This document shows, in pieces, positions 1 to 64,000 of a stretch of 64,000 nt of DNA. The stretch's first letter is position 1. Each line of letters starts with the position of its first letter. The position numbers and the translations under genes are program-made. The DNA is from Marsupella aquatica. Lineage: Eukaryota > Plantae > Marchantiophyta. The stretch spans positions 1,364,001-1,428,000 of the forward strand of contig OZ316896.1 in NCBI GenBank assembly GCA_973895155.1. The letters run 5' to 3'. The notes under the pieces were generated by a model that searched no databases, had not been told where the DNA came from, and was given only the letters and a program-made list of their open reading frames with translations.

Positions 1-196
1 CCAGTTTTGTACAATTTTCAGCCTAATTGGCCCTTGTTGACTAACTAAAACAGTTTTGTCGAAGTAAAGGATTACCCTTGGATACTTGAGAACATCACAA
101 ATCAAATGTTGCACGAAGTCGGACTGATGTATAATGCGTGACAAGACTTACACGTTGAATACTAACTTTGAACTTTGCCATTCACAAACGCGCAAT

Positions 197-428
197 TAAA
201 ATAAATATGCGTCCAATAACGTGTGTTTACCGAGATCTCTCGGGCTGTTCCCTTCTGAGGTCTCCCATATCCAGTTCCCCAGGACGAGAACCTCAAAGTC
301 CTGCTGTTGGAGTAAAAATAAATATTCCCCCAAGAATGTGTGTTTACGGAGATCTCTTGGGCTATTCCCTTCTGAGGTCTACCATATCCAGTTCCCCAGG
401 ACGAGAACCTCGAAGTCCTGCTGTTGGA
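197..428. repeat. Direct tandem duplication, 2 x 117 bp
   Basis: CCAGTTCCCCAGGACGAGAACCTC recurs at 271 and 388; the units are near-identical and explain the repetitive ORFs 168..461 and 221..523. Confidence 0.9.
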
Positions 429-899
429 TGGTTGTTATTACTCTTTGTTGTGTCACGATGAACATCGTTTTGCCACATCAGATGTACGCGTCCTCAGTAT
501 CTCTTATTTACATTGCTAAGTGATGAAAGGAACCACCACCACGCGATCATGTGAGAATGCTTGACCGATTGATGGTTTTAACTTCAGATATGCCAGGATG
601 GTAGGGATTTGACTCGGCTGGCTCTTTTCTCCGCAACATGAACCTTCAGTCGTGATCTGCCCAGACCCCTACCAGGAAGTCTACAAAGCTCCTTAACGAT
701 CCGGGGTCATAGCCTATCATTATTAAACATCCCAATGTTTTCGGTGGCAGTTTTCCCACTGATCCTTCATGGCGCTCGGCCTGTTCTTAGCTGAAGCGCT
801 CAACCAACCGCAATTCACTGGCCTGGCATTTCACGCCAAGGAAGCAGCAGAGGCAGAGTACAATGTTGGGACAATAACGCGACTCTCTGATTGCCGGTA

Positions 900-988
900 T
901 CGCTTCGAGGCCAGAAGTCGACAATAACGCTACTGCTCTGATTGCCGGCTTCGCTTCGAGTTATTGTCGACTTCTGGCCCCGAAGCGA
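900..988 (-). other. Inverted repeat / hairpin, 29-bp stem with 31-nt loop
   Basis: 900-928 TCGCTTCGAGGCCAGAAGTCGACAATAAC is the reverse complement of 960-988 with one mismatch, which becomes a G:U pair on the - strand; it overlaps a ~50-bp direct duplication at 871-960. Confidence 0.85.
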
Positions 989-1348
989 AGTCGCTCTTGA
1001 GGCCGCCATCTACTTTGCTCACTTAACCACCTATGAAGCGAGTGGCCACCGTCGAACTCAAGCTCAAGCTTAATCAAGCTCGACTGAGAAAACAGAAGCA
1101 AGAAAAAGCATTGATGTCGAAGATTTACTTGGGCCTCCACTAAACTTCAGTTTCGACTTCTCTAACTAAGGGTCTCAATTAAACAGATATCATACATGCT
1201 TCGCTAGAATTGAAATTCTTAGATCTATGAGTCGATGTTTAACCCAAAATACCATGTCACAAAATAAAGATCTTAAGTAGTGTGTAGTACATTATTCAAA
1301 CAAAAACGGTTCAAGTCTATTTACAATCAAACAAGCAAAGTCCACTAT

Positions 1349-3359
1349 TCAAGTGGCGGTAAATTCGTGAACTTGCTGCAAGTCAGCAATGATCCCCTCT
1401 ATCGAACCTATCAACGCAGCTAGGGTAACCAAAAAAGTCACAAAACTAAGAGCTTGCAATCCTATCCACAACTTGCTATATCTCTCAACCCTATGCTGTG
1501 CGCTATACATAGCTAAAGGAAAGTACACTGTAAGAGGCCAAAAACCGAGGGCTCCAATAATTCCTACAATGTCATTGAAAAAAGGTAACACCATCGCTAT
1601 AAGTGTCGTTACAACCACATATGCTGTCCTCCATGAAACTCTGAAAACATTTAGTTCAAAACCTCCACCTCTTGGCAATTTAATTGAAACTCCCTTGTCA
1701 AGAAATTTGTTTCCACCAAACCTCTTAGTTACAATCATCTCAACAAATTGGAAAACAGGCTGCGTGTAAACCTGCATAACAAAAAACAAGTTAAAAATGA
1801 GAGTGATTGACTGAAACTTGATAATCGAATCCATATAAAGGACAACCAATAAGTTTTTTGGCAAAAGAAAAATCAATGGGAGACACGCAACAGAATGAAA
1901 AGTACCTGGTAAGCTCCCACAAGATGGAGGACAACACAAGCGTTGGCAAAATCTACCAACCAATATGGGCTCTCAAAACAAGTCAAGATATTGCCGCATA
2001 TATCGTTTCCAAATGCCAAGTAACCAGAAACTCCAATTGTCAAGTAAAAAAACGTGGTTACTGAAATACCACATACGGTGGCTCGCTTCATCTGCCTACT
2101 TTCAGAAGGGGGATTCCTCAAAGTGTCCTACACATTTCAAATCAACACCAAGATGTTATTATTTTCAAAAGTTGAAGTTTATCAAAATTGGCTATTGAGA
2201 AATTAATCACAAATAGTTAAGTAAATTACCTGAATTTCAATGAGAACCATAGAATAACCATAGGCAAAGGCTATATTTCCTAAGGCGATAAAAATGTTCC
2301 AAACTTTCTGCGCTTCAGTCTGAGAGGTTGGGCCAATCCCTACTCCCCATATACTTCCATAGTCTGAGGATTGCTTTGCTGTAATCCACAGAATTCAACA
2401 AAATTAAGTTAGATTTGATAAAATTCTCTAATCAATTGTACAAGAAAAATTCAACAAAATCTTATTTTACATTGCTAGCATGTAAAATGAAATATTGTGC
2501 TTTACTTACTGACAGACTTGCTGATACCCAAGCCAAGGGCAATGAAAGAATAAGTGAAGGACATGATAGCCGCAACATATGACAACCACCAAATTTTATG
2601 AAAATTGGGAATTAATGACAGAAAAATCTGTATCACGCCATAAACTGCAATGTATGGCGTTGTGGAAGCCAAACAATCTCCTTGGCTGCCAGTTCGGTAA
2701 TAACAATTTGCCTTTTGGATTGCCCTGACATTATGCACATACACAATGACAAAATTTAATATCGGGCCAAACCTCAAATTTTGATTGAATAAAAAAATTG
2801 AATTGTGAATCATCTTACCTGGCAGCGGTGGCGGTGGTGATGGTATATCCGATAGATGTCCCAACTAAATTACTATACTGCACTATTCCACAAATAACAT
2901 AAGCATTTTGTGACAAGTTAGCTTTGACAGCATCCATGTAAATATAATTACGTTTCCCCTTCACAGGATCAGGATGACGATAACAATCTGCAAGCCGCCT
3001 CGAGGTGTAAAGCGTACACAAAGAAAAGAGTATAAGAACAATTGGTCCCGCAATCCAACCAAGCTGTCCAATACTCCACGGGACTGACAAGACACCAGAT
3101 CCTATCACAGCTGTTATGATGTGCGCAGCCGAAGTCCATACGGTTCCTGCAATTGATGACAAGTTTTTTTGTTAGTAATTTACAAACATATTTATATTCA
3201 ATTCACCGATAAATTCTAAATGTTCTCGAAGACAAAACGACTCAAACCTGTTCTTCTTGGTTTCCCATCATCGTCCAAATGCGATTCATATCCTTCGACG
3301 TCTAATGGAGTGGGTTTGTCCATTGTTTTGTTTGCACCAAAATTATTCTCCTCGCCCAT
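1349..3359 (-). CDS. AAP: Amino acid permease (AAP family, Aa_trans), copy 1; 6 exons, 482 aa
   Basis: Exons 3359-3248, 3146-2819, 2724-2510, 2378-2230, 2127-1906 and 1771-1349 all have GT-AG borders and sum to 1449 nt in frame. AAP motifs: DDDGKPRRTG, AHIITAVIGSGVL, LIEIQDTL, YQVYTQP, GALGFWPLTVYFP. Confidence 0.95.
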
Positions 3360-3461
3360 GTAGTCTTTATGAACTAGGGGATGTAAAGACCTCCTTCACA
3401 ACAGAGAGATTATTAGCAAACCAAAAAATTATCAAAAAAATTATCTAAAATGTGAGTTCAT

Positions 3462-5420
3462 ACTCTGTACAATAAAAGGGGATTATTTTGTTTTCACTCG
3501 TAGGTGTAAGGCACGTTTTTTGAATCCGAGTTCACTTTAAACGACAGTGGAAAAGCACGTAAGTAAAAAAGGACTCATAATAACAACCCAATAATGCAAA
3601 GTCCCAAAGAGCTTCAAATACCTCCCCTCGGGAACTATTTCCGTGAGACTCCTTTCGGCAGCGCTCAAACTGATGTCTTCACCAGTGTCGATGACGCGAG
3701 CGAGCGAAGACTGTCAGATACACTGTTACTGACTCTCGTGAGCTCCTTCTGCGGTCTTGAACCTCCTCCTTCCGGGACACTTCTCTCCCTCGGCCAGCGC
3801 TCTCACTCTGGACAGTAAATGGGGATTAGTTTGTTTTCTTTGTCGACTTGAATCACTGTTCTCTCGTAGGTGTAAGGCACGTTTTCTAAAATGCGACTTC
3901 ACTTTACGCGACAATGGAAAAGCACGTAAGGTAAAATGGACTCATAATAACAACCCAATAATGCATAGTCCCAAAGAGCTTCAAATACCTCCCCTCGGGA
4001 ACTCTTTCCGGGATACTCCTCTCGGCCAGCGCTCAAACTGATGTGTTCACCAGTGTCGATGACGCGATACACGCGAGCGAGCGAAGACTGTCAGATACAC
4101 TGTTACTGACTCTCGTGAGCTCCTTTTGCGGCGTGAACCTCCTTCCGGGACACTCTTCTCGGCCAGCGCTCACACTCTGGACAGTAAAAGGAGATTATTT
4201 TGTTTTCATTCGTAGGTGTAACGTTTTCTAAAATGCGACTTCACTTTACACCACAATAGAAAAGCACGTAAGTCAGAAAGGACTCATAATAACAAGCCAA
4301 TAATGCAAAGTCCCAAAGAGTGAAAGAGCTTCAAATACCTCCCCTCGGGAACGCTTTCCGGGAGACTCCTCTCGGCAGCGCTCAAACTGATGTGTTCTTG
4401 TCGCCGACGCGATACACGCGAGCGAGCGAAGAATGTCAGATACACTGTCACTGACTCTCGTGAGCTCCTTCTGCGGTCTTGAACCTCCTTCCGGGACACT
4501 TCTCTCGGCCAGCGCTCTCACTCTGGACAGTAAAGGAGGATTATTACACTCAGTAAAGGGAGATTTTGTTTTTCTGGTCTCGTAGGTGTAAGGTACGTTT
4601 TCTAAACTGCAACTTCACTTTACACGACAATGCAAAAGCACGTAAGTCAAAAAGGACTCATAATAACAAGCCAATACTGCAAAGTCCCAAAGAGTGAAAG
4701 CGTTTCAAATACCTCCCCTCGGGAACGCTTTCCGGGAGGCTCCTCTCGGCAGCGCTCAAACTGATGTGTTCTTGTCGATGACGCGATACACGCGAGCGAG
4801 CGAAGAATGTCAGATACACTGTCACTGACTCTCGTGAGCTCTTTCTGCGGTCGTGAACCTCCTTCCAGGACACTCCTCTCGGCCAGCGCTCACACTCTGG
4901 ACAGTAAAGGGAGATTATTTTGTTTTCACTCGTAGGTGTAACGTTTTCTAAAATGCAACTTCACTTTACACGACAACGCAAAAGCGCGTAAGTCAAAAGG
5001 ACTCATAATAATAAGCCAATACTGCAAAGTCCCAAAGAGTGAAAGAGTTTCAAATACCTCCCCTCGGGAACGCTTTCCGGGAGACTCCTCTCGGCAGCGC
5101 TCAAACTTATGTGTTCTTTTCGATGACGCGATACACGCGAGCGAGCGAAGAATGTCAGATACACTGTCACTGACTCTCGTGAGCTCCTTCTGCAGTTCTG
5201 CGGTCTTGAACCTCCTTCCGGGACACTCCTCTCGGCCAGCGCACACACTTTGGACAGTAAAGCGAGTCCTGCGACCTGAGCAGAATGATGTGTTCAGACT
5301 GTGCACAGTAAAGGGACACCTTAGCAAATCGCAATTCGCAAATGTGTTCACGAGTATCGAGGACGCCAAACACACGAGCGAACGAAGACTGTCAGGTACA
5401 CTGTCACTGACTCTCGTGAG
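3462..5420. repeat. Tandem array of ~345-375-bp units (5 full copies plus a degenerate tail)
   Basis: Unit landmarks GACAGTAAA..GATT, CTCGTAGGTGTAA, CAAATACCTCCCCTCGGGAAC and GCGAGCGAGCGAAG recur from ~3467, 3811, 4180, 4526 and 4900, with a partial copy at 5253. The array begins ~100 bp upstream of the AAP1 ATG. Confidence 0.95.
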
Positions 5421-6019
5421 GCGCGAGCTCCTTCTCTGGTCGCTCACCCTCTTATACAAAAGACGGAGGCGATCAGGCGATGCGTTCACCAGTGTCGGAG
5501 GATGCGACACACGTTGGTATGTCACAGTGTCGGGGATGCGACACGAGTCAGTATGTCACCGGTGTCGGGGATGCTATACAGGACGGATGTAGTTATGGCG
5601 CAACCTGGTTAGAGCCCAGAATGTAATATATTATCCTGCGCACTATTTCCGCGATTTATCCCGGATTCACCAGCCAAATTAAAATTTAGTCGTACTTTTG
5701 GTCAGTTTCCGAGATTTCATCCCCAGTATTTGGGTGCTTTTCAAAGAACCTGGATTTCACCTGGATCTCACCAGCCAAAGTAAATGTGTTCCTTACTTTT
5801 TTAATTTTTTTCTAATGTCTACTTTGATATAGCATGTTCATTTTCAAACATGCTTCATTTTTTGTTTTTTAGTGATACGTAAATGTTTTAATTAAAATAT
5901 AAACAAGACATTGACTAGGAAACCCTACAGTCTATGATATTGAAACTTGTGCACATAAGGTACAAGAGTAAAAGTACACTTGTAAAGAAACGTAATAACG
6001 AACAGGAAAAAAGTGTTGG

Positions 6020-7200
6020 GAGAGATATGTTTGATGGGTCTCCTGGTGAAACTTGTTTACCTAATGGCCCCATGAAATAATTTTTACCAAATGGGACCCC
6101 TCTTAATGACCTGTACACATGTTCTTGTGTGGTGCCTACTATGTATAGTTAACCACACCCATTGCCTCATTGTTCCCAGTGCTCCCAAGCCCAGTCCACC
6201 ACGCTTGTCATCCCAGTCTACAACGCCTAATCCACCACGCGGGTCACCATAGTCTACCACGGTTCATCGAAACGGGCAACAATGCCATTAGCACAGGATT
6301 CGACGGGTTAATGCCTGAAGACACAATGAATTAGTCTTCCCGTGTTTCAAGGTTTAGGGTTTGAAGTGTACCCCGACACCTTCGGGTCCGTCTTCTTTTG
6401 GAATTGTTTGTATGCATTGCACAAGGGATATCGTCAGTTTTCGAGTGCATTAATTTGTCAATTTTTGTTGTGGTGGCAGTGGGGGAATTCCGAACATTGA
6501 ACTTGAATTTCACTGTGGACATTTGGAGGTACTCTACACTGATGCTGACAGTCGCGCATGAAAACATCGTGAAAATCTTGTGTGCACCACGTGAAAAGCA
6601 TCCCTATCGACTACCCCGCAATACGGTCAAAATTTGAACCCAAAGACATAATCTATATTGTATTCAAGTTGCGGTTTGGGCAGCGGCAGCCGCTTTTTGC
6701 AGTTCTCCCACATCATCTCCGCGGTTTCACCTACTTCTCCCACATGTTTCTTTGACCATGCAGGGGTGGCCCCCCGCACGGCCCAAGTCACAAAAATCCC
6801 GTACAAGCAAACCTAATGACTACCCGGCGATAGGTCAAATTTTGAATCTGAAGACATAATGTATATTGTCTTCAAATCACAGTTTCGGTAGCGGCAGCCG
6901 TTTTTTGCGGTTTCTCCCGAATAATCTTTGTGGTTTCTCAGTGGACCATGCCGCACTGTCCAACGGTGCAGTTTGCCTGGGGTGACGGTTGACCATAGTC
7001 TTTTCTGGAAAATGTGGTTGGTCACTCATGAAGGGAAAACTCGTTACAGTGCCTGTGATAGGAACATTTGACAGAAAATACTGACAAGGGGCCTATTAGG
7101 TAAGCAAAGTTACCTAAGGGGGCATATTAGGTAAGAAAAGTTATCTAGGGGCCTATCAGGTACGAAAGGTTCACCAGGGAGCCCATCAAGCATATATCTC
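6020..7200. mobile_element. Non-autonomous TIR element (Mutator-like MITE), ~1.18 kb
   Basis: Left end GAGAGATATGTTTGATGGGTCTCCTGGTGAAAC matches the reverse complement of the right end (GAGATATATGCTTGATGGGCTCCCTGGTGAACC). Internal sequence is shared with the element at 10841. No clear TSD. Confidence 0.7.
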
Positions 7201-8981
7201 CATATTGGGATTGGGATGTGCACATAATGTACATGAGTAGAGATAATTATGTTGTTACTTTTGGTAATGACACTCAAAATAATGAAAACCATAAATTTAT
7301 GACACAAAACCATGAGTAGTACTTAAGGACACACATGTGCACTTTATTTAGATCATTTCTTCTGTACTCATGAGAATAAGGGCTATAAATTCCACAAGCT
7401 TTGTTAAATGGTGGATGATCTTAAATATAGCAAAGATTTAAAAAACTTTAGAGGGGTGCCAGAATTAGAAATCTAAACTATACAACACCTTGCTATGACA
7501 CATTGAAATAAAAATGCATAACAAAAGAAGTTTGAATAAGATAAAATACTGAAAGTTGCATTCACCATATAGCAACATCAATTTAATTTTTTCTAATGCC
7601 TACTTTGATTACTTGTTACAAATTGAGGTAAGGGGAAGATTTGAAAAAAAAATTCTTTATTTTTTATCCAACGTACCCAGTGATTAGTACAAAGTTTGCC
7701 ATTATGAAGGTCAAGTATTTCATACCCGCCGCCAAGAGGATATATTTTTGACCTGGCACAGGACCTCATATAGAGGGTGCCATGTATCTGGGGGTGTGGC
7801 CGAGGAAGGCTGTGCCTGCCTAGAAAATGGAGAACGGAACAGAGAAGGGGATTCATTGATTGGGCTCACCCATGCATAAGGGGTCTCTGTGGGCACTGCC
7901 AACAGGTTGTGCTCTGACCTTGGACTGAGGGGCACCACACGGGGGTGGCCAGGTGGCTGTGTGAGGGATGAGGATGGGACCCAAGCAAGGGGATGGGCCA
8001 CTTGTGGGGCCTTGGGTGGTGGCCACAAAGAGGTTGCATTGGGCCTGCACTTGATGCAGGGCCTTCATATACTGTATGCGGGAAGAGGTGGCAAGGCTGC
8101 AGATGAGGGTAGAACCCACTGACTACAAAAACAGTGGAGAGTTTTAGGAATGACCGTGGAGGGGGAGAGAGGGATGGTCTGGAGTTGGAGTGTGATGGCC
8201 AGAAGGCAATGACCTAGGCCAGGCAGTGAGTGAAGTCATTCAGATCACTGGTTTACGTAAATATGAGAAATCCATGAGCATAACTAAGTATATTCTCATA
8301 GCCTTATTTAAAGTACTTTGATCCTATTTTGTTTGGTTTTAGTGTGTTTATCCAGGTCTCTATACAAGGTGTTTTCACAATGCAACATGGAACAAAGGAT
8401 TAAATGTGAGCCATAGCATTAATGGAATCTCCATCCAAACCTCTGAACTTGGATCTTTTTCTAAATCCACCCCGTGATTTACTAAAGCAACACCGCATTA
8501 CTAAAATCGCCCCATCTTGCTGATGTATCAAAATCTAAAGGTGAATACAAATGTGCCAGTGTAGATCCATCTACAATTTAGCAATGAATGTAGTAATTAC
8601 TTGTTTGGGGTTTATTTCATATTTCTGTTAATTAGTCTATGCCACACTAAATCTAAATTTGTGTGCACCAAGAAACTGGTCTTAAAATTCATGACCACTG
8701 ATGTGCAAAATAATGGGTCTAAAATTGATGAACACTTTAATGTTAGATATATATAACACTGCCAAGAAGAAAGGAACACCAAACTGGTAGACAAGATCCC
8801 AAAGGCTAAAGGACCCAATAAAGGGAGGGGAAAAGGGGAATGTTAGAAGAATGATCTCAAAAGTGGTCTTGACACATGTTTTGATTCTTTTGTCCTAATA
8901 TATCAATGGCGACACTCTCATGAAGGAAGATCTTGAAGAGAGGATACTTAGGCTTTAGAGCAAAAAATCTGGAAAGGACTT

Positions 8982-9714
8982 CACCGGCCCCCGGTTTGGA
9001 CTTGCCCGACAAATAGAGCCTTTTGAGGCCGTCAACCGGCAAGTCGGCACCCGGACCGTCCCGGTCTCCATATCCTGGCCCGGCCCGACCATGACCTCCC
9101 GGCCCGAACCGGCATGGCCCTGAAAGACCCAAACCTCTCCCGGCCCGAGCATCCTGGCCTAAATTGCCCAGCAAATCCCCTGGCCCGAGCATCCTGGCCC
9201 CAGCCCAAGTTCCCCCTCCCCCTGGCCAGTCCCCCCGGTCCCGGCTCCGGCCCCATCCCCCGGTCCTGGCCCGAGTTCTCCCATCCCCCCCTCAGCCCGG
9301 CCTGCCCCCCCGGTCTCCCCCGTCTTTCACTCCCCCGGTCCCGGCCCGGCCCCCGTACTCCCCTATTAATAGGCCTGGGCCCGGCAGGGAGGAGGGGGAG
9401 CCCGGGAGGGGAAGGAGGGAGGAGGGGAGCAGAAGGAGGGACCTGAAGGAGGGGAGGGGAGGGGAGGGGAGGGGAGGGGAGGGGAGGGGGGAGCTCGGGA
9501 GGGGAGGAGGTCAAGCCAGCTGGGAGGAGGGCCGGGCTGGCAGTGAGGAAGGGGAGGAGGCCGGGAGGGGAAGGGCGGCATGGTCCGGGAGGAGGCCGGG
9601 GAATAAGTGCAAATATGCGTCAAATAGAGGCTTTTTAGTCCGGAAAATGCCGAGTTTACATGCTGGGCAACTCGGCAAGTTGCCCATCAGTTCAAACCGG
9701 GCACCGGCCCCCTG
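8982..9714. mobile_element. GC-rich foldback-like / hAT-MITE-like remnant with a C-rich arm and a G-rich arm
   Basis: Right end reads CAGGGGGCCGGTGCCCGGTTTGAACT on the - strand and partly matches CCGGCCCCCGGTTTGGACT at the left. Central palindrome CCTATTAATAGG (9362-9373); (GGGGA)n tract at ~9450-9490. Confidence 0.45.
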
Positions 9715-10840
9715 TAGCATCTTGTGTACTTGATTAGGCCCCTAGGCCGTCCACAATCCAAGAAATCCTGTAATTCAGTAGTAGTCCAAAATATATAATA
9801 ATTTGCATTAGTTGCTGTCAGTGGGGTACCCCTGCTACACAGGAAGCCACTACATACTTGGGGCGCCAAACTCTACAAAATGTCAAAATTTGATAAATCC
9901 CAACATTTAATTGGATGACATATTTTTTGAACTGAAAATTGTTTGTTGTGATTACTAAAGTTCAACCTACTCACTGAAAAGACTTGGGACTTTTTGGACA
10001 TGAACTTTTGGACATAAAACTTTATCTTATGTCCTAAAAAATCTGAGCTTGTGAACTTTCCTTAAGTCATTTTCCTTGCAGAAGCATAATACTTTTACAC
10101 TTCCATTAGAATAGGTTAATGAAGAGGTACCCACACTATTCACAATAACTAGTGTTACACTAATTTGAGAGTGCCAATTTTCAAGGTCCACTCGAATTAG
10201 TGTTAGTCACACTAGTTTTATCACTGAGAACACAAAGGCTATTGTCACTTAACAGAACATAGTAGCAAAGGAGTGCCTCTCCCAAGGATACAAAAATTCA
10301 ACTCCAGAGTCCAGAGCATCAAATCTCCCCAAAAAGAATTCTAAGAAAGCACAAATTCACTGGGAATCTTCAAAAAAATGATCAACAAAAGGATAAATGA
10401 TGAGTAGATACCCAGAAAGAAATGGGGAAGTTGGGAGTGACTTCCGTTACCAGCAGATTCATTCAGATCACTCAACTTGGACTATTCCTCAACCTTTTCA
10501 GCCGTGGATGATCAAACTTGACAAACAGATGTTGCGCATAAGAAATGGATGAATTCAAAGTCTCACCAATTTGCTCTACAATGGACCTTCTCCCATCCAA
10601 AGTGATAAACCACAGAGCCAACTAATTGCCAGGGCCAGGGCCAGGGCTAATTGTGGGCAGTTACATAACTATGGTTTCATGGTTAAACACTCTTTTATGT
10701 TAAAAGCTGAATTATTGTCCTTTTTTTGAAAATGACAAAAGTACCTAAAGCAGCTACGGCTTGAAGAAAATTCATCTTGCCTTGTTTTTATCATGTGTGA
10801 CAACCAAGAATTTTGGTGTGCTTTATCTACATGATTTTCA

Positions 10841-11435
10841 GGAGGTATATGGTTGATGGGACCCCAGCCAAAAGAATTAAGGTGATAGGCCCCCGGGATA
10901 GGCCCTTATGAAATTTGTGTCAGATGTTCTTTTTAGAGTTAGTAGTTATAAGGAGATTTTATTATCACCAATAAGGGCTACTGTAAAGTTTAGAGTCAAA
11001 CCATGCTGAATCACAAACTAACAGTTGGGGGAACTGTGGAATAACAACGGCTATCACACAAACCGCAAGTTCGTCAGTGAAGACAATATGGTTCATGTCT
11101 TTGGTTTTGAATTTGTACCATATCATTTGTCTTTAGATTGCTTCATGGAACTTATGCATAAGGTTTGCATGATGTTTTAACGTTTCCTTTTGTTCTTTTG
11201 TCTAAGTATGGAATGAATCCTCTACTTTTGGCCATTGGTCCATTCGTCTAGACAATCGTGGACCATGCAATTAGGCATCACATAAGAACCACGGGTACCA
11301 AACATATGTAGAGGGCCTAGTTAATTTGTAATAACATTTTTGTGAGGGGACCTAGTTTGTAACAAAAATTTAACTGTATTAGGGTACTCTCACTTAAAAT
11401 TTGTTTTGGCAAGAGTCCCATCAAGCATATACTTC
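10841..11435. mobile_element. Mutator-type MITE, 595 bp, with 9-bp TSD
   Basis: TIRs GAGGTATATGGTTGATGGGAC and (reverse complement) GAAGTATATGCTTGATGGGAC; flanked by identical TGATTTTCA at 10832-10840 and 11436-11444. An extra partial TIR copy follows at ~11450-11495. Confidence 0.85.
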
Positions 11436-12664
11436 TGATTTTCACAAAAAGTAGGGGCCTCTCAATTAAATTTGTTTTGGCAATAGTCCCATCAAGATTT
11501 TAAGTGAAAGTAGGGGTCTCTCACCTTTTTTTTAGTGGCAAAAATTTGCCAAATTCCTCCTCCCCAAAAAGCTTTTGCCATTTTTGTCAAAAATTTGCTA
11601 GTATATATTTTTTCTACTTAGCCAGTGTTCCACCTAATCACAGGTCCCATTAGCCAAAATCTAAAGATATGACTGCAAGAAAGATTTGACTGAAAGAATA
11701 TTTTCTCCTTTACGCTTGACAATCGCCACTCTGGCTAAAAACTAAAAACCTTAAGAAAGCATTTACCTTTTCAGTAAAAAGGTGGCAATCTAATCTTAAC
11801 CGCCCCAAAGGAGATCGGTACTATTTGGAGCCGATCCTTGCTGTTGACCATCAATGTCGCCCTAGAAAAGTGGATGTCGCTTAGCATGGGGGCCCATCAA
11901 GCTCCTTTGGAATACAAAAATCAAGTACACTTTTGGTATATAAACGACAAGTCAAGTACACCTTTTGGTATATGAAAGACGTTGGGTTGAAAGATGAGCA
12001 TCGAATCTCCTCATTTGTGATGGATGAGATCGGGTCTCTTCAATTGTCAAACTCATGCAAGATTCGACGTCATTATTCTCAATCCCCCGCACGACATTGA
12101 AACCTTTTTCATAGCTGCATGGTGCTCGTGCCCGCCGCCTTCGTTCATGCGCAAAGCCTTGCAACACTGCAGAGACTGGAGGTGGAACTCAACTCCTCAT
12201 TTTTGGTTCCCACGTTTCCGAGTCCTCGCAGTACTGACTGCAACCCTGTTTGGCCTCTTGCTGCGGTCAAAGGTCCACCCGCCAAAACGAGTCCTCACTT
12301 TTTTCGTTTCAACTCATTGAGATTCGAACCGCAACTGCCTGGTGGTACCTACTAAGAGCCAAAAAAAGTTGTCACTGGTTGGAGAGGGAGGGAGATGCAC
12401 GAGATTCGGGCCCACGGTTAATCTTCGAAGGTCTATGGCAAGTTGTTGCAGCTCACGTATTCACAGCCAGAGTTCGTCGTGCCTTGAAACTGCGCTCATC
12501 ACTGACTCGATGATGACGGGCGGAGATGACGGTGGGTGCCCAGGGCCGACTATTGACGATCCCAACCAGAGCTGCTAGCCGAACTCTGCTGCGATCCAAA
12601 TCTTCCAGGCACCTCTCAACACTCATCAACTCCAGCATTGACAACTAGACTAGGAAGGACCCCA

Positions 12665-12995
12665 CGTTCATCAAGACGAGCAATCAGAGCGAGACCATCA
12701 TTCAAGCCTTGGAGGGATTTCAATGCTCATCAATACAAGCAATAAGACTGGATTCCTAGTGATAGTATTGTTCTCATTGCTTCCGAGTTATGGTCTTGTT
12801 TTGGACTCTCCAAACTCATCAATAACAGCAATGAGCGCGAGCTCATAACTCAGAAACGATTCACATCCTGTAGCGACGCTCCAGGCTCATCAATACAGGC
12901 AATAAGAGCGAGAGCCATAACTCGGAAGGAATTCCAATCCTTAAAAGGGACTCGCCACTCACCAATACAAGCAATCAGTGCAGACCATTCACCCA
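12665..12995. repeat. Degenerate tandem repeat of ~60-90-bp units (about 5 copies)
   Basis: TCATCAATACAAGCAATAAGAGCG-like motif at ~12668, 12727, 12816, 12887 and 12959. Confidence 0.6.
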
Positions 12996-13557
12996 AACAA
13001 AGAAGGGGAAAATCCGAGTGGAATGCAATGGCGAGATGACTTATCCAAGACAATCTAAACATATAATAAACGGGACAGTAAGTATCACCAGCAAAGGATC
13101 GCCAGGGGACGAGACCATGGGGGTCGGGCTCCAACTCAAGTGAACAAAGAGCGAGTCTCGACAAGGAGAGCAATGCAAAGTTTTAGGCTACGAGGGGGTG
13201 ATTCAGGCTCACAACTGTAATGCTGGTACACGTAATCATCTCCAACAGGTTTTGTAAGTAAGAGTGGTCTTGAAGAGAGCATTTCACCAAAGATTATCTG
13301 ATAGTGTACGTAAGTCATCCGGAGTGAATGAGATCCGTAGCTTTTCTCAAGGATTTCTCACAGTGCAATCTCACCAACAGAGACATAGCACTGCGGTCAC
13401 TCATAAATGAAACTGCATGCTCACAAATGATGATTTTATACACTATATAGCAGCCAAGCAAGTGGCCTCAAATGGAATTGTTTTACATTGCATGAACAGA
13501 ACTGAACCTAGTATCAGAACCTCCTGATTCTGTCTACAATGACGTGAATGCCTGTCT

Positions 13558-16546
13558 TTAACTAGCGTGAAACAGCTTGACGCGCTTCAGATCAATGATA
13601 ATTCCTTCTACAGACCCTATCAGAGCAGCCAATGAAACTAAAAATGTTACAAAGCTCAGGGTTTGCAACCCTATCCATAACTTACTGAACCTCGGAACTT
13701 TGTGTTGTGATATATACATAGCTAGAGGAAAGTAGACGGTAAGAGGCCAGAAACCCAGAGCTCCGAGAATTCCCAAAATATCATTGAAGAAAGGCATAAC
13801 CATGGAAATTATGGTAGTTATGACAACGTAGGTAGTTCGCCATGATGCTCTGAACAAGTTCAGGTCAAAAACTACTCCTCCTGGAATCTTCAGTAGCAGC
13901 CCTCTCTTTAGGAAAGAGCTGTTTGGGAAGCGTCGCTCAACAGACATCTCCACAAATTGATATACAGGCTGAGTATAAACCTACACAACCGAGGCACGAC
14001 CAAGCTTATTGATGTTAGCAGAAGATCATAAAATCACGGCATTATCCAGTAAATGATTACAGGCACTAATAAGATCTTCAAATATCCATTTGTTGCGATG
14101 TGATAACAACTTCATAGCAAGCCAAACGAAGAGGAAATATCTGAACAGCTCGCTTTCGAGTTCAGTACCTGATAAGCTCCTATAAGGTGGATGACAACAC
14201 ATGCGTTGGCAAAATCCACCAACCAATACGGATTTTGAAAACAATTCAAAATACCCCCACAAACTGAATTACCAAAAGCCAAGTAACCGGCAATTCCAAC
14301 AGTAATGTAAAAAAAAGTTGTTGCTGAAATTCCATACACGGTAGCCCTTTTCATTTGCTTCGTCTCAGAAGGGGGATTTCTGAGGGTGTCCTGCACAATT
14401 TGAAGTATAGCAACATGTGAGTATGTATTGAAACTAAATTTATGCAAGAATTACAAATACTCGATGTTGAGTATTGAGGTAATAGTCAGGATTGAAGTAA
14501 ATACCTGAATTTCTATGAGGATCATGGAGTACGAATATGCAAATGCAATATTCCCCAAGGCAATAAATATATTCCAAACTTTTTGTGCCTCTGTTTCAGT
14601 GGTTGGAGTTTCGACTCCAACACCTATACCCCCTATACTTCCGAAATCGTGGGATTTTTTTGCTGTTGTTCACAATACACAACAAAATGTCTTAATCTCT
14701 TCTAATCTTGAGAACTCCCAAAGGAGCAATTGTCCTAAACAAGGTATGTAAATATGGAAATATCTCTCAAGAGGAACAAGAACTTGGCTTTTAGGCTTCC
14801 AGTCGTTTTGATTTGACCTCTGAGAGTTCTCTTTCTCGGTGATCTTTATAAATACAGTTGAGGGCTGCCCCTGTATTTCAAGAAAAACAACAAAGCCAAA
14901 AAGCAGACCGGAACCAGAACCCTCTCATTTCTAGAACAAACATATGAAGCAAAGAAGCAACTATCTGATAAAGGGATGGTTGATACTCACCAACAGAATG
15001 GCCAATACCCAGGCCGAGTACAATGAAAGAATACGTAAAGGACATAATAGCAGCAACGTACGACAACCACCAAATGTCTCCAAAATTGGGAATGAGGGAC
15101 AGGATTATCTGTATTATTCCATAGATTGCAATATAAGGCGTTGTGTCCGCCAAGCAGTCCCCTTGGCCCCCTGTTCTGTGAAAACAGTTTGTTTTCTGAA
15201 TTGCACTGCCAATGTGCAGAGGAAGACGCAAGCTCAGCAAATAAGTAGTGTGGATACTTCTTTTGACACGACGAAGATGAGCACTCTTTCAATAAAAATA
15301 ACTGAGTATCACAAAGCGTAATGAGGTAGCGTCACAATCTCAGTTTAGACTGAAGAGTAGGAGGAGTGCGAGACCTCTTACCGAGCAGCAAGTGCAGTTG
15401 TGATGGTGTACCCTATCGAAGTCCCAATCAGGTTACTGTATTGGGTTAGTCCACAGAGCCAGTAAGAGCGTCTTGACAAGTTTGCCTTCACGGCATCCAT
15501 GTATATATAGTTTCTCGTGCCCGTCACGGGGTCCGGGTAGCGGTAACAGTCTGCCAGGAGTCGGGAAGTATAAAGGGTACACCAAGCAAAGAGGATGAGA
15601 GTGGTCAAACCCGCAATCCAGCCCATCTGCCCTATGCTCCATGGCACAGAAAGCACACCAGAGCCAATCACGGCTGTAATGATGTGTGCAGCTGCGGTCC
15701 ATTCCGATCCTGCAAGCGGGATGACTGTCAGTGACCCTTTTGCGCGACAGAGCTGCTTCACACATCTATTATTGCAAGTTCATTGTGATACGAGGCATTT
15801 CATTCGAAGAGTAGTGGATGGCAGCCTAAACAGGTCGTGCGGACTGATACTATTTCCTTATTAGCTGCCCCTCGTTGGATTTGAGACGAGGATGATACTT
15901 CATGTAACAGAGAAACTAAATTACGTTCTTGCATTATCAATTTATCCCCAATTACTTCTGTGTAAGGAAGTTGTAAGAACCGAGCGGAACGGAGTCCAGG
16001 CCTTAACTACTGAAACACTGAGGAAATGGTGACCGAGAGAAGCCATCGATACACGAAGATATAATATGAGGCCTTTTCCTTCGAAGAGTCGTGGCTGGCA
16101 GCCTAAAGAGGTTGTGCGGACTGCTACTATTTCTTTACTAGTGGAAACAGGTTGGATGTGGGACAAAGCTGATTTGTCTTGAAACAGGGTCTACAATTGG
16201 TCACGATGCACACGAAACTAAATTACAAGTTTGCAGTATCACTATATGCATACTACTTCTGTGTAAGCAAGTTGTAAGAACCGAGCTACGGAGTCCAACC
16301 TCAACTATTGAAACTTTGACTAAAGTGAATGATTTAGTTACAGTGAATCCATCGATCCACGATATGACTCTAATTGAGAACACAGGGATTGAATCAAGTA
16401 CCTGTCCTTCTGGGTTTCCCGTCGTCATCTACAGCATCTTTCGTGCCTTCGACGTCCATAGCTGTCGGTTTCCGATGGACGAGATCGCTCCCCGCGGCAC
16501 CATTTTGGGCGCCTGGTGCATTCTCATCCATTTCGCCGTCCGCCAT
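13558..16546 (-). CDS. AAP: Amino acid permease (AAP family), copy 2; 6 exons, 496 aa
   Basis: Exons 16546-16402, 15709-15382, 15205-14991, 14662-14505, 14390-14169 and 13980-13558 are GT-AG bounded and sum to 1491 nt. Same intron positions as copy 1, with identical lengths for exons 2, 3, 5 and 6. Confidence 0.95.
15805..16370. repeat. Diverged ~280-300-bp tandem duplication inside AAP2 intron 1
   Basis: GGCAGCCTAAA.AGGT.GTGCGGACTG at ~15820 and ~16097; TACTTCTGTGTAAG.AAGTTGTAAGAACCGAGC at ~15953 and ~16254. Confidence 0.75.
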
Positions 16547-19361
16547 CGCCTCGTTGCAACGTGATACGGACGAGAATAAATGGTCGCCAGAGCGCAACGG
16601 GAGAGATACTCACGACAGTCCCTGTGCAGCCCCCTGTGCAGCCAACAGCCGAAGTCCTCCTTTAGTCCTTTCCCAGAATATTATTTTATGTAATATTTTA
16701 TCTTATTTACTAAATCTTAGTGGTTGGCTGTTCTTACTTCTTAGAGTTGTTGGGCACTTGTACGCGCGAGATTCTAGTTAGATTCTAAGACATATATATA
16801 ATTAATTGTTCATAAAATTACAAAAAACATTCAGGGAAAGATTCGATCCACTCATTTGAATCTCCAAGGGAAAGGTTGGATCCCATGAGTTGAGATTCCC
16901 TAGAAAGTCATTAATCATTATTGGACCTTGTGCTGCTCATCCTTGTCGCCCAATAGAATCCTCAATTTTCCCAAAAAGAGTTGTCTGAACCCCACTTTTG
17001 GGTAAAGTTGTCCAATAGAACCTGAAAATTGCCAAATTTTCTTCGTCATAAAACGGCCTGTCACAACAATCCCTGGATGGTCACTACACAGAGCTTGCGT
17101 CGGCCTTGAAACATCAGCTTTCTCACATTTTCCTTCACGAAAATGGGATCAAACAACAAGTACAACACAAAAATGCAACTTAGAAAGCTCTGCCTTCACG
17201 AAAGTGAGGATCAATCGTCCATGTGAGATAAGGATATTTATAAGAGGAGGATAAATTAACCATAAATTTTAAACTTTTAGAGTTTAAGACACAAAAAGAC
17301 ACTAAACTGTATCCGACGACTACTCTGAAGTGCCAATATTAGTTTTGAGCAACATAAGAGGGCTACCTGGAGTGCTATAAGGAAGGACGGGTGGACCCAG
17401 ACATTCGATCTTATGGGAGCCAGAAAGGAACCAAGTGAATATGGCACTCTACTCTGCACTACACCAGCTACTTCCCCCAGAAGTTTTAAGACCATAAGTG
17501 AACCAGAGATTTGGCTACAGCAAAATCTGGATATAAGGAGAGGAAATTGTCCCTATTCTTCACACCTTTCAAAGCTGAACTTAGTAGGTTTGGAGTTTGT
17601 GAGTACACTAGACTTGTCGAGCAGTAGAGTAAGGAGACTCTTCCATTCCAATTAAGGATCTTGGGTTACAGGCCCAATCTTCAGTTACATATTCATTGAG
17701 AGCTTGGATATGAGAGCACTGACTGAATTGTTATGAGGGGAATGTCTACTCCTACCAAAGGAGTGAACCGAAGACTAGAAGTTTGAACCTGATACATCAT
17801 CCTTGAGCCATGGTAGTGAGAGACGAATTGACTCGAATTTGACTGTGGGATAGGTTGGATGAGTCGAAACTCAATGCGCCCCAATTGCCCTATGCTTTTT
17901 GAGTAGAGAACAGATCTTCTATTGGAATTGAAGGCTCTTTGCTGACCGTGAGACAAGAAGAAGGTTGGACCCAGACGTTGCTGTCATTCCATCTCTGGAA
18001 GAAGTTTGGATACTTTCAGCATCAACATCCGCTTATCCACTCTGATGACGGCCATTGTAAGGAGATCAAAGCTCCAAAATTCTCTCATCAAAAGGGTGTC
18101 CCTGGTGCATGCTCATATATGATGACTCATGCCGGCTGCTAAAACAATCCAGTCGGAGAAGTACTCTCCACAATGTAGTACCGACCTCAAGCTTTTCCCT
18201 GCACAGTCACATGCAACCATTTTGAGCATCATTTTTACTGCCTGGAAGTTGTCATATTCGTTCATATGTTTGCACTTCACTGAACTCTTCCACTTACTTA
18301 GGGCAAACGCCAGTGCCAAGGTGCATTATGCCTGCAGTCTTTTTCTAGAGTTCTTTTGAAAATGAATATGTAAACAAGTCTCCCAAATTAAAACTCATAT
18401 TGTCTTTCTTCAACAACTATTTAGAAGTGAGTGAATAGGACAGGACTTTCTGGTCACTATTTTGCCCAGATTGTATAATTCAGTCTCTGGGGCATCTGCG
18501 TTCTTCTTTCCTCAAAGCACTTCTCATAGAACTTGGCTCCAACAATGGCCACCATTGCTAACCCGGCACCAATCAGTGCACCATATGCTAGAGGGAATGC
18601 TACTGAACTCATGATATATGAGACAACAAGTTTACGTTATTTTCCTTTCAACTGTTCCTAAACATGGACAAACCAAGGTAGCCTATATTTTCCTTTGTCG
18701 CAAATGGAATAGTTTTGAACACTAATCAATAGATTTTTAGCACTATAGTTTAAATAATTTATAATTGGAGAGGTCGACAATCTTAACAATTGTTGAGGTT
18801 TTGGGCCAACTGCAATGGCACTATGGTAGTGGTCACACTTCATGTAGAGATAACAGTCTAGTTTCAGTAGATGAAACTAAGATAGCAATCAACCTTTGGT
18901 GCATTCAGACAGAGCATAGTTTAGTCCTCTGTCCTACAGCCTCCAAAAGCATTGTACTTGTGAGAACAGATTTGGATGTTTCTTGTAACAACTCACATCA
19001 AATAGACAATCAAGTCACTGACTCCTGGTGGCAGTCAGAAGTCATGATTTGCCTTTATCTAGCCAAAAATAACATATTTTATTTGCAAAATCTCTAGTCA
19101 ATCATCAAACATAGTTTTTGGCTAGTGATGATAGGCCAAAAATGGCTGCAAAAGTTATTGGTCACAAGATTTTATGGCCATAAGATTTTTGAAAAATATA
19201 TCATATTGTTAGTATCAACACCCAAAATTCTTGAAAAATAAAATAAAATAAAATAAAATAATGGTTTTGCCTTTTGGCAAATTTACTCCAAAAATAAATA
19301 AATAAATAAATTCTTGAATGAAAAGATTTCCCATATAAGTGTATCTGTCTTTTTTGCAGTG

Positions 19362-19399
<38 letters not shown>
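19362..19399. repeat. (TA)n microsatellite
   Basis: Uninterrupted TA run of ~19 units. Confidence 0.95.
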
Positions 19400-19403
<4 letters not shown>

Positions 19404-20280
19404 TTATGTATGTATTTATACCATATATTTTGTTAGGTTAGAAACAAGAAAAGGTGATATGATCGTTATTATTTTCTTTTACTTTCAAGTTTGCAGTTTG
19501 CATTTGACATTATAATATTTGAAGTGCATTTTCTAATCTGTAAAGACTTTGTCATAATAGGGTGTTAGTCAAATATTATATTCATGGTTGACCGCATTAT
19601 TATAGTCTCAAGGTAGATTTGGAGTGTGAAGCATTTGGCTACTCCACCTACAGTGTTATGGGCTATACCACGTGTTCTCTTTTGTTTGTTCTTTTGTACT
19701 CTATTCTGTAAAAAGCCTTCTTTCTTTTCCCTCTCGATATTTTTGCCTTTGGGATCATCTCTTCGGGTTTGACATTCCCATAGTTTGGCAGTGATGTATA
19801 TATTCACCCACACTCTTGCTTTATGTTTTGGGTACTTGAATGGTATTTAGCCAAAATTTGTTTTCATTTTATTAAATATCCTTTTTAGAGTAATATATTT
19901 TGTGAGGTGACAATAGATTTTTGTAATTTCATGTGAGGTGCAGGATTGGAATTTGAAGGCCATGTGGACCACAAAGTTGGTTAATAAAACCCCCATGAAC
20001 ACATTATCCAAAATTTGAGTTTAGATGTAATAACTTGATATTCATGATTTCTTAATAATCATGGTGATCTTGTAAAAAACTTGTTATGTGGGCCAAAGGC
20101 GACCTACATAGAAAAACAGGTACCAAAGTTGATAGCCTGGCCTATATAAGAGTAGTTAGAGGAATATGGTTCTAGAAAAATAGCATCCACATTCACACAT
20201 TCTAGTGTCAAAATTCATTAATCCTATATCATGCGTGCTATTATTGCACCCTAAAAATAAACAAAACTAAAATTTGAAAT

Positions 20281-21763
20281 CAGTGGTGGACCTTACCACC
20301 CAGCGCCCTCACCAATCCCAACACTCACGCCTGAGTGCCCTTGGTGCTCGAACGCCTCCACGGAATACCTTGAGCAAGCAACCTAGTGCCCCTTGCACCG
20401 CCAGCAGCCTCTCCCATACGAGGCCGCACTTGCTCTCTAACACGACCGCTACTCAATGGTCCTCCCTATCTGCACAAGCAACCCAGCACCTCGATAAGTA
20501 ACCCTTCAGGATCTAGAACTCGCCAAGTCTAGCATCCTAACTCAAGCTCAACAGACGTTGGTAAATAGGTCAGCGATAGGTCCTCCCGATGCCATAAGCC
20601 GGAACCAGAACCCACGCCCACTGTTCGTCCAGAATAGCTCCTTCCTTGGGCGCGGCCCAGGTTCCCCCTCGTACCTATTCATCACCAACTGACCACCCTG
20701 ACCTCAGGACATGCTCATGGTCCAAATAGCGTAGCTTGTCCTAAAGTTTGTCCCAACACGCCGGGACCAGAACGGCCCCGACTCGAGCAACAGCTCCCGG
20801 TTCGCCCCACTGGTGGTCTAGGGCCAAGCACCCTTGGAACTCAGCCTCCGCACCTACTTGGCCTTGCCTCCCCAACGCAAGCTCCCTTGGGAGACTGAGC
20901 GCGGCTTGGCTGCTGTTCGGCAGGATTTGGCAAGCGGATGAGCTAACACTCGCAAACCCCAAGAACCCATGGCATCCCAGACCCAGCTGAGCTTTGGAGG
21001 GCGTAGCCCTCCTCAAGAGCTTTCCAACGCACCTAAGAAGTCCTCCAACGGACTTCCCATTGGGAAGATATCGTCATTTCCATTTGGCAGTTTCCTTTAG
21101 TGTCGCGACCGCCGCGGCTCACGACTTCGGCTCGCCCTTAGCCCCCACGGAGACACCACTCCCCTCATATATGCTTCTGGAGACCTGCCACCCCCAGACC
21201 AGCTTTGGTCCCTAAACATTTGGCCCCCAACCCGGATCCCATCGCGCATAATGGGCGCGCCATGAACTGGCAGCGCCCATAACTTTTTTGATAGGCATCC
21301 GCAAGCGGAGTGCCTTAGCCCGTTGTGACCGGGCCGACCCAGTGCTCATGCCTAGGCCCTCAGGTCTGATCGCCGCTCGGGGCCCTCGACCGGCCCAACC
21401 TGGATCGGGCCACAACTTGCGCCCCAAGCGTCCGTTGCCAATGACGTCAACTCCATTGGCCTTGGGCCCAAGAGGAGCTCACTCCCAAGTCCTCAGAACT
21501 CAAAGTCCATCCGGAGGTCCGGACGGCCATCCTTGAGCCCGGCCCATTTCCCCTTGACCCGACCAGCCATCGGCTAGTCCAAGTCCTTAGTGTGTGCCCC
21601 CAGCTTGGCTCCTTGCCTCGCTAGTGCTACGTCTCATTGCCCACAAGTCTCCCTATGCTAAGTCCTCCCCGGATGGCCTATCCGAGCCTGGACCATAAGG
21701 GAGCTCGGCGTCGGAGTCAGCAATGCCGGAGCTAAGTGTTAAGGTAGTCGAGTTCCGTGACTC
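20281..21763. mobile_element. ~1.48-kb interspersed repeat, copy 1 (putative non-autonomous PIF/Harbinger-like element)
   Basis: Colinear and highly similar over its full length to 54749-56245; similarity stops sharply at AGTGGTGGACC and GAGTTCCG.GACTC. No TSD seen in this copy. Confidence 0.8.
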
Positions 21764-22257
21764 ATGGTAATTTAGATGCTAATTTTTCATTCAAAACATT
21801 TCCTTGAGTACCCCTATGTCTATACAATACATGTGACATTCCATATAGTTCATGAAAAATATTACTTTGTCCATAGTAGTTGCAAGGTATTATAGTCCCT
21901 TTGTATTCCTCTATCCATAGTAGTTATGGTGTTTCTTATCTTTGCTTGTTACCCCTCTACACATAGAAGCCAGTCGGTTTCTTGACTTACCTTGGTAAAT
22001 GTTAGAGAATTTGAAAAGTTTCTTGGGGTTTTTCATGTAATTTTGGTAAATATTAGAAAAATTGAAGAGTTTCTTACTTGTCATTATTTCAAAAATGTGT
22101 AAATAGAAGAAATGGGTTTAACACTTTTAGAAGAAATGGGTTCTTTTTCCTTTCAAAAGTGCAGATGAAATAAATCCTTCATCTGCAGTTTTCTTGAAAT
22201 ATAATAACACTATGTACTCACAATTGTGAGCTACTCATTGGGCCTACTGTCTAGAAT

Positions 22258-22421
22258 GAAAGCCTTTAGACCATGGCTCAACTAGAGTGGAGACAGAAAC
22301 AGGGATGGGGTTGAAAGTCTTTAGACCATGACTCAGTTAGGGTGGAGACAGAAACAGGGATGGGGTTGAAAGTCTTTAGACCATGACTCAGTTAGGGTGG
22401 CGACAAAAACAGGGATGGGGT
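22258..22421. repeat. Minisatellite, 3 x 55 bp
   Basis: GAAAGTCTTTAGACCATGACTCAGTTAGGGTGGAGACAGAAACAGGGATGGGGTT-like units at 22258, 22313 and 22368. Confidence 0.9.
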
Positions 22422-25400
22422 AGACTCTGACTTTAGTGGCTTAGGAGAAAGTGCGGGCCCATATTCAAAGAAGAGGGGATGGGGCAAAAATGAACACAGA
22501 AGTAAGGAATTTTTTTTGCAAGGTGTAGTCACCTCTGTTCACTCAATCAGGCGAGTATGCTAAGTCTGTTTACAAAAAAAAGCCAAACGAAGTACAAAGA
22601 GGAAAAAGCAAAAATAATACAAACTCCAAACTCAAAAGAAGTGTGCAAAGGAAAACCCAGAAAATTTAGAAAAGAGAGAATAGAAGAAAATGGGAATTAA
22701 AGGATGAGCTAATCGTTCCATTAAGCTAGTTTGCGGTTACATTTACTGTTTAAATCTTATTTTAAAGCTTACAGGCAAGCCCTTTTCCCACAGACATTCT
22801 ACTGTCTACAGCCGATGGATTTTGCCTGAGGGGTAAGAAAACCTTAACAAACAAATAAAGATCTGATGTAACCACTTGGATAAAAGGCCTTCTGAATATA
22901 GAGTCTTTTCACTAGTAGACCATATATACTTTGTTTTTGCCCTGAAAAGACCATACCATATATACTTTTGACTTTATATCCCATTAGGGAATATCACATT
23001 GTTGTGCCAAAAATGCTGTGGTCATTCTAAATTTGGCTCATGTTGTTTGGGGTGGAAACAATGATAACTAAAAAAATGATAAATAAACCAATTGCAGGTG
23101 AATTATATTTAGTGAGCATTGTTGTCCAAGCAAGAAGTTTGAACCAATATTTTGAAGTTGCTATACTATATGGTGAATCCACCTTTCAGATTTTGTCTTA
23201 TACAGATTTTCAGTGTCATGTATTATTATTTCAATGTGCCTTATCAAGGGAGCCTTTGTATCATATACATTTTTAATTAATTTTTAGACCACTTCAATAT
23301 TAGGTATTTTAGAGTATTTTTAACTTATACTGGCAACCCACAATAACTTTCAAAGTTTGTGATCTCTTAGAGATGAAACCAAAGGTTCCACCACTTGAAC
23401 AAAGCATTCTCATGAGTGAGAGAAATGATTCTGTTCGACATGAACACATAGTAAGTTCCCCTCAAATCTTGCTTTCCTAAGTTTATGGTTTTTATTGATA
23501 TGAGTGTCATTCATAAGGCACAAATAGTAGCATGTGTCATAAAACTTGAATGTACTTTCATTGGTCACTTTGCTTTTCTTGGGTCACTGTGCCTTTCTTG
23601 GTAGACACTTTACTTACATTATTTTATTCTTCTAGTTATGTTCTCATATTTTATTTACTTTCAAATCACTATAAGACAAAAAATCAAACATGTTCTGACT
23701 AGGATGAGCGCTATATTGTCCAAGAAAAAAGTTTAACCAATCATGACTATATATCCAATAGTTATCTATCCATACACCTTATCTAAATTAAAGGTATGCC
23801 TCAGCTGCCCATTAGTCTGCCCTAACCTGCCCTAGAAAAATGGAATAAAATAATAGTTAAATGTATTTACATTTAAGTTATTGAAATTGAAATTGAAATA
23901 ATTTATATAGAAACTGTGAATTGTTTTAAAATATTGAGAGTGTTCATCATCTAAAATTGAACTTAAAGCCCTCATGGACACAGACCTTTGCAAAATTGCC
24001 CGGATAGACAGACACAACCTGCATGGACACAACCTAAACTTAGTTTTTTGCTTGAATAGCACGGAATCCATTTTCTGGCAAAAGTGACCTGTAACGAGTT
24101 TTATGACCGGGACCAGGAGGTTTTCCGTTGGTACTCTCGGTAGTCTGTCCATGACTCTGGTTTTCCTTCCTGCGACAACGGGCAGGGCTTCATTGGCCTT
24201 AAGTGCTCTAAGCTATGGGACATGTATACTAGGGTTCTTTCAATGTCTGTATTCAGCACCCTTCGCGTTATGAATGTTTGCAAATGTCTCTCTCTTCACG
24301 CTATGATTGTTTGCAAATGTCGAAGATGATGAATCGATTCTGTTGCTTCTCCTTGTGGTTTGTTTGCTCAAAATGCAAGACCTTTTCGCCCTCTGCGCAG
24401 CTGAACTCAGCTGCAGGTCATTGTACGTAGCTCCACGTCGCATTGCAAGTTCAAAGGTAATCACAGCTGCTGAAGTTCGAACCTGCTGTTTGCAGGTGAA
24501 TCTTGCAGCTCAATGTCGTAGCTCTATTTCGCAGCAGCTCAATCATGTTTGCAGCTTCATGTTCGCAGCTTCAGTTCAGCCGGGAGTCCAGCAGCTGATC
24601 GCCACACCTCATGTTAGCAACAGCTTCAGTTCAGCCGGGAGTTCAGCAGCTGATCGCCTCCAGCTGCAGTTCACATTTGGCCTGATGTCAATAATCGCAG
24701 CAATGCCCTGATGTCCACCTGATTTTGCTCCACAGCGCCTCATGTTAGCAGCCCTTGAATCGGAGCTTCAGTTCAGCCGAGAGTTCAGCAGCTCCACTAT
24801 GCAGTCGTTCACCAGCTCGATGCAGCGCGAATGAGTTTAGCACTTCAGCCATTTCAGCCGGGAAGTTCGCAGCTCATATTCGTAGCTGTTAATGTTCGCA
24901 GTGAACTGATTGATCCCATCGCCTCCAGCTGAAGTTTGCACCTGAGTACATTGCCTCCACCTAAGTTCGATCCTGACTGTATCACTTTGCTTCACTCGGG
25001 GGATAGCTTTGCAAGAGGTCGCTTCACCCAGGGAATACAATTTGGAGCCTAGTCTAATGCAGTGTGCCAATTCGCAAACTGGCACGTTCAATCAGGTAAG
25101 CGAAACCTCCACTTAAATTGCTTGCACCCTGTCTTGTACCTAAGCTTTGTAGTTTATGGGCTTTGAGTGTAACTATATGCTTACTTGAATGAATGGATTG
25201 TTGTTAAGGAGGTTCAGGTGACATCTGCCTTCTGAGATATACAAATTGTGCACCTTTTGACTTCATTCAACTTTGTTCGATCATCAGGTAATTGTCTGTG
25301 GACCAATATTGGTCTCTGCAATTTGTTTACTTGGATGAATTGCGAGGCGATTGAAAATGATATAAGTTTGTGTTGAATAGTATTAAAATTTGTAAGGTAT

Positions 25401-25438
25401 GTGCTTGCAGGGGTCGATTCATTCCATTGCTCACAGTC

Positions 25439-26056
25439 ATGGATGTTGGGCAGTCATCTCATGTAGTATGCTTTGATAGCGATCTTGAATCCATTTCTGA
25501 GTTCCTTGAAAAATGGAAGCCATCATCCATTCCCTTCAACTACATTGAATGGCTAACTGTTAGCACCCTTCACTCAAACAAGGAATTCGACTGCCTTGTC
25601 AATACAAAAGGGTTGGCTCTGGCTTGGGAATCATTGTGTCTTTCATCCCACGATAGGCTACACAACTCTCATATTGAAAGTCTAGCTATTGCCAATAATG
25701 TCCTGTCTGGAAAATGGATGATTTTTGTTGAACGCCATGCCGTAGACACCCAGTGGGCAGAAATTGTTGCTGCTATTGTGAAGGGTTCTTTGGCAACTGT
25801 TGCCAAGGTTTCCACCTGTCATACCAAACCTCTGAAGTCTGGGTTTCCCAAAGAGGAAAAGATCCCTCAAGGTCAACATGTCATTTGTGTGTGGTCTGAT
25901 AATTTCACCGACATTGAGGGTGTTTTTGGTCTAAGGGATCGCCTTCGGAGTTTAGGGTTTAATGATACTCTGTTTTATAAGCCTGACGCATACTCTGTTT
26001 GCGCGGTGTATGCAGGCAATAGGCTTGGCCTCTCGGCTGCTAAATACGCAGCGTGA
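25439..26056 (+). CDS. DUF1917 / UPF0696 (C11orf68/BLES03-like, eIF4E-like fold) protein, 205 aa, MULE cargo
   Basis: Uninterrupted ORF with family motifs SGKWMIF, VDTQWAEI, AKVST, HVICVWSDNFTD and LFYKPDAYS..VY.GN; a splice acceptor TTGCAG ends at 25410, just upstream. Confidence 0.85.
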   Translation: MDVGQSSHVVCFDSDLESISEFLEKWKPSSIPFNYIEWLTVSTLHSNKEFDCLVNTKGLALAWESLCLSSHDRLHNSHIESLAIANNVLSGKWMIFVERHAVDTQWAEIVAAIVKGSLATVAKVSTCHTKPLKSGFPKEEKIPQGQHVICVWSDNFTDIEGVFGLRDRLRSLGFNDTLFYKPDAYSVCAVYAGNRLGLSAAKYAA

Positions 26057-26159
26057 CATGGCCTCGGTTTTTTGGGCTCTAGTAGACATGATGCATTGTG
26101 CAATGTCTCCAATCTTTGCCTTCATTAGGTACCTTAGACTGCCTCCTCACAACCCCGCT

Positions 26160-26585
26160 ATGGATTCCACCAAACAGTCTGGTGTTCAGCTATATGCAAC
26201 CCTGGATGAGGTAGAGGGGCAGGGTGAAGCGGAGGGGATTGGGTGTACTTAGCGAACCCACCTCCTCCCTCCTTTGCCAAATGATGTAGTCCTCACCCAT
26301 ATTTGGCCTAGATTGTCAGTACCCTGCGAGGCACAGGACATAATGTCCGTTAGATGCATTAACACAGGCTGGAGACATGTGGTTGACTCATCAGATTATT
26401 AGAGGGCATTGGGGCCTGTACTATCAGGACCTGGTCTGCGTCCTAAATGGTGGCTTGCAGGATGGAGTTTAGATGTGATGTTGGAATTAGGGGTTGGGTA
26501 CCTTAGGCAAGATGACCATGTCATTGAACAAATCTTGCGCATTACCAATGATGAATGGAGTCACAATTTTGGCCCTGCTTTGTAG
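26160..26585 (+). pseudogene. Small F-box protein ORF (~141 aa) with two in-frame TAG stops, MULE cargo
   Basis: Read-through translation gives LLPPLPNDVVLTHIWPRL...IMSVRCINTGWRHVVDSSDY*RAL, matching the F-box consensus LP.E...I..RL...RCV.K.WR. Confidence 0.65.
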
Positions 26586-26816
26586 ACAGGTTTTAGTTCA
26601 CTTTTTTATTTATTATTGTAAGAACCTTACACTTATCATTATAGTACATTGTCATTTCCATCATGGATATTTTAATCCAAGTTGTTTTTGAAGGGCCCAT
26701 TGTAACTGCCCCTTGTTATGCACTCATATTCATTTACAAGTTGCATGTTCATGGACATAATAAGCCCATAAGGCACCCACTGAGCATGGTTGGTTTTGTA
26801 CATGATGCACTGTAGG

Positions 26817-27851
26817 ATGCCAAAACCTTGTCACAATCGCACTCGCATGATTGGCGTCCAGACATTGGATTCCATACTGGCTCATGGCCAAGACCTGCCG
26901 TATGGTGCACAGATTCAAGCACACGTCCGAACCAGATTGACTCACATCCTCCCTGTGCTAGGGTGTTTCACCTATTTGGGTTGCGGACAGAAGGTCCGTA
27001 ACTCAAGTAAGTTGTGCAAAAGATCTACGGCTCCATCACGATCATTGGACCTACATGGTGGCCAGAACCCCTCAAGTCACGATGGTCCATGTGACAACCA
27101 AAACACGGCAACTTGGTTCTGGCGGTTTCGGGTGGTCCTTATAGATGATGTACAGACCGTGGAGTGTGCAGTGACTGTGGGATGTTGGCAGTGACATCCT
27201 GAGGGTTGGACCCTCTTCATATAACGCTGTTGAGTTCTCTGTACTACCTTTTTTGGAGCAGCGGGACGTTCTTCGATCACGCATGCAGAACCTCCATGGC
27301 ACATACTTTATTTTTGACATAATATTTCAACGGCCTTCCGGGCAGTCGGGTGATCCAGCTTGGTACATTGTTGGCATGACCCTAACAAATGTATGCTCAT
27401 TTCATGCCACACCCTTGCCAATTCAAGACAGGTTGCCACTATGGGTTATGAATCTCACCCAACACCCACTTACTCCCCTGAGCACCACATCCGGTATGTT
27501 GGGGAGTGTGTTGCCGCTTCTTCATGCGAGGAGTATGGGAGTCCAGACTCACACAATATCATGAGACCAATCCCAGTCACATCCCCTGATTTGGAGTGTG
27601 AGGCTGATGATGGAGTAGATGGTTTGGATCATTCTTTGCATCGATTGGACATTGGAGTTGGTGGTCAATCTCCAACAAGTGATACATATGACTGCACTCA
27701 CCATAACCTACGCTCAGCATACCTGAGTCATCTAAGCAACTTGATTGAGAAGTGTGAGGACGAATTAGCAGCAAAGGAGGCAGAAGTTAGGCGATCAATA
27801 GACTATTTGGAAGAGTTGCGTTCTCAATACAACATGGTTAAGGATATGTAA
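26817..27851 (+). pseudogene. RPA70 C-terminal-like OB-fold protein with coiled-coil tail, frameshifted; MULE cargo
   Basis: FTYLGCGQKV...WRFRVVLIDD...ECAV, then (frameshift ~27175) WDVGSDILRV...LHGTYFIFDI...WYIVGM, resembling RPA1 DBD-C. A possible short GT-AG intron (27391-27431) joins in frame to a coiled-coil exon ending 27851. Confidence 0.5.
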
Positions 27852-28086
27852 CTGAAATCCATAAATTCCGGTAGTCCATATAGTCTGTAATTTTGGAATA
27901 CAAAGACAATAATCAACATTTGGGCACAAGTGAATCTTGTTCATGTAGCACCATATAGTCTTGTGCATGCTATGTCTGACCAACTCATGTAAAAAATCAC
28001 CCAAAACCCTAAACACTATACCCTACTTTGCTGTGTCTCCTCATGTACCATTGAGAAAAAGAAATTTTGGGTGCAGGCCGGGTATC

Positions 28087-30971
28087 TCAAATCATCCATT
28101 CAGCCTCAATCTTGTCCCTCTCCATGGTGTGGATGGAGCAAACCCTCAAAAAATCAGCAGACCTGTTCATGCGGACCTGTGCTCTTTGGTTCGGGACAAC
28201 ACATCCTCTACGATTATGGCCTGGTTTTCCACAAATACCACACTTTTGGTGTTGCTTGGCTGCAATGCGCTCTGAGGCAATGATGCGCTCAAACCTATAT
28301 ACAAACATTTCATAATTAGCATAGCTTGAATTTTTAACGTACATGAAGTTTATGAGCTTCATTTAGAACATAAATTACCTTGATTTCATTCGCTTCATTG
28401 ATGCAGACGCCTTCTTCTTGGATGCAACAACAAGAGGCTGAAGAGACTTTTCATCTTGCTGTAATCCATCTAATGAAATCGGGGGAAGACTGACTGTGTA
28501 AGCCAGTACCTGCAAACAAATTTTCCAAGTCAATGGAATGAATATCTCTGACATTGACAATGCAATTGAGATCAAGCGTGAACAAGTGGCTACTACCAAC
28601 TATCCCATACCCTACTAACCTGAGATTTGGCTTTCCAAATGTTGTCAATATATAATTTCTCATCCAATCCACGATTACGACAAAACTTCACTGCATGAAC
28701 ACATGGAAACCCCATCTCAACCCAATCTTTGCATTCACATTGTCTGGATTCCACATCTAGGGCCCATTGTCCTTGGGAATCACACATCAAAGCAGTTGTG
28801 GCTGATGATGGACGCTCATCCACCCCCCAGCTTTTGTGTACAATGTGTTCAGCATCCATGTTGCATGTTGAGTCAAGCTATTCTCACCTGCAGGCCAAGC
28901 TACAATATATGTACATTTGTACAAATTAATACTTATTGGCACAAAACTCGGCTGTCATGCAAGAATAAAATGTAAGTATTCAAAAGTTCAAATTCTTACT
29001 TGCTGCATCAACTGCTCTGCTGTAATGCTTGGTCATTGTGTAGTCCCACAGTTCCTTGCATATTAGCAATGCTGGCAATTTGCGAATAGGCTTAATTACT
29101 CCATTCAAAATCTCCACTACGTTTGAGGTAGTATGACCCCACCTACATACCAACATGTACAATAATGAAAACTCCAAAACAAAGAATATGATAGGGTTTA
29201 ATAACAAGCTGGAAATTGTGTAACTGGTGCTTTACCTTGGTACTGGAAAGGCATGACGTGAGTATAGTTTTGGGTCAATGGCTCGAATATATCTGATCCC
29301 AGCTTCCTGACGGTCGTTCAGTGGTTGGTACTCATCCAACATGCGATCAAATTCGGATTTGCGAACCTCACGGGCCAACTGATCAGTCAAAAGACATATG
29401 AGTGAAGTAACTATTAAACCAAGTCATACCAAGTGAATTTATGGTGGGCAAAAGATGACATTGCATGAAATTAATAAATGGGATCACATACCTTAAGAAA
29501 CCAGTCACCAAGTGCTTTGTCTGAGTTGGTTATTATATTTGCCCTAATATGTCGTGTGCAAAATGAGTGATGAATGTCACCCCAGATGGTTTGAACTGCT
29601 GGAATCAAGCCTTTATCACGGTCTGAAACAATGACAGTCTCCCTCTCCATCCTCATTCTAGGATAGGCTCGATCAAGATGAGCCATGAACCAAATCCAAT
29701 TTTCCTTCTTCTCAACCCCAACAACAGCCCATGCTAATAGCAAAATGTGATTGTTACAATCAAAGGTTGTAGCCAGCAATATAATCATGGGAAATTCGCC
29801 TCCTGTTGGAAGAGAGAGATATTAGTGATGCAACAGGTGCTTGCAGTGACAGTCAAGTAGAAATGAATTGAATGATATGGTATGAAATTTATCAAACCCT
29901 CTCGCTGGTTTTACCTATGTGTGTAGCATCCATCCCAACAAAAGGTCGTACATGAATGAAGGCATTTTGTGAAGATGTTGGTGCCATAAAAATTCTGCGA
30001 AATCGATTATCAGTTTCATATGTTTCATACAGTACGTGTGATCCAGGGTCGGTATGTTTCACTTTAGCCACATATGCTGGAATCATCTGGAAGGATGTGC
30101 CATGATCACCACCGAGCTTTCAGATGACTTTCCGCCGTGCTCGTTGTGCAGTCCACATAGTAGTATCAGCAGAATGGATATCACAAATGTGCCCTCTCAA
30201 GTCTTTATTGGATGTGTTTGGGTTAACCCAGATGCTCGACTATACCTTTTCCTCTACCCATCGTCTCTTATGAGCACCATGCCTCCACTTGTGCGACGAT
30301 TGTGAACAAGTGTGGATAAGGTAGCTTTTCTGTATGCAAACTCTGCCACTTTCTTTCATGTGCCTGACATAAAGTTCAGCTTTGCAAGAGTCTAAATCAT
30401 TCACATCAAACCCTCTGCACTTACCCATGAATCTGGTTTTATTCCTCGCTAATCTAGTGAAACTCCATCCTACTTTGGCCTCATATTCATCCAATGCTCT
30501 ATTAAATTCATTCCAAGTAACATACTGTTGCCCTTTGAGTAATTTCAGTTCGAGGTCAGATGGTCGATGATTGCTCACAAATCCTGCATGCCAATTCGCA
30601 GTCAGTCAACGTTAAAGGGAACTGAACCCAAAATAAATAAATATTGAGAAATGAATGAATTGGGGCACATGGTCTGTACCTGATTCAACTGGATCTAAGT
30701 CAGAGTGAAAGTCATCTTGGACAAGCTCACTGATATCAATATGTGGATTTTTCTCAGGGTTATCTCTCAATTCTGTATGGCCTTCAGAACATGATTTAGA
30801 ACCCAAGGTCCATTCAGTATAGTCATTGCCATCAAAAGTGGGCTCTGATTCTTCTTCGGTGTTGTTGTTGCTAGAATACCCAGAATCAGGGGTGTCATAG
30901 GATTGACATTCTAGCTCATGTTCGTCAGAAAATGGCCAAGATCCAGAACCAGAGATATGTTCAGGGTCCAT
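28087..30971 (-). pseudogene. MuDR-family DDE transposase (mudrA-like), multi-exon, with premature stops
   Basis: N-terminal Cys/His DNA-binding domain (GKC...CKAEL...HTC); catalytic GMDATH, VSDRDKGL, FCTRH and TTSNVVE; SWIM finger CECKDWVEMGFPCVH; knuckle CGICGKPGHNRRGC. In-frame stops at 30240-30242 (TAG) and 30120-30122 (TGA). The 5' start is uncertain. Confidence 0.92.
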
Positions 30972-32653
30972 GGTGTATGTCCCCCGCTTTAACTCCTGTG
31001 CATTATTCACAGTAGTTACAATCCTGGGAAATTGAACATCACGGATAACAAGTTTTGATTATGCATTCAATGTATGTAAGTTACATTTCGTATGTAGCTT
31101 GCAACGAATAGGATCACTGTTTTCAGCAACAAATGAAACATCTATAAAGTTTAAGTGTCCACTTGATGTCAAATCTTGCTTCACCCAAGAGTCGGACATG
31201 AATAGTCAATCAATTCTTGATGTTGATTCCAATATAACCTCCTTGCTGCCCTCGTTTGAGAACCCTCGTTTTGCAGCGCAGCCAGCCAGCTTCCGATTTT
31301 GCAGCGCAACGCAGTTTGCATAGCCTCAATCCCAGCACAACGTAGCCTGCCAACCTCAATCATGTTTCATAGTCATTCGCTGCGCAGCGCAGCCCGTGAA
31401 TCGAAGCCCCCTGAATCGCATCACAGCGCAACTGAGCTTTGCACAACCTCAATCTTGTTTTGCAGTGAAGCCAGACCCCCGATTAGCAGCGTAGCGCAGC
31501 GCAGTGTGCAAGCAAGCAAGCATAGCCTGAATCAAAGTGTGCAAGCAAGCAAGCATAGCCTGAATCAAAGTGCAGTGCACTTAGCCCCCCAAATCGCAGT
31601 GCAGCTAGCCCCAACCCTAAATTTTAGCGCAGCCAGTCTCCATGTCGTAGCGCAGGCAACCTTCATTTTTAAACACTTACCTTCTGGTTCTTGCTTACGA
31701 AGATGTAGGTTGAATCCAACATTCAATCTTACATTCTTACCTATATTTTCCTACATTCAATGTCGACGAGGGCATCTGCTTCCTTTGCCATATGCATGCT
31801 ATGATGCAAAGCTCTGGTTTTACTTCTCGTAGCAGAACCAGCTCAAAGCTCAACCCTAAACAGTACCGAGAGTTTGCGGGTTGCAAGAAGGATGGAAAAA
31901 CTTAGCACACACTACACCAACGTTAAGTCCTCCGGTCCCAGATTAAGTTCCGTTAATGAGAGACCGGTAATAGATTTTGCGTGTCAATGAAGGTAGTCGT
32001 GACACTGTAAATTCAGTGTGTCCATCCGGGTCGTCTCTGCAAACGTCTGTGTTGTCACACCATTCTGAGTAGTGTAGTAGTATATCGTGCTATTAGAGTA
32101 TGTACATTTGGTATGAGTGCTATTGGAGCCGATAAGGTTCCGTCAGGTTTGTGTGAGAGGGTACTTCTCACTTGTGGAGGCATTGAAAGGTCATCTTTCA
32201 ATGTTGAGCCTTGGAGAGAGAGGAGCTTGAGTGGCTATGGTGGCTGTGAGCTCCACTTGTGTAACGTGGATTCCTTGAGTAGTGCAAGGTGCGTTGGCTT
32301 GACATACGTGTGTGATCGGATCGGTGCGGGATTGATGGGGTATTGTTGACCGGGATCGTTGTGCCGATTGTATGGAGATTACATTGAAAGATCACATTCG
32401 AAATCTGTTGTACGGACTGTGTGGACAGAAGTTTGATTGATTGAGTTGTCAACGGTTCGTGGTAGCTCGGATCATGTGTTGTTATCGAACAGATCGTTGG
32501 TATCTTGACCTGTATCGTTGTTGTCCGATCGACCTGCTTCCCGATCGATGTACAGATCTGTGATTGGTGACAGGTTTTGAGTTGGAGGTTGATTGATGAT
32601 TCGTGGAGGAAAGCGAATGTTGAGTAGATGTTGGATAGTGGAAGTCGATCCGT

Positions 32654-32741
32654 GAGGCTTCAGATCCGATTGCCGGCTATTATGAGGCTTCAGATCTGAT
32701 TGTCGGCTACCGTGGGGCTTCAGATCTGATTGCCGGCTATT
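32654..32741. repeat. 3 x 30-bp repeat in the retroelement 5' non-coding region
   Basis: GAGGCTTCAGATC.GATTG.CGGCTA-like unit repeated at 30-bp spacing. Confidence 0.85.
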
Positions 32742-32979
32742 GTTGGACGATGTTGGCAAGGCGCAGGTGAAGCGATGGCTCTTTTCCTGAAGAAACGGAG
32801 CTGCCAATGCCCCATGCGACGGTATCATCGTTTCAGTGAAAGAAACGAGGGTCAAAGGTGTTGAATCAAGCTGCTGCCAATTCTGTGGAAGGGCTGCATT
32901 TTTCATGAAGGAAATCGACAGTTTTCGGGAGCTTTTCGTGAAGGAAGTAGTTGTTTTTGGGGTCAGGTGTGAGGCGCAC

Positions 32980-33160
32980 GAGGTCACCCATCCCGAAAGT
33001 GCTCCCAACCGCGAGCGTGAAGTCACCCATCGCAAGCGCAGGTAGGCGTGAGGTCAAGGTCACCCATCCCGGGGCTATTCCGGTCCGTGAGCGCAAGGGG
33101 AGGCACAAGGTCGAGCGCGAGGAGGTCACCCATCCCGGGGCTATTCCCGGCCGCGAGCGC
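32980..33160. repeat. GTCACCCATC motif repeats (4 copies) in the retroelement 5' region
   Basis: GGTCACCCATCCCG / GGGCTATTCC / CGCGAGCG blocks at ~32980, 33020, 33058 and 33122. Confidence 0.75.
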
Positions 33161-36100
33161 TTAACTGGCAAGTTCTCATCCCACCTTGTGTACACACAAG
33201 CTTTGACAACTTGTTGTTTAGATTCAAGCGCCAGGGGGCTTTATACACTTCCCGGTTTGTTTAGAGGCCTATTCTAGGCCAAATCAAAGGCTGTTCTAGG
33301 GTTTTTGATACTTTTGAGTCCATCTAGACTCACAGATTGAACCAATTTTGCCTTGGTTCTCATCTACAACATTGGAGTGCCATTGTGAAGCCTATTATGA
33401 AGGCTCTTCCTTGAATCTTATGCACATTGTCATATTGATTTGCATTTGCTTTTGTGTGGAGAGTTAAATGGTATCCATTCTTGTTTCTGGATCCTCTTCA
33501 CACATGTTTTCTGTTTATGCGCCATGTTAGTTTGGTGTGGGCGCTTGATTCCATAGGAGTGATCCGGGTTTGCAATTGGACATTCTAGTGTGCTGTGTAT
33601 TTCTCTCCTGGTGATGTTGGAGTGATGCCCAACACACCATGGTGAGTGCTTGTGGTGCTGACAGGGATAGATTGCCCTTAGGGTTAGCACATAGATTAGG
33701 TTAGGGTTGGTCACCATGGATTCTTCTGGTGCTGTTGGATTACCCGATGGACGATGGACCGGTTTCACTCGGAGTGGGGCACAGTTTCGGCCAGCGGTAT
33801 TGGTAGCAGTCAGCAGTGCAGCTTCAGATAGTGATTCCGACGAGGACTCAATGATCAGTTCTCCTCGTCATCAGGTGGTTGCACCCGTGTTGTGGGATAT
33901 GGACGAGATGTACGGGGCTACAAAGGGCCCACGACGATACTCTGGTGCAGTTGGCACAATTGATCTGGATGACTTCATCCAGGAGTTTGATACGTGGTGC
34001 GATATGCAGACATTGTGTAACGCCACGTTGTTTACCCCTTTCATGGCATGGAAGGGATTATTTCAGCATTTGGAGGGGCCACCCATGGATGACTATCATG
34101 AGTTTTGGAAGGCTCATTTGGTTGAGATTGAGGCATGGAGGCAGCATTGGTCATCTAATTACGTGTCCATCACCTATGGCACTAGTGCGGCTGCCCAACC
34201 CATTGCCACGGCTGCTGCCTCTTCTAGCAGCACTAGCCAGAGTGGCACACCATCCACCAACAGCACTCCAACAGCATCCACCGCTACTCCTGCCGGTGTG
34301 ATTGTGACAGGAACTGGAGTTGCACCAGCATTTAATCCTGTGGTGGAATTCTTTGATGTACTGAAGCAGAACTATCAGGGTGTGAGAACTGATAAGTTGA
34401 AGGGTCTCCAGGAGTTCCAGCGCAAAACTGGAGAGAGTCTACATGAGGCATACACTCGTATGCGCAGATTGATCACTATCACCAAGGGAGTGACAGAGGC
34501 TCAAGCAGTCCAGTTTTGGTATGCAATTTTGGATAGAGAATTGCGACGCAGAGTGAGAGATGTCACTCTGCTTAGGGATGCAGATCCCACATTAGTAGTT
34601 ATTTTCACCCTTTCTGAGCGCATTGAGCTCAATATGGTGAATGAGAAGGTGGTGATTTCTGGATTTGCCAAGGAAGCACCAAAGGCTGCATCTACATCCA
34701 CACCACAACCTACTGCACGGAAGAGCCAGAGGGAGAAGCCTACTGCACGAGAGTCTACCAGCCAGAGACCTGTGCCCTCTTATGCTGGACAACAGTCAGG
34801 ATGTTGGACCTGTGGTGGGGATCATGCATAGAGAGATTGCCCAGATCATAGAGGATCAGGGGGAGCATCAGCGCCTGATCAGCGACAGTGTGATCATTGT
34901 GGAGCTCCTGGACACACCAAGGATAGGTGTTTCTCACTCCACCCTGAGTTACGGAGGGGAGGATCCCGTACACATGATCAGGGAAGAGGAGGAGGAGGTA
35001 GAGGTGGTGGACGTGGTCGTGGCATGCCACATGCAGGGAGACAGGGAGGTGACGCTGCCCCTGCTGTAACCATAGATCCAAAGCATGCTAAGATTGCTCA
35101 ATTGGAGCAACAGCTAGCTGCCATGGCTAGTTCCCAGGTGAGACCTACTTCGGGTGATGGGGCATCTACATCCTATGGACCTTCCACATCCCATGGTCCT
35201 TCCACATCCTATGGAGCTGATGGAGATCTTGCCACCATGGGATTCATGTGTGGCACTGCACATATTGATGCATCAGCAGCTTTGACACGTGGGGCAGCCA
35301 AAGCTCTTGAGCCTCGAGGAGCAGTAGTGGAGTTAGATCCACAGAGGGGGGATGCACGTCGGTAGACAAAGCTTCCTTAGTCTTTTACATTGTCAGAGAC
35401 AGTTCAGACTGCCTCTATGAACCCGGTTCGGACAAACCCTGGCGTGGGTAAGTTGGCAGAATCCGGTAGTGATATAGTAGGGATGATAGGTACCCTACTG
35501 GGGGTGGCTACTGCCATAGTACGCACCCCAATATTTTCAGCGACAGACATGTTGAACTTGGGAGTTGGTCCTGCAAAAGTGTTCAGATTGGCAGCTACAC
35601 TCTGTGAGGACACTCCAGTTGTTGCTTCCCATGCAAAAGCAGCTTGTAGTGTTGAAGCAGTGAAGACCATACCACCTACTGCTACTAGTGAGACATGGCA
35701 TGCAGCAGCAGCGAGGTTGGTGGATTTACCAGCACGCCCTGCATTTGAGAGGACTAGGTTTAAACCTAGTGTTGTGTCATTGGATAATCGGAGTGGTATC
35801 TTCCGATTAGTTGGGCCTTCTGGAGCAATATACCAGTCAGAGAGAGTGTTACTGGATACTGGTGCTCAGCCCTTGATGTTGGGGAAGTCTGCCATACGTG
35901 GATTGGGATTGCGTCCAGAGGATTTGGAGGATTGTCCCTTTCCCATTCAGACTTCATTGGGGGGACCTACACCTACACAGCATATCACCAGGAGACCACT
36001 TGATTTGAGGATTCAGGAAGGTCATACCACAGATAGCTCACAGATACAGGCGCGAGCTATTCTGACTAAGGTAGAGTCATATGATGTGTTGGTGGGATGT

Positions 36101-36562
36101 ACAGTGCTCTACCCCATGGGATTTATTCTTGATTTTTGGGAGGAATCAGTGTCATATAGACCTGATTGGCAGTCAGGAGATGCTCGATTGAGCAAATTGC
36201 CAGTGAGATTTAGTGGACCTGTGGGAGGCCCTAAATCTACACTATTGTCTTTGGCAGCATTTAGTGGTGTAATTGCTGGACCTGATGATTTGATTGAGGG
36301 TAATGCGCATGCAGCCGATGTTCCACCATTGGAGGAGTCTCATGAGGAGCACATCATGCGAGGATTACCTATTGGCAGTGTTGTGCCACCAGTGTGGGGC
36401 ACTACACAGGCCTTGCCACAGGCAGCAGCACGATTGGTACATGATGCATGGCGTCATGCTTTTACACCACAGTCAGGAGCAGAGCAGTCTCTTGCAGATG
36501 GACTTGTGACTCTTTCACCATTGGATACCACTCCTATTGCTTGGCAATATCCACCGGAGGGT

Positions 36563-37513
36563 ATTTGTTTGTTGGATCTTTTTGGTGGGATTAGCACTGG
36601 ATTGGCTGCTGTTCTTCAGGCAGGAATTCCTGTGCGTCGTTATTTGTATGTGGAGACAGATGAGACAGCACGGAGGGTCTCATTGCGACATGTGGCTATG
36701 TTGGTGGATAGATATCCACAGTTGCTGCCAGTGGATGCTGTTCGTGGTTATCAGCATGCACTACCTGCTGATATTTCATTGTTGGGGGCGGATCATCTAC
36801 ATCGTGTTGGCCCCATTGATTTGGTGATTGCTGGTTGGCCATGTTAGGGCCAATCTAGAGCTGGCATTGGGCATGGACTTCATGATCCACGCTCTGCATT
36901 GTTTTGGGAGATGTTACGAGTGCTGCATCATCTCCAACTACATCAGACACAGTCTCCAGCATACATTTTGGAGAATGTGCCATTGTTAGGTGATGATCGT
37001 AGTCGGATTGTTGCCAGTGTTCACCAGGTGAGGTCTTGGATTGGACCTACTATGTTATTGGATGCTGCACGTGTGGGTTCTCGTGCACATCGTTCACGCT
37101 TGTGGTGGACTAATTTGATCCCATGTGAGGTGCTGAAGCGCGCATTTGACAGCATTCTATGCTCACCAGCCTTAGTGGTGGATGATATTTTGGATCCAGG
37201 GCGTCGTGCACAGGGTGTGACCCAACCTGATAGATCTCCATTGGCAATGGTCAATGCAGTTGGGTGCCCACGTTGTGCATTACCCACTCTTGTAAGCCAC
37301 TCTACTTCATATGCATTCAGAGCAGGTGGCCCTGGACTTGTGTGGGACACAGCTCTCCAGCAGTTACTGGAGCCTACTGCTGATGAGAGAGAGCGTGCTA
37401 TGAGATTTTTGACTGGCACCACTGTAGTTGCCTCTATGTCAAAGGGTTTGCGGCGCCAGGTTCTTGGTCAAGCAATGGACCTGAATTGTTTGACTTGGAT
37501 TATCAGCTTGGGA
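36563..37513 (+). other. C5 cytosine DNA methyltransferase domain (DNMT3-like) within pol
   Basis: Motif I LDLFGGISTG; II YLYVE; III ADI; IV GPIDLVIAGWPC*G; VI YILENV; VIII LDAARVGSRAHRSRLWWTNL; IX ERERAMRF; X RRQVLGQAM. Canonical motif order, in frame with protease and the start of RT. Confidence 0.93.
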
Positions 37514-40500
37514 GTAGCTGAACAGTTGCGGATGCGTTCTGCTGGAATTACTGATTGTCCCTTGGTGAGCTTGCGGTCCACTGAGACAGTATTGACCACA
37601 ACTGGGGGCGAGCAGATAGTCCATGGACCTATGACAGGATTGGCCAAGGCTGGACAGATTGTTGAGCAGGAAGGGACTGCTCAATCTACTGCTAAATAGC
37701 AATCATTGGCTATCTCTTCTACCCTACAAAGAGATATTAGGGATTTGGTGGAGAGTTGGGAACCACAGCTTGGCCCTAAGTTAACAGGGGAGGAGAGACG
37801 TCGCATGCATCGATTCCTGAAGAGTTATTGGAATTGTTTTGCATTCAACATGAAGGATTTGGGGACATTGAAGGGCCCTGGTATTCAGATTGAATTGGCT
37901 AGTGATGCGCCAATCTTTCATAGACCATACCGTTATATGACATGGAGAGAGCTCTGATTCAAAGCAGAACTCAAGATTTGTTGGAGGCTGGATTGGTGGA
38001 GATTTCATATGGGGAGTATGCATCTGCCACAGTGATGCCAGCCAAGAAGGATGTGCATGGCAATTACACAGATAGGCGCATGTGTGGTGATTATAGACCT
38101 ATTAATCGCCAGATAAAATTTGATCGATATGCCATGCCCACACCTGAGAAGATCTTTGATGCTGTGGGGCATGCAAAGGTTTTCAGTTCATTGGATCTGA
38201 GGGCAGGGTACCATCAGCTTCCAATTAGGCATGCTGACAGGTCCAAGACAGCATTCTGGGGGATTGATTCTTATGGCAAAGATCGTTTGTATCAGTGGTT
38301 ATTCTTACCATTTGGGTTGAAGAATGCACCAGCTGAGTTCCAGAGAGTCATGGATCGAATCCTTGCAGGTTTGGATTTTGTCAGATGTTATATTGATGAT
38401 ATTTTGATCTATTCTTCTACTGTGGAAGAACATCAGCAGCACTTGCAGATTTTGATGGAGAGATTGAGAGCACATGGGTTGAAGCTCCATCCTGGCAAGT
38501 GTAAGTTCTTCCAAGACCAGATTGAGTATTTGGGCCACACTATATACCCAGGGGGATTGGGTGTACAGCAGACTAAAGTGGAGGCCATTACACAGATTCC
38601 TTGTCCTACTGATGTAAGTAGAGTTCGTGCATTCTTGGGATTGGCGAGCTACTACAGGAGGTATGTTAAAGGATTTAGCCAGCTTGCTAAACCTTTGACC
38701 ATATTCACTAAGTTGGATCAGGAATGGATTTGGGGTGATGACCAGGAGCATGCCTTTCAGGAGTTGAAGCAAAGGTTGGCATCATCCCCTATTTTGAGAA
38801 GACCCATTTCAGGCAGACCATTTCAGCTACACACTGATTGGAGTGGAGTAGGACTTGGAGCAGTGCTGACTCAGAAGGATGATGAGGGGAATGAGTTTGT
38901 TGTGGCTTATGCCAATAGATCAAACAATTCAGCAGAGGCTAAGTATAGCTCTTATGAGGGAGAGTGTTTGGCAGCAGTGTGGGCTGTTGCACACTTTCGT
39001 TGCTACTTGTTTGGTAACCCCTTCACCTTGATCACTGATCATCAACCTCTTAAGTGGTTAATGGAGTCTGACAAGCTTACAGGGAAGCTTGCACGATGGG
39101 CATTGTTGTTACAGGAGTATGATTTCCAGGTGGTGCATAGGCCTGGAAAAGTGAACTTGGATGCAGATGGATTAAGCCGCAATCCATGTACCAGTCAGCA
39201 AGATGAGACTGGAGCTAGATGGCATGATGAGTCAGATAAGGAGATGGTGCCAGGATGGCATGCATCTGCCTTTCTTTGTTGGGTGTCGGCATACAATGGA
39301 TCTGTGGACTCTACCTCATTGGATGGAGTGGATGATGAGTCTTTAGATGTGGATGTTGGTGAGGTAACTTCTGGACAGCAAGATATTCACAATGATGTGA
39401 GAGTGTTGGAATATCTGCGCAGTAGTTCTATTGTTGGCAGTGTTGATGCCAAGGAACGTGACAGGGTTCTACAGAGAGCCAAGAGGTTTCGATGGGAGGG
39501 AAACCATCTTTTGAGAGTACTGCATGATGGTAGAGTGTTGATGGTCCCAAAACCATCACAGAGAGTACATTTGGTGCGACATGCGCACGAGGAGTTGGGT
39601 CACTTTGGTGTGAAGCGCACTTACAACTTGCTGCAGACACAGTATTGGTGGCGTGGTATGCACAATCATGTCCAGCAGTTGATAGCTAAGTGTGTGGTAT
39701 GTGATAGAGTGAGAGCATCATGCTCCCACTCCCCAGTTGCACCTGTTACCGATCATGGGTTTGGGATATCGTTGGAGTTTGGATTTTGCTGGTCCATTAC
39801 CTCTTACCCAACGCCATAATCGGTATGTTTTGGTCATGGTGGAACACTTCTCCAAGTGGATTGAGCTAGTGGCATTGCCAAATAAAGCCAGTGGAGGAGT
39901 TGCTGCTACATTTTTGGATCGTGTACTCAGTCATTTTGGAGCACCAGCTGAGGTGTTGACTGATCAGGGAACTGAGTTCCGTGGAGAGTTTGAGAGTTTG
40001 TGTGAACAAGCTCTGATTGATCATCATACTACCTCTCGTGATCATCCTGAGGCAGATGGATTAGCTGAGAGAGTTGTGCAAACTGTGAAGAGAGGATTGC
40101 GTAAGTATGGCTTGCAGGTTGGTCATCTGGGAGTGGGATCTCCAGCTACCTTGGTTAGCTATGGGCTACCGTTTCAGTCGGCAAGCATCACTTGCATCCT
40201 TCTCACCTTACTTTTTGCTCTATGGTAGAGAGCCAGATTTGCCAGCAGCTATTCGTCGTGATGTTGCATCAGTTGTGAACTTGGATGATCCTGATGTTTG
40301 GGTCAAGGTGTGTTCATAGAGAGCATGGGTATTTCAACGAGTGATGCCCATGGCTTTCGACAACCTTGCCATTGCCCAACATCGTGATACTTTGAGGTAT
40401 GCCACTATTCGTGGAGGAGGTTACCGTGCAAGCATTCGGCGATTTCATCCTGGTGATTATATTTTTTTGCAGCAGACAGCACCCACGACACTTGATGTGA

Positions 40501-40676
40501 CCGCAGGCCGGACAATCTTACGTGTGCGTGAAGTGTTGCCTTCTGGTGTCCTGATGTTGGAGGGACGCGATGGTATGGTTTGGAAGGATCATGTGCGCAA
40601 TTGTGCACCATGTCACCTTCCCAACATTGATGGTACAGTAGATCCAAGCTTGGCACATGTTCGTGCTGGCTTGAAA

Positions 40677-40811
40677 TGTATGTTGTGTGGATCTGCTCAG
40701 GGAGCAGCTACTATGTTGATTTGTGATAAGTGTTCTAGAGGATGACACATGTCATGTTTGACACCACCATTGCAGGTGATTCCTAGTGGATCATGGTTGT
40801 GTCCTCAGTGT
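40677..40811 (+). other. PHD finger (C4HC3) at the integrase C-terminus
   Basis: CMLC...MLICDKCSRG*HMSCLTPPLQVIPSGSWLCPQC; the stop (TGA at 40743) replaces the conserved aromatic residue before H. Confidence 0.92.
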
Positions 40812-40980
40812 CGATGAAGCCGACTAGTTATCATTTGTGTTCTCTTGGCAGATATGAATTGCAGGTAGGTGATCGATGGGGCTCACTTGCACCCGGCCTC
40901 CTGATCTTCACACCTAAAAAGGTGTATATCAACCTTGTAGAACTCATGGCTAGCTAGAGTTAGGGGACCTTACTCCCAGC

Positions 40981-40992
40981 TAGGGGGGCGAT
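40981..40992 (+). promoter_or_regulatory. Polypurine tract of the retrotransposon
   Basis: TAGGGGGGCGAT immediately followed by TGT (40993), downstream of the pol stop codon. Confidence 0.65.
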
Positions 40993-42594
40993 TGTGGTTT
41001 TTGGACATGTGTGGACATGAGTTCCACTTGTATTCCATTCTCTTGTGTTTGTGATGTGGCAGTGTGACTATGTCTGGATGTATGTGACAAGCGATGTATG
41101 TTGTGTAGCGATATGTATGCGCACGACAGTGTCCATCTAGGTTTTAAGTTCTCTAAAATTCAAAACTGAAAAATTTCATGTCACTTGGTTGTGCTCTGAT
41201 TCTATGATGTGGTGACCATTATCTTGATCAATTAAATGGATTAAAAATGATAAAGTTAATTAAAAAATCATTCTCATTTTGTTTTACTTTGGTGGTGGTT
41301 GTCGCCTCTCTTTGACAATTAAAAACTTTATCTCATTTGTTGTACTTTGGTGGTGGTTATTGCCTCTCTTTGTGTCATGACATTTTTCACTTGACTACTG
41401 TAGTTTCTTTTTATGCAATGAGATCTTTCTAACAAAGATACCTTTTGCACCATGATATTTTTTCAAGTGCATCTTTAACACAACATTATTTATTAAGCAT
41501 TGACCTCTTTTGCCAAACAATATATTAGTATATTCTAGTGAAGTACACCTTTTGCACAATGACATATTTCAGTTAAGGACATCTTTTGGGAACATCTTTT
41601 TTAACAATCTTAAATGCAATGACATATTTGCAACATACGAGGATTGAGCTAGTGTTAATACGATGACATGGCTGATGGTTTTTTAAATCATTTAATTAAT
41701 ATTCAAAGAATATGCTTTGAGGCTCGTACATATAATAGCAATTGTGTGAGGAGATAATGCACAGAGAGAGTAATGCTGTCTAATTCTCGGGTGGGGCCGG
41801 ACATACAGAGGCTGGTACACAATTTGTGTGGTTTTGCACCAGTTCGGTTGAGGCAGACTCTCTGGTGATTGGCACCTCCATAATAGCCATGAATCGAGTC
41901 AAACACTAACGCGAAAGACCATACGTGACGGGAACTTTTCCCCAACATTTAAAATATGACCAACGGATAAGAACTTGACAATGTGCCACTTGATATGTTG
42001 GTGCTCATATCATAAAGTCTAAAGGAAAGTGCTCTCGATCATTTGGCGTCAGTCCTCCTGTTCATGTCACTAAGACTGGTTTGCGAAATGCAGGTGATGT
42101 AATACTTACGCGGAACAGAATGATGGCGAACTAGAAATTGAAAAGAAGCCAATAGGCTGATTCGAGTAATCCCCCACAAATTCGTCACTTTTGCACCTGG
42201 TCTTAACCCACGACATGGAATCTAACTGAGCTTCGAAATGTTCCTTCCTTACTAATTGGACAACAGTGCAGAAAGGGATCCACAATGCTGGACACTGATC
42301 GATGTTCATAAGGGAAGAAAGTAGAACCTCATTAAATATATCAAATCAAACAATATAATAAGGAATGGTGCCCTTTTCGTCGTCGTAAGAAACTGCATTG
42401 ATGTTTGGAAGAATCAACGGCATTTGCAAGCTTTTATAAGTTACTGCAATCTTTAAGGTCAATCATTGAATGGTTATGGTGCTTGCAATATATAAGAATG
42501 CAGATAAGTTCGATAGGTTCGGGAACACAACAGGCACGAGTACAGGATTTCACGAAAACAGCTTGTAGCTGGTGACAGGCGAAGGCCGGAAGTC

Positions 42595-45584
42595 ATGAAA
42601 ACAGTTCGGCTTGCCGCGACTGGAGTGATCGTTCTGCTGTTGACCACCCTCCGTGCAGCCAATGGACTTTCAATGGCTCTTGCTGATGATGTAAGTGCAT
42701 GCCAACTGAAATCAACACGATTTGTTTGTCAGTCATCACAAGATTGACAGTCTATACCCTTCTTCCGTGACTGGGATTATATTTGCCGCAAGTAGGCTAA
42801 ACACAACATTCATAACGTTCGAAGTTCAAAGTCGGACTGAGAAGGATAGAGATATTCTACAGTCTTGTACTGAATGTCAGAAACTTATATACTGAAATTC
42901 ATACTTGAATGTAGTTTCCTAACGATTGGGTCACGTAGCCTTCTTCATGTGCACTTGATTCTCATCTAGACCGGTACAAGACATCTATTCAGCTGTCCAC
43001 TCAATCATGAAAGCTGTCCACTCAATCATGAAGATCGGAAACTTGAAATTATCTAACTGCAAGGTTTCTCGATAGTTGTTAAAAGACATAGGCTCTAAAT
43101 CAAACTCATGTCACGTTGTTCTCATTGACCCGTTCAAGTGAAAACTAAAGGTGAAGGTGGGAGGTCAATTCTCAACGGTACTATCATTGACAATTACAGA
43201 TTGGTCCGCTCGCCTTGGTCGATTAATGGTATGTGGATGGATCTTGCACGTCCATAATCGCACGTCATGCGCAGGAATGGACCGAATTGCCGGAGTTGTG
43301 GATGAACCATGGAGGGGACATCACCAACCGCCGCGCGGCTCGGTTCGAGACGAAAATCAGCAAAGAAACAGTGACAACTCTGTCCTTGAAGTGGACCGTG
43401 CAAACAGGTTTCGATGTGTCGGCCACCCCTTCCATCGATGGTCGTCGAGGGGTGGTGTACTTCCCGAGCTGGGATGGATGTCAGTATGCCGTCAAAAAGG
43501 ACACCGGTGAGCTCATCTGGAAAGTGAACATGACGGAGATTGCACCCACTATTCCAGGACTACTCAATGTCACTAGTATTGTCACTAGGTCAACGCCCAC
43601 CATAGCCGGACCACTCCTGGTGTTCGGGCTCTACAATCCGTGCTTTATCCTTGCGTTGAACAGATTTTCAGGGGCTCTGGTCTGGTCGACCAGCTTGGAC
43701 TCACATCCGTTGGGTCTCGTCACTCAATCCGCGACTTACCACGAAGGGTACGTTCCTGGAATTCATGAAACGCCTTTCTTTCTGATTTGCTTGGCCTTTT
43801 AGATCCTGCGATTTAGGGTGTGAGCTTTGTACATAATTACGGCGTTTTACATTGTTTTGGGGCACGAGTAGGAATAAACATTGACAGATTGTGTTAAAAG
43901 TTCATAAAATTTGACTGACTTAAGAAGATGCGTTCACACATGGTATTGTGAACAGGGCAATCTACATCGGCACGAGCTCGGCAGAAGAGGTTGATGCTCC
44001 CCTGTCGGCCTGCTGCTACTTTCAAGGTAAGTTCTTCAAGCTTGATGCTAAAACGGGCAAGAAGGTGTGGAACGTGAGCATGCTCCCTGACAACCACCAG
44101 CACATTGGACTCTACTCCGGAGCTGCCATTTGGGGGAGCAGCCCATCCATCGACGTCTCCAGGAGACTGGTGTACATCGCCACGGGGAATGGTTACAGTA
44201 AACCTCCAGCTTTAGAGGCTTGCGAAGCAGCTCGTCTGAATGAAACCAACCCGCCCCTTCCCGATCCCTGTCTAGTCCCGGACGATCATTCGGAGTCCAT
44301 CCTCGCCATCAACATTGACACTGGCAACATTGCTTGGGCCAGGCACTTGGGAGGGTACGATACTTGGTCTGCTGTTTGCCTAAATTCGCCAGTTAAGGTG
44401 CCGAATTGCCCCAGCATCCTTGGCCAAGATTACGATTTTGGAGAAGCCCCGTTCCTGTTTACGATCAAAGGGAAGGAGCACGGATCACGGAGAGACGTTG
44501 TGATTGCTGGTCAGAAGAGTGGGATTGTCCATACTCTTGATCGAGCGTCTGGAGATATTGTTTGGCAGACTGTAAGTCGAACTCTCAGACACAAACTGCC
44601 AAGGCGTTGCTTGAATCTGATTTAAATCGGGGCGACTATTCCACAGTTCCATGGTTTATTGCTCTCGTCAGTGCTGGTTCATTTGCCTTGTTGGGATCAT
44701 GATGCCCGTTTAAATGTTGTCATTCACGCAATTGCTCAATACAGCTCATCCTCGCCTAAATACAAGCTCTATTTAAGTGGAATCCCTCAACTAGTGCAAT
44801 GGAAAAACGCAGACTGCAGGGCCAGGGGGCTACGGGGGAGGAGCGTCATGGGGCATGACCGCAGATGGCGAGAGAGTGTTCACAAATATTATCAACACTA
44901 ATCCCAATAATTTCACCTTGCTTCCATCTTCTACTGTCATCACCTGGGGGGGCTGGGTGGCCATGAATGCATCCACAGGAGCAATCCTCTGGTCCACAGG
45001 CAGTCCATCTCGCCTAAGTACTACCCCTGCGGTATGGTTTCTCAATCTCACATGGATTGTGTTGGAGCTTTGGCATTCCATGCAAACAGTGAGGGGAACT
45101 TTGATAAATTAGAAGGGGCTACACTACTTTAATCATAGCAGAATCTGAAATCACTAGGTAGATTTGGTACCTGTACGTTTTTCATTTAGGCATCAGCTCA
45201 CCAAAGCTCTCAAATAATAGGTACCCCTTCAAAATCATGATCTTGGTTTGCTTCACAATTTCTATAGTTCAGATTGATGGACATGGATGATGCTGCATTG
45301 TGTTGATGCAGGTTGCCTATGCCAATGGTGTGCTCTTTGGTGGATCTGTGGGAAATGCCAGTAGTCCTACTGGCAAACCCTCAGGCCAAATAGTGGCACT
45401 AGATGCCTTGACGGGGAACATTTTGTGGGACTATACGACCCAAGGGGGCCTAGGAGGAGGGCTCTCCATATGGGATGGTTGTATCTACCAACCCGTGGGT
45501 GGAAGTACGGTTACATTTGGGTTTAACTACTCAAACTTGGCCATTCATGGGCATTCTGCCATTTCCTTGTGTGTAAAAGCATAA
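42595..45584 (+). CDS. Secreted PQQ-type beta-propeller dehydrogenase (polyvinyl-alcohol dehydrogenase-like); 5 exons, 558 aa
   Basis: Exons 42595-42690 (signal-peptide-like MKTVRLAATGVIVLLL), 43275-43747, 43956-44571, 44813-45031 and 45312-45584 sum to 1677 nt in frame. Motifs WMNHGGD, repeated A.D..TG...W blades, CC..FQG, GAAIWGSSP, DYDFGEAP, GQKSG. Confidence 0.88.
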
Positions 45585-47220
45585 TCAGATATAGAAATAA
45601 CTATTTGACTCTGTTCAGTTGAGGTAGTCAAAAGGATTCAATCTTCACTCCAATGGAACAGGGGAGTTGCATATGATTGTGGTTCGAATCGAGGTTTCTT
45701 TGACCATTTCCTTGTATTGATTAGGACTGGATTAGGAGTGCTACAAGCTGCCGTCTGCCACTTCAAATACTGGCTCTTAGTTACCATACTTGAAACCCTC
45801 CCTCGAATGAGCAAACAAACTGAAAGAGACCAAGCCGTTGTAGTCAGTTCAGATAACCCACATTGCCGTGTCGTTGTCCACAGTAAAATTTAAATATGTC
45901 AGTGTCTCAAATTAAGAGTCAAAAATAAATTTCGGTTTGATTTAGACTTCTCTGCAATTCACATCTGGCATTAGTCTACTAGCTTTGCTGCTGGTCGCTT
46001 GTGCTCACTCACGACATTGCTCTGGCTTCGGCCTCTCTGTTCGGCAGTTGTTCCTTCACTATCCCACAAAGCGAAGGACTGTACATGCTCAGCATGCGAA
46101 GTCGGTCATTTAGGTCACTTGTTGGTGCTAGTATAGAAGCTTGGTCTAGTCGTGAAATCTGACACCAATTTGGTCACCAGAAGATTATGAGTAACGGACG
46201 AATTTGGTGTTGTGTACATTGGACTCAACCAGTCGCTTTTGTGGGCTCACTCAGGTACTAATGATCCGACAATCCCTCGATCAGGTTTGTTAAAGCAGAA
46301 CTGTGTTTGTTGGACTGGTATTTGCTGTCGACTTACGATAAATGTTTTGAATTTATACAGCTGGGTTCAACATAGGTGGAAGTTATCAAAGCCTTCTAGC
46401 TACGTGTTTCACAATGCCTGACTTCCGGCCTTTTCTTGAATCGCATGTTGTTTTGTGAACCGATGAAGGAAGCTCGATAAGTGTGTCCGTGTGGCTGTCT
46501 GGTTTGCTGATGAAGTTATTGAATATCCTCTTTCACTGCTGCGGTGTTTACTCCTAGTTATGCCACCGACTCCGTTTTCCGTCAACAACATGACTGTTTA
46601 AGGCTTTGGCAGTGCCAATCACTAGCGCTGTCTTTCAGTTTCGGCAGATCTTCGTGTATTATGTGCACCGTAGAGGCTATTAGACGCTTTTTGACACTCA
46701 AAGTCGGTCACATGTTCGATTGTCCACAAGAACGAATTCGCTCCATTTTTGCACTTGCAGCAGCCCACCGCAACGATTGCCAAGTCCCCAGTTTAGTAAG
46801 AGTTTACAGTAATTAAACGGAGGATCGCTCAGATCATGCGCCGTTTCCTTCCCGCACAGGGAAAACAAGAGGAACGTACAGTGGCCAGCAGAGTTTCGAG
46901 AACAATCGAGAGCCCAGTCGAGAGCTCAGTCGGGAGCTCAATCCCTATTCAAATTCCGAAAAATCATTAGATCACTAATGTGAGATGAACAAACCAAAGA
47001 ACTGAGTAGGACCGTAATCTAGGATTCCTTTCTTTCTTTCGAAACGAGTGGTCAAGAAGTTGAGGGAGTTCCACATTAAACACTATCACCAGCGAGAACA
47101 AACGATCGAGACTGCAATTCGTGAGTGAGGACATTGATGACTGATGAAAACTGGACTTGCGGAAGGACACTAGTCTATCATGTTAGTCCAAGTTTTACAT
47201 AGCAGAAGCTACAGACTAGA

Positions 47221-47223
<3 letters not shown>

Positions 47224-47254
<31 letters not shown>
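47224..47254. repeat. (AT)n microsatellite
   Basis: Uninterrupted AT run of ~15 units. Confidence 0.95.
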
Positions 47255-47258
<4 letters not shown>

Positions 47259-47641
47259 AGCCGAGGAAACAAGATGCAATCAATTTCGTTCCAAAACGGT
47301 ACAGTACATAATTATCAACCTACCGCTACACGATTCTCGGTCGCCACCAGCTCAATCCGTTCTGAAAGCACACTACTGCGATTGTAATTATATCGAAGAG
47401 CTGGTAGTTTCCTCAATCGGAACAGAGCAAGCCGGGAGACTTGCTGAGAGCCAGAAGAATCGAGAAGGACATGACCTCAACGCCGTTCCAATCTCGAGAG
47501 GCGGAACTGAGACAATTAAGTGGAATCTATAAAGGCATTCTTCCTACTTGGTGAGCATACCGACGGTAGTTGGCCTCCTGAATGTAGGTCGATTAACAAG
47601 CCTCTCTACATTGTTTCTGCTGCAATTGAATTTCCGTCGGT

Positions 47642-47685
47642 AACAATTACCGGGGGATCGGTCAGACGATCCCCAGGTAATTGTT
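47642..47685. other. Hairpin, 19-bp stem (1 mismatch), 6-nt loop
   Basis: AACAATTACCGGGGGATCG-gtcaga-CGATCCCCAGGTAATTGTT. Confidence 0.8.
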
Positions 47686-48052
47686 GGTAGAATGAGACGA
47701 ACCACACCGACACGTCGAGTACTAGGAAAACGAAATCATGTTTATGAAAGTTCACTCTGCCAACGTGAGTGTGGTCTAGTCCTCTGCCAAAAAGATTGGT
47801 TAACAGGTTGTGACAAGTACCCAGATTGCACGAAAATCAAATCCAGACTAGCAAGCAATATTTCCTTCATCCAAGCCTTCACGACCTCTCCTCGCCACCA
47901 CAGCCTGAAAGGCATTTCAAATTGCTTTTGGTTTCATGAGGCCCCAGAAACATCTCGTACTACAAGCTTCAATTGGTCACAATTTTGTGTATCTTACAAG
48001 AATTGAGTAAACAGGGCCCCAAAGTCCACCTTAAGTTACTCTAGCACCCAGT

Positions 48053-50853
48053 TTAAAATATGTACAAGCATGCAGCAGCTGTTGCGAGTGCCATGAGCAG
48101 TGCTGATACAAAATTTACACCTGTGTTACTTAAAATGTCATATCCAGTAATCCTTTTCACCGTTGGACCTGGTTTTCCAACAACCTGCATGATTGATAGG
48201 ATTCCGCACATCAGATACGGAGTAAATGTGCAGAGCAGAAAGATCTAACAATCTAAAGTCGCTCTATGTTCTATCCCCCCAAGTTATGCATCAAACGCAC
48301 TAATCCGAATGAAAACGGTAAAACCTATGCCACAACATAGATCTTACAGGGCTGAGAATTGAAGTAATCTCCAAGCAAGTCTTTTTCTTTCACAGGTGTG
48401 CACGTCCTCTCTAGCTTCCTCTCACATGATTGTGGCATCGAATTTAGTTGTTGGGGCATCGAATTTAGTTGTTGGGGCATCGAATTTAGTTGTTTTGGCT
48501 GTACAGCCTCTCGCCATAACAGGGCACAATATGTAGTCTAGCCCCAAAATAGAGAAATATATATATATTTTACCTTCTTGCGGACAGCACAGTAACCACT
48601 GAACTGCACAGTTGCTCCGAGCACAGAATCAAATAGGCTGCCAAGAAGGCCTACAACAGTACCTACAAGCACGACAAGCCACTGTTTCTGTGCGGAAACT
48701 CCTGTGCAAGTGGTGGTGAACAATCCAGAAACAAAGAATGTCAGCCCAACGAAAGCTCCTCCTGCGGCTGATGCAGCCAGGCCTAAGAGAGTGACTCCAC
48801 CATTGGTGCCTCGTTGCACTTGCTGCAACAAAGCGCAAAAATTAGGTGTGACCGTAAAGAGTTCTAAGAAACGGCCTATGTTCACGCCCGATTTCTCACC
48901 TAATGAACCATGTGCAAGAAAATTGGATGCGCAATTCCAATAACCGAGAGACTTGCAAAAAGACTGAGTCGTACTGACTTTACAAGCGAACCATATGAAT
49001 TCAGAAGGAAAAAGAATCTTGTTAGCTTCTATATCCAATGCACTCCCACAACCAAAATCTTGACTGAGAGTTTTCTCTGGGCCTTCCAGACTTCAACACT
49101 AGATTTGCTTCCGCAGGTAGTTAAAAACAGACTACAACACCATAAACTCACTTTCGTCTACTACTACTCTTATGTTTCTGACTTGAGTTTTCTCGTTTAG
49201 AGGAATGATCCTGAGTTCTCTTCCTTATCCCCGGGACCGATTACCCTACAAAGGATATCAGTTCAGATACATGTTCACGACACTCGTTCCAACCAAGAAA
49301 CGATAGAGTGCTGTATTTTTCGAAATACCCTTGTTCAGCCGAAGTTCCAGTCCTTTTCACTAGAGCTATCCACTGAGCTCAAATAGACAAGAGGGTGAAG
49401 AAAAATTGCCTACCTTACCCTGGATAGGGCCAGCGGAAGAGATAGGGGAACAGAGCGATCAGGACGACATACCCGTAGTGTTATGATGAGCCGAGGTGTA
49501 CAACTGCTGAGGACTCCAATCTCAGATGACCAGGTGTCGCCATTACAGCAAGCGTAATGACCGAGAATACCACCTAACAAGCCTGTCACCAGGGGTGCTT
49601 CACGGGTATCCAAGCAAGTATCTTGAAACCCCGTCACATAAGCCACCAAAGTAGATAGGAATGTAGCTACGGCACTGTTTGCAAGAACTTGGGACCTGCG
49701 CAGAGAAATACGTTATCCAGGCTCGTCAACTTACACAAATTGGATTCAGGCAACGAAAGGAGGACAGAAAAAAATTGCGAAGAGCATTCAGCCACACCAA
49801 AAGTAAAGGGTGTAGTTGTTGCACCAGTCTCGCTGGCCGCCTTCTTTAAATTCCTCCTCCACATTTCGTTTCTCCTCGGATTTGAGCTTAGTCAGATATG
49901 ATGAACTCATAAAGAATGCAAGAATGACCGCTGCAAATCTGCAAACTAGTAACATCAACACCAAAGTCCGACGCTGAGTCTCTTCGCAGAATTGAGCGCT
50001 TAATGACGATTACTAGACGAGATAATGCCGATGCAATATCGTATGACAACGAAAGCAAAAAGTTTCGGATAAGCAGCACTAACAAAAACATCTTGCAAGT
50101 AACCAATAGAGAGAACACGAATTCTCTCGTGTACATCGTGTACTAATATGTGTAGATCCACACTATTAAATATTTCTCAGCATATTCATGCGAACGTCAG
50201 AATCCATAGCTGAGGACGAAGACAGTCGGGTCTCAAAAAGAAGCCCACGAAAGTAATCTAGACAAGAATGTTTTCCACTCTTCTTGCTTTCACATGGCGA
50301 TCTCTTCGGTGGATGCCAGCTTTTAAGCGATATCCTCGAGGTCTGCCGTACGGTGACTGATTGCATGAGCTCAGCCTGATGTCGTAAGAATTCCTACGAT
50401 CAAGGACCACTACTTTCATGCGAGACGCCACCAGCTAAACTCGCCCGACAAAACATTCGAACATCGGACGAATTGAGCTGCATATCATGCATATGAAAGG
50501 ACTCTCGACTTCCAATGCAGAATTCTCCGTAGATCACTAAGTAATAACAATACAGGGTAAGAACCTGCGTAACTACAACTGTGGGTTGTAAAGTAACAGG
50601 AAAACCTGCGGAAGCTATCAAAACGAATCCCTAAGATATTACACTTGGCACCTCCATTCAATCAAAAATCCCAATCAATTTCGTCCGCGCAAGGATGAAG
50701 CAAGAAGAGGGACCTGGGGCCAGCCATCATGGTGGCTGTGAGCACGAGGAAGCCGGCTACAGCCCCCGACGGCGAGAGCGACTTTTTGTGAAGAGAGCGA
50801 GCTGCAATTGAAGCCCCCACCAGCATTGACAGTACCGGTCTCAACAACCCCAT
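48053..50853 (-). CDS. PGR: DUF92/TMEM19 membrane protein (PGR-like); 5 exons, 285 aa
   Basis: Exons 50853-50714, 49938-49825, 49695-49473, 48822-48574 and 48184-48053 sum to 858 nt. Motifs KSLSPSGA, KEGGQRDWSQVLAN, ACCNGDTWSSEIG, GTNGGVT, GSLFDSVLGAT. Confidence 0.9.
48434..48495. repeat. 3 x 21-bp repeat in PGR intron 4
   Basis: GGCATCGAATTTAGTTGTTGG repeated in tandem. Confidence 0.9.
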
Positions 50854-51681
50854 GGCACCTCCGTCGAATAAAATAACGATGATGATGATGTACCAAACAG
50901 AGAAGGCACAACCGTGGCCTGTCTACGCACCGCCAGGCTTCGCCACTCGGTCAAATGTGCTCGTATGGAGAAGTACCGTAAGAACCGAGTAGAGCCACGC
51001 ACAGCAGACCCGGATTGATATGGACTGACTCGCCGGCAGAAGGTTTGGGCTTTATTCCACTGGAAATTCCGATGGTTCCAGAGTGTTGATGACACAAAAT
51101 TCTTGAAAGACAAGCTGTGCTGAAGACAAAGAGGAAGGGACTCAAGAATATGACTGTCTAATAAGTTCGTCAAAGCAACATCAGCACTACTTTGACATCA
51201 GCTGTGGTGAGTAGTCGATAACTAGAACACAATTCTCGAGCAAGAATGTTAATGGCGCTACTTCAGTATCAGGCTGCGGGGAAGAAAGAAAAAGGCACCT
51301 AGTGATGCCACGGGAAAAGGTCTCTCTCTCGCTCTCTCTCCTGCTTGCTGCCTAACCTGTCGGTGCCGACTGAAAAAATATTCTCAAGCTGAATGAAGAG
51401 GACAAGCGCGATTACAGTAAAAGAAACTGTCCCCTAGCGCACTCCATCATCATCATTACTTCAGTCCATCCTTCTCATAGTCAGTGAGAGCCTGAGTCAA
51501 AATCTTCGAGCAGGTCAAAACGCCACACAGAACACTGTAGTTCGAGATTCTTCTCGGTGAGATTGCAGACGCACGAAGAGTCAGCTCAGTAGCAGTCTTG
51601 CCCCTGTCAGATGAATTAGTCGGCGATCGCGTGCAGGACGAGACTACGTCAGACCAATTGAACATCAAAGCACTTCCCATT

Positions 51682-51912
51682 CACAAATCAGCCAAACGAA
51701 AATATTCCATGAGGGAAGAAAACAGAGCAGGTCCAGTTGTGGTACAGTACCATCTGATTCACGAATCAGCCAAACGAAAATTCCACAAAAGGGAAGACGA
51801 AAACATAGCAGATACTGAGAAGTCGACAGAATAATCAGCGAAGGGCCACATCGATCACAACTTCCCTATTCATAATTAGCCGAACGAAAATCTCATGAAC
51901 GGGGAAGAGAAC
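51682..51912. repeat. Three degenerate ~50-bp repeats upstream of PGR
   Basis: AATCAGCCAAACGAAAA...GGGAAGA-like motif at ~51685, 51764 and 51874. Confidence 0.6.
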
Positions 51913-54748
51913 AAAGGAGATTCTCGGCAGACGACAGAACGACCATGAAAGGGGAAAAAGAATTCCAAGCTCACTTCCATTCTCGTACTCTACGCATTCA
52001 GCAGAGCAAATTCTGGAGCGCGATCTAAGCAGACGCTGACTGTCTTGAGTTCAGATCGGGGACTGTGCTTCATCACGTCAGTGAACCCCCTCTAAATGCA
52101 CACTCCCCATAAGAACCCTCGACCATGCACTTCATAAACGGTATGCAGTAGAACTGCAATTTTCAACATGAGCTTGCACTTATCAATAAGCTTCCAGATC
52201 TTATACTTATCAATGAAGAATGGACTGTCGTCGAAACCTGGTTCATTTAATTACATTTATTTTCGAGTGGGTGTGATCTGATGGGAGAATTTGTCAAAGC
52301 AAACAAGTTCTCCGATGTGTAGTTTGTCTGGAATTTTGTTGACAGCTACCGTAGCCAAATCATTTGCTCCAAAGAACACTTTTCCCGAGCATTTTGCATC
52401 ATGCTAGTTTTTTTAGCTAGGCTGACCCTGTTGAATTTCATTTCTCCCAATTTCACTACATGGCCAACTTATTCTTCTAGATCATAAACTTTATACTTCT
52501 ACCTGGTGCCAGTTTCTTTTAACTCTTAATTTCTTTGAGAGCATAGTGACTATCAAAGTATATATGCACAAATTACCCCTTGGCATTACTAGTCCACAAA
52601 CAATGTATATATGCAAAAATCAACCCCTGGCATTACTCCACAAGTGCAATATGAAGCCTCCATGGACTGTAGATGGAAACCATGCAACGGGGATGCACTT
52701 CTTAGTAAAAATGTCAGGTGACATTGTGAGTAAATTGTCCTCCATCAAGGCTACAAAAACCATAGGAGTATTTTGGCAAATGTAGAAGTCCGTCCTGGCT
52801 AATTCCCACAAGTGTAACAAATACCTACAGAAAGCCTCACACTCTTATCAATCACAGTTCAGGTTAAAGTGCATGCTTTTATGGATAACTGTGTTTTTCA
52901 ACCTTACAGAGATATTTGCACTTCTATGTGGATGGCCTCGAAACATCAATTAAAACTGTGAAGAATAGACCTTACAACAAAAGCAGATTTTGCATTGACG
53001 ACAGATGCACCTAGGAAGGTCTTGATTGTAATCTCGTCGGTTTGCTGACACTGGAGCCTCGTGAAAACTGAGAAAATAATTATTTTTGTCTAGGGAAAAG
53101 TGCAGAGAAAAGGCGCAGCTCTCAACAGCAGTGTAAAGTACGGGAAAAAAGTCTGCCATAGACTCCCTATGCTCCAGACCAATGAAGGACTCACGTCGGT
53201 AGTCTCGTCCATTCCTGACCGTGCGTTTCCATAATTCTGTTGTCCGAGAACATGTGACACCGCAATTAGCGGAATCCGCTTTGCCACTGTACCTATTTCC
53301 ATGGCAGGACCATAACTAGTGCACCGTACATTAGTACCGTACGTCAGATGACTACGATGTGCCGATGTGGGTCTGTATACAGTACCTACAGTACAATTAA
53401 ACTAATTATGTACAGTAAGTCGTTCCCAGTACATAGGAGGAGTTACATCCACATTAGCAGTGTACCAAACAAGATTTATTATAAATACAGTGTCAGGGCC
53501 GATTGCCACTGGGGCGAGTGCCCCGTGTATTTGATTCCCTCACGAGAACTGGTACCTCCAGGGAACCGTCCCTAAAGAAGAGGTGGAGAGCCCAGGTCTT
53601 CCGTGGTTAGATTCTGGGGACTTTGGTGTGAGGATGTCAGGACCCAGGTGGCCAGGCGACATGGGACTAGTTAGCACATTGGCTAATTGGGGGGCGAGTT
53701 TGGGGGTCAATTTTGTTGTGAATTTGGCAATTTGAATTCAAGCTATGTGTGCACATTTGTGATCCAGGCGCAGTTGGAAAGCAATGTTTACTTAGGTGAA
53801 ACTCTTTAATGTGGCTTTGATGGGATAACAGTTTCCCTTGCCCTTGACTTATGGAGTGATATCTATAAAGCTCTTGCCAAGAAATTGATCCTACTGCTTG
53901 AAATGTGTGTGGTGGGAGAAAAACAACTACAGTAATGGAATGAATAATTTAAGTGACGTCTTTTATTATGGACCCCATGAGAATTGCTTTCCAAAGTCTC
54001 TGGCTTCGCTCAATATACAAGCACCTGGCACCACTATGAGTCAGTGCAAAAATGAAACATCACTGGACCCAATAAAGGATGAGGAAATAATGACTTTGAC
54101 TGTAAATGATGAGCTCTATGGATGTTTATGACAAAGTTTTTCAATGGATGAGGCAAAGATTTGTTAGAGCAATTATTACTGGCTAGTAATTTCTGTATAT
54201 TATGTTCATTATTATTCCAAAAACGTTGTCATCACAGGTCCAATACAGGTCCACAAACTCATATTTATTTGGGAAAATGGCAAAGAGCCCAAAGATTAAT
54301 TTGTAGAGAATTCTTGTGATGTCATTGCGGAGTCTTGGCTTGCACAATATTAGTGTCATGGAGCAAATAACCATTGTTATCTCATTGTGGAAGTCTTGCC
54401 TTGCACAGTGTTCATGTTGTGGAAGCGCCTATGTCATGGAGTGAAGATTTAAACACAAAGAGATACACGTCTGAATAGGATTTGTAAGCTTCCATGAGAA
54501 ACCTGGAAACATAGATCTTGACTTAGATCACACACATTTAGAGTCACAAAAAGTTTGAACTAGCTAAGATACATGAGATTGGATGGAACTTTAGCCCTCC
54601 AAAAGATTCTTAATTGTACATGAGATACATAATGTTTGACTTGGACATCTGACACAAATTTAGAATCACAAAACTTTACCCCCAACACAAATGGCACCTA
54701 GTTGGTGACCCTAAAGTTTGAGTGGAGAAAACTTGGGAGAATTACTTA

Positions 54749-56245
54749 GAGTGGTGGACCTTGCCACCCAGCGCCCTCACCAATCCCAGCACTCACGCCT
54801 AAGTGCCCCTGGTGCTCGAATGCCTCCACGGAATATCTTGAGCAAGCATCCTAGTGCCTCTTACACCACCAGCGGCCCCTCCCATACGAAGCCGCACTTG
54901 CTCACCTACACGACCGCTACTCAACGGTCCTCACTGTCTGCACAAGCAACCAAGCACCTCGGTAAGTAACCCTTCAGGACCTAGAACTCGCCAAGTCTAG
55001 CATCCTAACTCAAGCTCAACAGACAATGGTAAATAGGTCAGTGATAGGTCCTCCCGATGCCATAAGCTGGAACCAGAACCCACGCCCATTGTTCGTCCAG
55101 AAACAGCTCCTTCCATGGGTGCGGCCCGGGTTCCCCCTCGTACCTATCCATCACCAGTTGACCACCCTGATCTCAGGACGTACTCATGGCCCAAATAGCG
55201 TAGCTTGTCCCAAACCTGTCCCAAGCTTGTCCCAACACGCCGAGACCAGAATGGCCCCGAGTCTAGCAACCAACTCCCGATTCGCCTCACTAATGGCCTA
55301 GGGACCGAGCACTCTTGGAACTCAACATCCACACCTACTTGGCCTTGCCTCCCCAACACAAGCTCCCACGAGAGACTGAACGCGGCTTGGCTGCTATTCG
55401 GTAGGATTTGGCAAGCGGGTGAGTTAACACCAGCAAACCCTGAGAACCCATGGTGCCCCAGACCCAGCTGAGCTCAGGAGGGCATAGCCCTCCTCAAGAG
55501 CTTTCTAACGCACCCAAGAAGTCCTCCAACGGACTTCCCGTTGGGAAGATATCGTTGCTTCCGTTTGGCGGATTCCCTTAGTGTCGCGACCGCCGCGTCT
55601 CATGACTTCGGCTTGCCCTTAGCCCCCAGGGAGACACCACTCCCCTCATATATGCTTCTGGAGACCTGCCACCCCTGGACCAACTTTGGTCCCTAAACAT
55701 TTTGCCTCCAACCTAGATCCTATCGCGCATAATGGTCGCGCCACCAACTGGCAACGCCCATAACTCTCTCGTTAGGCATCCGCAAGCGGAGTGCCTTAGC
55801 CCGTTGTGATCGGGACGACCCAGTGCTCATGCCTAGGTCCTCAGGTCTCATCGCCGCTCTAGGCCCCCGATCGGCCCAACCCGGATCGGGCCATAACTTG
55901 CGCCCCAAGCGTTCGTTGCCCATGACGTCAACTCCATGGGCCTTGGGCCCAAGAGGAGCTCACCCTCAAGCCCTCAAAACTCAAAGTCCATCTGGAGGTC
56001 CGGACAGTCGTCCTTGAGCCCGGCCCATTTCCCCTTCACCCGACCAGCTCTCAGCTAGCCCAAGTCCTTAGTGTGTGTCACCAGCTTGGCTCCTTACCTT
56101 CGCTAGTGGCACTTCTCTTCGCTCACCAGTCTCCCCATGCTAAGTCCTCCCCGGATGGCCTATCCGGGCCTGGACCATAAGGGAGCTCGACGTCGGAGTC
56201 AGTGACGCCGGAGCTAAGTATTAAGATAGTCGAGTTCCGCGACTC
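54749..56245. mobile_element. ~1.5-kb interspersed repeat, copy 2 (putative non-autonomous PIF/Harbinger-like element)
   Basis: Imperfect 15-bp TIR GAGTGGTGGACCTTG versus reverse-complemented GAGTCGCGGAACTCG (11/15); TTA on both flanks (54746-54748, 56246-56248); homologous to 20281-21763. Confidence 0.8.
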
Positions 56246-56680
56246 TTAGTCACCCCTACAAGTTGCATTTACACCCAAAAATGTTACTAAAAATATTTAA
56301 AGTTAAAATCTACAAAATACCCCTCGTACTTCAATGCAAGGGATCTTTTGGGGAATTCTCTTTGTCAGATTTGATCAATCCATTCTAGCCCAAACATGAA
56401 GAGTCAAATTAACTACAAGTTTGATATGAATTTCCATATGCACTTTGGTACAAATTTGTTGCAATTACCTGTCTCTTTTCAATGTCATTGTCATGGAGTA
56501 CTTAGGGAACACAGGCACATTGTATGACTGCAGTCTAGGGATATTCTCAAAATTAAGCAAACTTTAAGAATATTAGACCTATCGTCAAAGGTCATAAATG
56601 TTCTTGAAAAAGAAAGTATCCTAAACCTTTGATTAACCAGGCATGACTAGCAGCTTTTTCTTGACAAAATATAGTTCAAA

Positions 56681-58670
56681 GACTGCGAGAGAGATTGTGG
56701 AGGTCGTGTAGCTTTCATAAATCCTTAATCAGTCATGATTGTGCCCTCTTTTCTGACTACAGGAATGCAAGGCAGACTCTGCATAATTTGGAAAGACTGC
56801 GAGAGCATGGCGCAGCAAACAATGTTGAACCACATTGCCTCATGGCCCACTCGGTCGCCTAGGATGATCAAGACTATTGATCAATGCTGCATGATTGGGT
56901 TGTGGACTTCAAGGCTCTGGAGCTACGGTGCCAATTCAAGCAGTGGGTCCCGCATTGAAGGAGTGACATCGCCAGCACGAGGTTCTTCTCATTGTCATTA
57001 CCGAGGTGATGATTCAATCACTTTTGACTGAATAATTGGATCAGGTGATCCTGCAAACGTTGCTTGCATTTCATTTAGGCATTTGAACTTACAGAATGCA
57101 AGCTATCTACAGGCAGAGAAAGAACGAACGGAGTTTGGATGCTCCCAAGTGGTTGTTATAGTGAGATGCATTAGTGCTGGCTATTGATCACCTTCAACCA
57201 ACGGTAAGTGCAGCCTGATTACCCCATTCTAAAGATGCATTTGGGTACACAAATCTAGCGTTGCACATTAGCATGAAATTAGATGAAATAGAGACGTATT
57301 CATAAATTTTCATCGAGAATCTTATCTACAAGACCATGATCAGATCTTGGGAATGAACCTACGATGGACAGAATTTACAATCAAGCTTTTCACTTCCTAC
57401 TATTATTCAAAGCAAATGTGTTTGCTGAAGGAGTACAAAATAAACAAGATACATAATACTCCGTTACTTTCTGTATCTAGAGATATATAGCTGACATTTT
57501 TTCATGCGTTTACAAGTATAGACAAGGAATAACTGTCGGAAAGAACTAGAATGACCACATTTTCTTTATTAATTGGAGTAGTCAACTGAAATGCTGACAC
57601 CCTATTTAGTTTCTGATGCAGTGGATCCAAAAAGCCATGCTGAGTCAGTTTCTAGGCAACTGTTTCCTATCCACCATCCATCCAATTCAAATTGGAGCGA
57701 TGAGGAATGACAATGGGGATAAGGTTCAATCAATCGTTTTTTGCACTTTGTGGAGATCCCTGGATTGTGACAGTAAGCCTAGTACTTTGGATAAGAGTCA
57801 TGATTAATGATGGAGTTTGTGTTCTGGCAAACGTGGGCCGGAGCGAACAGCAGCATCAGGGACTTGGGCCGTAGCAGGCGACAACAAGTGAAGGGTGCCA
57901 AAACATAAATGGTAAGTCGATGACACAAAGTTGATCGGGCAACTAGTTACAAAATGATAAATTTGGTTTATGTTTTGACAAACTTGGGCCGAAGCCAACA
58001 ATAGCAACTGGGATTAGGATGACAGTGTATGGGACCCCAGGAAAATGGAGTAACATTAAAGTGTGTGGATTAGGATGGCAGTGTATGGGACCCCAGGAAA
58101 ATGGAGTAACATTAAAGTGTGTGGATTAGGATGGCAGTGTATGTGACCCCAGGAAAATGGAGCAACATTCAAGTGTGTGGTAGATTTAAAGTGAGTTTGA
58201 TGTATAGGTATATTTTTGTAATTGTAGCAACCTGTAGAAAAACATATTTTTATTGTGTTCCCAAAATGCTGGATTGCTTAGAGTCAACTTTTGAATACAA
58301 CAGTGAGGATCAGGATGTACAGTATGCGGGAGTACGCGTCAAGCTACTGTCTTAAATAGCATGTGACATTATTTACCGGATGTGCGAACGTTTGAACTTG
58401 GGAGTCCTCCCCTCGATCCGGAATCCCGCATAGCAAGCAAGGGGGAGGGAGACAGGGGAGACTGGGAGAGAGATCTTGGAGGTCGTGTAGCTCTCATAAA
58501 GACTGCGCGAGAGATCGTGCCATTGTGGAGGTCGTGTAGCTTTCATAAATCCTGTCAAAATGATTGTGCCCTCTTTTCTGACTACAGGAATGCAATGCAA
58601 GGAATGCAAGACACACTCTGCATAATTTGGAAAGTCTGCCGAGAACATGCTGCAGAAGACAATGTTGAAA
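56681..58670. repeat. Dispersed duplication of ~150-170 bp (56681-56830 and 58501-58670)
   Basis: Shared blocks GGAGGTCGTGTAGCTTTCATAAATCCT, ATGATTGTGCCCTCTTTTCTGACTACAGGAATGCAA and CTCTGCATAATTTGGAAAG. Confidence 0.8.
58011..58180. repeat. Minisatellite, 3 x 56 bp
   Basis: GGATTAGGATG.CAGTGTATG.GACCCCAGGAAAATGGAG.AACATT.AAGTGTGT at 58011, 58067 and 58123. Confidence 0.92.
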
Positions 58671-60039
58671 CATTTCGAGTGCGGCGTGCAAGAGAAAGCT
58701 CTTGGATCCCACCGGGCCTGCCAGCCAGTCAACGGCCAGCCTAGTACTTCTACTCTAGAGTTTTGTCCACAGAGAGAGATGGGAGGCGACAGTGCATCTT
58801 GACGACCTCCGCTGCTCCTCCTGCCTCGTCACAAGTCGCTTTTCCTCTTCCTCTTCCTCCACTCGGTGATGACTGATTTTTTCTTTGCAATCTGATGATC
58901 CCTTTCGTCCTATTGCGCCGGTGGTGCAATTTGCGAAGTGAGTGAAGATGTCGTTTTCGTGGAGTCGCACTTTTCAACGCAATGCGTTTGCTTCATTTCA
59001 CTAGAGGAGAGGAGGAGCAGGGAAGGGGAATTGGACAAAGTGCCGTTGAGTGAGTGACATTGAAGGGAGAAGGCGATCTGGAGACTATGACAGTGTGCCG
59101 TTGAGCAAATGTGACACTGGGAAATCGATCTGGCGTTCTGGACTTTGCAGTGGAGCAAAGTAGAGCAGCGCAGAGTATCGATGGCTACGGGATGGAGATG
59201 CAGGCGAAGAAGAGCGGCAGCATCAGTATTAGTAGGAGACGAATCAGTGCAGAGAGTGTTGTCGTTAGCAGATGCCACTGCTGCTGTGGATGGAGCCGAG
59301 ATTTAGACGTAATCGGTGTCGAGGTGGTGGTCCGCAATTGAAGTCAATGCAGCCGGTTGGAGAATTGTAATATGGGATCAAGGCGGGGCGGCTCTTCGGC
59401 CCCTCGGATTCTGGGAGCTCTTGTCGCTCTATCTTTGATTTGCAGTGCAGGTATGGGTCTCGTCTCTCTTGGAGGTCGAGAGGCCTTCCAACGCAATGAG
59501 TGAATGTATTCTTTTCCCTTTTCCAATCTGCACAAGCTCTGGACAATAGTTTTCCATTCGACATCAGTATCCCATGAGCTGAGACTTTCCGCTGCCGAGG
59601 TGGTGAGTGAATGTCTGTCTGCCTTTCCATTCCAATGTGCGCAAGCTATCCAAGATGCTGTCCATCTCGACATTTGCGTTCCATGGGCCAAGACTTCCCG
59701 CTGGCCTAGACTTAACTAGGCATTCGACTCCGCTAGTGGACAATGTTTGTGACAAGCGATCCACCGGATTAGATTGTTTCTCATCATCGTGTGAGATTCT
59801 TCTCCTTGCATAATGTTGCGGTGGGCTTTGGGTTTGTGAGGAAAAATGAAGAAGTGCATGCGATCTCAGTTCATAGATCCCAGCGGAGGGTGAGAGAGGC
59901 CCCTTCTAGCACAGCTCCATCCTTAAGTCAGAGCACTTGCTTTATATTATGCTCTGATTGGATAACCTTGGATCTAACTGGATAACCTTGGCAGCATTGA
60001 GATTTTGATTTGGATTTCTGTCTCTCATGCGTTTCAAGA

Positions 60040-63000
60040 ATGACCAATGGTGATGTCTTGAAGTGTCAGAGTAGGATGAAGAAAAATTTCATGGCAAAGA
60101 CAAAGCGTTTGTGGGGCACCAGGGCCGAATTGGACCCCAAACTATTGTGTTTGCTGTGGTTGGCCGGGGCATTTGCCGTGGGAACCTGCATCTTTGCGAT
60201 TCATCTATTGACGCTGAACGTCCTACAAGGCTTGGAAGAGCAATTTAAGACTGGAAATGCCTTAACGGATGACCAGGAGCGGCAAACAGTGACCATTTAC
60301 ACGGCTCCAGCTCCATTTGAGGGAAGTGTGGGCATTCGGCAGGCAGCCGCAATAAATTCTTGGCTGCGTTTGGATCCGTGCCTCAATGTTGTTCTCCTCG
60401 GAAAACATTCTTCATTGCATGTATTTGCCTCGAACAGGGCTCCCAATGTCACCGTGGACACCGATCTCGACTTCACGTATGTATCTACTGTATCAACCAT
60501 TAGGTCCTCCAATTTGGTATACAATAGCAGCTACGGGTATTGCTAATAGGTTTCAGTCTTCTCTTTTCAATCTAATAGTAGAAAAGTGGCTGTTAGAGAA
60601 AGGATGACGAAGAAAGAAGAATGTTATATGTGAGGTGCAAGGTTTTATGTTGCGTGAGTCAGAGTGATAGTTGAGGTAGGTGACTTGGTCAGTGTTATAG
60701 TGGCTGTTTTCCCTTCGTACGTTAACTTTGGCAATATATCGTCTAGAGCAGAAATAAGTCGCTTGAGTTTTGTCTGTCCCCTCAACTTTAATCTGAAATG
60801 GCACCAGTTCAGTAGATTGGAGATTTGAGATTAAAAACGTCCTTAAAAAGCATTTCCCACTGTTGAAAGATCGGCTGGACTGTTACTTCTGCATCGGATT
60901 CAGCTCCTAGTCTGAATAGCATTAGAATTCTGGTGAGGTTGGGATGCTTGAATCAAGACAGAGTTTCACTGGAGACTGGACAAATTTGGCAGCTAAACAT
61001 TGACCAGGTATTCCATGATCAGATGTAAGATCCGGTGAACTTTTGTGGATTGATGCAGGTTTTCTGGCAGACCTTTCTTCCATGGAATGATGAGAAAAGC
61101 TAGGAGTTGCTCCTCGGACGTTGTAATGTTAATTGATCCAGATGTGATTCTTCTGGATCATGTTTTCCGGGCCATCCAGAGCATGCGAAACTTTGATCAG
61201 GACTGGCTGATTACAGCTCTGCCACTTCTTGTTACAGAATTCCCATTTTCCCTCCAAGGACAAAACTTCGACTCCTTCGGATCCTTTGGTCAAGCGGAGG
61301 AGGTCTGTAGCGTCTTGCTGCTTCAATTTCCTGTAGTCCTTAGATTTGTGCGGAATTTATTTTCGTTTTCCCTTCGTTACACAAATTGGTTTCTATCATT
61401 CTTGCGTGTGGCTACAATTGTGTTCAAAATCCTCCTCTTGGGACGCTTGGAGTCGAAGCGATACGTTCTCTAATCATTGACTTCTGGGGCATTACTGCCG
61501 TTTCCAGGTAGAGGCTTATGTACGAGATCACGGAATTTGGGACACTTGTGAAGGAACACAACTGTGGGCCTGGAATGGTAGCCAAAGACCACTTCATGCA
61601 GGCGTGATGCCTCCTTTTGTATACAACGAAGGTCACCATAACCACTGGCTACTATCTGAGGCGATTACATCAAAGTACCGAGTTGTGCTGGATGCAAGTG
61701 AGGCATTCACTGTGTTCCGAACTCACATTGCAGCTAATAGCTCTTATGATACTAGTAACATTTCAGCGACCGAAAAAGTAAGAAGCAGTAGAGTGTATAA
61801 CAGTGGAAATTCCAGGCTTGCATCAACTTACGGTTCGTACTATTTCAAACGCCTCAATTCGTGGGACATATCTCACAAGCTTCTTAATTGCGATCATATG
61901 AAGTCAGAGAATTTTGGCATAGTAGACATGACACAAAAGCCATGCTCCTGCTCCCCTCTTCGCCCACAGTTGATACTTGGAAAGAGAAGCTTGCCGGCTT
62001 TTTACCTTCTTTCAACTTGGACCTATTGGTTTGGAGCTCCTGTTGGCTGGAAACAGCTAGATTCATCGACATATCGAAACCAAATCCAGTGCAAAGACTC
62101 AAGACTACAGGGCTCGCAGATAAATGACCCCAATGTCTTACCTTCGCTCGAGTCGTTGGTGAGTAGAGTGACACGAGATGACAAGGTCGTGATCCTTGCT
62201 GTGGTGGGAAATAGCTACCGAGATATGCTCATGAGCTGGGTTTGCCGGCTGAAACATCTAAACGTTTCGAACTACTTGGTTTCAGCACTTGATGACGATT
62301 TATTCCATTTTGCTTCACAGCAGGTAATTTCTTGATAATTGCACACTGATCGTAGATGTGACAGGGCTGCTACATTTTTTTGCCTTTCCAATATATTATT
62401 TGAACGCCGTCTGGATTTCTGGCTCCTTTCGGCTTCGTAAATAACGGGCTACATTAAGAAAGTGCTTTGGCTCATTTGAGAATAGCTATTTTGCAGGGTC
62501 TGCCAGTGTTCAAGATTTCTGCGGATATGAATGTCAGCCGCAATGGCTGTCACTTTGGCTCAGACTGTTTCAAGAGAGTAACCAAAATGAAATCTCGGAC
62601 GGTCCTTCAAATATTGAAGTTAGGCTTTCATGTACTCTTCAGTGATGTTGATGTCTACTGGTTTGAAGACCCCTCAAAGGAACTCATGTCATTTGGCCCT
62701 GGGCACCTTACTGCACAAACGGATCAGTGGAATGAAACTGGTAAGTTGTGTCAGAATATTGCTTAAGAATGTGTGGATGTTTATGGTTGTCGTCATTACA
62801 GACTACGGTTGCTAATAGGAGAACGCTTTGTTCAAGAAGAAAGCAGTCGAAAACTAGATGAAAGTTTCTCGGTGGAAAACTAGAGGCCCAAGCATTCCCA
62901 GTAGTGATTGGCTTTATCAGTGAGTTTGGATACAGCAGAAGCATTTGTGAATTTCAAAGGTCAAAATCTAATTTCACAGGTTTTACGAAGCAGAGCTATG

Positions 63001-63580
63001 CTGTAGTCTATCTCTTTGACTAGAGCATATTGCAATAGATATGACTTGTTCAGTCCAGAAGTTGTTGTCTCAAACAACGTAATAGCAATGAGCTGATGGA
63101 CATGCTTTCAGCACCTCACAAGTTAACCTGGTTGTCGCTTTTGGGCTTGTAGAGGCACTCAACAAGCCACGTCACTTGAACTCGGGATTCTACTTTGTAT
63201 GGGCAGACAACCGCAGTGTGGCAGCTTTTGAAAACATTATCAAGCATGGGGCTGCTTCAGATAAATCAGAACAGCCTAGTTTTTACGATGTGCTGTGTGG
63301 CGAAGGAGGAAAATATAGAGTTGGAATTGACACCTGTCTGGAACCAATGTTGAATATGACAGTCCATTTTTTAGATCCGGTGAAGTACCCAAACGGTGCT
63401 TTCAGGACATTGTGGGAACAAAAGGATGTGAGGAGTACTTGTAAAACACAGGGTTGCAAAATCTTGCACAACAACTGGGTACCCGGAAGGCAGAACAAAT
63501 TAAATCGCCAAATGGCTTCAGGTCTTTGGGACTATGATGCTGCCTCACGTATGTGTCTCACAAAGATAGAGGCCCGATAA
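60040..63580 (+). CDS. RAY1: Beta-arabinofuranosyltransferase RAY1-like (GT77, nucleotide-diphospho-sugar transferase); 5 exons, ~722 aa
   Basis: Exons 60040-60476, 61059-61302, 61508-62323, 62497-62740 and 63153-63580 sum to 2169 nt in frame. N-terminal TM segment; motifs TIYTAP.PF, SYRDMLMSWVCRL, CHFGSDCF, FSDVDVYWF, LNSGFYF, SEQPSFYDVLCG, LHNNW. Start codon choice is uncertain. Confidence 0.88.
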
Positions 63581-64000
63581 CTTAGTGCTCATCGGTGTCT
63601 GTACACCCGAAACGATTCCTCTTGATACATCATGGGAGCTTGGTGAGACTTCGACGGGAGCACGACAGTGAGTGTGAGGCGTGCGCCTAGCAAAGACATT
63701 CGATGCCGTTCAACCTGGCTCCAATCAGGTGATTCACTTACTGCCCCTAAGTACAAACTATATGGCTCACCCGAGGTTTATCAGAGGTTTTCATTATTTG
63801 AATTCACAGGCAAACAATTTGAACTTACTCACTGGCAGGTGCCTCACATCTATGTTTTACATGTCTTCTGCTCTAAGCCTCAATCATAGTAGAAAAGCCC
63901 ATTCTGTTGTAAAGTCTGTTTAAAACTCGCCAACTTTTGGAACTACTGCAGTCGAGAAAATTAGCAAAGAGGATAGGAGTAACAATGCTTTGCTGGTCAA

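Follow-up and report, generated by a model that had tools for sequence, protein, structure and literature searches.

The window, by which we mean the whole 64-kb stretch of DNA analysed here, contains a Ty3/gypsy retroelement with a DNMT3-like cytosine methyltransferase (DNMT) ahead of its reverse transcriptase (RT) and a PHD finger at the end of its coding part. Domains follow one another in the order gag, protease (PR), DNMT, RT, RNase H (RH), integrase (IN) and PHD, and the features at and beside the element are as follows.

About 28.1-31.0 kb, minus strand: decayed Mutator transposase (MULE, SWIM and zinc-knuckle parts; PF10551, E 9.5e-14) of a low-copy family
32053..41128, plus strand: whole Ty3/gypsy element, 9,076 bp, in A-coding-B form, with TG..CA ends and contig depth stepping up and down at both ends
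32053..32380, plus strand: 5' terminal repeat A, its end approximate (joints 32371/32380->40991 are A joined to B in other copies)
33716..35362, plus strand: Gag-like region with zinc-knuckle-like CCHC motifs, 40-57% to the gag of most relatives
35381..36550, plus strand: aspartic protease region (LDTG motif) and linker, with an Asp_protease_2 match in full-length relatives
36551..37540, plus strand: DNMT3-like C5 cytosine methyltransferase (PF00145, E 4.6e-9; motifs I, IV (PC), VI (ENV) and VIII present)
37697..37705, plus strand: conserved in-frame stop, TAG-CAA-TCA, dividing Gag-PR-DNMT from RT-RH-IN-PHD
37924..39200, plus strand: RT and RNase H (PF00078, E 8.5e-34; PF17917, E 3.2e-36), with a frameshift near 37937
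39370..40660, plus strand: integrase, with H2C2 zinc domain (PF17921), rve core (PF00665) and C-terminal beta-rich domain
40677..40817, plus strand: PHD finger (C4HC3; Pfam PF00628), broken by a TGA at 40743
40980..40991, plus strand: polypurine tract, the same motif preceding B in relatives
40992..41128, plus strand: 3' terminal repeat B (TG..CA), from end and joint comparison with relatives

We found the Ty3/gypsy domain order together with a DDE integrase, and an unrearranged DNMT3-like domain inside pol whose best PDB matches were DNMT3A (E 2e-13), DNMT3B and DNMT3C, far ahead of DRM2; these features place the element with the described Gypsy-DNMT3 (KnitGypsy-Dnmt3) elements. A Pfam search of the Gag-like region gave no match. 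This copy is dead: it carries stops of its own in or after the Gag-like region (34829, 35363 and 35378, at each of which 13 of 15 relatives read open across the gag-protease junction), a stop at 36845 that breaks the DNMT directly after its catalytic Cys, the frameshift near 37937, integrase lesions (frameshifts near 39719 and 40133 and a stop at 40317) and the TGA at 40743.

Split repeats, abundance and insertion site

Self-comparison of the 64-kb window revealed no LTR pair, because the family has DIRS-like split direct repeats. We gathered 80 related loci using an integrase alignment that contained neither PHD nor DNMT; 11 of them end at a contig edge. The family's repeat plan is A-coding-B-A-B, every repeat being TG..CA. 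At the 3' end, 14 of these loci had B-A-B, 23 a single B and 6 a partial end, with no 3' end seen in the other 37, and both B-A and A-B junctions were present in contigs of near-identical genomes. The window copy keeps only A and B, its A-B presumably having been lost by recombination between two B repeats. It is flanked by a 4-bp target duplication, GTGT (32049-32052 and 41129-41132), and such duplications match in 6 of the 9 loci with both ends. Each split repeat runs from TG to CA in three loci (L005, L061 and L071) and the window, and about 2 extra bases at the B-A junction resemble a two-end circle junction. With split repeats in place of an LTR pair, such elements would likely be missed by LTR-pair finders.

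The family is clearly abundant by summed contig depth, a measure that is no copy number: the coding part reached 56,000-103,000 in run X1 against 61-74 for the neighbouring gene, and 22,000-38,000 against 57-99 in run X3, with the DNMT and PHD bins as deep as RT. Named protein matches came from Marchantia polymorpha (79-82%), Calypogeia, Sphagnum, Klebsormidium, Chromochloris and Coleochaete. Two family members (P0362 and P0435) are deposited under the bacterial MAG names of a cyanobacterium and a betaproteobacterium, and are likely mis-binned plant DNA.

The initial annotation placed the element inside another transposon, a claim that the surroundings do not bear out. About 1.1 kb to the left sits the Mutator transposase, at 5-10 times gene depth, and the kilobase between it and the element has single-copy depth in contigs. 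Self-comparison of the 64-kb window found no TIR pair around the element or the MULE, there was no empty-site joint among the contig joints listed, and we therefore set a nested insertion aside as unsupported. To the right, about 45 bp of unique sequence precede a dispersed repeat (41174-41514), which is non-coding, reaches up to about 150 times single-copy depth and has an internal 57-bp duplication. A host gene starts near 42.6 kb, about 1.5 kb from the element, and the neighbouring PQQ-propeller gene shares 75% identity with a protein of Calypogeia fissa, 58% with one of Riccia and 55% with one of Sphagnum, which makes a leafy liverwort the likely host. Elsewhere, the window holds two copies of a 1.5-kb sequence that are 89% alike and 34.5 kb apart (20282-21763 and 54750-56245), a duplicated amino-acid transporter gene (1389-3152 and 13598-15715, about 71% alike, with an Aa_trans match on the first copy) and about six tandem units of 345-377 bp (3450-5430).

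Steering into heterochromatin, which had also been proposed, fits the relatives better than the window copy. The 38 distinct junction flanks of relatives (moss-type host) had a CpG o/e of 0.29 and a CHG o/e of 0.36, and near flanks were more depleted than far ones (12 of 14 pairs for CpG, p 0.025; 10 of 14 for CHG, p 0.07), a depletion that has no genome-wide control and that purging or post-insertion methylation spread would equally yield. These flanks look long-methylated, and 6 of the 99 open frames in their 177 kb had Pfam matches, three to RT/RNase H, a count with no genome background. The window copy, on the other hand, sits close to a host gene, and its left flank, with a CpG o/e of 0.63-0.84 against 0.26-0.52 in the MULE, is not depleted.

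The PHD finger and its putative ligand

All eight C4HC3 ligands of the finger are in place (40677, 40686, 40722, 40731, His 40746, 40755, 40800 and 40809) in a reading frame interrupted by the TGA at 40743 and closed by another at 40815. When the broken codon is read as X, the Pfam PHD match has an E value of 1.3e-11 and covers profile positions 1-47 of 47, at 44.8 bits against a cut-off of 24. The finger and the C-terminal region of the integrase (40161-40814) share one frame, and no domain of the coding part follows the finger, in agreement with the initial annotation of a terminal C4HC3 PHD; its fixed integrase C-terminal place across the clade likewise bears out the comparison with the position at which chromoviruses carry a chromodomain. 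Among the relatives, two Haematococcus gene models (P0129 and P0146) have a PHD behind a Tf2-type SH3 integrase tail, though these models fuse two elements and may be an annotation artefact.

A protein query that itself contained the PHD matched 125 proteins over the PHD-containing region at E 1e-10 or better, with PF00628 in 109 of the 120 listed, and these matches argue that the PHD is not there by chance. With the query free of PHD and DNMT, the finger was found in 64 of the 69 loci that have sequence beyond the integrase. Pooled pairwise dN/dS between subfamilies was 0.26 for the PHD, 0.22 for the DNMT, 0.16 for the IN C-terminus and 0.10 for the IN core, and the window against the loci gave 0.33, 0.20, 0.15 and 0.09, respectively, all from pairs that are not independent and with dS near saturation. 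Among close copies the dN/dS of the PHD was 0.88, as expected from decay after insertion. These patterns indicate a family-wide PHD under purifying selection. Matches in ESM Atlas were unnamed PHD clusters of Streptophyta and Chlorophyta only, and an AlphaFold2 model of an intact relative (P0001) had a mean pLDDT of 80, rising to about 86-92 over the finger; the modelled fold matches the foamy-virus (PFV) and Ty3 integrases, with a predicted strand-rich domain ahead of the PHD.

The best 60 of 90 PDB matches to the finger included CHD4/5, DPF2/3, ATXR5, KMT2C/D, KDM5 PHD1, PHF12, PHF21A, KAT6, UHRF1/2, BAZ2, AIRE, ORC1B and TRIM24, and none of those 60 was ING, BPTF or TAF3. We counted residues in 16 hand-picked near relatives, excluding proteins outside the strict pattern. 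The position two before the His, which we take from ING-type fingers to be the cage-forming one, is Gly in the window and in 16/16 near relatives, leaving no aromatic cage and excluding, on sequence, K4me3 reading. The text of a study of KDM5A PHD1 gives L309, P331, G333 and W335 as the contacts of H3 A1, D312 as that of R2, and E305, L308 and main-chain atoms near D292 as those of K4 (bioRxiv 10.1101/715474). The PxGxW pocket is kept in the window and in 14 of the 16 near relatives, and the R2-binding Asp after Cys3 in the window and in 15 of the 16. Putative binding to the H3 N-terminus is thus likely, and with the cage absent and the A1/R2 contacts kept, so is a nucleosome tether. A canonical histone H3 N-terminus was also seen on 16 viral-collection contigs (L081-L096), which may be host contamination.

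The acids of the K4 pocket tell a different story. At the positions of KDM5A E305/D306 they are found in 0/16 near relatives and not in the window, and an acid before Cys1 is present in 2/16 near relatives and not in the window (against 24/25 and 44/74 in more distant groups), the near clade's PHD being basic and without an acidic groove. Each of the substitutions D292A and E305A weakened KDM5A binding about 6-fold (bioRxiv 10.1101/715474), so the H3 affinity of the near clade may be low. Of the initial annotation's claim that the PHD reads H3K4me0, then, the missing K4me3 cage and the kept A1/R2 contacts speak for one part, but selectivity for K4me0 appears least well founded in the window's own subclade.

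The conserved stop and the pairing of PHD and DNMT

The in-frame stop between DNMT and RT is followed by CAR-YY at the same site in 26 of 36 loci, drawn from four subfamilies although most belong to one family, as well as in the window. By comparison, control windows gave this pattern in 12 of 657 cases and lesion stops in 3 of 873, and we rejected decay as the origin of the stop at 37697. Exact CAR-YYA occurs in the window and 4 loci and CAR-YY(C/T) in 22 more, and CARYYA follows 0/873 lesion stops. The window's TAG-CAA-TCA agrees with UAG-CAR-YYA, which the text of PMC3542737 gives as the consensus for type I readthrough; the largest subfamily has CAA-CCC, with the last base off. Cluster members share fixed RT-RH-IN-PHD ORF lengths, and the stop is missing in several distant relatives (P0018, P0126 and P0132). 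We infer that the stop at 37697 is read through; terms for readthrough motifs had no match in PMC5829715.

Reader and writer had been described as parts of one polyprotein of one retroelement, and both do lie in one element, but the stop sets DNMT and IN-PHD in consecutive in-frame ORFs. Separated in this way, the two are unlikely to act as a single reader-writer enzyme. With the stop in place, writer and reader would be expected in unequal amounts, and the question of what a DNMT does in a retrotransposon becomes sharper.

PHD and DNMT occurred together in 27 of the 34 loci that allow both slots to be scored; the other 7 are truncated or deleted copies. Of 49 DNMT proteins, 44 carry the PHD, most having come from the PHD-containing query; among new proteins from an RT-IN query, 10 of the 15 with a DNMT do. 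An RT-RH tree (FastTree; 123 rows, each with a single full RT-RH, after exclusion of multi-RT and partial rows) placed the window in a 31-row group with the DNMT before RT, and its 22-row sister clade has the DNMT between RH and IN, directly before IN-PHD in one ORF. A 6-row subgroup that includes Closterium is without the PHD, a DNMT being seen in 5 of the 6, and in all 5 DNMT proteins lack the PHD. In six distant gypsy proteins (P0164, P0197, P0223, P0155, P0157 and P0201) the PHD lies between RH and IN, and three of the six also have a deoxynucleoside kinase; two of the six span protease to integrase in full and have no DNMT. We did not count one locus (L056) as a DNMT-less lineage, its 1.3-kb gap relative to L066 being that of one decayed copy. 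The co-occurrence that the initial annotation put forward as a check was found in most loci, alongside lineages that have one domain only. Mostly paired yet each occurring alone, PHD and DNMT appear co-inherited but separable, in a relation that seems to be neither independence nor obligate coupling; that they stay together though the DNMT has two positions could mean real coupling.

The catalytic motif in the DNMT domains of P0040-P0183 is mostly W-E-C-Q (29/47) rather than P-C, which the window keeps. Tails of at least 280 residues follow the PHD in 40 relatives, and the seven tails listed (P0145, P0092, P0137, P0044, P0099, P0114 and P0183) all have an amino-methyltransferase-like pattern, DPFxGxG and mostly TSPP-F/W, with a weak PF02086 match in two of the seven. 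Such tailed ORFs likely combine DNMT, PHD and an N6A/N4C methylase, an EpiLTR-like set with the PHD replacing the chromodomain.

An ADD consists of a GATA-like finger and a PHD that adjoin the catalytic domain in one chain. The initial annotation had the element rebuild this logic of animal DNMT3, its PHD reading H3K4me0, steering integration into heterochromatin and acting coupled to the DNMT. The likeness lies in a DNMT3-type catalytic domain and a cage-less PHD-class finger within one genetic unit, and the frequent co-occurrence, the depleted flanks of relatives and the one-ORF arrangement of the sister clade would all suit such coupling. The element differs in having a simple C4HC3 PHD, with no Pfam match to an ADD domain in the element, and in the conserved stop and RT-RH that lie between the domains, by which, in contrast to an ADD, the writer would sit on another chain than the reader and be made in another amount. 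The loss of the K4-pocket acids in the clade and the single-domain lineages also argue against it, as does the position of the window copy, and the flank signal may stem from purging or from methylation spread after insertion. We regard ADD-like coupling as unlikely and the DNMT3-like reading of PHD and DNMT as weak; the stop, the missing acids and the separable lineages all speak against a rebuilt DNMT3.

A probable integrase tether and its parallels in known systems

We lean, with some reservation, towards a reading in which the PHD tethers the integrase to nucleosomes via the free H3 N-terminus, and the DNMT, encoded in an upstream ORF of its own, methylates the element's cDNA. Leaky readthrough would give abundant Gag-PR-DNMT and scarce RT-RH-IN-PHD. 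The products would be cut further by the element protease, which would then release IN-PHD. The PHD at the integrase end would dock the integration complex on nucleosomes via H3 A1/R2, leaving a modest insertion bias away from H3K4me3 promoters, and the DNMT would act on its own, without PHD control, the two forming an old toolkit that is usually co-inherited and separable.

That the finger instead contacts a different host protein, DNA or its own integrase, in a structural or multimerisation role, seems to us distinctly improbable. The basic PHD of the near clade and a conserved Cys/His motif that precedes the finger in 72 of 134 integrase C-termini (strict pattern) would agree with such a role, but the conserved Asp and PxGxW both serve H3 binding in KDM5A, the nearest solved relatives are H3 readers and PHD-less lineages keep intact ORFs. 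An action after integration or on expression, such as holding element proteins on the chromatin of existing copies or altering silencing, would find parallels in PHDs that other retroelements carry at non-integrase positions (the six distant proteins, with theirs between RH and IN, and Penelope and CR1), but we think it very improbable given the fixed integrase C-terminal place, which parallels chromodomains, and the scarcity of the PHD that readthrough would cause. The chromovirus-like tether is thus the most likely reading, and DNMT3-like coupling a less likely one.

A wider scenario built on this tether is possible though doubtful: an old green-plant clade of split-repeat gypsies may package a Gag-level DNMT3 that methylates its own cDNA, its scarce readthrough PHD integrase may avoid H3K4me3, and one sister clade may have moved the DNMT beside IN-PHD and added an amino-methyltransferase, making a true one-chain reader-writer. 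If true, this would be the first shown case of integration guided by a PHD, and bryophytes would have in it a large source of de novo methylation that has gone unrecognised. PHD-guided transposon insertion has long been guessed, with no test in the literature covered, and the family offers natural contrasts (with and without the PHD, with and without the acidic pocket, and DNMT before RT or before IN). Its close copies in Marchantia polymorpha make the question testable.

The closest known system is KnitGypsy-Dnmt3, which shares Gypsy domains, a DNMT3-like domain before RT and DIRS-like split repeats in the text of its description (PMC5890265; the name is also used in bioRxiv 10.64898/2026.05.21.726589). 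One Pol ORF is described there (PMC5890265) against the stop-split one here, and the present host is likely a land plant in which the family is very abundant. Klebsormidium is represented among our sequences by P0119, which falls in the 54-row RT group but on a long branch (support 87, FastTree), and by P0021, which carries IN-PHD. The Klebsormidium DNMT had no activity in yeast, a result called inconclusive by its authors (PMC5890265). The term PHD is absent from the text and three supplement files of that paper, whose Fig. 4c and supplementary figures, outside this scope, may show one. The pairing of a PHD-tipped integrase with Gypsy-DNMT3 is probably unreported, as we did not find it in the literature texts searched, a scope that leaves aside figures, subscription papers and Repbase.

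Selgy and Phygy, as treated in the text of PMC6317226, are also non-chromovirus gypsies of early land plants, but were chosen for paired LTRs at 95% or more, with no methyltransferase mentioned. The initial annotation credited that paper (Neumann 2019) with PHD-tailed Selgy integrases, yet PHD occurs 0 times in its text and five supplement files. Phygy is described as preferring NCGN targets (PMC6317226), and NCGN was found in 0/39 target 4-mers here, a set that includes some duplicated sites and in which CpG decay could hide a few. Land-plant DNMT3s carry DUF3444 according to the text of PMC6453930.

PHD-bearing gypsies and reader-plus-methylase elements are already in print. PHDs are described in retroelements that include Penelope and CR1 (PMC6673714, PMC8557442, PMC9940879, bioRxiv 2021.11.30.470311), and the Chlamydomonas elements Gypsy-7a_cRei and REM1 likewise have a PHD in a gypsy Gag-Pol, but between RH and INT, with LTRs and no DNMT reported in the text (PMC9940879). 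Intergenic insertions of these Chlamydomonas gypsies are given as 2.6 times above chance, with targeting or selection suggested (PMC9940879). EpiLTRs, in the text of bioRxiv 10.64898/2026.05.21.726589, resemble the present family in joining a histone reader and DNA methyltransferases in one LTR element, but with a chromodomain, DAM and a DNMT4-related enzyme where we found a PHD and a DNMT3-like domain. Chromoviruses such as MAGGY share a histone-reader domain after the integrase C-terminal domain and its likely targeting role, with a chromodomain and paired LTRs in place of the PHD and split repeats described here.
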